A stretch of 64,000 nt of DNA. It comes from Macrostomum lignano (Eukaryota). Position 1 is the first letter of the stretch; each line of letters begins with the position of its first letter. The stretch lies in assembly GCA_002269645.1 (NCBI GenBank), contig NIVC01000038.1, positions 558,001 through 622,000 of the forward strand, read 5' to 3'. Shown piece after piece: positions 1-64,000 of this stretch. The translations under genes and the position numbers were made by a program. The notes under the pieces are model-generated. The model was not told where the DNA came from. It saw nothing but the letters and a program-made list of their open reading frames with translations, and made no database searches.

Positions 1-2582
1 GCGGCCAAGTCTAAAAGCGCCAACTCAAAAGTGGGATCCATATGAGTTGGGCGCTTAAATAGCATGTTCTGTTCTTCGTCTATCGTTAGTGTGTCGGTAT
101 AATGCTTGATAAATAGTTTCTCAGTTTTTCTCGTGATGATGTTTAGGCTGAGTGCCGCGCGAAACAGCTTTTTGGAATTCATTTTTAGTGCTCTGATAAG
201 AACTGTTATGTCTTTATTTTTACTGTTTGTATTACAGCCCTTTAGTATGGACACCAAAGTCATTTTCGCCGCTGACCTGTTGGGAAGTTTAAGCGCCCTT
301 TTCGGCCGATCTAGAAGGCACAATATGTCCGTCATGTCGATTTCTTTTTGAGCATTCTGAACTACATCTAAGACTTGACTTGACTTCTGTTTTTTTTTGT
401 ATTCCTGGACAGCTTGAAGGAGGACGTATAAGTTTCCTCTTTCACTGGCATAGTCAAAGCATGTTTGCCCTGAATGCGATTCGCTCCAGAGACTCAATCC
501 TTTTTCAAGCAGGCAAATTATATTTTCCTGGTGTCCGTAGGCGCAAGCAAAGTGCAAGCAGGTCTCTCCGTGCTGCGAATCGTTGCAAGATTGTAGCTTT
601 ACTTTTTTGTTAAGCAGGGTCACTGGAGAACTTTTCGATAACTTTTCAATACTATCCAACAATGGCTGCTCTAGCATGTACCGACCTGAAAATGTGTGAA
701 TTATGTGAGCGCCAGTCGTTGAATTGACCAAAAGTTTATCGAAGTGACTCCTGGCAGTTTCGTCCACAGCAACTTTATCCAGCAGCTTGCGGAGCACCAG
801 AGCATCCAGCTTTGTTGCGTGCAGGCAGTTCAGACTGAGATTGTTGGTGGCTTCCACATCTACTCCCTTGCTGACGAGCAGCTTGAATCGATTCAAAAGG
901 TGCTGCTCCAAACCAGCATATGTTAATTTGCTCTGCATCAGCGAATGTAGCAAAGTGTTTCCTCCTGCGTCGGTGCGACGGAGCTCATCAGTTGTCATCT
1001 CTTGGATGATTTTGGTAAAGTTCTGTGTCTCGACAGAAGTTTTTTTTGCTGACTCTCCGCCCGAACCAAAATTGTCCATCACGTCGATTGCCAGCTGAAG
1101 CACTGATTGACTTTTGTTATTTCGTCTGCTTAAAGTTCTCTTCATTTCATTTTTATTTTCTGGAAGCATAAACTCTAACAGTTCGCTTTTATCTTTTCTT
1201 TTTGCAGCAATGTGGAAGATTGTGTTGCCCACTTTGTCGGCAGTCTGAAGGTTTTCGACTTTTGTTATCCTCTTAAGCAGCTCTCGAACTGTTTCCAAGC
1301 TGCAATTTTCAACAGCGTAATGAAGAACGGTAGATTGGTGCTTGTTTTTTTCCATGAGACAGTCGGGAAGGTCATTCGACCGACTTTCTGTTTGAGATTG
1401 GTCAGCAGTTTGGTCTTTGTCGCGCTGATTTTGTTCTATGGCGGCTTTTGTGGCGCTTTCTGGGCCCTGAGCCACCGCTGGGTCAGAAGTCTGGTCTTTG
1501 TCGCGCTGACTTTTTTCTACATTTATGGCGGCTTGAACTACTTTCAGAAGCGCAGAATTTTTTTGACCGCTTTCTGGGCGCTGAGCCACTGCTGGGTTAG
1601 CAGTCAGGTCTTTGTCGCTCTTACTTTGTTCTATGGCTTTGACAGCTTCCAGAAGCACTGCATCTCTTCCTGGGCGCTGAGCCAGCGCATGCAGACATGT
1701 GTTGCCCTGCTTGTCCTTTAATTTGTACCAATTCGGCAGCAAATCATCTAAGCGTTTAATAAGTTCGGTTGCTACTTTCTCGTTGTTGTGCTGGAGGGCC
1801 AAGTGTAGAACTGTTTCTCCCAGCTCGTTTGTCTTTTTCAACCAATCTTTTTCGCTCCGTGAAGTCACCTGCAGCAAAAGCTTAATGGCATTTATTTCGT
1901 TTTTAGCTGCGAAATGAGCAATGGTATTGCGATCGATATCTTTTTTGTCAAGTATGTCCTTTGCCTTACCAATTCCGTTAATGATCTCTTTAATAACTTG
2001 CTTTTCGCAATACTGAAGTGCATAGTGCAATACTGTTTCATGTCTGTTGTTTTTCCATTTCCAACAAACTCTTGAAGCGACTTTCTGCACTGTAAGCACC
2101 ATTCGGCATTCATTCTTATTTTGAGTAGCCCAGTGGGCGCAAGTGTTTCCCTTAGCGTCTCTCAACCTAAACAGGGTGACCGTTTTCACCGCTTTGAAAT
2201 TATTTTCCCAAGACTGAGCTGAGTGATAGCGGGCTGACAGATGCAAAGGAGTGACCTTGTCAAGGTCAGAATGCGTGAGGCAGTCTGGTCCGAATTTCTC
2301 GATGAGTTTAGTAAGTGCATCTTCTCCATTCTGATGCATGGCTGCATGATGAGCGGCTGTTCTGCGATTGTCGTCATGTAGCAGTTTCAGATCACCTGAC
2401 GCGGCAGGTTCAGTTCTTAAAATGCCAAGGACGTATTCGAACTCGCCTTTACTTGCAAGTAGAAGCAGCCTCGTGCTTGGATCTTGTTCAACTGCATCTG
2501 TTCTCCATAAACTAAGGGTATTTTTCATAGACAAAACATTTCTAGCTGCGAGCTGGAACTTTGTAGCTGCACTGTCCGCCAT
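1..2582 (-). CDS. Ankyrin-repeat TRP channel, copy 1 (N-terminal ~860 codons; runs off the left window edge)
   Basis: ATG at 2582 (MADSAAT...), aligned to copies 2 and 3. Frame checked by hand at 361-420 (LQAVQEYKKKQK) and 1-60 (FKRPTHMDPTFELALLDLA); both match the ATG frame. It is missing from the ORF track, consistent with no stop inside the window. Splice acceptor TTTGCAG ends at 2623, ~40 nt upstream of the ATG. Confidence 0.9.
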   Translation of the reverse strand, partial: MADSAATKFQLAARNVLSMKNTLSLWRTDAVEQDPSTRLLLLASKGEFEYVLGILRTEPAASGDLKLLHDDNRRTAAHHAAMHQNGEDALTKLIEKFGPDCLTHSDLDKVTPLHLSARYHSAQSWENNFKAVKTVTLFRLRDAKGNTCAHWATQNKNECRMVLTVQKVASRVCWKWKNNRHETVLHYALQYCEKQVIKEIINGIGKAKDILDKKDIDRNTIAHFAAKNEINAIKLLLQVTSRSEKDWLKKTNELGETVLHLALQHNNEKVATELIKRLDDLLPNWYKLKDKQGNTCLHALAQRPGRDAVLLEAVKAIEQSKSDKDLTANPAVAQRPESGQKNSALLKVVQAAINVEKSQRDKDQTSDPAVAQGPESATKAAIEQNQRDKDQTADQSQTESRSNDLPDCLMEKNKHQSTVLHYAVENCSLETVRELLKRITKVENLQTADKVGNTIFHIAAKRKDKSELLEFMLPENKNEMKRTLSRRNNKSQSVLQLAIDVMDNFGSGGESAKKTSVETQNFTKIIQEMTTDELRRTDAGGNTLLHSLMQSKLTYAGLEQHLLNRFKLLVSKGVDVEATNNLSLNCLHATKLDALVLRKLLDKVAVDETARSHFDKLLVNSTTGAHIIHTFSGRYMLEQPLLDSIEKLSKSSPVTLLNKKVKLQSCNDSQHGETCLHFACAYGHQENIICLLEKGLSLWSESHSGQTCFDYASERGNLYVLLQAVQEYKKKQKSSQVLDVVQNAQKEIDMTDILCLLDRPKRALKLPNRSAAKMTLVSILKGCNTNSKNKDITVLIRALKMNSKKLFRAALSLNIITRKTEKLFIKHYTDTLTIDEEQNMLFKRPTHMDPTFELALLDLA

Positions 2583-3549
2583 TGAAAGAGGCTTTTGATG
2601 CCGCTGATTGACAGGTAAGGATCTGCAAATAAGTGTTAGATACTTTTTAAAAATCGGGTAAATATCATTTATCTTGGATGCAAAGTTATTGTACAAAATT
2701 ACATAACTCGTACGAGCTACATAAATTTTTACCATGCCATTTAATAATAAAAACACTTGCGCCCGTAAGCAAAACGTCTTCTCTTTTTTTACTTCTGCTT
2801 CTAGAAATGCGTCAGACTCTCTCCAATTAGCAGGTTTTCTGCTACAATTCCTGTTTATGACCTTCGAATGTCACGCTCCTAAACGGTAGTAACACCTGGC
2901 CATTTTCAATGGCTACCAATGGTAGGGGATTCTTCCTGGCAATTTTCTTTACTGTGCCGGAACGAAGCGGAACACGAAGTTCAAGAACACGGACCAATTT
3001 TTTGTTGTCACCTTCTCAAACAAGAATCAAGTCGCCGGCCCTCTGGACCGTTGAGATATTCAACGATTCTGCCATTAGCCTCAGTTCGGCTTCTCCAAGC
3101 CTCCAAATTTCATCAGTACGTCGACCACATTACAATTACATGAGTCTGCGTCGGATCTGACTTGTTTAGTCACTGGCATTTAACTAGGCGGATCTTCTGG
3201 ACCTTCAACAGGTAGCACCAGGTAACTATGTGTGACGTTGTCAGTTGAGGTGGCCCCGACCAGGGCCGTTTTAGCGAAAGCAGTGCCATTCTATAATATT
3301 GTTAATTTGATGGTCTCGTACTCTTACGTCTGCTTATAGTAATGCCGAAGGAATTTTAACAACATTGCGTGACGTTCGTAAAGCCTATGTACAATGCGAT
3401 CGATAATTTCTGTTTTTTCAAGTTGGTTCTCGCGCCGGCCAATGGAAAGCCGCGCATATATTATGCTAGCCTAAAATTAAGCTTTTGTCATGCACCCACC
3501 CCAGCTCACTCGTTATCAGTCCTGTCTGGCTGGGGGGCCCGGGGTACTC

Positions 3550-3590
3550 TCGCTCTCTCGCTCGCTCTCTCTCTCTCTCACTCGCTCTCC
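3550..3590 (+). repeat. (CT)n microsatellite (paralogue at ~21225-21260)
   Basis: ctcgctctctcgctcgctctctctctctctcactcgctctc. Confidence 0.85.
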
Positions 3591-5489
3591 GCCACTGCCA
3601 AGTTTGCTCGGGCAAGTCCACTCTTAAGTCACGCCACTGTCCCGAGTGGGAATCACGCCACGCCTTCACCGTCGCCACTTCATCGCCGTGGCCCATTAGC
3701 TATCGATCGCCTTTTTTGTTGCCTGCTGCAGTGCCCAGAGTGTCATAGTACGGATTCAGCACCCAACCAGGCCCAGTCCCACTCTCATATTGCCTACAGA
3801 AACCTATAGCGAGCGGGTCTAGCTGACCATAATAAATTGTTGCCATCGGCCATAACCTAACAATTACATTGACTGCGGTTAATTCTGAGTGCTACCGCTA
3901 CACAATTTGCCTCCGTTGTTATTCGCCTTCGTCATTTGATCCTGGGACAGTGTGCCTTTAAATCGTCACAATGGACACTGTTGCGAATTTCTAAAGTTTC
4001 GCTGATAAAGTCTCGACAGTCGGCAACCCTCAACTGCTGGACATCATCAGCCAGTCTCTCAAGTATTCCGTCACAAACCCCAACAACGTCGGCACATTCA
4101 AAAGATTAAACCTGGTGACCAAGCACACCCTGTCGCGAATTTCTCTACTTTCGCTGATACTGAATACCCTGGCACCTATGGGAAAGATCCGACCTTCTGG
4201 GAGAATCTTTGCATGTATATATAGATGTTCCGGAGGGCTGGCGACTTGATTATTGTTTGAGGTGACAACAAAAATTCATCCCGTGTTCTTGAATTTCTTG
4301 TGCCTGCGTTGCTTCGTTTAGGAGCAGCAAAAATATCGGGGGGATTCCTTAGCTAGTTCGATTGTTAATTGTCAGTGTTGAGATGTGACACGCTAGCAGT
4401 TAATTAAACTGCGTACTAATTGCGACCAACTTATTTTAAATGTTACTATTGGCCACTAATAATTTGAGCGTATGGGTATAGCTATAGTCTCTATAATTAA
4501 TTTGAAACAATTTCCAAATAAAATTGTCCAAATTTCGTGAAAATTTCGCTTTTTCCAATGTACAATCTGTAGCACTCAGGATTTTTCACCCTCATAAAGA
4601 TGTCTTTGACCCAATGTCTCGAAGCCGACAGAATCGAGACTAATACAATATGTATCGATTCTCGGTGTCATTCAAATTCTAAAGCTGTAGCCAGAAGCAG
4701 AGATTATCGCGCCAAGTATTGACTTTTTTACTAAGTAGAAGTACATTTGTGATAAAAGGCTAATATCCGCTTCAGAGACACAGAAATCCGCTTCACTTTT
4801 CACACCTAGGTTAGCATTCTATGTTGGCGCTCGATATGCTTTGTCTCAAACGACGTTCAAACGCAGGTACAAAATCGGCGGGACACAAAAGGTGTTTCTT
4901 ACGCACCGGGACACAAAAGGTGTTTCTTACGCACCGAGACCTCGTCTGGCCCCCACTACACCACTTATTGGTACATTGCTACATACTCGTACTGTACCAT
5001 CAGAATTGAATGTAACCACATCAAGATATAGTGCACATTTCCAAAATATAAAATATACTCAGCACAGTCAAAAGTACAATCCCTAGCGAGAGGCGGTACT
5101 CAAGTGTGCTTGAGGTATACCCCTAAGTTGCGTTACTTGCGGTTTGAAGACCGCTCGCTTGGGGTGCTACTTCTGACTGTTGATGAATATAAAAATGGTT
5201 TACCAGTGTTTTGTCGGTGATAGATTTCCCGAAGATTCTCATGGAGTTGTAACCTTATGGTTAGAACGTCGGACTTACAAATAAAAGGTCGACAATGGTT
5301 TGATTCTCGACCCACCCAGAACAATTTGTTTTTGATTAAATCTGCATTGCTTCAGTTCACACAGCTGTCAAATGAGTACCAACATTAGCTGGGGTAATTG
5401 AGGGTGTAATTATCAGCCCTACTAATAGTAATGTATGAATTTTACTGCCTTTCATAGGTAACAGGAAAATTAATGCTCTGCTGACTCAC

Positions 5490-5567
5490 CTTTACCGCCT
5501 CAGAAGGCTTCAAGCCTAGGCGAGACCTGCAGTATTGTATAGTAGGAAGTTCAAGCGCTGTTTCTTT
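5490..5567 (-). other. Putative non-coding 5'UTR exon of TRP copy 1 (paralogues 23159-23235 and 49088-49167)
   Basis: Minus-strand acceptor TTTTCAG (TTTTTAG in copy 3) and donor AAG|GTGAGT are conserved in all three units, including the diverged copy 3. No ATG in the copy-1 exon. Confidence 0.6.
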
Positions 5568-7649
5568 CTGAAAATTAAACATTGTTTTCCAACATTGTAG
5601 CTGATGAACATGATAAGTTTGCCATGAACTTATTAGAGCCTTAGGTGCTGTAGGTAGTTAAAAGTACAAATTCACTATAAGTACAAATACAAAATAATAT
5701 GGAAAAGAATCTTCAAGAAAATCATCCATCTTTAAAATGAGTAAAGTAATGACAAAGAACTTAATACTACAGTTGCAGTTTTAGTCAAGATATTACTAAG
5801 CTAAAGCTCGCTTCGCTTGTCTTGAGCTTGTCTAGATCGCCACGAAATACCGTATATAAAAGGCTGACAAAACGACAAACTAAAAATACGCGAAGCAAAT
5901 ACAGCTCTGAAACCTAAATAAATCATTTTAATAAACTTTTATTTATTAGTCTACTAATAGTAGCAATATAAGAAAAATACACTAACAGTATCCAAGCACA
6001 AAAATATGCTCAATAATTTAATTAACTGCGCTACTTAACTAGTCGCTAATCACTTCTGAACAGCAGTAGTTATGTTCGGTTTCTGAGTATTGCAATTTTG
6101 ATATAGTTACTGGACGCTCTTTGCACATTCCAGTCTATTTGTTTATCCAAGAGAAATATAAAATTTTAAGAGACAATTTCGCTATAAAATACTTTGAATG
6201 CTGGTATTTTGTCCCTAATTACTATTTAGGACTATAGTGCCAGTAATACTACAGCGATAGTTAAAATTCGAAATTTAAGTATGCAAGTATCGTCACAGTT
6301 CTATCAGGACGTAACACACTCGCGTTCTTTAAAAAAAGTAAAAATAGGGAGAATTGCGCACTGATACAACCGCAACTACTTTTAGTCTATGATTGATAAT
6401 TGAGTAGAAGCGTGTAAATTTTATAAAAATTATTAAAATTATCGAGTGTATGAGAAAGTTAACCGGAAAAGTTACAGATCAGTTTCTACCATATTAGTAA
6501 ATTGAACAATTTTTGTTACTCACTGAAATAATGTGGATTTCAGAAGTCCCTCTCGAGCTGCTGGCGTGCAGCTTTGAGTTATACTTGCAGCTCGATTTGC
6601 ATCTGCTGCAGTTTTTTATCTGCTCACCAAAGGGAACTTCGGTAGCTAACAGTGTTGAGTTGAGCTGGAGTGGCTTACCGAGAGTTTTTTTAGCTCGCAC
6701 AATGCCCACTGCACCAACCCCATCATGGTCTGGCATCTAAGCATACGAAGCAATTCATCACTTCGACTATATTTCTATATGAATGGATTTTAAGTCTATA
6801 GTTTCGAGGGACCGCAGCTCTAGCTGCTGTGTCTATTCAATTATCTTTCTTTCTGTAAAAAATAGAAGTTTTTGGACTGTCAGCGTGGCAGCTTTTCTCT
6901 AGCCTTTTCTCTAGCTTTTCTCTACTCCATCTGGAAGCGTAAACTAACGCTTGAATTGTGTTTTTTTAAGCTAAACTATCGATGCACAATAGCCAGTTTC
7001 GGCACTGAGACTGCAGTCCACGGTATCTAAGAGTAAGAACGAGCGCAGCCAAGCGCAGCGGTAGACGCGCCCGAGTGTCGCGCTAAGACCCTTGGTTTGA
7101 TAGAGACAGGTGATACACAGTGTGTTCCCTTGACAACAGATATTTTTGTCTATTTTATTAAGAAGCAACTGCCTACTACAAAATAGCATAACGTTGTTTT
7201 TAATGAAGATAGGACAACTTCTCCGTAAATAGCGTTTAAAGTGTTAAAAATGTAATTTATTGAAAAATCAATATTGATTAATTTCAATGGATTGAATCCT
7301 ATTTAGTACTGAATTCTTTGTTTCCAAGTTGAAAGTTTATATCGAACATAGGCAATGAAAATCCACCTTATAAGCATAGAAATTAGAGTAAGTCTTAGTA
7401 AACCTTATTGATTATTAATTTCCAAATGTCCCACTAACGTCCCTATGCTTGCAGTGCTGTTCACTAGTTTTGAATTTTGGAATGGAAATTGAGAAGTCAT
7501 AAAATGTCACAATCTCGTTAAATATAAAAATAGAAATAATTAAAAAATTAGCACAATTTGCGTTTATTAGCTACTTCGATAGGATCATAAAAATCAAAGC
7601 AATAAATTTATAGTGTAGATGCTACGTAATACAGCACAATATCCGCCAC

Positions 7650-7740
7650 GCAATCCTCCCCATGGATGTAGTGCATCCGCCCCCCCCCCGATCCCTCGAG
7701 ATGTAATGGATCCGCCCCCGCAATCCTCCGATTATAGTGC
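7650..7740 (+). repeat. 2-3 degenerate units of the ~34-bp C-rich repeat that is expanded at 51180-51447
   Basis: gatgtagtgcatccgcccccc / gatgtaatggatccgcccccgcaatcctcc vs gatgcaatgtatccgccccccaatcctcc. Confidence 0.7.
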
Positions 7741-8028
7741 TCCTGTTCAACAGTGAATTATAATGTAGATTCCCATCAACCACTTCTAAAATACTCGTAC
7801 TAGTACGCTCGTATTCTACTACTAGTAGTAGTTGCCGTAGCAGTCATTGGTGCGATATCTGAACAAAATGAATACAAAAATAATCGCCACTCTAAATTAA
7901 TTACCTAAAAGGTGGTAATATTCTAGCTGGCTAAAAATCATATAAAACGCTATGATATAACTATTATGACTGGGACGTGTTTGATCAGTCTGTCAAAATC
8001 CATAACGTAATCATTTTATGTAGTCACT

Positions 8029-8380
8029 CCCCAGAGTGACAAAACCCTTCCCAGAGTGATAAAACCCTCCACAGAGTGACAAAACCCTCCCTAAAGTGAA
8101 GAAACTCCCCCCAGAGTGACAAAACCCTCCAAAGAGTGACAAAACCCTCCCTAAAGTGAAGAAACTCCCCCCAGAGTGACAAAACCCTCCAAAGAGTCAC
8201 AAAACCCTCCCTAAAGTGAAGAAACTCCCCCCAGAGTGACAAAACCCTCCAAAGAGTCACAAAACCCTCCCTAAAGTGAAGAAACTCCCCCCAGAGTGAC
8301 AAAACCCTCCAAAGAGTCACAAAACCCTCCCTAAAGTGAAGAAACTCCCCCCCCAGAGTGACAAAACCCTCCAAAGAGTG
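8029..8380 (+). repeat. 20-bp minisatellite organised as a 60-bp higher-order repeat (three 20-bp variants, ~5 HORs)
   Basis: ccagagtgacaaaaccctcc / aaagagtcacaaaaccctcc / ctaaagtgaagaaactcccc recur with 60-bp period. Confidence 0.95.
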
Positions 8381-9138
8381 TGTGACGATATAAGCGTGGC
8401 GGCCTCGAGAATGAGCGAAGGCAAATGAATGCGGCAGAGGCAAATTTGTAGCAGTAGCACTTGGCAGTAGTATGAGTCAACGTTAATGCGATCGATGGCT
8501 GCAGACTTGATTTATTGTCAACAAAAGTACAAGGCGTAACAATGCACTGGCGGCTACACAACAGTAAAGTAGATAGCTTAGGTAGTAGAAGTGGCGTGGC
8601 TAAGAATGGCAGAGGCGTGGCTAGAGCCGTGGCGGAGAGAGAGAAGGCAGAGGAAGAGAGAAGGTAAACAAGTAAAGGCGGCCAGAGTCTGCAGTCTACA
8701 CGGGCTCGCAAGGGTGCGAGAGTCTGAACGGAGTCTAAACAGGCAAGGGCTCCAAACGGGGTGGCGGCGGAGCAAAGGAGTCTAAAGGAGCGAAGAGGAG
8801 AGGCTCCGAACGGGTCTAAACGGGTCGCAAGTGTCTAAAGGGAGTCTAAAGCCCGAGCGCACGGCCAGGCAGAACTGATAAGGACCGGCCTGTGGGGTGG
8901 CGCGCGAGGAGAACTGAGTATAATTAATGCGCGGCTTTTCTATTGGCCGGCTGAGAAAAACAGGAACAGAAATTATCGATCGCGCGCTGTACGCAGGTTT
9001 TACAATTGTACGCAGCTGATTAAAATTCTTAGGACACTACTTTAAGCAGACGTGAGAATACGAAACCGGTAATATTAAAGATTGGTACCGTATGTCAAAA
9101 CGACCCTTGGCGGGGCTACTTAAACTGACAACGTCACA
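8381..9138. mobile_element. Solo LTR (758 bp) inserted in the 20-bp minisatellite
   Basis: Termini TGTGACG...CGTCACA (7-bp inverted repeat, TG...CA). Flanks AGTG/TGTG fit a 4-bp TSD with one mismatch. Internal ATTGG (CCAAT box). The array resumes after 9138. Confidence 0.7.
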
Positions 9139-9260
9139 TGTGACAAAACCCTCCCCAGAGTGACAAAACCCTCCGCAGAGTGACAAAACCCTCCCCAGAG
9201 TGACAAAACCCTCCGCAGAGTGACAAAACCCTCCCCAGAGTGACAAAACCCTCCCCATAG
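9139..9260 (+). repeat. Continuation of the 20-bp ccagagtgacaaaaccctcc minisatellite
   Basis: About 5-6 direct units. Confidence 0.9.
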
Positions 9261-9915
9261 TGGCGAATCTCTTCACAGTGACAAATCCATCCACAGCTAG
9301 AGATCAAAGGACTTTCCAGTGTGACAAAAATCTCTTCCCAAGGTGACAGTCTCTTGACTGGTTTACAAAAAAACAACTAACAAACGCAAATAATCAGCAT
9401 ACTATTGCGTGGCATTAGAGACAAAAAACGTGTAAAATACAAAGCGTAGAATACGAGAATAAATACTCAAAATAGTGGCAAACAACCCCAGGTTATAAGC
9501 AACCAGGAGTTAATGAGGGGTAGCCAAGATTTCAGCTGCATTCAAGCCTAAAGCCCAAAAAGAAGACATATAGACAGCACAGTTTTGCTTGTAACAGAGA
9601 TTATTAAAGCAATATTAAATAGAAATCCATTCAAAACTTAGGCAAGTTGGCAGGATGTCTGATAAGCAAAATTTTAATTCATGTCAATCACTTTTTTTCA
9701 TTAGCATAGACCTACCTGAGTTGTATTGTGCACCTCACGGCTGATCAAGCTGAGCACGGAAAGCGAAATGAAAAAACACTTAAAAGCGCAAATTAAAACT
9801 ATAAACTGGACCGCAAAGATTCAATTTGATTCTGATTGCGCCAAAAAACCACTATAGAATTTTCGCATGCCAATGTGTTTATTTATAGTACCGCTGAAAT
9901 TTTGTCATTAAGAAC

Positions 9916-11530
9916 CTGGGAGACTGGCCCAGCAACTGAGGATCTGAGAGACTGGCCCAGCAACTGAGGATCTGGGAGGCTGGCCCAGCAACTGAGGATC
10001 TGAGAGACTGGCCCAGCAACTGAGGATCTGGGAGACTGGCCCAGCAACTGAGGATCTGAGAGACTGGCCCAGCAACTGAGGATCTGAGAGACTGGCCCAG
10101 CAACTGAGGATCTGGGAGGCTGGCCCAGCAACTGAGGATCTGAGAGACTGGCCCAGCAACTGAGGATCTGAGAGACTGGCCCAGCAACTGAGGATCTGGG
10201 AGGCTGGCCCAGCAACTGAGGATCTGAGAGACTGGCCCAGCAACTGAGGATCTGAGAGACTGGCCCAGCAACTGAGGATCTGGGAGGCTGGCCCAGCAAC
10301 TGAGGATCTGAGAGACTGGCCCAGCAACTGAGGATCTGGGAGACTGGCCCAGCAACTGAGGATCTGGGAGACTGGCCCAGCAACTGAGGATCTGAGAGAC
10401 TGGCCCAGCAACTGAGGATCTGAGAGACTGGCCCAGCAACTGAGGATCTGGGAGGCTGGTCCAGCAACTGAGGATCTGGGAGGCTGGCCCAGCAACTGAG
10501 GATCTGAGAGACTGGCCCAGCAACTGAGGATCTGGGAGGCTGGCCCAGCAACTGAGGATCTGGGAGGCTGGCCCAGCAACTGAGGATTTGGGAGGCTGGC
10601 CCAGCAACTGAGGATCTGAGAGACTGGCCCAGCAACTGAGGATCTGGGAGGCTGGCCCAGCAACTGAGGATCTGGGAGGCTGGCCCAGCAACTGAGGATC
10701 TGGGAGGCTGGCCCAGCAACTGAGGATCTGGGAGGCTGGCCCAGCAACTGAGGATCTGGGAGGCTGGCCCAGCAACTGAGGATCTGGGAGGCTGGCCCAG
10801 CAACTGAGGATCTGAGAGACTGGCCCAGCAACTGAGGATCTGGGAGGCTGGCCCAGCAACTGAGGATCTGGGAGGCTGGCCCAGCAACTGAGGATCTGGG
10901 AGGCTGGCCCAGCAACTGAGGATCTGGGAGGCTGGCCCAGCAACTGAGGATCTGGGAGGCTTGGTGCCGCAGCAACTAAGGATCTGGGAGGCTGGCCCAG
11001 TAACTGAGGATCTGGGAGGCTGGCCCAGCAACTGAGGATCTGGGAGGCTGGCCCAGTAACTGAGGATCTGGGAGGCTGGCCCAGCAACTGAGGATCTGGG
11101 AGGCTGGCCCAGTAACTGAGGATCTGGGAGGCTGGCCCAGCAACTGAGGATCTGGGAGACTGGCCCAGCAACTGATGATCTGGGAGGCTGGCCCAGCAAC
11201 TGAGGATCTGGGAGGCTTGGTGCCGCAGCAACTAAGGATCTGGGAGGCTGGCCCAGTAACTGAGGATCTGGGAGACTGGCCCAGCAACTGAGGATCTGGG
11301 AGGCTGGCCCAGTAACTGAGGATCTGGGAGGCTGGCCCAGCAACTGAGGATCTGGGAGGCTGGCCCAGTAACTGAGGATCTGGGAGGCTGGCCCAGCAAC
11401 TGAGGATCTGGGAGGCTGGCCCAGCAACTAAGGATCTGGGAGGCTGGTGGCCCAGCAACTGAGGATCTGGGAGGCTGGCCCAGACACTGAGGATCTGGGA
11501 GGCTGGCCCAGACACTGAGGATCTGGGAGG
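9916..11530 (+). repeat. 28-bp minisatellite (ctggcccagcaactgaggatctgggagg)n, ~57 units
   Basis: Direct tandem units with no spacers. The 28-aa period of the spurious ORFs equals 3x28 nt. Confidence 0.97.
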
Positions 11531-13339
11531 GCAGTGGTTTATACTGCAAAAGCAGAAATTCTGCAGCAGATAAAGCAGAGGGTTCCAAGGCAAAGCAAAG
11601 TCACATGAAATTCAGTACAAATCACAGCTACTAAGTGAACGACTGCAACAAACAGCTGAAAGTCGCGCATGCATGCAGAAGACGGCACAGTGATCAGCTG
11701 CCAGTTCAGAAATACTTGCAGCGAAACAAAAGCTGGTACAAAAACAGCTCGACTGCCAACTGCCTGCGTTACGTATTTGACCCAGTTGGCTAACAATTAA
11801 AAAATTACTTTCAAAACTAGAGATTATAACAAAAATGATGAATTAAAGTTTAACGTAGACAGTAATTTTGCTGTAATGCCCATAACAAACTGAAATAAGA
11901 TTAAAAATTAAGATCAAATCAACCGCAGAAAAGAAACAGTAGATATTGCATATTGCGTGCATAGATAAGGGCGCAAAACCAATTAAGCTAATTATATCAT
12001 ATTATTAATATCTTTATAATTATTAATTACGAGTATGCACAAAACTTACAAAAAATTATTTCAAGGTTGGCCCAAAAACACAAGAATAGAGCTTAGTTCT
12101 CAGATTGGCAATCTGCAGCAAACTCGTTTTGCAAATGTTAAGTAAATACCAGATAGTACTTCTCTAGGTTGCTGTTTTTATGCATGCTTTTTTATTCATT
12201 ACAGCCGTCTCGCGATTTAGTTTCACACATACCGTTCAATCTGTCTCTTGTACTGTTTCTAAATGTACATCCAGAAGGATTCGGAAGACATACGTAGCTT
12301 ATACTTACGAATTTATCAAAATCACTCGTAATTTGAACGGTAAGTGTCAATTTGCCTAATAGCTATATTGTTCCATCAAGTTGCAGTTTAATATTTATAG
12401 TTATTATTTTATACTGAAAGCTATTGTATTTAAACATATGGATTTTAGCAATTCTGAGCAGTACTGTATTACCAGTTAAGTTTTAGCTAAGCAAATCATT
12501 TCTTAATTTGAATCTAGCGTATTTGAATAATGGTGTCAAACAATGTTAGTGTGTCATAATTGTTCAAAACGTCGTAAACTGTTGTGTTTGTTGCTTTAGT
12601 TTCTGGTCTGTCATTCTGACTGTGTTCCTATACTTTGTCGACATTCACTTGTTGTATGTTTCCAAAAATCGGAAGTGAAGTTTAAACTGCCTAAACTGTT
12701 CATTCCTTCTGTAATTATTTATCCATCTTTTGGTAAACTTCTCTAGCTGATCATTGTTTTGTTTTGCCTTATGCTTAGCGTTAAGATAAACATTTTCTGT
12801 CCCTCTTGGTTGTTTGAGCATTATTTCTTTCTGCAGTTTTCTAATTCACTCATGTTTTACGATGCATTGAGCTATCAGTGTGTTTTGGTATAGTTGAAGT
12901 GTAATACTAGCTTCAAAAAAGCAATGCTTAACTGCTACAGTTCAGAATAGTCATTGCTTTTTTTGTACCGACACTTGAAATGATAGTAAACAAACCGGTA
13001 CTATGTACTGAGACTTATCACAGGGTCGCATACTTATTACAATCCGAAAATTAAAAGTTCAGAACTCAAGCTTTCAATCGCTTTATTTCATCAGCCATTT
13101 GAGTTGAATAAAATTTGATGTGTTAAAAATATATGCGTGTTTTAATCCTACTCATGCCTTTTCGTTTATCTTTCAACGATGTAATTTTTGCGTTTCTTTT
13201 TATCAAGCAATCAGAAATTTTCTTGAATTCAGTAATGACTTAAATAATGCCGCAAAAGTTAGCCCAAAGTTGTAGATCTCAAGGTCATATAACTATATTA
13301 GCTGCCGTGGCATACTACGAGTAGTACACTTTCTTGCTA

Positions 13340-14265
13340 TCCATTTAAAGAATAATGATGAGTACAGTGCTCAACTGTACCCTTTATAACCTTGCGATGA
13401 TTACATCACTTCCCAGGCCATCGAGCTCTTTCTTTAGCATTGACTTCGGAGGCTCAGTTATCTTTCGCGGTGCTGTCACGGGCAGCATCGTTTGGAAGTT
13501 TGATCCTAAAGACCTCGCCTTTCATTCCCTGTACCTTACCAGAGAATATATCCGCGAATATCGGCTTTTCAACCATTGGTTTGGAAAATCAAATGTTGTG
13601 TTCGCGACATGTCTCACCTTACTCGCGCGACTCACCACTGGAATGTCCTTTTAGCACAAATAATATGCGTTCAGTTGTTAGGCCGTTCAGTGTAAACTTG
13701 CAGCGTGGTCCAACCGTCACATCAAAGTGTTTGTCGATCAAGACTCTTAGTGTCGAAGATGATGTCACTACTTTGCTGGTATCAACACCAAAAGTCTGCA
13801 GCAGCGGCTGTTGACACTGACTTTGATGCATTTGGCGTACGAGTACAAGCATGTGATTTCTCTACGTGTTGAGGCAATTATCGAGTGCATGTTGCCTTTT
13901 TGGGTGGATCTTCCCATGGCCATGTGGTACCGTAAGCAGTGGCTTCTTTTATGACACTTCGTGCAGATCTTTCCCATGCTGGACATTTATCCCTGCGAAG
14001 TTCATGTTCCTTGCTACAAAACTTGTACATCCGACCTACCTCATGATATTGATGAGATTTCACGGATGCTTGACTGGGGGTGCTTATGAACAAAACGAGC
14101 TTACTACTTTCTTCCGTTATTTGCAGATGGCGGCTTCAATGCAGATATCAGTGCGTCCTCTCTCCATGACAGCGCACAGTTCTTTCGTGAGCTCTCAATA
14201 GATTCGCCAGATGGTCTTTGCCTTCCTCAATGTTAGCTCACTATACCCTCTAGCATTTTCCATGG
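13340..14265 (-). mobile_element. Old Gypsy (Ty3) relic: gag zinc knuckle to start of RT; predates the duplication
   Basis: Frameshifted CKFCSKEH..RRDKCPAW(G)KICTKCHKRSH gag knuckle, and FADIFSG..GMKGEVFRIKL...PRKITEP..MLKKELDGL matching the RT N-terminus. Homologous pieces at ~36575-36909 and ~41315-41490. Confidence 0.65.
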
Positions 14266-15425
14266 TTCCAGGATCCCGAAAGTCCCATGAGTATCCGGTC
14301 TTTATTCTACGTTAACAAACGTCAATGCTTACACGTAGCTACCTCCAGTACAAATTAGGCGAAGCGTATTATGAGTACATGGTATGCGTGTCTACATCAG
14401 TCCTTTTCCCTTTCGTTTTTCGTTCGAAATCGATTTCTAAGAAGCTTTTTGATAATAATTTGCCAAGTAATTAGGCCAAGTATACATACCAGTACTTACC
14501 TGTTGATTGCCGCATGCCAAAAGAAACCGATAAAAACAGTTTGAATCTTAGAAAAATTGATTAAATTGTTTTCGTATATTTAAAAAAAAAATAATTAAAC
14601 AGCTCCATGTATAAAGTTTCAAGCTGCTGCAAAAACTATTTTATATTTTTAAAAAGATCAACAAAAAAGCTACGAAACAGTAGCAGCTGTTTTTTAGAAA
14701 ATTATAAGTAATGGAGTTTACAATTCTCAAGTTTCAAAACTAAAATATGGTAGAAAAATTTGTTCAATTATTAAGGCTCATCACTCCGCCATATAAATAC
14801 TCGTATGAGGCCAAACTTCATGTGATGACAGAAAAAAATATATTAACTTCCATTCTTTTGTAAATCGGGCTTGTGATTTGGTGGCGATGGGAACCAGCAG
14901 ATAGATAATTTTTATTTACCGTGAACCTAGACCCTACCGTGTCTGGTTCTGTAGTATGGCAGATACTCATAAAAGCCTCAGGTAATACCGCAATCAAAAA
15001 TATAGTGTAAGAAAATTTAGAAACCACAGCAAAATGAGATTTAAAGCGTCTTCTGGTCGAAAAAAACGAAGCGCAATAAGTGTACATATATCGTTTTAAA
15101 AATAAGTAACACTGCTAAAGCTGCTATTTTTGTTATAAAGAAGAAATAATATGGTATAGTTTTGGCTTTTGATTCTAAATAAACTTTGCTAGAATATTTT
15201 AGTAATATTTAAATTTTGAAAACACTCGCAACCTTTTTTAAATGATTTTGCTAGTTTCTAGTTATAATGTATTCGCTCTAAAAATTAGAACCAAAAATAT
15301 TTTACTGTACTACTCTTGTACTGCTATGCTAATTAATGCAGTAACTGTCTTTTGAAATATTTGGGAGGTTTGATAAACATTTTATAAATCCATACACGAG
15401 CTAGACGAATCGACTGTCTTCAGTT

Positions 15426-18400
15426 TCATGGATATGTTTTTTGCCTTATTTGCTGCTGCGGCTGCAAAATTTTCAGAACCTCGTCCAGCTTGGATTCAAT
15501 GCTTACAATTCGCTGCTCCTGTCGATCAATTATATCTTCATATTTTTGGTTTCCTTGCATCTTCGCATCGTCCAGCATCTCCTGCAAATCTGCCTTCAAC
15601 TCCGCCACTTCCTTGCCGGTGTGCGCCTTCACCACGTCAAAGTCGTTTCTGTTCCACTCGATGTCGCGCAGCAAGCGGGACCGGCACCGGCGGAACTGAA
15701 TCGCCTGGAACTGCAGGAATCGGTTGTAGTCTTCGGGGTAGTCATTCTTGTCCTGCAGCCACCAAGTGGAGCGTTTCGTCTGAAATACAAAATAAAATAT
15801 TAATTTCTATAGTTATCTAAAAGATCTAATGTCACCCCAAAAATATTCATAACTAATGACGGCTAAATCTTAGTAGTAGCCCAAAGCTAAAGACACCAAT
15901 ACAAAATTAATGACTTGCAACAAAGGGATTTCAAAAATTCACTTACGTCATTCGAGCTTTCGATATTTTCATCATCGACTTCATTTTTCGTGCGAAACCT
16001 TTTAGAACATTTTCTGAATATGAACAAAGCAAATTTGAAAATGTACTCCAAAAAACTAAACGGCGGTGGAAGGAGACTTATATGCTGATACTCCTCCAGC
16101 ATCTGACAGAACTGCCTTCTCCAGACTCCGATCGCAACGCCGTAAATTTGTGTGGCTCGAAAATTGAACAGGGCAATCAGCAAGTTCATCATCACCACAT
16201 TCACCAGGCCCATAAATAGGAATATTATGAGATAGTGAAACCACTCATAGCCTTGCTTGATGGCGACCTTTCCTAGCTCTGTGCTGTCTGGAGAGTAGGT
16301 CAACCCGATCTGATCAAAGTTGCCGAATAGCAAATTCAGAGGTAGCGTCGCAGCTTGAATAAACGTTTCCCATCCATTTCTTAGAGTAGCCAGTTCTTCT
16401 GTAGGCGTCCAGGCGTTAGAAAACAGCAAGCATACAATGAATACTCCAAAAGAGACGAGAATCACGAGCAAGATCGCCAAGAAAGGCAACAAGTCGTAAA
16501 TAAATAAATTCCAAAGCATGTTAATCATTCGTCCAAAGATCTCGAAGTAGCTCAGGAACGAGGTGGATCGAAAGCAGAAAAATGAGTACGACACGCATAG
16601 GATGACCTGAATGGGATAAGCATCTTCCAGCTTAAAGCCCATGCCATAATAGATCCATTTTGCGATAAGACCGGCCAGCAGAAACAGAATCGCCGAACAA
16701 TCGAAAATGTTCAGCCCGTCAACAATGTAGGCAGGAGCAGATACTATGTGAGATCCGATCTTGCAGTTCTCTCTATCTTTTCTTTGTCTCACGATTTCAC
16801 TCACTTCTTGCAAGCCAAACGAAAGAAGATAGGCTGAAAGAATAATATCCGAACTTAGTTGTAAAAAAGTTATGTCAACATTTATAACGTACCAACCAAA
16901 GAATACGAGGAACCCTGCGAATGCGACAAAGTGGATCCAAAACCTTGCTAGTGGAGAAGTCGGTCTCGAAATTTTTGGCCTGCAGCTGCAAGCGCTGGGG
17001 CAGCAGTCGCACGGAAGACAGCAGTTTCCGGATGAACCTTGCTTTGAGCAGTCTGAAATGGGCTGCCTCCACTCCTCTTTGGTAACTGAATAGATGCAGT
17101 CCGTGGCAAACAGATCCAGGTTGTCAGCTTTTTTTACCAGATCAAGCACGCTTCCGTATTCAATTTGCTCTGTTTTTCCTGCTTTCCCGTTTGTTAAGAC
17201 TCGGTACGGAAACTTCGGTCCCAAACAGTTGCGATTTTTCTTCATTGCTGCTGCTTCGCTTTTTTTCGTTTCACTTTTCGAATGCTTCATTTCACCTTTA
17301 ATGTACTTGAACAGCAGCTTGATCTCGGTGCTGTCAGCGTTAATAAACAGCTCATTGAGTGCGTTTACCGCAATGTTTGTTATTTTGCTTTTCAGTTTAA
17401 CCAGCTGTTCATGCTTGCCCTTTGCCTTGGCTCTCATCTTGACAATCTCGGGTTCCAACTGGATGAGCAAGCTGAGGCAGCACGGAATCAGCTCGAACTG
17501 TCGAGTCAGAATCAGATCAGGCAAAATCTCCTCACATTGAAAGAATTCGGCCAAGTCTAGAAGCGCAGACTCAGAAGTGGAATCCACATGGATCCTGTGG
17601 TTCAACATGTTCCATTTTTTAAAATGCATGTGGAATCTTTCGTCCTTCTGTAGTGTGTCAATAAGATACCGAGTAAATAGTGTCTCAGTTTCTCTCGTGA
17701 CGATGTTAAGGCTCAGTGCCGCACGAAACAGCTTTCTGGAGTCCATTTCCAGCGCTTTCATCAGAACCATCTGGTCTGTTCTCTGCTTTCTGTTTTCTGT
17801 ATTCTCCTTTATGTCTTCTCTTTTCTTTGTACTATCGACATTGGTTATGGACACCAGAGTCATTCTCGCTGCTGGCCTGTTGGGAAGTTTAAGCGCTCTT
17901 TTCGGCGGATCCAGAAGGCGCCATATGTCCGCCATCTTAATTTCTTTTTTAGAATTTCCAGTCGCTTCAGGGCTCTGAAAGTTATTATGCTTCTTTTTGT
18001 ATTCACGGACAGCAAGAGTGAGGTCATATAAGTGTCCGTTTTCAAAAGCATAGTCGACGCATGTCTGCCCTGAATGCGATTCATTCCAAAGGCTCAACCC
18101 GTTTTCAAGCAGGAAAATTATATTCGCCTGGTGTCCGACTGCGCAGGCAAAGTGCAAGCACGTCTCTCCGTACTGACAGTCTTTGCAAGATTCTGGATTG
18201 GCTTTCATTTTAATCAGACTGTCTAAAGGACTTTTCGTTATCTTTTCAATACTTTCGATCATTTTCTGATCATCTAGCTTGTACTGACCTGAAAATGTGT
18301 GAATTATGTGTGCGCCGGTCTTTGAATTGACCAAAAGTTTATCGAAGTCACTCCTGGCAGTTTGGTCCGAATGAACTTTATCTAGCAGCTTGCAGAGCAC

Positions 18401-20291
18401 AGGAGCATCCAGTTTTGTTGCGTGCAGGCAGTTAAGATTGAAAATGTTGGTAGCAGTCACATCTACTTGCTTGACAAGCAGCTTGAATCGTTCCAAAATT
18501 TTCTGCTCGACTCCATCAAAGGTGAGTTGGCTCTGCATCAGCGAATGCAGCAAAGTGTTTCCTCTAATGTCGGTGCGGCTGAGCTCTTTCCTCTCTTTAT
18601 CCTCTTTAGGAGTACACGCTTTGATGATGTCCGTAAAGTTCAGTCTCTCTTTAGAGTCCTTTTTGGTGACTTCCGCCCGAACCAAAATTATCCATCATGT
18701 CGATTGCCAGATGAAGCACTGATTGATTTTTGTTATTTCGCATTTTTAAAATTTCATTTCTTTTAACTTCTGGTAGTGGAATCATCTCAAATAATTTTCT
18801 TTTATCTTTTCTTTTTGCGGCAATGTGGAAGATTGTGTTGCCTGCTTCGTCGGCAGTCTGAAGGTTTTCGACTTTTGTTATCTTCTTAAGCAGCTCTCGA
18901 ACTGTTTCCAAGCTGCAATTTTCAACAGCGTAATGCAGAACGGTAGATTGGTGCTTGTTTTTTTCCATGAGACAGTCGGGAAGGTCATTCGACCGACTTT
19001 CTGTTTGAGATTGGTCAGCAGTCTGGCCTTTGTCGCGCTGATTTTGTTCTATGGCGGCTTTTGTGGCGCTTTCTGGGCCCTGAGCCACCGCTGGGTCAGC
19101 AGTCTGGCCTTTGTCGCGCAGACTTTTTTCTACATTTATGGCGGCTTGAACTACTTTCAGAAGCGCTGAATTTTTTTGACCGCTTTCTGGGCGCTGAGCC
19201 GCTGCTGGGTTAGCAGTCTGGTCTTTGTTGCGCTGACTTTTTTCTACATTTATGGCGGCTTTGACTACTTCAGAAGCACTTTCTGCATCTCAGTTCTTTG
19301 TCGCTCTTACTTTGTTCTATGGCTTTGACAGCTTCCAGAAGCACTGCATCTCTTCCTGGGCGCTGAGCCAGCGCATGCAGACATGTGTTGCCCTGCTTGT
19401 CCTTTAATTTGTACCAATTCGGCAGCAAATCTTCTAAGCGTTTAATAAGTTTGGTTGCTACTTTCTCGTTGTTGTGCTGGAGGGCCAAGTGTAGAACCGT
19501 TTCTCCCAGCTCGTTTGTCTTTTTCAACCAATCCTTTTTGCTCCGTGAAGTCACCTGCAGCAAAAGCTTAATGGCATTTATTTCGTTTTTAGCTGCGAAA
19601 TGAGCAATGGTATTGCGATCGATATCTTTTTTGTCGAGTATGTCCTTTGCCTTACCAATTCCGTTCATGATCTCTGTAATAACTTTCTTTTTGCAATACT
19701 GAAGTGCATAGTGCAATACTGTTTCATGTCTGTTGTTTTTCCATTTCCAAAAAACTCTGCACTGCACTCTGCACAAACTCTCTGAATCGACTTTCTGCAC
19801 TGTAAGCACCATTCGGCATTCATTCTTATTTTGAGTAGCCCAGTGGGCGCATGTGTTTCCCTTAGCGTCTTTCAACCTAAATAGGTGACCGTTTTCACCG
19901 CTTTGAAATTATTTTCCCAAGACTGAGCTGAGTGATAGCGGGCTGACAGATGCAAAGGAGTGACCTCGTCAAGGTCAGGACGGATGAGGCAGTCTGGTCC
20001 GAATTTTTTGATGAGTTGAGTAAGTGCATCTTCTCCATTCTGATGCATGGCTGCATGATGAGCGGCTGTTCTGTGATTGTCGTCATGTAGCAGTTTCAGA
20101 TTACCTGGCGCGGCAGGTTCAGTACTTAAAATGCCAAGGACGTATTCGAACTCGGCTTTACTTGCAAGTAGAAGCAGCCTCGTGCTTGGATCTTGTTCAA
20201 TTGCATCTGTTCTCCATAAACTAAGGGTCTTTTTCATAGACAAAACATTTCTAGCTGCGCGCTTGAACTTTGTAGCTGCACTGTCCGCCAT
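15426..20291 (-). pseudogene. Ankyrin-repeat TRP channel, copy 2; exons 20291-15947 and 15779-15426; three frameshifts (or assembly indels)
   Basis: Split over ORFs 19872-20444, 19270-19875, 18651-19088 and 15887-18685. Breaks at ~19885, ~19270-19300 and ~18672; the first and last are 1-nt deletions relative to copy 1. Phase-0 intron 15780-15946 (GAC|GTAAGT...TTTCAG|ACG) joins to the YPEDYNRFLQFQ...coiled-coil exon. Confidence 0.88.
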
Positions 20292-21224
20292 TGAAAGAGG
20301 CTTTTGATGCCGCTGATTGACAGGTAAAGATCTGCAAATAAGTGTTCGATACTTTTTAAAAATCAGGTGAATATCATTTATCTTGGATGCAAAGTTATTG
20401 TACAAAATTACATAACTCTTACGAGCTACATAAATTTTTACCATGCCATTTAATTATAAAAACACTTGCGCCCGTAAACAAAACGTCTTCGCTTTTTTAC
20501 TCTGCTTCTAGAAATGCGTCAGACTCTCTCTAATTAGCAGATTTTCTGCTACAATTCCTGTTTATGACCTTCGAATGTCACGCTCCTAAACGGTAGTACC
20601 ACCTGGCCATTTTCAGAGGCTACCAATGGTAGGGGATTCTTCTTGGCAATTTTCTTTACTGTGCCGAAACGAAGCGGAACACGAAATTCAAGAACACGGC
20701 CAATTTTTTGTTGTCACCTTCTCAAACAAGAATCAAGTCGCCGGCCCTCTGGACCGTTGAGATATTTAACGATTCTGCCATTAGCCTCAGTTCGGCTTCT
20801 CCAAGCCTCCAAATTTCACCAGCACGTCGACCACATTACAATTACATGAGTCTGCGTCGGATCTGACTTGTTTAGTCACTGGCATTTAACTAGGCGGATC
20901 TTCTGGACCTTCAATAGGTAACTATGTGTGACGTTGTCACTTGAGGTGGCCCCGACAAGGGCCGTTTTAGCGAAAGCAGTGCCATTCTATAATATTGTTA
21001 ATTTGATGGTCTCGTACTCTAACGTCTGCTTATAGTAATGCCAAGGAATTTTAACAACATTGCGTGACGTTCGTAAAGCCTATGTACAATGCGATCGATA
21101 ATTTCTGTTTTTTCAAGTTGGTTCTCGCGCCGGCCAATAGGAAAGCCGCGCATATATTATGCTAGCCTGATATTAGCTTTTGTCATGCACCCACCCCAGC
21201 CCGCTCGTTATCAGTCCTGTCTGG

Positions 21225-21255
<31 letters not shown>

Positions 21256-24200
21256 GCTCTCCGCCACTGCCAAGTTTGCTCGGGCAAGTCCACTCTTAAG
21301 TCACGCCACTGTCCCGAGTGGGAATCACGCCACGCCTTCACCGTCGCCACTTCATCGCCGTGGCCCATTAGCTATCGATCGCCATTTTTGTTGCCTGCTG
21401 CAGTGCCCAGAGTGTCATAGCACGGATTCAGCACCCAACCAGGCCCAGTCCCACGCTTATATTACCGACAGAAACCTACTATAGCGAGCGGGTCTATCTG
21501 ACCATAATAATTGTTGCCATCGGCCATAACCTAACAATTACATTGACTGCGTTTAAGTCTGAGTGCTACCGCTACACAATTTGCCTCCGTTGTTATTCGC
21601 CTTCGTCATTTGATCCTGGGACTGAGTCTGCCTTTAAATCGTCACAATGGACACTGTTGCGAATTTCTAAAGTTTCGCTGATAAAGTCTCGACAGTCGGC
21701 AACCCTCAACTGCTGGACATCATCAGCCAGTCTCTCAAGTATTCCGTCACAAACCCCAACAACGTCGGCACCTTTAAAAGATTAAACCAGGTGACCAAGC
21801 ACACCTGTCGCGAATTTCTCTAGTTTCGCTGATACTGAATACCCTGGCACCTATGGGAAAGATCCGACCTTCTGGCAGAATCTTTGCATGTATATATTGA
21901 TGGTCCGGAGGGCTGGCGACTTGATTATTGTTTGAGATGGTGACAACAAAAAATCAGCCTGTGTTCTTGAATTTCTTGTGCCTGCGTTGCTTCGTTTAGG
22001 AGCAGCAAAAATATCGGGGGGATCCCTTTGCTAGTTCGACTGTTAATTGTCAGTGTTGAGATGTGACACGCTAGCAGTTAATTAAACTGCGTACTAACTG
22101 CGACCAACTTTATTTTAAATGTTACTATTGGCCACTAAAATGCTAAAATTGGCCAGAGCGTATGGGTATAGCTATAGCCTCTATAATGTATTTGAAACAA
22201 TTTCCAAATAGAATTGTCAAAATTTAGTGAAAATTTCGCTTTTTCCAATGTACAATCTGTAGCACTCAGGATTTTTCACCCTCTTAAAGATGTCTTTGAT
22301 CCAATGTCTTAAAGCAGACAGAATCGAGACTAATACTGTAATATTATCGATTCTCGGTGTCATTCAAATTCTGAAGCTGTAGCCAGAAGCAGAGATTATC
22401 GCGCCAAGTATTGACTTTTTTACTAAGTAGAGTACATTTGTGATAAAAGGCTAATATCCGCTTCAGAGACACAGAAATCCGCTTCACTTTTCACACCTAG
22501 GTTGGCATTCTATGCTGGCGCTCGATATGCTTTGTCTCAAACGACGTTTAAACGCAGGTGCAAAATCGCGGGACACAAAAGGTGTTTCTTACGCACCGAG
22601 ACTGTACGCACCACCTCGTCTGGCCCCCACTACACCACTTATTGGTACACTGCTGCATACTCGTACTGTACCATCAGAATTGAATGTAACCACATCAAGA
22701 TATAGTGCACATTTCCAAAATATAAAATATACTCAGCACAGTCAAAAGTACAATCCCTAGCGAGAGGCGGTACTCAAGTGTGCTTGCGGTTTATCCCTAA
22801 GTTGCGTTACTTGCGGTTTGAAGACCGCTCGCTTGGGGTGCTACTTCTGACTGTTGATGAATATAAAAATGGTTTACCAGTGTTTTGTCGGTGATAGATT
22901 TCCCGAAGATTCTCATGGAGTTGTAACCTATGGTAGAACGTCGGATTTACAAATAAAAGGTCGACAATGCTTTGATTCTCGACCCACCCAGAACAATTTG
23001 TTTTTGATTAAATCTGCATCGCTTCAGCTCACAGCTGTCAAATGAGTACCAACATTAGCTGGGGTAATTGAGGGTGTAATTATCAGCCCTACTAATAGTA
23101 TGTATGAATTTTACTGCCTTTCATAGGTAACAGGAAAATTAATGCTCTGCTGACTCACCTTTACCGCCTCAGAAGGCTTCAAGCCTAGGCGAGACCTGCA
23201 GTATTGTATAGTAGGAAGTTCAAGCGTGTTTCTTTCTGAAAATTAAACATTGTTTTCCAAAATTGTAGCTGATAAACATGATAAGTTTGCCATGAACTTA
23301 TTAGAGCCTTAGGTGCTGTAGGTAGTTAAAAGTACAATTCACTATAAGTACAAATACAAAATAATATGGAAAAGAATCTTCAAGAAAATCATCCAACTTT
23401 ATGAGTAAAGTAATGACAAAGAACTTTCGCGAACTGCACTACACTGCACTACAGTTGCAGTTTTTGTCCAGATATTACTAAGCTACAGCTCGCTTCGCTT
23501 AGAGCTTGTCTGAGACCGCCGCGAAATACCGTATATAAAAAGGCTGACAAAACGACAAACTAAAACCTAAAACCTCCGAAACCTAAAATCATTTTAATAA
23601 ACTTTAATTTAATAGTCTACTAATAGTAGCAATATAAGAAAAATACACTATCAGTATCATTCACAAAAATATGCTCAATAAATAAATTAACTGCGCTACT
23701 TAACTAGTCGCTAATCACTTCTTAACAGAAGTAGTTATATGTTCGGTTTCTGAGTATTGCAATTTGATATAGGTACTGGACGCTCTTTGCACATTCCAGT
23801 CTATTTGTTTATCCAAGAGAAATATAAAATTTTAAGAGACAATTTCGCTATAAAATACTTTGAATGCTGGTATTTTGTCCCTAATTGCTATTTAGGACTA
23901 TACTGCCAGTAATACTACAGCGATAGTTAAAATTCGACATTTAAGTATGCAAGTATCGTCACAGTTCTATCAGGACGTAACACACTCGCGTTCTCTAAAA
24001 AAAAATAGGGAGAATTGCGCAATGATACAACCGCAACTACTTTTCGTCTATGATTGATCATTGAGTAGAAACGTGTAAATTTTATAAAAATTATTAAAAT
24101 TATCGAGTGTATGAGAAAGTTACAGATAAGTTTCTACCATATTAGTAATTTGAACAATTTTTGTTACTCACTGAAATAATGTGGATTTCAGAAGTCCCGT

Positions 24201-25061
24201 CTCGAGCTGCTGGCGTGTAGCTTTGAGTTATACTTGCAGCTCGTTTTGCATCTGCTGCAGTTTTTTATCTGCTCATTAAAGGGAACTTCGGTAGCTAACA
24301 GTGTTGAGTTGAGCTGGAGTGGCTTGCCGAGAGTTTTTTAGCTCGCACAATGCCCGCTGCACCAACCCCATCATGGTCTGGCATCTAAGCATACGAAGCA
24401 ATTCATCACTTCGAATATATTTCTATATGAATGGATTTTAAGTCTATATAGTTTCGCAGGACCGCAGCTCTAGCTGCTGTGTCTATTCAAGTATCTTTCT
24501 TTCTGTAAAAATAGAAGTTTTTGGACTGTAAGCGTGGCAGCTTTTCTCTCCCATATATTGTTGGACAGATGAAACCCAGCGGAAAAAACGTGAAAAATAA
24601 CTAAGAACCACTCCATCTGGAAGCATAAACTAACGCTTGAATTGTGTTTTTTCAAGCTAAACTGTCGATGCGCAATAGCCAGTTTCGGCACTTAGACTGT
24701 CCACGGTATCTAAGAGTAAGAACGAAGGGGGCCAGAGCTGCGCAGCGGTAGACGCGCCTGAGTGGTTTGATAGAGACAGGTGATACACAGTGTGTTCCCT
24801 TGACAACAGATACTCGTATTTTGTCTATTTTAATAAGAAGCAACTGCCTAATAAAGGTATTAACACCTACTACAAAATGGTATAACATTTTTAATGAATA
24901 TAGGACAACTTTTCCTTAAATTGCATCACAAGCAGGTAGCTGTTTCCTCGTTCTGATGTCGGCACCTTCAGCACATAGATCGCCACCGTCTGCCAGGGGT
25001 TGCCGATCGGCAATTGTGTTGTGTTGGAATTGTGTTGGAAGAAACGAGAAGTCTGAAAATG

Positions 25062-25732
25062 CTCCTCTCCTCTTTCCTCTCATTTCATATCTTCTCCTCT
25101 CTCCTCTTCTTTCTCTTCTCCTCTCTCATCTTCTCTCTCCTCTCCTCTCTCTCTTCTCATCTCCTCATCTCTTTCCTCTCTCTCTCCTCTTCTTTCTCCT
25201 CTCCTCTTTCCTCTCCTTTCATCTCTTCTCCTCTCTCCTCTTCTTTCTCCTCTCCTCTCTCATCTTCTCTCTCCTCTCCTCTCTCTATTCTCATCTCCTC
25301 ATCTCTTTCCTCTCCTCTCTCCTCTCCTTTCATCTCATCTCCTCTCTCCTCTTTTTCTCCTCTTCTCTCTCTTCTCTCTCCTCTCTCCTCTCATCTCTCC
25401 TCTCCTTTAATCTCATCTCCTCTCTCCTCTTTTTCTCCTCTTCTCTCTCTTCTCTCTCCTCTCTCCTCTCATCTCTCCTCTCCTTTCATCTCTTCTCCTC
25501 TCTCCTCTTCTTTCTCCTCTCCTCTCTCATCTTCTCTCTCCTCTCCTCTCTCTCTTCTCATCTCCTCATCTCTTTCCTCTCCTCTCTCCTCTCCTTTCAT
25601 CTCTTCTCCTCTCTCCTCTCCTCTCTCCTCTTCTCTCTCTTCTCCTCTTTCCTCTCATCTCATCTCCTCACCTCTTTTCTCTCCTCTCTCCTCTCCTCTC
25701 CTATTTCTTCTCTCCTCTCGTCTCCTCTCTTC
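25062..25732 (+). repeat. CT-rich polypyrimidine low-complexity tract
   Basis: ctcct/ctctt/catct mosaic; source of spurious ORFs 24956-25903 and 25014-25832. Confidence 0.95.
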
Positions 25733-28446
25733 TTATTTATTCATTCGCCTCCTTTCTCCTATGCTCGTATTTATCTTCTCTATTCCTTATCCTGTCTTCC
25801 TCCTCTGGCCCGCAGTCAACAGGGACTCCTGAGCCCGCTTCACTTAGGAGGTAACAATACTACAATGGAATTCGCACATACTACCATGGCACCGTGTGGG
25901 TAATTCTCTCCGCTTTCCTTACTGTATTTACATTAGATACCCCTCCAATTCTAAGAAAGAACCGAAAGGGCAAAAGCAAACTTCCAAACCCTAAATTCCG
26001 CAACCAGGAAAAATTACTTGTGCACTGGCAAACTGTACTACTGAAAGTAACACCTACACACTTTCCAGACTCCTAGGCTAAGCAGATGGTAAATGTACGA
26101 ACTCAAAGTAACTTCAGACCTCACAATCCTGTACCCAAACCCAAAGTAGCGTGGCTGTTCCCGCGTTCCGGTAGCCGTCGACCCCAGACATACTTTTCAG
26201 GGCATGGATGTCTGACACAGGAAACCATCCAGAGGCCCAACGGCACAGCATTTGCCATTGTTAGCCGGAATACCGAGAATTGCGGTGGGAATTTGAGCTA
26301 GCTCCGTTGCCACTTAAAGCAATTTATACCACCTAAGCCCGAATAGCGGACAACAATTCGTGAGAAGCACTCAGATAGAACACCCCGATTTAAATCGAAA
26401 TGATACTATGATCACACAGTACGCTAATCCGACTGTCCCGTACTAATCTGCTCCAGAGTATAACCTTTGAACCCAAAACCCGTGAGGCCCTGCGTATGAA
26501 ACCAAGGCTTCGCACATCCAAAAAGCTGCCTGATTCTAGATTTTGCAAACAAGACAAAAACTACGAGCGCTGTCAGCATTCGATAATGAACGTATTGGCC
26601 GAGGAAGCATTATCATTTGGATAATGGCCTCTTGTCTACACGACAAAAATTAATAGCTTAATTTCGAGTGATCAGTTCGAAACTTTTCTGTTTAGCAAAA
26701 GTACAAGAACTATCCTAAGTCTCTATTTTCCGCATAATTAGCTGGCTGAAATCAAAACTGGAGAACTAAGCAGAGAGCCTAGATAACTGATCAAGCTGAG
26801 AGAGTTATATGTGCGGGGTTGATTTTTTTTATATGCTCTGGTTTTTTGAATTTTTTGAATTTTTTTGGTTGATTTTTTGGAATAGGCATGCATTTAATGG
26901 TAAGCAATTCATACTAGTAATTTTTTTGGTTCCAGTAGCATAAATTTTTTGTGCATTTTTGGACTCTCATAATTCAGACTTGAAAAGCTATCGCAGCTGA
27001 CTACTTACAGTAATCTAAAGAAACCTGAAATTCCCAATTTTGAAATCTAAACGGCGCAACCTGATTTTATTATTTTGTCACAATTTGCCATTGACCAGCC
27101 ATCACTACCGGTGAGCACTTTACCACTTCTTACCGGCTAGTGTTTACCAAACATCCCACCGCTGCCACCATTTGATGGGTTTCGACCTTTCGGCCCCCTT
27201 GTTAGGGAAGCCTTCGGGCCTCAGGCCTCAGAAATAAATCAATTAGAGTCCTGGCCCCCTCACTCCTGTCAGATGGTCAGCCCCCATGGTAGCTTGATCG
27301 TGTGGCGAGCAGTCTAGGTCCTATAGCTAAGAGAGGGACAGCGAGAGACGAGCAGGGAGAATTTTGAAGGTAGAAATTAGCTAATCCGCAGACTAAGCTA
27401 ACTCGCTGCCACCAGCCCGTGCGCCCTAACTCACCACACCGGGGCTCTCGAAATCGGGCTTCCGACTAGAAGGGGCTTTGCACTTACCTGCCAACTAGTG
27501 TCTTTTTGCTGTCAATCTCGAAGTCATAGCCGATGATAAAGGACACTGCTGGGACTAGATCGCATTGGCCATGCAGGTACAGAGGGGACTTGTGCAGGGG
27601 ATTCTTGCAGTGGCGAGACTATGGGGTAGCTACATGTACTATTACATTGCTAAATACGAAGATATGTACTTTTGGCCTTCAACGCGCCAACTAGCCTCTC
27701 ATAGCGCTGATGATAGACTAACTCGAACTTCAGAGACCGCATGATTCATCACCCGAGCCGCTTGGCGAACCTAGAGTGCACAAAGTACATCTCTGGCGCC
27801 GATTCTGCACTTCTGGCAGTTTTACTCACTGATTTGATTGATTGATCGACTGAGAACCGCCTTGCCATTGGTCCACTGTGACCGGCGCCTACTAGCTTAG
27901 CTACTCATCTGAGCCATCGGCGAACAAAGAACTAAAACCGATAAAATAACTGTTAGATTTAACCTTCTCCTTAGATCACTTCACACCTCAGATTGAATTG
28001 GAGTTTCAGACTACTAGCAGTATTATTGAATGACTTCTGCCTCAGCAACAGCACTACTGAACAAAATGAGCAAAAGTGTGCGCCTAATTCAGCTACTGAA
28101 ATAAGGGACAGACAGGGAATCACCCAATCAAGCAAGTCTAGGTAGCCTCTCACCCAACCAATCAGAAACTCAACAGCCGGAGACCAGGAAATCCACGGTG
28201 ACCGAATCGGCTTGATGCTTCGCAGCTGTAGACTCGGGATGATGCTGACACAATCTTCGCTGATAGCTAGCAGGTGATGATCTTAACTTTGATGTTCGCT
28301 GCTGCTGACCGGGGGACTCGTCCTTGATGATGATGGGGGGGGGGAAGTCGCAATCCGGGGATCAAGAAACGACGGTCCGCTCCGGGATGTCTCAAGCTAG
28401 GCTAAGATCCCAGGAGGTTGAGGTCCGCGCGGGCCAAAAACACCGG

Positions 28447-28548
28447 TTTAAATAGCCGCCAACTGGACCGCAGTTTGTTACAATGGAACACGTCGATTTT
28501 GATTGGCTGAGCCGTTTTGTTAAAATGAGCGCCGAATTTTCTGATTGG
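28447..28548 (-). promoter_or_regulatory. Pol II-type core promoter in left arm, pointing left
   Basis: ATTGG at 28502-28506 and 28544-28548; TTTAAATA at 28447-28454 (TATTTAAA on minus). Confidence 0.55.
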
Positions 28549-30074
28549 CTGAGCTAGTTGCCACCCAAAATCACGTGACCGGGAGATCCTATCAGTTCCC
28601 ATAGGGTCGTAAAAAGATGACAGGTGCGGCCATAAATCAATCAAAATCGCAACAAAATGATTTATGACTTTTCGCGTAGGATTGACAGAAATTAGTGAAA
28701 AAATATACATTAGAAAGCTCTTATTAAATAGAAAGTGAAGATAATGAAGAGAAATTGCTAATCGCTAATCCCAAAGTACTTTTAGGGGTAAAACGCATAG
28801 CTGTCAAAGCTGTCACACGCTTGAGTGAACACGAACAATAGGCTCTGACCTCGTAAATCTTGATGGCCTGTCAAAATGATGAGAAAAAAGCTACCGCCCG
28901 TATCCTCTCAGACCATCTGGCGCCCGTCTCAACACTGAGTGAGGCGCAGGTGGCTGTCAGACCAGCTTCGAAAGCGATGATTTATGACCCAAAAAGCAAT
29001 GCCTATGTTATTATGACTACTAGTATGACATTATATCTAGTATAGATTATATGACTATTCGCAGAAAAAGGATAAAAATGCCCATTGCCCACTGTTAGTA
29101 GGCTAGTAAGTTTAGAGCCCATGTGCTAGCGCGGGATTTGGGAAAAAGTGCGTCCTCATCAATTAACTTATTTGTTATTTGTCCACATACCCGATTGAGG
29201 GTGACGACGCCTATACAATCACAAACGGTGCCGATGGGGGGCAGAGAAAGAAAGAAAGGAGGCTTGTCGCTTGGGGAAGGGCGCACAAGCTGTGTACAAA
29301 CCCCTAGTACCACCACTGCCCCCCACTGGCGACGGTACATTCTTTTTTCTTACATGTACATTGACTCTAGGGTGTGCAGGATAGCAACGGCGCCCTCTAG
29401 CTCCAGCTTGTACCCTCAGAAAAACCAAAGACTCAGAAAGACCCAGAAAAGCCAAAGCCCAAAACCGGCCAACATTTGTTTAAAATTAAAAAGGGAATTT
29501 GCAGGATCATGCTAAATAGTGGGGAGCTCCAGCCCCCCCCCCCCCGGTTCCGACACCCCTGCCTGCGGCTGCAGCTCTGTTGCCGAGGCTTCAAGCGTCT
29601 CGCAATGGCCCGCAATGGTTTGGTCATACTAGTAGGCATAATAGCATAGGCGTGACTTTTTGAGTCATAAATCATCGTTTTAAAAGTTGGTCTGACAGCC
29701 ACCTGCGCCTCACTCAGTGTTGAGGCCGGCGCCAGATGGTCTGAGGGGATGCGAATAGTAGCTTTTTTCTCATCATTTTTGACAGGCCATCAGATTTATG
29801 AGGTCAGAGCCTATTGTTCGGATTCACTCAAGCGTGTGACAGCTTTGACAGTTATGCGTTTTACCCCTAAAAGTACTTTGGGATTAGCGATTAGCGATTT
29901 CTCTTCATCATCTTTACTTTCTACTTAATAAGGGCTTTCTAATGAATATTTTCACATTAATTTCTGTCAATCCTACGCGAAAAGTCATAAATCATTTTGT
30001 TGCGATTTTGATTGATTTATGGCCGCATCTGTCATCTTTTTATGACCCTGTGGGAACTGATAGGATCTCCCGGT

Positions 30075-30205
30075 CACGTGATTTTGGGTGGCAACTAGCT
30101 CAGCCAATCAGAAAATTCGGCGCTCATTTTAACAAAACGGCTCAGCCAATCAGAATCGACGTGTTCCATTATAACAAACTGTGGTCCAGTTGGCGGCTAT
30201 TTAAA
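30075..30205 (+). promoter_or_regulatory. Pol II-type core promoter in right arm, pointing right toward the Maverick genes
   Basis: CACGTG E-box at 30075, CCAAT at 30104 and 30146 (both in AGCCAATCAG context), TATTTAAA at 30198, Inr-like ACTCACTC about 30 nt downstream. Confidence 0.55.
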
Positions 30206-31520
30206 CCGGTGTTTTTGGCCCGCTCGGACTCACTCTTGCTCGGGCACAGCACGCAACTTCTGATTCCTGAAGCCTGACTGTCGTTTCTTGATCCCCGGAT
30301 TGCGACTTCCCCCCCCCCATCATCATCAAGGACGAGTCCCCCGGTCAGCAGCAGCGAACATCAAAGTTAAGATCATCACCTGCTAGCTATCAGCGAAGAT
30401 TGTGTCAGCATCATCCCGAGTCTACAGCTGCGAAGCATCAAGCCGATTCGGTCACCGTGGATTTCCTGGTCTCCGGCTGTTGAGTTTCTGATTGGTTGGG
30501 TGAGAGGCTACCTAGACTTGCTTGATTGGGTGATTCCCTGTCTGTCCCTTATTTCAGTAGCTGAATTAGGCGCACACTTTTGCTCATTTTGTTCAGTAGT
30601 GCTGTTGCTGAGGCAGAAGTCATTCAATAATACTGCTAGTAGTCTGAAACTCCAATTCAATCTGAGGTGTGAAGTGATCTAAGGAGAAGGTTAAATCTAA
30701 CAGTTATTTTATCGGTTTTAGTTCTTTGTTCGCCGATGGCTCAGATGAGTAGCTAAGCTAGTAGGCGCCGGTCACAGTGGACCAATGGCAAGGCGGTTCT
30801 CAGTCGATCAATCAATCAAATCAGTGAGTAAAACTGCCAGAAGTGCAGAATCGGCGCCAGAGATGTACTTTGTGCACTCTAGGTTCGCCAAGCGGCTCGG
30901 GTGATGAATCATGCGGTCTCTGAAGTTCGAGTTAGTCTATCATCAGCGCTATGAGAGGCTAGTTGGCGCGTTGAAGGCCAAAAGTACATATCTTCGTATT
31001 TAGCAATGTAATAGTACATGTAGCTACCCCATAGTCTCGCCACTGCAAGAATCCCTGCACAAGTCCCCTCTGTACCTGCATGGCCAATGCGATCTAGTCC
31101 CAGCAGTGTCCTTTATCATCGGCTATGACTTCGAGATTGACAGCAAAAGACACTAGTTGGCAGGTAAGTGCAAAGCCCCTTCTAGTCGGAAGCCCGATTT
31201 CGAGAGCCCCGGTGTGGTGAGTTAGGGCGCACGGGCTGGTGGCAGCGAGTTAGCTTAGTCTGCGGATTAGCTAATTTCTACCTTCAAAATTCTCCCTGCT
31301 CGTCTCTCGCTGTCCCTCTCTTAGCTATAGGACCTAGACTGCTCGCCACACGATCAAGCTACCATGGGGGCTGACCATCTGACAGGAGTGAGGGGGCCAG
31401 GACTCTAATTGATTTATTTCTGAGGCCTGAGGCCCGAAGGCTTCCCTAACAAGGGGCCCGAAGGTCGAAACCCATCATTAAGAAAAAAAGAAATTGAAAT
31501 ATGTTTCCTTGTTTCTGAAA

Positions 31521-32503
31521 ATGGAAAAAAATATTTCAACCCAAATCAGCCTGCGAGCGATTGCAGTTCTTCAAAACTGAAACATGAACTGCGAAAAAGA
31601 GGCGAGCATATTGGAGTTAAGAGCATTCAGCAGTGGCTAAGTCAGCAGCCAGTACATAAACCAGCTAGAGTACGATTTCCAAGGGTGCCAATAATAGTGA
31701 GGGCCATTGATGATCAGTGGGAGATGGATCTGGTGGAAATGATTCCATTTGCGAAGTACAATCGCGGGAAAAAATACATTCTCACCTGCATTGGTGTTTT
31801 ATCCAAAATTGCAATGGCCAGAGCACTGAAGTCTAAGAGTGCGGCAGAAGTGAAATCTGCGTTTGAGAGCATGCTGAAGAGCTCAAAGCGGCAGCCGCGC
31901 ACTGTCCGCACAGATCAGGGAAAGGAAATCAGCCATAATTGAAAGATGGAGTCGAACTTTAAAAAGTAAGATGTGCGTTACTTTACTCACAACAGCACTC
32001 TACAATGGCTTGATGTGCTGCCTAAACTGGTCAAGTCCTATAACAATACTTTCCACAGAAGCATCAAGACTACACCTATGAATGTCAGCAAAGCAAACGA
32101 GACTGAAGCATGGATGAACCTTTATGATGGGAAAGCGATTGAGACAGTTGAGAAACTGAGAAAACCGAAGTTCCGTGAAAACCAATCAGTGCGGATTTTC
32201 AATGCACCCAGACTCTTCAGGAAGGGATACAAGGCGAACTGGAGCGAGGAGGTGTACACCATAGTGTCTAGGGCACCAAAGCATTATCCCTACATGTACA
32301 GGATTCGAGACATGAAGGGGGAAGACATTAGAGGCCTATTCCACGAGCATGAGCTGCAAGCTGTTCCAGACTCGCAGCGGCTGTATGTAATCGAGAAGGC
32401 TCTGAAGACTGAGAAGCGGAAGGGTAAGATCCGATATCTCGTCAAGTGGGCCGGCTACAACTCGACTGACTGGGTGGATGAGAAGGACTTAAGAAAAGTG
32501 TAA
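31521..32503 (+). pseudogene. Maverick retroviral-type (rve) integrase with C-terminal chromodomain; frameshifts and an internal deletion
   Basis: YFNPNQPAS...HKPARVRFPR...QWEMDLVEM...TDQGKE...IIERWSRTLK...SYNNTFHRSIKTTP...KGYKANWSEE...YLVKWAGY. The segment between TDQGKE and IERW is missing. Confidence 0.88.
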
Positions 32504-32533
32504 GATAACGACATTGTGCAGCCATTCCCAACT

Positions 32534-33342
32534 ATGAGAAGCATCATCATTTGTAGCGAAAATGCTGAAGGTACTCCTAATGACTTTCATTTTCACCTGC
32601 CTTCACCTATTTACTTGGATCGAAATGTGGACTATGAGGCAGGTCTGGCTGAAATCCATCTGCCTGCTGCATGGTTCAATGTTGACGAGCCTTACTGCTT
32701 CACTGTCTCAGATGGAAGAGAGCATGAGACCCTGGTTCTTCAACCCGGACGCTTTGCTAGAGTGGAGGAACTGGTTGAGCGCATGAATGAGCTGCTGGCC
32801 AACTCTGAGTCACTGTTCTTTGATGCAATGAGCGAAATGGAGTCTGAAATGGAAGCTGATGAGTCCGGTTTAATGGGGCGGAGCAGCGCTAGAGATATTG
32901 GCATAAAGTTTGAAATCCAAGAATTGAGAACGGTAGTGCTCAACAACACGGCTCGAGCAGAATTGTTCCTTCCATCAAGTAAAATTCTGCAGTGGCTGGG
33001 ATTCGGAAACCAGCCTGTGAAGATCCCACCGGACGGCAAGTTTCACGCTGCTGCATCGGTTGTCCGCCCACCAACCTGATCAACTTGCACTGCAGCATTG
33101 TGGAGCCAACAAACTGCAACTGGAACTCCGTGCTGCGAACTGTGAGCATGTCATCCGATGTCAAATGGGGCAGCTACATGAGCAAAGTGTTTAAGAAAGC
33201 AATTTTCTTCCCGATTCAGAAAGCTAATTTTCTACATGGCATCAGATTTCAACTGCGTGACATCTTTGGCTACTCACTGACTGCTCGGAGCAGCAGCCCT
33301 GTTCTGCTCACAGTTTATATTCGGGAAAGGCTAATACAATAA
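32534..33342 (+). pseudogene. Maverick minor capsid (penton-like) protein, frameshift at ~33075
   Basis: N..FHFHLPSPIYL...YEAGLAEIHLPAAWFN, and C-terminal LHCSIVEP...VLRTV...FFPIQ...IRFQLRDIFG. Confidence 0.7.
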
Positions 33343-33390
33343 ACTATCAACAGCTGATTCGTCAGTATTCAGGGACTCTGGCCGGAAGCC

Positions 33391-33759
33391 ATGCAAAAGC
33401 CGGCGCTCTATGGCTGTGGGAGTTTTCCAGGAATTATGACTTACCAGCCTCCTCCAGAAGCTTCCACACAGTCATTATCGCTATCAAAGCCAGCCCATAC
33501 CAGCACCGGCGGCAGCAGCAGCAACAACAGAGGCAGAAGCAGTGGAAAAATAACAAAGCAAAGACTAGTCAAACAGAGCAGTAAGAGGCAGATAAAAAAG
33601 AAGAAAAAGAGTAAGACTGAGAAATCACCGAAAACAAGCCAGTCAGGGCGAAATAAACCTAAGAAAGGGAGGTCTAAAACTCGAAGCAAGAAAACAGGCA
33701 AAGGAAAGCAAAAAGTGAGCAAAAAAACTGTGAAACGTGTTCTGGACTCGCTCTCATAG
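33391..33759 (+). CDS. Small Lys/Arg/Ser-rich basic protein, putative virion core/DNA-condensing protein
   Basis: Intact 122-aa ORF between the minor and major capsid genes; C-terminal half very basic; N-terminal LYGCG. Confidence 0.55.
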   Translation: MQKPALYGCGSFPGIMTYQPPPEASTQSLSLSKPAHTSTGGSSSNNRGRSSGKITKQRLVKQSSKRQIKKKKKSKTEKSPKTSQSGRNKPKKGRSKTRSKKTGKGKQKVSKKTVKRVLDSLS

Positions 33760-33761
33760 CA

Positions 33762-35000
33762 ATGGCTTACGGATTCAACCCGAGACTCGATTTGTTCAAG
33801 TCCCCCATGCTGCAGATCGCCATTGAAAAATCCACATATGTTGATATTCACCCCGTGAACTCTATTACTACTAACTCACCTATTGAATTCGGCTGCAATC
33901 CATCGGCTGATGAGTACACTGATCTGCTGAGCTCATTCCTGTATATTCGCTGTCGCCTAGTCCGGCTTGGCGGGGCTTTGATGGGAGGAGGTTCGGAATG
34001 CCGATGGAGTTGTCACTGAGCGCAGAGACAGTGGGGTGCACCCAGAAAACTTTGTCCTGACTACAGCATTCTCAGATGTAATCGTGAGCATCAACCAGCG
34101 CATTGTATCAGGTGGAGACCAGCTCTACCCCTACCATGCCTACCTAAAAGCTCTCATGAGCTCATCCGATGCTCAGCAGTTAAAGTTCTACCCCGCCGGA
34201 TTCCTGGAACCCGAAACTGCTGCTGAGGGGCATGCCGAGAGACACAGGGAGTCCCGCTGGGTGGAGTATGCGGGACCACTGCTCAGCGACATCTTCCAGT
34301 GTCCTGTTCTGCTGCTGAACAATTTACACCTGCACATCAAGCTGATGCCCAGCGATGCTGCATTCGCCATCCGAACCCCAGATGAGAACAACACAGCCTA
34401 CCGAATGGAAATCTCCCACTGCATTCTGAACCTGCGCCGAGTCAAAGTGGCGCCTCACATCAGCCTGGCGCATAAACCGAAATGCAAAACTTTATTCTAC
34501 CTCACGGAATTCAGTCAAAAACATTGAAGGATTCACTCATGACAAACTGCCGAAGTTCGTTATGCTGGTCTTCGTGAACCATCGAGCCTTCAATGGCCAT
34601 CATCATTCCAGCTCCTTCGAGTTCCAGAGCTTCGATCTCAGCCAGCTAGCACTAAAGAAAGGTGGTGAAGCCATGTGCCACAGTGCATTTGCACCTGAGA
34701 ATAATTCATTCGTAAGAGAGTACTTGCACTACCTGAAAAGCTGTCAGTCAGCCAGCCCTACCAACTCGGTTCCGTGGGTCCCCTACCAGTTGTTCTCCAA
34801 CGGCAACACAGCTTTCGCATTCGATCTCACGCCTGAGGGAGGCGGCCCTGTGGTACGGACAGAAGGAGGGCAATTTGCGGCTGGAGATTCGCTTCCGTCA
34901 GGCCCTGGAGGAGCCTGTATCTCTGATTGTTATGTGCCTGTATGACTCACTGATTGAGGTCACCAAGCACAGGGAGATTTTGCTAGACTTTCCATCCTAG
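33762..35000 (+). pseudogene. Maverick major capsid protein (double jelly-roll type), several frameshifts
   Basis: LDLFKSPMLQIAIEKSTYVDIHP...PIEF...YTDL; FSDVIVSINQ...YPYHAYL; NHRAFNG...FEFQSFDL; end DSLIEVTKHREILLDFPS*. Confidence 0.8.
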
Positions 35001-35022
35001 AAGTACGCTGCTACAAGGTAAT

Positions 35023-35501
35023 ATGGATGCTTTTCAATTGCTTAAACTGACTAAAAGCTTTTTTCCACCGAATGACTGTTTAATAATTAAATTGAATCCA
35101 AAATCTCACAAAAATTATTTCACTGTAAGCTTTTTTATTTCTGCTTCAGTACAGCTCATCCTTTGGTCACTGGGTGGTTTGCTATGCTTAATAAGGAGAA
35201 TTCCATAGAACTCTTTAACTCTCTGGGCTGGGACTCAAGCACTTCAGAGATCATTCACAGAGCACTGAAATCCTTTTGGTGTTCCCCATTCTACTTACGT
35301 AGCAATGTGAATCGAATTCAGAGCTGCGACTCTGCTAAATGCGGTTTGTTCTGTCTCTATTTCGTCTATCAAAAGTTTCATTTCAAGCACTCGTTCGAGT
35401 GGGTTTTGCGGCACCTCCGTGCAAATCAGCAGAGCCACTTGAATGAAAAAATTCTGAAAAGGTTTGAGAGTTTGCTTAAGAAAAAACCTAAATTTAGTTA
35501 G
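35023..35501 (+). pseudogene. Adenain-like cysteine protease, frameshifted
   Basis: GHW (catalytic His, ~35166, adjacent frame), ELFNSLG, and IQSCDSAKCGLFC (oxyanion Gln and catalytic Cys). Confidence 0.75.
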
Positions 35502-35536
35502 ATTTAAAAAATTTGATAATTCTAGCTCAACAGGCG

Positions 35537-35690
35537 ATGGAAACACGTGAGCGGATAAACTGTTATGATGTGCGCCTGCGGCAGGGAAGCTGCATGATTG
35601 TCAGTGGGCCCACAAATGCAGGAAAGACAACCTTCATGAAACATCTGATCCAGTGCAGGGATGTCATGTTTGATGTGGCAGGATTGTCAC
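35537..35690 (+). pseudogene. A32/FtsK-like packaging ATPase, N-terminal fragment only
   Basis: MIVSGPTNAGKTTFMKHLI Walker A; coding similarity stops at ~35685. Confidence 0.75.
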
Positions 35691-35772
35691 TTATCACTCT
35701 ATCATAGGATTGTCACTTATCACTCTGTCACAGGTTGTCACTTATGACGCTCACGTGTTGTCACTTATCACA
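35684..35772 (+). repeat. Four degenerate TTGTCACTTATCAC units at the Maverick truncation point
   Basis: ttgtcacttatcac x3 plus ttgtcacttatgac. Confidence 0.8.
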
Positions 35773-36909
35773 CCATTTGTTATCAAATGTTATGAGGGAA
35801 AGTTAGGTTCTAAAAATCCTGCTACGTGTATACAAAATATGCATCAAGTGGGTAGCTCTTATATTAGTGGACCACATTTCAAATGCCCGATAGGAAAAAG
35901 ACATGCATTTTTAGTAAATGTCTCCTCATCTAACCTAGCTTATCGTAATTAGTACGACAGCAGATCAAAGTAATTTAATCAAGTTGAAATGTTTCAATCG
36001 CAGGAACGTCATCTCGATCTGCTGTGCTGGATGGCCATGGGGTCACGTGTAATGGCACAAATTGGTTTCGCTGTTGACGCAGTTGAAATGTTTGAAACAT
36101 TTATATGTTTCAAAAAGTCGGCCTTATAACGTTAAAAGCTAATTGAAGTAAAGTTTAAACAACCTAAATCGTTCATTCCTTCTGTAATTATTTATCCATA
36201 TTTGCGTAAATTTTTCTAGCTGATAACTGTTTTCTTTGCCTTATGCTTAGCTTTAAGTCTGTTCCTCTTGGTTATTTGAGGTTATTTCTCTTCTACAATT
36301 TTCGAATTTATCCAGGTTTACTAGGATGCATTGAACTATCAGTGTTTTGGTATAGTTGAAATGTAATAGGAGCTACGAAAAAAACAACTTAACTGCTACA
36401 GTTCAGAATAGTCATTGCTTTTGTAGCAACACGTATAATGATAGTAAAAAACATTGCTGTGTTTCTGAGACTTATTACATGGTCGCATGTTCATTATAAT
36501 CCGAAAATGATAAGTTCTGAAGTCAAACCATCAATCGCTTTATTTCATCGCTTGTCGATTAATGAATCTTGGTGTCGCAGATGATATCACTACCTGGCTG
36601 GTGTCAGCACCTTAAGTCTACAGCAGATGCTCTTGACACTGACTTTGATGCATTTGGCGTACGAGAACAAGCATGTGGTTTCTCTACGTGTTGGTGCAAA
36701 TATCTAGTGCATTTTGCCTTTTTTCTGGGTGGATCTTCCCATATGGCACAAGCAGTGGCTTCTTTTACGACACTTCGTGCAGATATTTCCCATGCTGGAC
36801 ATTTATCCATGCGAATGCGCAGTACATGTTCCTTGCTAATAAACTTGCACATCCGACCTCATGATTTTGATGAGTTTGCACTGATACTTGACTGAGGGTG
36901 CTTATGAAC

Positions 36910-39900
36910 TGTGATGTCTATGGTATTGAATACGAGCTATTTATTTTGACTCTTGCAGTTCACTAACTCTGTTACTTTCTAAAACAAGACTGCGCATTTT
37001 CTTACGGCTACGAGCCGGATTCAACTATACAATCGTATGCACTTTTATCTGTCAAACCTGACAAACCTATTCGGACCCATTTCGACACAACAAATTCCGA
37101 CGAGGACGACAATGGAAACTTTTAACTGCAGCAATCCGCGCAGCTGGGTACGAAGACTCGAATTTTACCTGGCGGCAAACAAAATTACGGATTAGGCGCT
37201 AAATAAAGCTAATCTGCTCACGTTGATTGGTGAGGAAGCATTCTCAATATTACGGAATTCAATCGCTCCTCAGAAGTGCAAGGACAAGACCTACGATGAG
37301 CTACTTAAAGCGCTCAAATCTCAATTTGTGCCCACAATGAGTTCGATTGCACAAAGATTTGTGTTTGCTCAACGGAAGTAAAGGGATGGTGAAACAGTGG
37401 CCGAATTCGTGGTAAGTCTACGAAGCCTCAGTGCAAGCTGTAATTGCGACACCTTCTTGGATCAGGCGCCTTTTGTTTGTCCGAATAGGTTTGTCATTTA
37501 GACGCCTTTGTTTTCGGTCTCCGAGACGAGCAAATGCTGAACAGACTGCTTACATCATTAGAAGAAAAGTCTTCATTTAAGGACGCAGTTGAAGCAGCTC
37601 AGGTGATTGAAAATGCGTGCAAAAATGCACGAAGCATTCAAGGCCTTGCAAGCGATGTGAAGAGATTGGACACAAGAAAAGTGAAGCCTCAGACACATAA
37701 GCCATCCACATTTCGAGGCCCTACTGGAACTGCTCCATTTCCATTTAAGTTGCGCCCAACAAATAAGTCAGCAAATCAACGGAAGTGCTATCGGTGTTCC
37801 GCTATGGACCACTTGGCAAACGCTTGTCCGCACTGCAACAAACAATGCAAGAAGTGCGGTAAGGTAGGCCATTTGGGAATAGCTTGCAGATCAACAGTAC
37901 CATCAAATGGATTTCATAATAAGCAAATCGTAGAAATCACACCTGGTGAACTAAGCAGCAACCGTTCAGATTCGCCACCCAGTATCAACAGATTGTCTGG
38001 TGGAAAGGCACGTGGCTACTTTTTAGATATGAAGAAGATAAATGGTACTACTGTCCATCTGGAAATTGATACTGGAGCCGAACGAACAATCCTGACTAAG
38101 GAAACTGCAGAAAGACTGGGATTAAAGCTAAAGCCCAGCAATACCCACCTCCGACACTACTTGGGGGGAGAAATTGAAGTATTTGATGAATGTATGGTCA
38201 CTGCCGAATACATAGATCAGAAGAAGCAGCTTCCGATACTGGTCTGGAAAAGGATCGAATTTGCTTGGTCGAGACTGGATGGGCAAGGATGGATTGAAGC
38301 TAAACTGAAATGAGATTTTAAACAATTTAGAAGATATTAGAAAGGTTGTTACCAATCAAGAAAAAAATGATCTGGTTGAAATCCTCAGCAACTATTCTGA
38401 CGTGTTTAAATAAGACATCGGAAAGATATCAGGAGTGAAAGCAGTTGTGAAAATAAAAGAAGCAAGTCAGCCGGTTTTCTGCAAAGCTCGCACCATGCCT
38501 TTTGCAATGAAGCCACTTGTTGAAGCTGAACTTGATCGCCTAGAAAAGCAAGGTGTTATTCACCCCGTCACGCATTCTGACTGGGCCACTCCGATTGTAC
38601 CGGTGCTAAAGCCTGACGGTACATCAGTGAGGATTTGCGCCGACTTTAAAACAACCCTGAACAAAGTTCTACTTGTCGATCAGTACCCTCTACCGAGATA
38701 GGAAGACCTCTTTAGTGCTTTGAATGGAGGGAAATATTTTATTAAACTGGATGCGACACAAGCCTTTCTACAGCTGGAGCTTGATGAAGATTCCAAGCAG
38801 TACATGGTACTCAATACACACAAAGGACTATACCAGTGTCAGCGGTTGCAATATGGCTTGGCAAGCGGACCTGCTGTATTTCAACTGGCTGTGGACAAGA
38901 TGCTACAGGGATTGAATGGGGTCATTTGCTTTATTGAGGATGTCCTTGTGGTTGGCAAGAACTCCGAAGAACATTTGAACAACCTGCGAGCTGTACTACA
39001 ACGTTTCCGAGAACGTGGCGTGAGACTAAAGCAATCTAAATGTAAGTTTATGCAGCAATCAGTCACATTCCTTGGATACAGAATGGATGAAAATGGAATC
39101 CATCCCACTGGAGACAAAGTTAGGGCGATTCGGGATGCACCGAGACCTGAAAATATTTCTGAATTGAGAGCCTGGATTGGGCTGGTAAATTACTATGGGA
39201 AGTTCATCCAAAACCTAGCTACGTTAATGCACCCATTCTATAAGAGATTGCGCAAAGAAGCCGATTTTGATTGGTCGAACGATTGTGAGTCTGCCTTTAG
39301 TGAAATAAAGGACCAACTCATTTCGAGCAAGGTACTGATGCGCTATCACCCGTCGAAGAAGCTGAAGTTAGAGTGTGATGTTTCACCCTACGGTCTTGGA
39401 GCTGTGATCTCGCATGAAACGCCGACTGGGGATAGACCGATTGCATATGCATCAAGAACTCTGTCGTCGGCTTGAAAGACTTACGCCCAGATAAAAAAAG
39501 AGGCTCTCGCGATAATTTTTGGTCTAAAGAAATTTAATGAGTATTTGTTTGGTCGATCATTCACGCTGGTGGATCACAAACCTCTCATAGCGATATTTGA
39601 TCCACAAAGACCGATTCCACCTGTAGCAGCCAGTCGATTGCAAAGATGGGCCATGCTCCTTGGTGCGCACTCGTACGACATAAAGTTCAGAAAAACTGAC
39701 CATCACTGCAATGCTGATGGGCGATCAAGGCTCCCGGAAAAGAGTGAGGACAATAACGAAACAACCTCGAGCTTGGTTCAGCAAGTCTTAATTAGCAGAC
39801 TTCCAGTGCAAGCTAACGTCATCGCAGAAGAACCTTGAAGGACCAAATTCTCAAGAAAGTACTGATTTTATCCAGGCAAGGATGGCCAGATTCCGCCACT

Positions 39901-41314
39901 GAAATCGAAGCTAGTTTGAGGCCGTACTATGAAAAGAGACATGAGCTTGGCATAGAGTCAGGTGCACTGTTGCTAGGAATGCGAGTAATTGTTCCACAAG
40001 TTTTGCAGCGTTTGGTTCTTGAAGAGTTTCATGAAGGTCATCCAGGTATGGTTCTTACCAAGTCAAGGGCCAGGATGTACTGCTGGTGGCCACAGATAGA
40101 CAGGGACATTGAAGACAGTGTGAGCAACTGCCGAGGGTGCCGACTACAGCGTTCAAATCCACCGGAAGCACCTCTCAGTCCATTTTCGTGGCCAACTACT
40201 CCTTGGACAAGAATTCATGTAGACTATATGGGACCATTCAGGTCGTGGATGTTTCTAGTTGTTGTTGATGCGACTAGTAAGTTTGCGGAGGTGATACCCT
40301 GAAAAATGCAACATCTGAAAGCACGATTCGATCATTGAGAGAAATATTTGCAAGATTTGGTTTACCACGAGTGCTTCATTCTGACAATGGTTCTCTATTC
40401 ACGTCATATAAATTTAAGGATTTTTAAAGACAAAATGGTATTCGACACTCTTTGAGTAGTCCTGCTCACCCAATGTCAAATGGATTGGCTGAAAATATGG
40501 TAAAGCAAGTAAAAAAGGCTTTAAAAGCATCAGGCGAAGGCGACATACTAAAGCAGCTAGCAAACTTCATGTTCCGGGCCAGAGCTACACCTCACAGCAC
40601 AACTGGAAAGACTCCATCGGAACTTCTTTTTGGTAGAAATCTGAGAACAAAACTGTCGTTGCTCTTTCCCGATGCGGAATCAAAGGTCTTGTGCGCCCAA
40701 GACAAACAAAAAGAGCGACATGACACTAAACGAACGGCGTCAGTGGACTTTTTCGTTGGAGAGAGAGTTCTGGTTCAGGATTTACGAGGAGGAAAAGACA
40801 GATGGGCTCTTGGAACTATTCTGAGACGCACAGCCCCGTTGACTTACTCTGTTCGAGTTGGTGATTTACTTTGGAAACGTCACGCGGATCAGCTTCTGAA
40901 GACAGGACAACGACTACAAGAGACTATTGAGCCAAAGCTGATATGGAATGATTCTAAAGTTCTGCTGAGACAAAACAAGATGCTTCACAGTTTACAGAAA
41001 AGGCTGGTAGAAATTTCGGTCAACTACCTGAGAAGTTTGAAACCGACCAGCGACCTGCACCTGGTTACAATCTCCGGAACAGAGCATTGTTAAAAATGCC
41101 AACACGTTACAATTCAGGAAAGGGAGGGGTGTGATGTCCATGGTATTGAATGCAAGCTATTTTATTTTGACGCTTGCAGTTCACTAATTCTGATACTTTC
41201 TAAAAGCAAGACTGCGCATTTTCTTACGGCTACGAGCCGGATTCAACTATACAATCGTATGCACTTTTATCTGTCAAACCTGACAAACCTATTCGGACCC
41301 ACTTCGACACAACA
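36910..41314 (+). mobile_element. Full-length degenerate Gypsy LTR retrotransposon
   Basis: LTRs 36910-37092 and 41130-41314 (TGT...ACA; 7 substitutions and 2 indels by hand). TSD TGAAC at 36905-36909 and 41315-41319. PPT aggaaagggagggg. Gag with two CCHC knuckles, protease LEIDTGA, RT (motif decayed to FIED), RNase H LECDVSPYGLG, integrase H..H/C..C. Many stops and frameshifts. Confidence 0.95.
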
Positions 41315-42484
41315 TGAACCAAACATGCTTACTACTTTCTTCCGTTGTTTGTTGGTGACGGCTTCAATGCAGATATCCTCTCTCCATCACAGCGCACAGT
41401 TCTTTTGTGAGCTCTATTGATTCGCAATATGGTATTTGCTTTCATCAATGTTAGCTCACTATACCCTCTAGCATTTTCCATGGTTCCAGGATCCCGAAGT
41501 GTCCCATGACTATCCGGTCTCTATGCAACGTTAGCAGACGTCAATGCTACACGTAAGCTACCTTTTGTACAAATTCGGCGAAACCTTATAACGAGTACAT
41601 GGTATGCGTGTCTACATCAGTCCTTTTCCTTTTCGTTTTCCTTTCGAAATCAACTGCTAAGTAGCTTTTTGATAATAATTTGCAGCAGAATTAGGCCAAG
41701 CATACATTCTACCAGTTGGTTGCTAACTTAACTTAACTTAACGTAAGTTAACTTACCTGTTGGTTGCCGCATGCCAAAATAAACAAATAAAAACTGATTG
41801 ACTCTGAAAAACTGATTAGAAATTTTTCGTATATTTAAAGGAATAATTTAACATCTGTAGCTATCTCTAAAGCTTCAAACTGCTGCGAAAACTATTTTTA
41901 AAATGGTAAACTACGGAACAGTACCAGCTGTTATTTAGAAAATTATACTCGTATAAGTAATAGAGTCTACAATTATCAAGTTCCAAAACAAATATATTGT
42001 AATTTAAAATATGTGGTTAATTCCTAAGGCTCATAGTGCCAAAACTTCATGTGATCACAAGAAGCGTATATATATTGATACCAAGCTACATGATTTACCC
42101 CTACCGTTAGTGGTTCTGAGTACGGTTGACATTCATGAAACGCTCACATAAAATCACAATAGAAATAAATGTGTAAAAAAATTAGAAACCACAGCAAACA
42201 TAATATTATTTATAGCTATTTTAGATATCATCATGCGCATGCTCATTTGACACATTGACATTAAATTTAAATTAATCTAAATTGATTAAAACTAACAATC
42301 AAAACTATTGTTGGTTTTGATTAAACATAGTATATAATAAGACATTTAGTATAGGTGGATTATAGTAAAATAGATTGAGTGAGTTTAGAAAAGTTTTAGA
42401 GATTTAAAGCGTCTTTTTGACGAAAAACAAACGCAATAAGTGTACATATGCTAATCCTACTATGATAGAAGGCAAATTAAGATA

Positions 42485-43344
42485 CGAGGGTGTCCCAAAA
42501 ATAGCGGAAAAAATTGATCCACAGACTAAATGCGAAATCAGAATTTAATGAACCAAGCGTCACTGAATAGCTAGATAATCTATTCTACTGTTTTATTGCT
42601 TTTTGAATTTCGACAAAATGTTTTTTTCCTTCTAAAGATATGGCTGAAAGCAGAGCAGGGGTTAGGGAGTAGATTTACACCAAGTCAAGCCCACTAGTTC
42701 AACCATAGACAGAACTTTTGCAACAGAAGAAAAAAGAGCAGAAGCATCTGCTCAGAAGCAGAAGCAGCAGAAGAAGAACAGAGGCATGAGCAGAAGAATC
42801 AGAAGAAGAATCAGAAGCAGATTTGACGACAGAAGAAACAGCACTGATACTAACAGAATCAAGAGGTGTTCGCATGGAAAAGACTGGGCAGACCAAAACC
42901 TCAATTCATCGAATTTTTCCTCTGCTGAAGAAGCACCTGCGTGGGCGCATCTTCGACCATCGCGACAACTTGGAGGGAGAAGTCCGGCGAGTTCTGATGC
43001 ACGAGATTCCGCGTCGAGCTTATGCAGATGCCATCAATGCATGCATTCTTCACGCGATGGACCAAGTGCTGCAAGCTGAGGGATGACTTCGTCGAAACAT
43101 CTTCAATCGATGGCGATGGCGATGCTGCGTGACCGACTTTTCTGGGCTTGACTTAGTGTAACTCTACCCCCTAACCCTTGTTCTACTTTCAGCCATATCT
43201 TTAGAAGGAAATAACATTTTGTCGAAATTAAAGAAGCAATAAAACGGTAGAATAATTATCTATTCAGTGACGCTTGGTCCATTAAATTCTGATTTTACAT
43301 TCAGTCTGCGAATCAATTTTCCCACTATTCTTGGGACACCTTCG
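42485..43344 (+). mobile_element. Tc1/mariner deletion derivative (860 bp) with ~205-bp TIRs
   Basis: TA|CGAGGGTGTCCCAA...TTGGGACACCTTCG|TA. TIRs 42485-42693 and 43143-43344. Internal transposase C-terminal remnant IFPLLKKHLRGRIF...EVRRVL...QAEG. Confidence 0.88.
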
Positions 43345-43617
43345 TATATCTAAAATTATTTAAGTAAGACTGGAAGACTACGGTATACTCGTAATGTTCG
43401 TTTCGGCTTTTCATTTCGCACTTACTTTGCCAGAATATTTTAGTGTACTCGTATCAAATTTTGCAGATGCTCACCACGTTTTTAAAATTGCGCTCGTATT
43501 TTATTTTAAAAGTTAAGGCAACTTACTGCTTGAAAAAATCTTCAAAATGTTAGTAGGTTAGTGAAAATGTTTTATAAATTGATAGTCATAAATTACTCCA
43601 CCATCTTCAATTATATT

Positions 43618-46600
43618 TTATTTTTTTTGCGGCTTAGAAAGTTTCAAAAGCTGGTCCAGCTTGGATTCAATGTTTGAACTTCGTTGCTCCTGTCGATTCA
43701 TTCTATCTTCAATTTTTTGGTATTGTTGCTTCAGCTCTGTAAACACAGTCTCACTGCTGTTCGTCTCTTGCTGCTTTTTCGAAGGCAGATTCGGTTCCAC
43801 AGATACATTTTCTTCATATACTTGCGTCTCCTTTTGGAGCCCGCGATAGCTTACCTTTCCTTGGCCTTGAGTATTCGCATCGTCCAGCATCTCTTGTAAT
43901 TCCGCTTTCAACTCCGACAATTCTTTGCCCGTGTGCGCCTTCACCACGTCGAAGTCGTTTCTGTTCCACTCGGTGTCGAGCAGCAGGCGGGACCGGCACC
44001 GGCGGAACTGTATCGCCTGGAACTTTAGGAACCGGTTGTACTCTTCAGGGTAGTCCTCCGTGTCGTTCGGCCACCTAGAGGCTTTCTGAAATACAATTTT
44101 TTTCATAATAGTATATATGTTATTTAACAAATCACGTTTACCCACAGAAATAGAGCTGATGGCAGCTAAAAATCGAATTAGTGGTCCAAAATCTGCATTC
44201 AGCTTTGATCCCATTTTATACGAGCGTAATAACGACGCACATACAAAATATATGACTTACAACAAACAGATTTCGAAAAGCCACTTACGTCATCAGTGAC
44301 TGCATTTTTCGGGCAAAACTTTTTCATTAGGAAATTGTAAATGTACTCCAGAAAACTCAATGGCGGTGGAAATTGAGTCAGCTCCTGATACTCATCTAAC
44401 ATCTGGAAAAACCGCTTTCTCCAGACGCCGATCGCCACGCCATAAATTTGTGTGACTCGCAAATTAAACAATGCAATCAGCAAGTTCATCATCACAACAT
44501 TCACCAGGCCCATGAATAAGAATATTACGAAATAGTTAAACCATTCATAGCCTTGCTTGATGGCGACTTTTCCTAGCTCCGTGCTATCTGGAGAGTAGCT
44601 CAACTCGATCTGATCGAAGTTGCCGAACAGCAAGTTGAAAGGTAGCGTGGCAGCTTGAATAAACGTTTCCCATCCATTGCTTAGAGTAGCGATTTCTTCT
44701 GTAGGAGTCCAAGCGTTAGAAAACAGCAGGCATACAAAGAATACTCCAAAACAGCAGAAAATCACGAACAAGACCACCAGGAAAGGCAACAAGTCGTATA
44801 CAATTAGATTCCAAAGCATGTTAATCATTGGCCCAATTGTCTCGAAGTACGTCAGGAACGTGACAGATCGAAAGCAGAACAGTGAGTACGACACGCACAG
44901 GACAACTTGACTGGGATAAGCATCCTGCAGCTGAAAGCCCATCCCATAATATAACCATCTTGCAACAAGGCCGGTGAGCAGAAGCAGAATCGCCAGAGCA
45001 TCGAAAATGTTGAGTCCGTCAACAATGTAGGCGGGAACAGATCGTACATGAGAACCGATCTTGCAGTTCTCTCTAGCTTTTCGTAGTCTCCAGATTTCAC
45101 TCGCTTCTTGCAAGCCAAAGGAAAAAAGATAGGCAACAAGAAGAATGTCCCACTTTGGTTCTAAGAAACTTTCCTCGAAATTTATAACGTACCAACCAAA
45201 GAATACGAGGAACCCTACGAATGCGACAAAGTGGGTCCAAAACCTTGCCAGTGGAGAATCCGGTCTCGAAATTTTTGGCCTGCAGCTGCAAGCGCTGTGG
45301 CAACAGTCGCACGGAAGACAGCTTCCGGATAAACCTCGTTTTGAGCAGTCTGAAATGGGCTTCCTCCACTCTTCTTTGATAACTGAGTAGATGCAGTCGG
45401 TGGCATACAGATCCGGGTTGTCAGCTTTTTTCACCAGTTCTAGCACGCTTCCGTATTGAATTTTCCCTTCTTTAAAGTCTCGGTACGGAAACTTCGGTCC
45501 CAAGCAGTCGCGATTTTTCTTCATTGCTGCTGCTTCGCTATTTAAAGCCAAATTTTCTTTATGCTTCATTTCACCTTTGATGTACTTTGACAGCAGCTGG
45601 AACTCGATGATGTTAGCGTTAAGAAATAGCTCATTGAGTGCGTTTACTGCAATGTTCGTGATCTTGCTTTTCACTTGAAGCAGCTGCTCATGCTTGCCCT
45701 TTGCCTTGGCTCTCATCTTGATGATCTCGGGTTCCAACTGGATGAGCAAGCTGAGGCAGCACGGAATCAGCTCGAACTGTCGAGTCAGAATCAGGTCAGG
45801 CAGGATCTCATCACGATGAAAGAATGTGGCCAAGTCTAGAAGCGCCAACTCAGAATTGGAATCCACATGAGTCAGGTGCTTGAACGTGTTCAGTCTGGGA
45901 AAAGCTCTCTGGAATTCTTCGTCGTTCGTTACTGTGTCAATGAAATACTGCGTAAATTGCCTCTCGGTTTCTCTCGTGATGATTTCCAGGCTGAGTGCCG
46001 CGCGAAACAGTTTTTTGGAGTTCCATTCCAGCGTTTTAGTCAGAACTATCTTGTCTTTTTTTTGCTGGTTTGTACTGTAGTGATTGGTTATGGACACCAG
46101 AGTCATTCGCGCTGCTGACCTGTTGGAAAGTTTAAGCGCTCTTCTTGGCGGATCCAGAAGGCGCCATACGTCCGTCATTTTAATTTGTTTCTGAACATTT
46201 GGTAACATCCCGGAGCCTGTTTCGTTATTCTTTTTATTTTGAGAGGTACATGTATCAGAGCTTGAATCTTCATTCGGTTTCTTGTTGTATTTCTTCATAG
46301 CCTGACGGAAGTCAAAAAAGTTTCCGCTTTCAATGGCATAGTCAACGCATGTCTGTCCTGAATGCGATTTGCTCCAGAGACTCAATCCTTTTTCAAGCAA
46401 GAAAATTATATTTTCCTGATGTCCGTAAGCACAGGCAAAGTGCAAGCAGGTCTCTCCGTGATGCGAGTTCTTGCAAGATTGTAACTGGACTTTTTTTTTA
46501 AGCAGGCTGTTTGTAGTACTTTCCGATATATTTTCGATACTTTTTAACATAGGCTGATCTAGCTTGTACTGACCTGAAAATGTGTGAATTATGTGAGCAC

Positions 46601-48242
46601 CAGTCTTTGAATTGACCAAGAGTTTATCGAAGTAACTCCTGGCAGTTTTGTCCGAATGAACTTTATCTAGCAGCTTGCAGAGCACAAGAGCATCCAGCTT
46701 TGTTGCGTGCAGGCAGTTTAGACTGAGATTGTTGGTGGCTTCCACATCCACTCCCTCGCTGACGAGCAGCGTGAATCGATCCAAAATGTGCTGCTCAAAA
46801 CCGTCATATGTTAATTTGCTCTGCATCAGCGAATGTAGCAAAGTATTTCCTTCTATGTCTGTGCGGCTGAGATCCTCCTTTGTCATCTCTTTGATAATGT
46901 TCTTAATGTTCAGTTTCACTGAAGAAGTCTCTTCAGTGACGTCGATTGCCAGATGAAGCACCGATTGGTTTTTGTTATTTCGTTTGTTTAAAGCTTTCTT
47001 TATGTCAACTCCTTCACGAAATAACATCGTCTCTAAAAGTTCACTTTTATCTGTTCTTTGTGCAGCGATGTGGAAGATTGTATTGCCCTCTTTGTCGGCA
47101 ATCTGAAGGCTTTGGCCTTCTTTGATCATGTTAAGCAGCTCTCGAACAGTTTCCAATCTGCAATTTTCAACAGCGTAGTGAAGAACGGTGGATTTTTGCT
47201 TGTTCTCATCCATGAGAAAGTCCAGTTCAGTCGGTGGACTCTGGCTCTCAGGTGGGTTAGCAGTCAGACCTTTGTCGCGCTGACAAATGGCGGCTTTAAC
47301 AGCTTTCAGAAGTACAGCGTCTCTTTCAGGGTGCTGAGCCGCCGCATGCAGACATGTGTTGCCCTGCTCGTCTTTCAGTTTGTACCAATTTGGCAGTTTT
47401 TGTTCGTTTAATTTTTCAATAAGTTCGGTTGCTACTTCCTCGTTGTTGTGCTGAAGGGCCAAGTGTAGAACCGTTTCTCCCAGCTTGTTTTTAGATTTTA
47501 ACCAATGATATTCGCTCTGTGTTGGAGCCTTTATCTGTTGCACGGATTTAATGGCATCGATTTCTAGCAGCAAAATGCTAGAATTTTTAGCAGCAAAATG
47601 AGCCATGGTATTGCCTTGCATATCTTCCTCGCCAAGTATGTCTTTTAAATTACCAATTTCTTTCATGATCTCCTCAATAACATCATTTTTGCAATACTGA
47701 AACACACGGTGCAATACTGTTTCATTTCTATTGTTTTTCCATTTCAAGCAAGCTGTTGAAGCTATTTTTTTTACTGTAAGCATCATTTTGTAGTCTTTAG
47801 AGTTTTGAGCTGCCCAGTGAGCGCAAGTGTCTCCGTTAGCGTCTCTTAACCTAAATAGGTTGACCGTTTTCACAGCATTGAAGTTCTGTTCCCAAGACTG
47901 AGCTGAGTGATAGCGCGCTGACAGATGCAGCGGAGTGATTTCGATAATATCAGGACTTGTGAGGCAGTCTGTTCCGAATATCTGGATGAGTTCAGTGAGT
48001 TGAGTTTCTCCATCGTTCTCCATGGCTGCATAATGAGCGGCTGTTTTGCCATTGTCGTCAGATAGCAGCTCCAGATTATTTGGAGCCCTTTTTAAAATAG
48101 CTACGGCATTGGCGAATTCATCTTTATTTTCAGATTCAAGCAGCTCCTTGTTTGGATGTCGAATCGGATTTATTCCCCAAGTACTAATGGTCCTTTTCAA
48201 AGGCCTTTTAGATTTCTTGTTATCTTTAGAATCGTCCGCCAT
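43618..48242 (-). CDS. Ankyrin-repeat TRP cation channel, copy 3, intact (~1473 aa); exons 48242-44289 and 44085-43618
   Basis: 1347-aa ORF with ~15 ankyrin repeats, pre-S1 GSVLELVKKAD..LYATDCIYSVIKEEW, 6 TM segments, pore PFNLLFGNFD, S6 MMNLLIALF, TRP-box-like VWRKRF..LDEY...PPPLS. Phase-0 intron 44086-44288 (GAC|GTAAGT...TTTCAG|AAA) joins to a coiled-coil exon. Confidence 0.93.
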
Positions 48243-50814
48243 CGAAAGAGGCTTTAATGCTGCTGATTGACAGGTAGGATCTGCAAATAAGTGTTGGAGA
48301 CTTTTTACAAAACTGGTTAACAGTTACGTCTCGTATTTAACAAGTGATTACGCAAAGTTTCATGCCTTGTACAATAAATAATTTTTTGTAATGCTACTAG
48401 TAGTTAAAAAACTGTCCCGTAAAAAGCCATCCTTTTCTAGAAATGTTCCAGAGCTCGTACAACTCGGCTGTTTGTGACAGAAATATTGTTTTATCGAGTT
48501 TAAAACAAGTACAATCGACTTATAGGACACGGTAGTTTAAAAATTTAAAAGTGTGCAAATTTCCAACGATTTTACATAGTTGAACTTATCTTATGAAGAC
48601 AAAAGTTTTGAAAAAGAATTATATAATTTATAACGGTTTTTGTTCCGCTATGGCCTAATTATAATTCTGTTTTGAAAAGTGGGAGCATTAAAACTTTTCA
48701 AAGCAATCTTTGCAATCAAAACAAAAGTACACATCAGTAGCTATAGCTTCACGACCATAATTGAAAAAATTGTGTCCTTGAACAAGACACTTAATTATGG
48801 ATTGCTTCTGTTCACCCATGCAGCTGTAAAATGGGTGTCAGCATTAGCTGGGGTAATTGAAGGTGTTGTGGCGCCCCCTCCCCTAGTTCTTGGACTGAAC
48901 TGCCGTACGCAGCCTTTAGATGGTATCGGTTACACAAATGGTCATGAGGGCAGATGTAATCAATTATATTATTTTATTTTCATTCCCATGAAAAACTTTG
49001 GGATTTCATTACTAACTAAAACACAGTAGGAATTTTACTGCCTTTCATAGGTAAACGGGAAATTTATTGCTGTATTGATCGACTCACCTTTGCCGCCTCA
49101 GCAGGCTTCAAAGCCAGACGAAAACTGAGCTTATTGTATGGTAACCAGTTTTAGGCGTTGAATCTTTCTAAAAATGAATAATTGGTTTCATTTTTAGTAT
49201 ATATATATTTTACCATTATCGAAGCTTGTTAAGAAAAACATGAGCTTGGTAAATTTCATAAAAAATTCACCGTCGAAGTTTCAAACATTTTATATTGTAT
49301 GTAGGTAGTTAAAATCACAAGTTCGCTATAGTGACTACTAACAACTAAGCTATCTGAGGCCTAGCGTAATTTTTATTAATTTTTACTTGGTACTCTACTA
49401 ATTAGTAGCAATATATAAGAATAATGCGATAAAAATATCATAAATAAAAATAATGCTTAATGCCTAGATAATTACAGTATTATTAGTATTTTATTCCTGA
49501 TTAATCAATAACTACACTAATAGTAAGCATGCATGCATGTACATTTCTAGCAAAAAGACAACAACGGCAGTTGAAAGTTGACATTTACGAGTAAGTATGA
49601 ATCGTCATAGTTTCAATCACAAAGACCAATAAATTTACAGTTGCATGTAATATCAGGACGTACATTGTAACATTCGCGTTATCTACAAAAACATCTAGGG
49701 CCCAATTTTGCTTAAAATTCAATCTGTAGAATGGGTCTGCACTTCGCAAAAAAAGTCTGATACGTAATACAGTGTACTTCAGTTTTTAGCTAAAATTCGG
49801 GCCTTTAAATATACTGTACTTGCACAGGTACCTACAATGGGACTGTTACGCACTGATTCAACCGTGAAATTACTAATGTATTTTCTTTAATTGATATAAT
49901 TGACTAAAAACGTACGTACAAGTAGCGCTCGTAGCTACTATAAAAACTGTGAAAATTCAGAATGTTAACGGTAATTTATAAATTAACAAATTTATTACTC
50001 ACTGAAAAAACGTTGATTTCGGAAGTTCCCTTTAGAGTGTCTGGCGTGCAAAAATTTGAGCGCAATATACACTGGCGGCAGCCCAATTTGCACCTGGCTG
50101 TAAGTTTTTATTTATACACCATTGGCAGTTTGAAACTGCCAGGCAGAGAGTTGAGTTGAGCTGGGGCATGGCAATTAGCTACTTATCTATAGTTTGTTTA
50201 GTTGAGCTGGCACAATACCCGCACTGCACAACTGGCCCCATCACTTCTTGGCGTCTATAAAGCATTCTAACTATATTCACTTCGACTATATTTCTATATA
50301 TGAATGAGGTTTATACGTCTAGTTTTGAGGGACCCTCTCATCTCTATAGCTGCTGTCTCTATGCAAGTTCCGTTTCTTTCTTTCTGAAAAGAAGTTTTTG
50401 GCTGTCATCGCGGCTAAAGACGGCCCTCTCGTAAATTGTTTGACAGAGTAGACCCGGCGGGAAAACGTGAAAAATGAAGCTACTATGCTATAATGCGTGA
50501 AATGTGTTTTCAAGCTATAAATTGTGGGTCTACAATAGCTGACAGAGGTTCTGCATTGAGGCTGTCTACGGTACCTAATTAGGGTAAGAACGGAGAATAA
50601 GAGGCCGGAGAAGTCTAGCGGTAGACGCGCTATACAAATTCATTTTGAGTTTTGATAGCATCTTTGTGGGCACACAATTCATTCTCTTAGCTTTACCAAC
50701 GGATGTTTCTATTTTTCTATATAATTTTATGAAGCAGCAACTGCTATAGATATTAGCGCCTAATGCAAAGTATAGTAGCAATAAATAACGTTTTTCAAGA
50801 CAGCACCTATAGCA

Positions 50815-50950
50815 CAGAGAGGAGAGAAGGGAGTGGAAAGGAGAGAGGAGAGAAGGGAGTGGAAAGGAGAGAGGAGAGAAGGGAGAAGAAAGGAGAGAGA
50901 AGAGAAGGGAGTGGAAAGGAGAGAGGAGAGAAGGGAGAGGAAAGGAGAGA
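50815..50950 (+). repeat. GA-rich polypurine repeat
   Basis: gagaggagagaagggagtggaaagga units. Confidence 0.85.
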
Positions 50951-51179
50951 GGGAACAAGCCTGAGCGGGCGGGATTGCTTTTGTGAAATTTTCAAGGACC
51001 CGAGGCCCGAATAGAGGCTTTGCGGGCATGCAGTTTGCTGACCCGTGACCAATAGTTTTCTAGTTTAAATATACATGTATATTTAACATATAGGCAATAA
51101 ATATCAATGAATGGTAGCGTATTATTCTAGATCTATATGTGCACTGCAATATTATTTACATGCATCTACCCATTTGCCT

Positions 51180-51447
51180 CCCCCCCCCTCGATGCAATGT
51201 ATCCGCCCCCAAATCCCCCATCGATATAATGTATCCGGCCCCAATCCTCCCCCTCGATGCAATGTATCCGCCCCCCAATCCTCCCCCTCGATGCAATGTA
51301 TCCGCCCCCCAATCCTCCCCCTCGATGCAATGTATCCGCCCCAATCCTCCCCCTCGATGCAATGTATCCGCCCCCCAATCCTCCCCCTCGATGCAATGTA
51401 TCCGCCCCCCCAATCCTCCCCCTCGATGCAATGTATCCGCCCCCCAA
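51180..51447 (+). repeat. ~34-bp minisatellite, G-rich on minus strand (G-quadruplex-prone)
   Basis: cccctcgatgcaatgtatccgccccccaatcctc, ~8 units. Confidence 0.92.
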
Positions 51448-51559
51448 TCCAAAAGTACAAGCAATGTACTTTTGATAACCTCGACGCGTCCTAACCGTAC
51501 GTCTGTCACTATCAAAATCAACTACGTAATTATTTAATGGTCACTCTTCAAATCCCTAA

Positions 51560-52413
51560 CCACAGTGACACATCCCTTCTCAGAGTGAGGCATCCCTTTC
51601 TTAGAGTGACAAATCAATTCCCCAGAGTGACCAATCCCTTACCAGAGTGACAAATCGATTCCCCAGAGTGACCAATCCCTCGCCAGAGTGACCAATCCCT
51701 TACCAGAGTGACAAATCGATTCCCCAGAGTGACCAATCCCTCGCCAGAGTGACAAATCAATTCCCCAGAGTGACCAATCCCTTACCAGAGTGACAAATCG
51801 ATTCCCCAGAGTGACCAATCCCTCGCCAGAGTGACCAATCCCTTACCAGAGTGACAAATCGATTCCCCAGAGTGACCAATCCCTCGCCAGAGTGACAAAT
51901 CAATTCCCCAGAGTGACCAATCCCTTACCAGAGTGACAAATCAATTCCCCAGAGTGACCAATCCCTTACAAGAGTGACAAATCAATTCCCCAGAGTGACC
52001 AATCTCTTCCCCAGAGTGACAAATCAATTCCCCAGAGTGACCAATCTCTTCCCCAGAGTGACAAATCAATTCCCCAGAGTGACCAATCCTTCCCGAGAGT
52101 GACAAATCAATTCCCCAGAGTGACCAATCTCTTCCCCAGAGTGACAAATCAATTTACCAGAGTGACCAATCTCTTCCCCAGAGTGACAAATCAATTCCCC
52201 AGAGTGACCAATCTCTTCCCCAGAGTGACAAATCAATTCCCCAGAGTGACCAATCCCTTCCCAGAGTGACCAATGTCTTTCCAGAGTGACAAATCAATTC
52301 CCCAGAGTGACCAATCTCTTCCCCAGAGTGACAAATCAATTCCCCAGAGTGACCAATCTCTTCCCCAGAGTGACCAATCAATTTACCAGAGTGACCAATC
52401 CTTCCCGAGAGTG
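51560..52413 (+). repeat. ~22-bp minisatellite with alternating variants
   Basis: ccagagtgacaaatcaattccc / cagagtgaccaatctcttccc; positional homologue of the 20-bp array at 8029. Confidence 0.95.
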
Positions 52414-53017
52414 AGTTTCTTGACTGCATGGTCTTACAAAAAAAGCTACCAATAAACGCAAAATAGATTCAAAGGCACGCACAATGCGTAATGTACATGA
52501 TTGAAGCAATCAACCTGAACTGAAAATCGTATTGAAATAACAGTCATCAGCATATACTATTGCGACAGACAGAGCTAAACAATCACAATAAACGCATTTG
52601 AAAACACCCGGTTTAAGGTGCAAGCAACTGTGTGAGCAGGAGTTGATGAAGGATAGCAGAAATTATAGCTGCAACCAAGCCTAAAAGTCCAAAAGCAAAA
52701 ATTAACAAAACGCACGGCTTTTGCTGGTATTGCTCGTAACAGAAAAAGCAGAAATATTAAGTAGAAATTCATATTTCAAATAATTACTTTGGCAAGTTGG
52801 AAAGGTTTCAATTCAAGTCAGTCAGCATTAAGGCTTGGACTTCATTTGCGCACCTCGCTGCTGATCAAGCTGAGCACGGTCATAACGAAAACGAAAAAAC
52901 CACCAGACAGACCGCGAGAATTCAAATTGCATGGTTTAGATTTTCGTGGCAAAAAACTTATTTCACAATTTTTTGTGCAAATTTGTTTATTCATTATACA
53001 GATAAATTTTGTAAGAA

Positions 53018-53983
53018 TCTGGGAGACTGGCCCAGAAACTGAGGATCTGGGAGGCTGGCCCAGAAACTGAGGATCTAGGAGGCTGGCCCAGCAACTGAGG
53101 ATCTGGGAGGCTGGCCCAGCAACTGAGGATCTGGGAGGCTGGCCCAGCAACTGAGGATCTGGGAGGCTGGCCCAGCAACTGAGGATCTGGGAGTCTGGCC
53201 CAGCAACTGAGAAGCTGAGAGGCTGGCCCAGCAACTGAGGATCTGGGAGGCTGGCCCAGCAACTGAGGATCTGGGAGGCTGGCCCAGCAACTGAGGATCT
53301 GAGAGGCTGGCCCAGCAACTGAGGATCTGGGAGGCTGGCCCAGCAACTGAGGATATGGGAGGCTGGCCCAGCAACTGAGGATCTGGGAGGCTGGCCCAGC
53401 AACTGAGGATCTGGGAGGCTGGCCCAGCAACTGAGGATATGGGAGGCTGGCCCAGCAACTGAGGATCTGGGAGGCTGGCCCAGCAACTGAGGATCTGGGA
53501 GGCTGGCCCAGCAACTGAGGATCTGGGAGTCTGGCCCAGCAACTGAGGATCTGGGAGACTGGCCGAGCAACTGAGGATCTGGGAGGCTGGCCCAGCAACT
53601 GAGAATCTGGGAGGCTGGCCCAGCAACTGAGGATCTGGGAGGCTGGCCCAGCAACTGAGGATCTGGGAGGCTGGCCCAGCAACTGAGGATCTGGGAGGCT
53701 GGCCCAGCAACTGAGGATCTGGGAGGCTGGCCCAGCAACTGAGGATCTGGGAGGCTGGCCCAGCAATAGAGGATCAGGGAGACTGGCCCAGCAACTGAGG
53801 ATCTGGGAGGCTGGTGGCCCAGCAACTGAGGATCTGGGAGGCTGGCCCAGCAACTGAGGATCTGGGAGGCTGGCCCAGAAACTTAGGATCTGGGAGGCTG
53901 GCCCAGCAACTGAGGATCTGGGAGGCTGGCTTAGCAACTGAGGATCAGGGAGGCTGGCCCAGCAACTGAGGATCTGGGAGGCT
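53018..53983 (+). repeat. 28-bp minisatellite, same family as 9916-11530, ~34 units
   Basis: ctgggaggctggcccagcaactgaggat tandem units. Confidence 0.97.
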
Positions 53984-54621
53984 GTGGTATGTAATACAAC
54001 AAAAACATGAATTCTTAAAACAGAAAATGAACAAATGATAAACGGATGAAGTATAGAGTTTCAAGCTGAATACAACAATTCGGGGACCACCTGCAGTGAG
54101 CACAACAGAATTTGTCAATAAAAAAATCAAGCACAGCACACTTGCCAAGCAATTGAAAATTCACTTTTCAAAATAAACAGAGATTATAACAACATAAAAC
54201 ATGCTTTTAAAGTAGATATAGGTTTTTTGCCTTAATGCCCATAACGAAAAGATAAATAGAATTAAGCTCTAATCAGCCAAACAATAGATATTGCACAGTT
54301 CATGCATGAATAAGAGCGCAAAACTCAATACACTGTGTCCAGCTATGTAATTATGTAATTTTGAATCAAGGGTTGGCCTAAATGCACAAATAGAGCAGCT
54401 AATAAAGTTCTAAAATTGGCAACACGCAATAAACTTGTTTAACAAATATTTAATAAATACTAAATAATCATTTTTTACTCACGTACTACTCCTGAGTAGC
54501 ATGCTAAGGACATTACATGGTATATATAAAGAAATAGTTCAACTGCAGAGAATATTGGCGATTTTGATTGGCCTACACATATAAATACATGCAGAATATT
54601 TTAAGTAAAGGTAAGACTGCG

Positions 54622-54875
54622 TGGCCCAGCAATTGAGGATTTTGGAGGTTGGCATAGCAAATGAGGACCTGGGAGGCCGGCCTAGCAACTCAGAATCTGG
54701 GAGGCTGGCCCAGCAACTGAGGATCTGGGAGGCTGGTGGCCCAGCAACTGAGGATCTGGGAGGCTGGTGGCCCAGCAACTGAGGATCTGGGAGGCTAACC
54801 CAGCAACTGGGGATCTGGGAAGCTGGCCCAGCAACTGAGGATCCGGGAGGCTCGCATAGCAACTGAGTATTTGGG
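54622..54875 (+). repeat. Short degenerate third array of the same 28-bp family, just downstream of the CD36 stop
   Basis: About 9 diverged units ending ~25 bp before 54902. Confidence 0.88.
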
Positions 54876-54901
54876 GCATCTAGCCCAATGCATCCGCAGA
54901 C

Positions 54902-55478
54902 TCAAGCTCCGGCACCAATGACAGTCTCGGCAGTTTCAGCTTCATCATCAAGAGGCTGACTAGCCGCATCTGCAGCCGCGGAGGCAGAGGCGGAGGCGGA
55001 TGGCAGCAGAGTGGCAGCGGCAGTGTTATCATCCCTGTCGCCGCCGTGGGAACCGTTGCCAACCAAGCCGTTGCCAGGGTTGGCCACCAAGCTGCCCCGT
55101 TTGCATGGCGACGCCGTTGACGAGGTGGACGCGAACGAGGCTTTGCCGGCGCAGAGTCGGAGGCTGCGCGGCCCGGCACGCTGCCGCAGGTAGCGCCGGC
55201 GGCACTTGAAGCCGAGACAGAGCACAGCGAGGCCGCATAGAAGGAAGCCGATAGCCAGGAGGCTCCACTGCACCCGGGCCACTGTGTCGCGCGGCTGCAG
55301 CACTCCGGCTCGGAATTTCTCTGCCGACTCCGGGTCCAGACAGGCCGACTCATTCAGCCAGGCCAGCGGCATGATCAGCGTGCTGTTGAGGTTCTGCAGG
55401 TCTGCGAACTGCCGGCTGGGGGTCACCGCCATGTTTATCTGCGAGTGGGTAGGTAGGTATAGATAGACAGACAGACAC

Positions 55479-55531
<53 letters not shown>

Positions 55532-55533
55532 TG

Positions 55534-55570
<37 letters not shown>

Positions 55571-55605
55571 GCCAAACAAACAGACAGACAGACGGACAGA
55601 CAGAC

Positions 55606-55682
<77 letters not shown>

Positions 55683-55699
55683 GCCAAACAGACAGACAC

Positions 55700-55762
<63 letters not shown>

Positions 55763-55813
55763 GCCAAACAAACAGACAGACAGACGGACAGACAGACAGA
55801 TAGACAGACAGAC

Positions 55814-55858
<45 letters not shown>

Positions 55859-55859
55859 C

Positions 55860-55902
<43 letters not shown>

Positions 55903-57674
55903 CACACACACACACACACCTGCAGCCTCTTGGCCGCCCGCATGACCAGTCCAGTGTTGGGCTCCACATCCAGCACGGTGTCAAACTCTGGGCCAGGGCT
56001 GAGGCCCCCTAAAGCGTCCTGGTACTGCGCAGCGGCCTGGTAGAAATGCGGCTGTGACATGAGGATGGGGGCGCCGTCGGCGCAGGCGGAGATGTTGAGG
56101 ACACCGGAGTCCAGGCAGCGGCCGTCTAAGCAGAAGCCGCGATTGCTGGGGTTCAGAGTGGCGTTCATGAACATCTCGGCTGGTGCTTGAAACCTGGGGG
56201 GGCGGGCGAGTGGCGGCTGAGTGACTGAAAAATCCTCACAGAGTGACTCAAACATCCTCACACAGAGTGACTCAAACATCCTCACATAGAGTGACTGAAA
56301 CATTCCAATAGAGTGACTGAAACATTCCAATAGAGTGACTGAAACATTTAACCATAGATTGACTGAAACGTCACCACAAGAGTGACAGAAGCATCCCCAC
56401 AAGAGTGACAGAAGCATCCCCGCACGAGTGACAGAAGCATCCCCACAAGAGTGACAGAAGCATCCCCACAAGAGTGACAGAAGCATCCCCACAAGAGTGA
56501 CAGAAGCATCCCCACAAGAGTGACAGAAGCATCCCCACAAGAGTGACAGAAGCATCCCCACAAGAGTGACAGAAGCATCCCCACAAGAGTGACAGAAGCA
56601 TCCCTACAAGAGTGACTATACCAACCAAGTTAAAGACACAAACATTGCACACAGAGCACAGAACCGCAGTCAATAGGCAGCTATAGCTCACCTGTACAAT
56701 GGCACAGTATTGTGCAGCATCACATCGCCCCTATACTTGAGATAAATCGATCGGCATATGTCAGAGCTGAACAAGTAGAGCAGATCAGAGCGAGACACGA
56801 ATGGAGGAAACATGGCCCCATCAGTGCCATTAATCATATTGGCCTGAGAGCTGTTCCAATGTAGCAGACGATCTAAACCTTTCCAAGTAAGAATTTCTCC
56901 AAGACGATTGACGTCACCAGCTCCCGTGCGGATCTGGTAGGGGTCGCCCAGACTGCCATTCTTATCGGCAAATAGACCCAGTTCACTTTTTAGTGTAGCG
57001 CCAGCTAGCCTGGCTATTGGCTGCATAGTTTTCAAAAGTAAATCGTGATAACCCCACAGAATCTGTTTAGCAGGCCGGGTCATCACCAATCGATGCTTGC
57101 CGCTTCTTAATAAATTGTTTGCAATCGTTTTCCAGTGAATGCTACTGTACTGCATCTTGTGGGTCAAACCAACGTACATCAGATTCAAAGTTTTCACATT
57201 TGTATCCTCCCAGCAGCAGGACAAATCCCGCCTGAAATGATAAAATGTTGATTGCTGATATCTCAGCACAGAGCCGTTTGAGTTGAATTCAACGCCAGAC
57301 TTTACTCGTCGCTCCTGATAGGTGAACGGTCCGACATCATTGAGCAGGGGTTTACCGCCAGCCAGGAACTCTTGGGGATTAGTGATGTTGAACAGCCAGA
57401 ACTGCATGTAGATTGGTGTACTGGGAGAATTCCAAGCCTTGAAAGTGAAACTGCCATTCACTAGCGGCATTGAGCTGGCAATTCGTGAACGGAATACAGA
57501 CGGGAAAACTGCGACTAAAACTATACTGACTACTATGAGTAGGAGGCCAAGACTGAGGGTGACGCCAAACATGAGCGGCTTTAGTAAGCAAGCAAATATT
57601 TGCTTTGACCTTTTGCGAGTAGGGGCATATGACGGATTCAGATCGGTCTCGTGAATGCCTGCAGAATCCGACAT
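54902..57674 (-). CDS. CD36/SCARB (LIMP-2/SR-B-like) scavenger receptor, ~597 aa; exons 57674-56692, 56193-55920, 55438-54902
   Basis: TM1 followed by FKAW...PIYMQFWLFNITNP..FLAGGKP.LNDVGPFTY, INGTDG.MFPP, SSDICRS, GVLNISAC..GAPI.MSQPHFY, EPNTG....AAKRLQ|IN, TM2. Junctions AG|GTGAGC..CAG|G and CAG|GTGTGT..CAG|ATA keep the frame. First ATG at 57674 (the track start is TTG). Confidence 0.93.
55455..55919 (+). repeat. (GACA)n/(CA)n microsatellite filling CD36 intron 2
   Basis: Direct inspection. Confidence 0.95.
56222..56615 (+). repeat. 22-23-bp minisatellite filling CD36 intron 1
   Basis: acaagagtgacagaagcatcccc units grading into agagtgactcaaacatcctcac. Confidence 0.95.
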
Positions 57675-57809
57675 TATTTTGCTGGATGCGCGATCTTTGC
57701 TCAATAATTGATCGATTTTAATATTAGTTAATGAGCTGAAAAGATTTCATTTGGTTCAATAGTTGGATTATTGTTAGACTATGAGATAATTACAACCACA
57801 ATTTACAAG

Positions 57810-58678
57810 CTCGAAATTCACAAGCTCGAAATTCACCAGTTTGATTCACAAGCTCGAAATTTACCAGTTTGATTCACAAGCTCGAACTTCACCAGTTTGA
57901 TTCACAAGCTCGAACTTCACCAACTAGAGTCACAAGCTCGAAATTCATCAGTTTGAGTCACAAGCTCGAACTTCACCAACTAGAGTCACAAGCTCGTCAT
58001 TCACCAGCTAGATTCATAAGCTCGTCATTCACCAGCTAGATACACAAGCTCGTCATTCACCAGCTAGATTCACAAGCTCGTCATTCACCAGCTAGATTTA
58101 CAAGCTCGTCATTCACCAGCTAGATACACAAGCTCGTCATTCACCAGCTAGATTTACAAGCTCGTCATTCACCAGCTAGATTTACAAGCTCGTCATTCAC
58201 CAGCTAGATTTACAAGCTCGTCATTCACCAGCTAGATACACAAGCTCGTCATTTACCAGCTAGATACACAAGCTCGTCATTCACCAGCTAGATACACAAG
58301 CTCGTCATTCACCAGCTAGATTTACAAGCTCGTCATTCACCAGCTAGATTCACAAGCTCGTCATTCACCAGCTAGATACACAAGCTCGTCATTCACCAGC
58401 TAGATTCACAAGCTCGTCATTCACCAGCTAGATACACAAGCTCGTCATTCACCAGCTAGATACACAAGCTCGTCATTCACCAGCTAGATTCACAAGCTCG
58501 TCATTCACCAGCTAGATACACAAGCTCGTCATTCACCAGCTAGATTCACAAGCTCGTCATTCACCAGCTAGATACACAAGCTCGTCATTCACCAGCTAGA
58601 TACACAAGCTCGTCATTCACCAGCTAGATACACAAGCTCGTCATTCACCAGCTAGATACACAAGCTCGTCATTCACCT
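57810..58678 (+). repeat. 28-bp minisatellite (cacaagctcgtcattcaccagctagata)n upstream of CD36, ~31 units
   Basis: Direct tandem units with polarised variants; sequence unrelated to the other 28-bp family. Confidence 0.96.
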
Positions 58679-59744
58679 ATCTAAAATATAGCAGTTTGTA
58701 AGATATAACAAAAATTTATAATAATATAAAACAAGAAGCACAAGACATTAAGATACTGCAACAAATTCCCTAAATTGTATTTAAATATGACAGCGTCTTC
58801 ACTTTCAAAAATGTGCTTGTTCATGACTTTTTACAAGCTACATAAAGAAATTGAGTAATCTCACATTTTTGTTAGAAAACAACAGAGTACGATAAAATTG
58901 ATATCCTGCTGGGAGACACGCTGATAAATTAATTGAACAATAAAAAACTTGGTGTGTAACAATAACGACAAACCTGGCAAAAAATATGGCGTTATTATAA
59001 TAAATATTAATAAGTCTAACACTAGGGAGATTATAATCTTGCGGTTCTCATGTGTTATGTTATACGTGCTCAAAATGGATAATTAACACAATGCTTAATG
59101 AGAGTTAACTATGAGAAGAATTCGTTATTAACTAGCAACACTTGTTCCCAAAAACCCAGCCTCCAAAAATGCTTTTCTAAGAAAAAAGTTTTCCTTTGTT
59201 TTTTTAAGTGCGCTATTTGAGCCAATTTTTTTGGGAAATCTTAGAAATCATAGAGTTAAGCGATTGCACATCAAGATGCGGATTTTAATGTGAAAAATGA
59301 ATAATACACAATCCATATAAATAAAAACAATGGTCGGTTCATAAACAGGCAAATATCAAAGTTATCATTCAGAGATATGAGCATGCGAAAAATTGTTCGA
59401 TTTTAAATTTAGCAACAACACAAATTTAAACAAATTTTCATTAACTCAGGCTGTTCATGATGCGGTTTGTAATTAAGTGAAAATGCCGTTTCATAAGTAG
59501 AAATATTATACTGTGTAAACTTGATAAATAAATATTTATTAACACACAAAGTATAAAAGTTCAAAGTTGTTTACAAAATTTCCTATTATAAATATTAAAT
59601 TTTCTTTAACAAACAAAAACTAATTTAACATTCGTTGCAAAGATTACACGTGTAATACGCCTTTATACAAGTTAAAATACAAAAAAATTACTTGTTTTTT
59701 TAAGCTTAAGCATAGGTATTAAATAGGTTTCACGGGATCACAGG

Positions 59745-60314
59745 GACTGAGGCCTGAGAGAGTGGAGAGGCAGACTCTCAAAGACTGAGGGGAGTTGAGA
59801 GGGCAGACTCTCAAGGACTGAGGGGAGTTGAGAGGGCAGACTCTCAAGGATTGAGGGGAGTTGAGAGGGCAGACTCTCAAGGACTGAGGGTAGTTGAGAG
59901 GGCAGACTCTCACAGACTGAGGGTAGTTGAGAGGGCAGACTCTCAAGGATTGAGGGGAGTTGAGAGGGCAGACTCTCACGGACTGAGGGGAGTTGAGAGG
60001 GCAGACTCTCAAGGACTGAGGGTAGTTGAGAGGGCAGACTCTCAAGGATTGAGGGGAGTTGAGAGGGCAGACTCTCAAGGACTGAGGGGAGTCGAGAGGG
60101 CAGACTCTCACGGACTGAGGGGAGTCGAGAGGGCAGACTCTCAAGGACTGAGGGTAGTTGAGAGGGCAGACTCTCAAGGATTGAGGGGAGTTGAGAGGGC
60201 AGACTCTCAAGGACTGAGGGGAGTCGAGAGGGCAGACTCTCACGGACTGAGGGTAGTTGAGAGGGCAGACTCTCACGGACTGAGGGGAGTCGAGAGGGCA
60301 GACTCTCAAGGATT
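59745..60314 (+). repeat. 33-bp minisatellite (gactgaggggagttgagagggcagactctcaag)n downstream of the SUN stop
   Basis: About 17 units; 11-aa period in spurious ORFs. Confidence 0.96.
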
Positions 60315-60415
60315 GATGTTTGAACTCAATGGCAGGTGTCCTACACTGAATACTGAGACTTCAAAGCACACCTTAGTGACAGTAATATATATTAAAAATA
60401 TGATAAGTCACAGCG

Positions 60416-63400
60416 CTAGGCCAAACCGTGCACCCTGAACCGATACAGACAGGTGTACATCTCGTTGCCATGGTTACTCTCAACAACCAGCTCCACGTAT
60501 TCCCAGTAGCGTTCAGTGGTCGAATTGAGATGAAACGTCTGCGAAGCGGGTCCCGTGTCGGCGTTGTAGACAAAGGAACCCAAAATCACAGCTTCGGTGA
60601 AAGCTGTGTAGGAGGACTCCAGGCCATAGACAGAGAAGTTCCGCGGCGCGCTGCTCATGGAGGCATTGTAGGACACCTCCCTGGCGGCATGGTCGATGGT
60701 CACCGAGCTGACTCTGGCGGGCACGGCCAGGCGGACTATGAGATGTCCGGGGAAGCCCTGGGGACAGAGAGATTGAAGCGAGTTTGTTTTTTAAAAATAC
60801 ACTTAGTTATAAATAGCCGATAAAGATCTGTCTGATAGAAAAATTTGTTTATAAACTGTGTGAGACAGACAGACACTGAGACAGACACTGAGACAGACAC
60901 TGAGGCAGACACTGGGCAGACACTGGGCAGACACTGAGACAGACACTGAGGCAGACACTGGGCAGACACTGAGACAGACACTAGGAGGGGCACTGACACA
61001 GACACTGACACAGACACTGAGGCAGACACTGAGACAGACATTAAGACAGACACTGAGGCAGACACTGAGGCAGACACTGGGACAGACACTGAGACAGACA
61101 CTGAGGCAGACACTGAGACACACACTGAGGCAGACACTGGGCAGACACTGAGACAGAAACTGAGACACACACTGAGACAGACACTGAGGCAGACACTGGG
61201 CAGACACTGAGGCAGACACTGAGACAGACACTGAGGCAGACACTGAGACAGACACTAAGACAGACACTGAGACAGACACTGAGACAGTCACTAAGACAGA
61301 CACTGAGACAGACACTGAGACAGACACTGAGACTGACACTGTGAGAGACACTGAGAGTCACTAAGACAGACACTGAGACAGACACTGAGACAGACACTGA
61401 GACAGTCACTAAGACAGACACTGAGACAGACACTGAGACAGACACTGAGACAGACACTGAGACAGTCACTAAGACAGACACTAAGACAGACACTGAGACA
61501 GCCACTAAGTCGGACACAAGGACAGACACTGACACACAGTCAGACAAGTTTTGATTTGTCAGAAACTCTGCAACAGCCCGTAGTCAGCGCACCTGGAAGG
61601 CCCAGCACTCGCCCAGATTGGTGTCGGGCTCCAATGCTGTAGTTGGCGACCGTGAGAAGGCCAACACAGGGAAGCCGAACAGTTCCACAACGGAGGCCTG
61701 GCCGTTATAGGCCACTGTGCACCGGGTGCCAACCACGTAGGCGCCAGCGCTGTGCAGAGCAAAGTCCGGCACTAAGTTTGGAAATGGATCATCAGCTTTG
61801 AAGTCGCGAATGCTGCAGTTGCAGCTGCTAGAGGCCAGTCGTTCAACGGCGACAAGTCGCCTGCGGTACTCCGCCAGCTGACGATGCAGCCGAACTGCTT
61901 CGGTGACGTTACCAGCTGGATAAGTCTCGTTTACGGTGTCATTGCAGCTGCTACCAGGCACTGGTGGAGAATCTTTCAGCTGAGCTAGTTGCTCCTCGAT
62001 GTTATTTACCTGCCTCTGTAGTGCAGCAATAGACTGTCTGCGACCTTCGTCTTCACCAGCAATAGATGCTGCAGAAGATTCAACAGCGAATAGGCGTTGT
62101 TTATTATCGCTTTCAGTCTGTTGCAGAAGCACCAGCTGCTGCTGATAGTTGTTTAACTGCTGTTGTAGTTCGACTGTTAGCTTTTGCTGTTCGCCTAAAC
62201 CGTTCTCCTGTGCAGCAGAGAAGGATGCCTCTACAGCATTTATCCGTTCGGATACATTTGAAACAAAAATCTGATGCTTAGCATCTAAATTTCTCTGATA
62301 CTCTTCAAGCTGCTGCTTCAAATCTTCTGCTTTTACTTGTTTAGTGACCGTCTTCAAGCTGGACTCGAGCTCATCAAGACGCTTTGTCACTGTTAAAGCA
62401 AGTTTGCGTTGTTCAACTTCTGCTTCTTTGAGGACAGCCAGCTGCTGCTGGTAAGTGCTGAACTGGTCCTGCAATTCCACTGTTAACTTGGACTGCTCTG
62501 ATGCATCCTGCGACTTGCTAGAAGTCAACAATGTCACGGTTGATTCAACAGTTGCAAGACGTTCAGACATGGATGTTGCAAGTTTACGCAGTTCAGCTTC
62601 AGCTTCTTTAAGCTTTACGAGATCTTCAACCAGACTTTCCTTATCTGCTCCTAATGAGGTTATTGACGATTCCAATGCAAATAATCGATCAGAAACATTA
62701 GCATTCACACTCTGCTGCTCCGTACTAAACTGTTTTAATAGCAATAACTGCTCTTGATAACCGGACAGTTGCTGCTCGAAAGTTTTAGCTATTTTGGAAC
62801 GCTCAGCTGAGTTGTGCTCATTTGACAGAGTGGATGCAGTCTCAAGAGCACTTAGACGCTCAGAAACGGCCGAGGAAAGTTTTCGCTGCTCCGCTTCTGC
62901 GTCTTTAAGCAACGCCAACTGCAGCTGATAGGCATTGAGTTGTTTTTCCAGATCGGATTTCTGCTTCGCTTGTTCCTTAACCTCAGCTTCTTTCGATAGC
63001 GCATTTGCCGAGACAGCAGCTTCTAGAGCAGTCAACTGTTCCGACAATTTTGCAACAAGCGTTTGCTTTTCAGACTCCTTGTCCTGCAATAGCTTCAGCT
63101 GATCTTCATAACCACTCAATTGATTTTTCATCTCTGCAATTAGTTCTTTTTGCATTTCGTCACTATCAAATTGCTTAACCAAAGCTACAGCCGACTTAGC
63201 CTCTACAGAAGCATTTTCAGAAATCTTCTCATTTGCATCGAGCCGCTCAGAGATGGCGCCTATTTGAAGTTGATATTCTTTTAACTTTTCCTGCAATACC
63301 GAAATCTCATTATTCTGCTTGGTAAGATCAGAATTTGGTTGTGAAGTCTCAGCAGACTCAACATTTACTGGCTTAGATTCGCCAAACGAATTCAGAGTCG

Positions 63401-64000
63401 ATTCAACCGACACTAAACGTTGCTGAACAGCTTCTACCAGTTTTTTCTGCTCAGCCTCAGCCTGGCGCAGTTGCTCCAACTGCTTTTGATAATCGCTCAA
63501 ATGTTGTCGCAGATCAATCATTGCTTTTCGCCGTTTACCATCCTCGCCGCCGTCTTTTAGGCTAGCTGCAGAGGAGAGCACAGCTTCAATAGCTAGCAAG
63601 CGTTCTGAGATGCCACTAATTGTAGTTACTTGTTCAGACTCTGCCAGCTGCATTTGCTGTAGCAGCCTGTTCTGATTATCTAAGTCACTGGCCAGCTTAA
63701 GGCGCTCAGCAGTTGCATTCTCATGATTAGATGAAGCCATGAGGTGTACAGATTCGATACGCTCCGACATAGAAACGCTGGATTTTCTCAGCTCGATTTC
63801 AGACTCTTGCAACTGCGACAGCTGCTTCTGACAGGTCTCCATTAGGTTGCGAAGTTCCAGAAGCTGCTTCTCTCTGTCTGAGTCACTATTGCGCAATCCA
63901 GTTTTCACCTCTGAGACTAATTTTTCTACAGCAATTAAACGTTTGACAAAGGAGTCATCTGTCTCGATTTGTTGTACATCTGCCTGTTTCAACAAGTCAA
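60416..64000 (-). CDS. SUN-domain nuclear envelope (LINC) protein, 3' part; exons >64000-61593 and 60757-60416
   Basis: Long heptad region, then PDFALHSAGA.VV.TRCT...SP..ALEP....GECWAFQ|GFPGHLIVRL...VTIDH...SSAPRNFSVYGL...SNHGNEMYTCLYRFRVHG. Phase-0 intron 60758-61592 (CAG|GTGCGC..CCCCAG|GGC). Start codon and TM segment lie outside the window. Confidence 0.93.
60862..61545 (+). repeat. (GACAGACACTGA)n-type 12-bp degenerate repeat filling the SUN intron
   Basis: ctgagacagaca / ctgaggcagaca units. Confidence 0.93.

What the first reader, a model, noticed from the sequence alone, without database searches (positions are those of the whole stretch)
43618..48242. Triplicated TRP channel with ~15 ankyrin repeats on a TRPM-like core
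Seen: about 15 ankyrin repeats precede a helical region ending GSVLELVKKAD..LYATDCIYSVIKEEW, then S1 SPLARFW, S3 YIVDGLNIFD..AI, S4-S5 IGPMINM, pore PFNLLFG, a post-S6 W...LDEY...PPPLS motif and a C-terminal coiled coil. Established: canonical TRPM channels have MHR/SLOG N-termini without ankyrins; TRPA has 14-18 ankyrins but lacks this TRP-box/proline motif; TRPC has 4 and TRPN about 29. Inference: the domain mix fits no standard family cleanly. It may be a domain-shuffled or relict ankyrin-bearing TRPM-like lineage, locally amplified to at least 3 diverging paralogues.
Basis: partly seen in the sequence, partly recalled or inferred. Interest (0 to 1): 0.75.

Follow-up and report, generated by a model that had tools for sequence, protein, structure and literature searches.

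The report
Flatworm ankyrin-bearing TRPM-like channel genes
Three tandem genes of the flatworm Macrostomum lignano encode TRPM-type cation channels whose usual nucleotide-binding head is replaced by about 15 ankyrin repeats; a shorter-ankyrin version of this design is already known from parasitic flatworms as the meclonazepam target TRPM_MCLZ, so these genes are a new long-ankyrin branch, not a new family.

Summary
The window is Macrostomum lignano DNA. It carries three same-strand tandem paralogues:
- Copy C (43618-48242) is intact.
- Copy B (15429-20291) is frame-disrupted here, but intact at a 96.7%-identical second locus.
- Copy A (1-2582) runs off the window.

Copy C has two exons and encodes 1473 aa. 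In order these are about 15 ankyrin repeats, a helical linker, S1-S6, a TRP helix with PPPL, and long C-terminal helices.

The core is clearly TRPM. All 60 listed PDB matches are TRPM, both by sequence and by profile, as are all 50 listed Foldseek matches. The linker is a degenerate MHR3/4 region. There is no SLOG/MHR1-2.

The interpretation that it fits no family is out of date. SLOG-less, ankyrin-bearing "TRPM-like" channels were described in parasitic flatworms from 2023 to 2026 as TRPM_MCLZ (Smp_333650).

The window's genes are not TRPM_MCLZ orthologues. They belong to a separate long-ankyrin subfamily (9-27 repeats, about 30 clusters at 50% identity). That subfamily is almost exclusive to M. 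lignano and I found no description of it.

They share with the TRPM_MCLZ group:
- a clan in my tree (89% NJ bootstrap);
- two extra-membrane motifs, absent from all 52 and 46 SLOG-TRPMs scored.

Whether the clan is derived or a relict could not be tested, because I had no outgroup. Function is inferred only.

The parts
43618..48242 (-). Copy C, the complete gene. Exon 1 is 48242-44289, the intron 44288-44086, exon 2 44085-43618 including the stop. The product is 1473 aa.
   Evidence: The junction is confirmed by public model P0001, which maps as 45908-44289 then 44085-43852.
46287..48059 (-). Ankyrin array, aa 62-652, about 15 repeats. The middle part alternates two repeat types (GNT.AH.AA.N and ETVLH.A.Q), which suggests growth by duplication of two-repeat units.
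   Evidence: Pfam Ank families, E down to 2.6e-29. Motif scan. jackhmmer coverage equal to 14.9 repeat lengths.
45273..46286 (-). Helical linker, aa 653-990, a degenerate MHR3/4-like region. It contains the clan motif QFELIP (aa 822), the pre-S1 motif GSVLELVKKADNPDLYATDCIYSVIKEEW (aa 931) and a Cys-rich insert CLPCDCCHSACSC (aa 975).
   Evidence: hhalign, long-ANK linker against short-ANK linker: 95.9%, E=6.4e-9, 195 columns. Short-ANK against SLOG-TRPM MHR3/4: 99.9%, E=1.9e-31. Long-ANK against SLOG-TRPM: 85%, E=6.2e-6. The PDB profile alignment starts in TRPM MHR3/4.
44334..45272 (-). S1-S6, pore and TRP helix, aa 991-1303. Residues at TRPM positions: S2 E1046 and E1049, S3 N1078 and D1081, S4 R1125, filter F1206-G1207-N1208 with D1210, S6 MMNLLIALFN, TRP W1274 and E1287, PPPL at 1292.
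   Evidence: phmmer against PDB: TRPM3, TRPM2, TRPM1 and TRPM7 at E 1e-17 to 1e-14, aligned from pre-S1 to PPPL. Residue alignment.
44086..44288 (-). The only intron, 203 nt, phase 0, GTAAGT...TTTCAG.
   Evidence: A P0003-type gene model places a junction at the same protein position in copy B, mapping as 15944 then 15779.
43618..44085 (-). C-terminal cytoplasmic helices, aa 1319-1473. They contain the clan motif FLKFQAIQFR (aa 1337) and heptad-like helices that could form a coiled coil.
   Evidence: AlphaFold2 predicts a long helix at model residues 748-809, at low confidence. In the profile, which is built from long- and short-ankyrin sequences, the profile columns for this region align with the C-terminal helices of Nematostella TRPM2.
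15429..20291 (-). Copy B, 52-69% aa identical to C. The reading frame is broken in this window: -1 nt at 19886, +73 nt at 19301, and a net +13 nt near 18671-18590. The C-terminal 932-aa ORF 15887-18685 is intact.
   Evidence: The homeologous or allelic locus L001 (GCA_002269645.1 NIVC01000143.1, 96.7% nt identity) has an uninterrupted 1488-aa ORF.
1..2582 (-). Copy A, N-terminal part only: start codon near 2582, ankyrin array and start of the linker. The rest of the gene lies beyond the start of the window. It is in frame throughout the visible part.
   Evidence: tblastn: query aa 15-805 match 2528-3 in one frame at 56% identity. Frame-1 translation. The N-terminal part plus 5 kb upstream (1454-7233) is 91% identical to 19181-24924 of the copy B unit; the rest is only 79%.

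Best explanation
The locus is a tandem cluster of three paralogous genes of Macrostomum lignano. They encode subunits of tetrameric cation channels of the TRPM lineage.

In these channels about 15 canonical ankyrin repeats take the place of the N-terminal SLOG/MHR1-2 nucleotide-binding module. The rest of the TRPM chassis is kept:
- a degenerate MHR3/4 helical linker;
- the pre-S1 motif;
- S1-S4 and the pore, with an F-G-N filter;
- the TRP helix with PPPL;
- C-terminal helices.

The genes belong to a flatworm clan of SLOG-less, ankyrin-bearing 'TRPM-like' channels. The described member of that clan is the meclonazepam target TRPM_MCLZ. Within the clan the window's genes form a separate long-ankyrin subfamily (9-27 repeats) that has expanded to dozens of paralogues in M. 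lignano.

Shown: architecture, homology, copy structure, and the intactness of copy C.

Inferred:
1. The product is a non-selective cation channel.
2. Gating probably involves the retained TRPM-type Ca2+ site in S2/S3 and the TRP helix (E1046, E1049, N1078, D1081, E1287).
3. The ankyrin array serves as a cytoplasmic docking, tether or sensor module in place of nucleotide sensing.
4. The fast-evolving, locally duplicating family is used for sensory diversification.

The more parsimonious history is replacement of SLOG by ankyrin repeats in a flatworm ancestor, not survival of a pre-SLOG lineage. This was not tested with a rooted tree.
For: Organism and gene model. 99-100% identity to a UniRef M. 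lignano protein, with the same splice junction.

TRPM core.
- phmmer against PDB: all 60 listed hits are TRPM; the best are TRPM3 and TRPM2 at about 1e-17.
- Profile A2 against PDB: all 60 listed hits are TRPM, E 4.8e-75 to 7.5e-52. The alignment runs from MHR3/4 to the C-terminal helices.
- Foldseek on the AF2 model: all 50 listed hits are TRPM, E about 1e-12.

No SLOG. Pfam and jackhmmer find none in copy C or in any family member.

Linker homology. hhalign gives 95.9% to the short-ANK linker, and the short-ANK linker is 99.9% to TRPM MHR3/4. The M. lignano short-ANK relatives carry a partial Pfam PF25508 'TRPM2-like domain' plus Ank and no LSDAT.

Family size. HMMER against 1.84 billion representatives gives about 30 hits with E<1e-30 and about 40 with E<1e-20, followed by SLOG-TRPMs. 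The exceptions are one environmental contig and Opisthorchis.

Clan.
- NJ tree of S1-TRP (117 taxa, 283 columns, 200 bootstraps): every ANK-bearing SLOG-less sequence separates from every SLOG-TRPM at 89%. The long-ANK subfamily gets 96-100% and the parasite clade 82%.
- The linker motif QF[DE]xIP occurs in 30/37 long-ANK, 14/28 short-ANK and 0/52 SLOG-TRPMs.
- The post-TRP motif FLxFQAxxFR occurs in 27/30, 16/25 and 0/46.

The parasite clade is TRPM_MCLZ. The published pocket residues H827, H831, Y864, E868, R943 and [H/Y/F]946 are reproduced with exactly the same spacing in the Dicrocoelium and Schistocephalus members. The duplicated channel exon is seen in Opisthorchis, as reported in PMC12861061.

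Intact and constrained. Copy C has no stop codon and keeps conserved pore, S6 and TRP residues. dN/dS between copies is 0.36 in the TM region and 0.47-0.59 overall.
Against: - Scored against group HMMs of the TM region, the long-ANK sequences score higher with the broad SLOG-TRPM model (about 141-172 bits) than with the narrow TRPM_MCLZ model (93-140) or the M. lignano short-ANK model (77-126). The TM region alone therefore shows no special affinity, and the 89% NJ split could owe something to long-branch attraction.
- The sister relation of the long-ANK subfamily to the TRPM_MCLZ clade has only 28% support.
- The tree is distance-based and unrooted. It contains no TRPS, TRPC, TRPN or TRPA references.
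- The direct long-ANK linker to TRPM MHR3/4 match is modest: 85%, 116 columns, part of them pre-S1/S1. Pfam PF25508 does not hit copy C.
- The AF2 model is of low confidence (mean pLDDT 57, pTM 0.46).
- dN/dS of 0.4-0.6 is high for a conserved channel, and one of the three copies is frame-broken in this window.
- I examined no expression or functional data.
Confidence: 0.8

Rival explanations
1. Relict lineage. The ankyrin-bearing clan branched off before the TRPM/TRPS ancestor acquired SLOG. It keeps the ancestral ankyrin N-terminus of group-1 TRP channels, which would make it a separate TRP family surviving only in flatworms.
For: All ANK-bearing sequences fall on one side of a split from all SLOG-TRPMs, at 89%. 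MHR3/4 is itself reported to contain degenerate ankyrin repeats, and ankyrins are thought to have been lost before the TRPM-TRPS split (PMC13143021, PMC7306681). An ANK-plus-MHR3/4 ancestor is therefore conceivable. The large TRPM phylogenies I searched never mention platyhelminths. 'Platyhelminth', 'Macrostomum' and 'Schmidtea' are absent from the text of PMC7306681. 'Flatworm', 'Platyhelminth' and 'Macrostomum' are absent from the text of PMC13143021, and its supplements hold no Schistosoma, Macrostomum, Schmidtea or Platyhelminthes.
Against: Every named member of the clan is a flatworm. SLOG-TRPMs already exist in choanoflagellates and across animals, so a relict would require loss in every other sampled lineage. 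The TM region scores very well against a general SLOG-TRPM model, as expected for a derived TRPM. [quoted passage not shown]
Confidence: 0.1
2. The genes are ordinary TRPA- or TRPN-type (ANKTM/NOMPC-like) channels, or TRPC channels, whose membrane core only superficially resembles TRPM.
For: An array of 9-27 ankyrin repeats is typical of TRPA (14-18) and TRPN (about 29). TRPC also has a proline-rich motif after the TRP box; that point rests on my own knowledge.
Against: No TRPA, TRPN, TRPC or TRPV chain appears among the 60 listed PDB sequence hits. Only 69 chains matched at E<=10. None appears among the 60 listed profile hits or the 50 listed Foldseek hits. The pre-S1 motif, the linker and the C-terminal helices align to TRPM-specific regions.
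Confidence: 0.02
3. The locus is a decaying cluster of non-functional duplicates, pseudogenes or dead retrocopies, and the long ORF of copy C is a recent survivor without function.
For: The gene is nearly intronless. dN/dS is 0.4-0.6. Copy B is frame-broken in this window. The region is full of transposon remnants and satellites.
Against: Copy C has a 1318-codon exon with no stop. The copy-B-type gene is an intact 1488-codon ORF at the second locus. An independent environmental contig carries an uninterrupted 1537-aa homologue. Pore, S6, TRP and Ca2+-site residues are conserved across paralogues that share only 32-43% identity. dN/dS is below 1 in all regions.
Confidence: 0.08

Closest known systems
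TRPM_MCLZ (Schistosoma mansoni Smp_333650) and its orthologues, the 'TRPM-like' group of parasitic flatworms (PMC10788528, PMC11731825, PMC12861061)
   Same: - N-terminal ankyrin repeats in place of SLOG/MHR1-2.
- TRPM-type MHR3/4-like linker, S1-S6, and TRP helix with PPPL.
- Few exons: 3 in S. mansoni, 2 here.
- Shared linker motif QF[DE]xIP and post-TRP motif FLxxQ[AS]xxxR, both absent from SLOG-TRPMs.
- Same side of the 89% split in the TM tree.
   Different: - About 15 repeats (family range 9-27) against about 5-6.
- The linker is so divergent that Pfam PF25508 no longer detects it.
- It is a separate clade, not an orthologue: 96-100% bootstrap for the subfamily, and only 28% for sisterhood with the parasite clade.
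- The ligand-pocket residues are only partly kept. H827, E868 and R943 equivalents are present; H831 becomes F, Y864 becomes F, and H946 becomes T.
- M. lignano also has short-ankyrin genes (P0043, P0044, P0053) that keep the pocket pattern better and look like the true TRPM_MCLZ co-orthologues.
Canonical TRPM channels (TRPM1-8, nvTRPM2)
   Same: Best and only PDB relatives for the TM domain, TRP helix, pre-S1 and C-terminal helices. S3 N/D, S2 E and TRP-helix E lie at the positions of the TRPM2/4/5/8 Ca2+ site (the site definition is from my own knowledge of those structures).
   Different: No SLOG/MHR1-2. No NUDT9H or kinase domain. Canonical ankyrin repeats at the N-terminus. The filter is FGN instead of FGQ or FGE. 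The TRP box reads WRKRF instead of WKFQR.
NOMPC/TRPN and TRPA1
   Same: A long N-terminal array of canonical ankyrin repeats in front of a six-helix TRP channel. Family members with 22-27 repeats approach the 29 of NOMPC.
   Different: The membrane core and linker are not TRPN- or TRPA-like. The resemblance is one of architecture only, and any spring or tether function is speculation.

Membership tests
TRPM (canonical melastatin family) | TRPM-type S1-S6, pore and TRP helix | tested here: met
   Only TRPM chains are listed. phmmer gives E about 1e-17 and the profile gives E down to 4.8e-75.
TRPM (canonical melastatin family) | N-terminal MHR1/2 = SLOG (Pfam LSDAT_euk) | tested here: not met
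   No LSDAT_euk or LSDAT_prok hit at E<=0.1. jackhmmer seeded with a TRPM SLOG finds it in the SLOG-TRPMs of the set but in no long- or short-ANK protein.
TRPM (canonical melastatin family) | MHR3/MHR4 helical region before S1 | tested here: inconclusive
   The direct hhalign match to TRPM MHR3/4 is only 85%, E=6.2e-6. It is convincing by transitivity through the short-ANK relatives (95.9%, then 99.9%). Pfam PF25508 does not hit copy C.
TRPM (canonical melastatin family) | C-terminal tetramerising coiled coil (Pfam TRPM_tetra) | tested here: inconclusive
   No PF16519 hit. A long helix is predicted at low pLDDT. The clan profile aligns to the nvTRPM2 C-terminal helices. I ran no coiled-coil predictor.
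Flatworm ankyrin-bearing 'TRPM-like' clan (type: TRPM_MCLZ) | Ankyrin repeats at the N-terminus and no SLOG, on a TRPM core | tested here: met
.
Flatworm ankyrin-bearing 'TRPM-like' clan (type: TRPM_MCLZ) | TM region groups with TRPM_MCLZ-type sequences and apart from SLOG-TRPMs | tested here: inconclusive
   The NJ bipartition has 89% support. However, group-HMM scores do not favour the TRPM_MCLZ models, and the tree is unrooted and distance-based.
Flatworm ankyrin-bearing 'TRPM-like' clan (type: TRPM_MCLZ) | Shared extra-membrane motifs: linker QF[DE]xIP and post-TRP FLxFQAxxFR. I defined these two motifs here; they are not published criteria. | tested here: met
   Both are present in copy C (aa 822 and 1337). 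Census: 30/37 and 27/30 in long-ANK, 14/28 and 16/25 in short-ANK, 0/52 and 0/46 in SLOG-TRPMs.
TRPM_MCLZ orthologue group (Smp_333650) | Conserved VSLD pocket residues H827, H831, Y864, E868, R943, [H/Y/F]946 and Y1117 (PMC12861061) | tested here: not met
   Copy C has H, F, F, E, R and T at the aligned positions. I did not assess the Y1117 equivalent. Dicrocoelium and Schistocephalus members match the pattern and spacing exactly.
TRPM_MCLZ orthologue group (Smp_333650) | Falls inside the orthologue clade | tested here: not met
   The long-ANK subfamily is its own clade (96-100%). The parasite clade is separate (82%).
TRPA / TRPN | TRPA- or TRPN-type membrane core behind the long ankyrin array | tested here: not met
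   No TRPA1 or NOMPC chain among the listed PDB sequence, profile or Foldseek hits.
TRPC | TRPC-type core with four ankyrin repeats and an EWKFAR TRP box | tested here: not met
   No TRPC chain among the listed hits. There are about 15 repeats. The TRP box reads VWRKRF.
TRPS (soromelastatin) | SLOG plus Nudix domains, and sister position to TRPM | tested here: not met
   No SLOG or Nudix domain.
TRPS (soromelastatin) | Phylogenetic position relative to labelled TRPS sequences | not testable with these tools
   I could not obtain labelled TRPS sequences. No text supplements are held for PMC7306681.

The most novel reading that the evidence does not exclude
The flatworm ankyrin-bearing clan, comprising TRPM_MCLZ, the M. 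lignano short-ankyrin genes and this long-ankyrin subfamily, is not a derived TRPM. It is a surviving branch that split off before SLOG was fused to the TRPM/TRPS ancestor. It would therefore preserve the ancestral ankyrin-plus-MHR3/4 N-terminus and would deserve the rank of a separate group-1 TRP family. Its long-ankyrin members would have converged on a NOMPC-like tethered design.
Probability: 0.1. Interest if true: 0.85.

Novelty: new variant of a known kind. Interest (0 to 1): 0.5.

Why it matters
Reviews and large phylogenies describe TRPM and TRPS as the ankyrin-free group-1 TRP families (PMC7306681). I found no sign that those studies sampled platyhelminths.

The parasitology literature has recently described one exception, TRPM_MCLZ, which is an anthelmintic target. 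This locus shows that the exception is the tip of a much larger radiation in flatworms.

A free-living, laboratory-tractable species carries dozens of such channels. They include a subfamily with ankyrin arrays as long as those of TRPA1 and NOMPC on a TRPM chassis.

This gives three things:
1. A natural experiment on swapping the cytoplasmic sensor module of a TRP channel.
2. Free-living relatives for studying the evolution of a drug target and the variation in its VSLD pocket.
3. A candidate sensory receptor family in Macrostomum.

It does not overturn the TRP classification unless a rooted tree supports the relict reading.

Tried and rejected
1. Word-indexed homologue searches were nearly useless here. 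They returned 8, 6 and 3 proteins. The exhaustive HMMER search was what revealed the family.

2. Two metagenome scans, one with the family alignment and one with the environmental homologue P0027, found nothing. So I could not recover the 5.1-kb contig or identify its organism.

3. I looked for outgroup and TRPS sequences in paper supplements. None are held for PMC12861061 or PMC7306681. The PMC13143021 tables contain no flatworms. The derived-or-relict question therefore stays untested.

4. My first ad hoc ankyrin HMM undercounted, giving 5 repeats in copy C. I replaced it with jackhmmer coverage.

5. Scoring the TM region against group HMMs did not favour the TRPM_MCLZ group. I report this as a caveat rather than as support.

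6. The AF2 model, built on a 10-sequence alignment, reached only pLDDT 57. I use the Foldseek result only as agreement with the sequence evidence, not as evidence about the linker fold.

7. I considered a second intron after 'GQGK' (GTAAGC at about 43852), as public model P0001 implies. No in-phase acceptor was evident, and model P0002 reads through the equivalent stretch. I left it as coding.

8. I considered and rejected a TRPA, TRPN or TRPC identity and a gene-model chimera. The ankyrin and channel parts lie in one uninterrupted ORF in three independent sequences.

Full report
**What is in the window.** The window is eukaryotic DNA from the free-living flatworm Macrostomum lignano. The protein encoded at 43618-48242 is 99-100% identical to a UniRef M. 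lignano model. On the minus strand a 1347-aa ORF (44199-48242) is followed, in another frame, by a 198-aa ORF (43618-44214). A GTAAGT donor after codon 1318 and a TTTCAG acceptor define a 203-nt phase-0 intron (44288-44086). Splicing gives a 1473-aa protein. Public model P0001 maps with exactly this junction.

**Ankyrin repeats.** Pfam finds only ankyrin families in the protein: Ank_2 2.6e-29, Ank_4 2.6e-26, Ank 3.3e-23. A motif scan finds 12 canonical repeat cores between aa 65 and 630. Three more degenerate repeats, read by eye, bring the count to about 15. jackhmmer coverage of aa 62-652 equals 14.9 repeat lengths. The middle repeats alternate between two types (GNT.AH.AA.N and ETVLH.A.Q). 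This suggests the array grew by duplication of two-repeat units, which is an inference.

**The channel core is TRPM.**
- phmmer of aa 651-1347 against all PDB chains lists only TRPM proteins among its 60 best hits. TRPM3, TRPM2, TRPM1 and TRPM7 score E 1e-17 to 1e-14. The alignment runs from just before S1 to the PPPL after the TRP helix. Only 69 chains matched at E<=10.
- A profile of the wider clan (A2) hits TRPMs at E 4.8e-75 to 7.5e-52. All 60 listed hits are again TRPM. The alignments begin in MHR3/4 and end in the C-terminal helices.
- An AlphaFold2 model of aa 585-1425 is of low confidence (pLDDT 57, pTM 0.46). Its 50 best Foldseek matches in the PDB are nevertheless all TRPM, E about 1e-12, TM-score about 0.4. 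I take this only as agreement with the sequence evidence.
- No TRPA, TRPN, TRPC or TRPV chain appears in any of these lists.

**Residues in the core.** Copy C keeps S2 E1046 and E1049, S3 N1078 and D1081, and TRP-helix E1287. These lie at the positions that form the Ca2+ site of TRPM2, 4, 5 and 8 (my own knowledge of those structures, aligned). It also keeps S4 R1125, a pore helix with an F-G-N filter and D1210, the S6 motif MMNLLIALFN, and TRP W1274.

**The region between ankyrins and S1.**
- There is no SLOG/MHR1-2. Pfam LSDAT models do not hit. A jackhmmer search seeded with a TRPM SLOG finds the domain in the ordinary TRPMs of my set but in none of the ankyrin-bearing proteins.
- The 340-aa helical linker is a degenerate MHR3/4.
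- hhalign of the long-ankyrin family linker against the linker of short-ankyrin relatives gives 95.9% probability (E=6.4e-9, 195 columns).
- The short-ankyrin linker matches the MHR3/4 of SLOG-TRPMs at 99.9% (E=1.9e-31).
- The direct long-ankyrin to TRPM comparison gives 85% (E=6.2e-6).

**Three copies.** tblastn and self-blastn show three copies on the same strand.
- Copy A (start codon near 2582) runs off the start of the window after about 840 codons and is in frame throughout.
- Copy C is complete and intact.
- Copy B (15429-20291) has an intact 932-codon ORF from the last ankyrins to beyond the TRP helix. Its N-terminal half changes frame at three places.
- A second M. lignano locus (GCA_002269645.1, NIVC01000143.1; L001) is 96.7% identical to the copy B unit and carries an uninterrupted 1488-codon ORF.
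- Against that ORF the window's copy B has -1 nt at 19886, +73 nt at 19301, and a net +13 nt around 18671-18590. This copy is either a pseudogene or mis-assembled.
- The duplicated units include the spacers. Window 12672-14781 matches 36145-42034, where the copy C unit is interrupted by an LTR-retrotransposon pol region (37.5-41.1 kb).
- The A and B units are 91% identical over the N-terminal ankyrins plus 5 kb upstream but only 79% over the rest. This is a mosaic that points to gene conversion or a later partial duplication.
- Pairwise dN/dS is 0.36 in the TM region (B against C) and 0.47-0.59 overall. That is below 1 but high for a channel.

**The family.**
- An exhaustive HMMER search of 1.84 billion representative proteins used aa 690-1473, the part without ankyrins. 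It gave about 30 hits at E<1e-30 and about 40 at E<1e-20. Ordinary TRPMs follow at about 25% identity over the membrane part only.
- Of the 20 family clusters I looked up, 16 are named M. lignano proteins, 1175-1988 aa long.
- In the jackhmmer domain map the full-length members carry 9-27 ankyrin repeats.
- One exception is P0027, a 1537-aa uninterrupted homologue on a 5.1-kb contig binned as a 'Kangiellaceae' MAG. It is clearly eukaryotic DNA from an unidentified marine organism.
- The other exceptions are Opisthorchis proteins.
- The best non-family hits include shorter proteins with 5-6 ankyrin repeats, a partial Pfam 'TRPM2-like domain' (PF25508, the MHR3/4 region), an ion-transport domain and no SLOG. 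They come from M. lignano, the trematode Dicrocoelium and the cestode Schistocephalus.

**What is already published.** The literature search shows that this architecture has been described.
- Schistosome TRPM_MCLZ (Smp_333650), the target of meclonazepam, is a TRPM-subfamily channel encoded by three exons. It 'lacks the NH2-terminal MHR1/2 or SLOG domain' and instead has ankyrin repeats (PMC10788528, PMC11731825).
- Sixty-three orthologues are catalogued in trematodes, monogeneans and cestodes. The group is called 'TRPM-like' because of its N-terminal ankyrin repeat domains (PMC12861061).
- The parasite sequences in my set are these orthologues. The published pocket residues H827, H831, Y864, E868, R943 and [H/Y/F]946 are reproduced with identical spacing (4, 33, 4, 75, 3) in the Dicrocoelium and Schistocephalus proteins. 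Position 946 holds Y in the fluke and F in the cestode, as reported for Fasciola and Echinococcus.
- The Opisthorchis model contains the duplicated channel exon that the paper describes.
- By contrast, the large TRPM/TRPS phylogenies state that TRPM and TRPS lack ankyrin repeats. I found no mention of platyhelminths in them.
- I found no paper describing the long-ankyrin subfamily or its expansion in Macrostomum.

**Relationship to TRPM_MCLZ.**
- I built a neighbour-joining tree of S1-TRP with 117 sequences, 283 columns and 200 bootstraps. It separates every ankyrin-bearing, SLOG-less sequence from every SLOG-TRPM at 89%.
- Within that clan the long-ankyrin subfamily gets 96-100%, the M. lignano short-ankyrin group 100%, and the parasite TRPM_MCLZ group 82%. 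These are three distinct clades. Their order is unresolved, with 28% for long-ankyrin plus parasite.
- Two motifs outside the membrane domain support the clan independently. The linker motif QF[DE]xIP occurs in 30/37 long-, 14/28 short- and 0/52 SLOG-proteins. The post-TRP motif FLxFQAxxFR occurs in 27/30, 16/25 and 0/46.
- Against this, the long-ankyrin TM regions score higher with a broad SLOG-TRPM HMM than with the narrow TRPM_MCLZ or short-ankyrin HMMs. The comparison is unequal, but it warns that the TM region alone gives no special affinity.
- Copy C keeps only part of the TRPM_MCLZ pocket: H, F, F, E, R and T at the six S1-S4 positions. It is not an orthologue. The M. lignano short-ankyrin genes, which keep H/H/F/E/R/Y, are better candidates for that role.

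**How it probably works.** All of this is inferred. The product should assemble as a tetrameric cation channel built like a TRPM. The MHR3/4-like linker and the TRP helix would couple the cytoplasmic part to the gate, and the S2/S3/TRP acidic cluster could bind Ca2+. The ankyrin array sits where TRPMs carry the nucleotide-binding SLOG ring. It would then replace ligand sensing by protein docking, tethering or some other input. Local duplication, a family of dozens of paralogues and elevated dN/dS are the pattern expected of a diversifying sensory receptor family. Relaxed constraint is the alternative reading.

**Derived or relict.** Every named clan member is a flatworm, and SLOG-TRPMs predate animals. 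Replacement of SLOG by ankyrins in a flatworm ancestor is therefore more parsimonious than survival of a pre-SLOG lineage. My tree is unrooted and lacks TRPS and other outgroups, so this is not tested.

**Verdict.** The genes are real, the core is TRPM-like, and the ankyrin array is real. The 'no family fits' claim is superseded by the TRPM_MCLZ literature. The finding is a new, long-ankyrin, strongly expanded variant of that known kind in a free-living flatworm.

Noticed in passing
window 37534-41093 (+): Pol region of an LTR retrotransposon: zinc-knuckle/protease-like ORF, RVT_1, RNase H and integrase-like ORFs. It lies in the spacer downstream of copy C. The homologous spacer downstream of copy B (13731-14781) lacks it, so the insertion appears to post-date the duplication.
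   Followed up: partly
window 31973-32503 (+) and 35163-35501 (+): An integrase C-terminal fragment with a chromodomain (Pfam Chromo, 2.1e-4) and an adenovirus-type cysteine protease (Peptidase_C5, 1e-4), with unassigned ORFs between them. This looks like the remnant of a Maverick/Polinton-like element.
   Followed up: partly
window 27173-29029 and 29623-31477: An inverted duplication of about 1.86 kb at 96% identity, with arms about 600 bp apart, directly upstream of the Maverick-like ORFs.
   Followed up: no
window 9868-11562, 52976-54015 and 54622-54875: Satellite arrays at 91-95% identity between and within loci. The blastn offsets suggest a period that is a multiple of 28 nt, but I did not measure it. 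The arrays give long spurious ORFs in several frames (PASQILSCWASLPDPQLLGQPPRSSVAG...). One lies downstream of copy A and the others downstream of copy C.
   Followed up: no
window 56688-57704 (-): An exon of a CD36-family (scavenger receptor/SNMP-like) gene, Pfam CD36 at 2.2e-79. Upstream of it are low-complexity CVCLSV repeats.
   Followed up: partly
window 61584-63995 (-): An 803-aa ORF, apparently alpha-helical and repetitive (recurring LxxYQxQL, 'AEAEQRKL'), with no Pfam hit. It may be a coiled-coil protein exon.
   Followed up: no
copy C aa 965-990 (window about 45273-45350): A Cys-rich insert, CSKRGLSGSCLPCDCCHSACSC, immediately before S1. It is conserved in copies B and C and in P0003, and it is variable in more distant paralogues. 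It could be a palmitoylation or metal-binding cluster next to the membrane.
   Followed up: no
database proteins P0070 (1708 aa) and P0094 (1781 aa): Two TRPMs of unknown organism in which jackhmmer finds 3-4 ankyrin repeats N-terminal to a normal SLOG + MHR3/4 + TM arrangement. If they are from flatworms, they could be an intermediate on the way to replacement of SLOG. In the NJ tree they sit on the SLOG side, in a 90% clade with P0141, P0085 and P0104.
   Followed up: partly
database protein P0027/P0172 (5106-bp contig, 'Kangiellaceae bacterium' MAG, MEE4247282.1): An uninterrupted 1537-aa long-ankyrin TRPM-like gene deposited as a bacterial MAG protein. It is almost certainly eukaryotic contamination of the bin. 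It is the only long-ankyrin family member found that is not attributed to M. lignano.
   Followed up: partly
L001 (GCA_002269645.1 NIVC01000143.1, 433289-455211) against window 12366-24850: A second locus 93-98% identical to the copy B unit and its flanks, with the gene intact. This fits the duplicated (homeologous or allelic) genome of M. lignano. The deposited gene model there covers only the last 575 aa of a 1488-codon ORF.
   Followed up: yes
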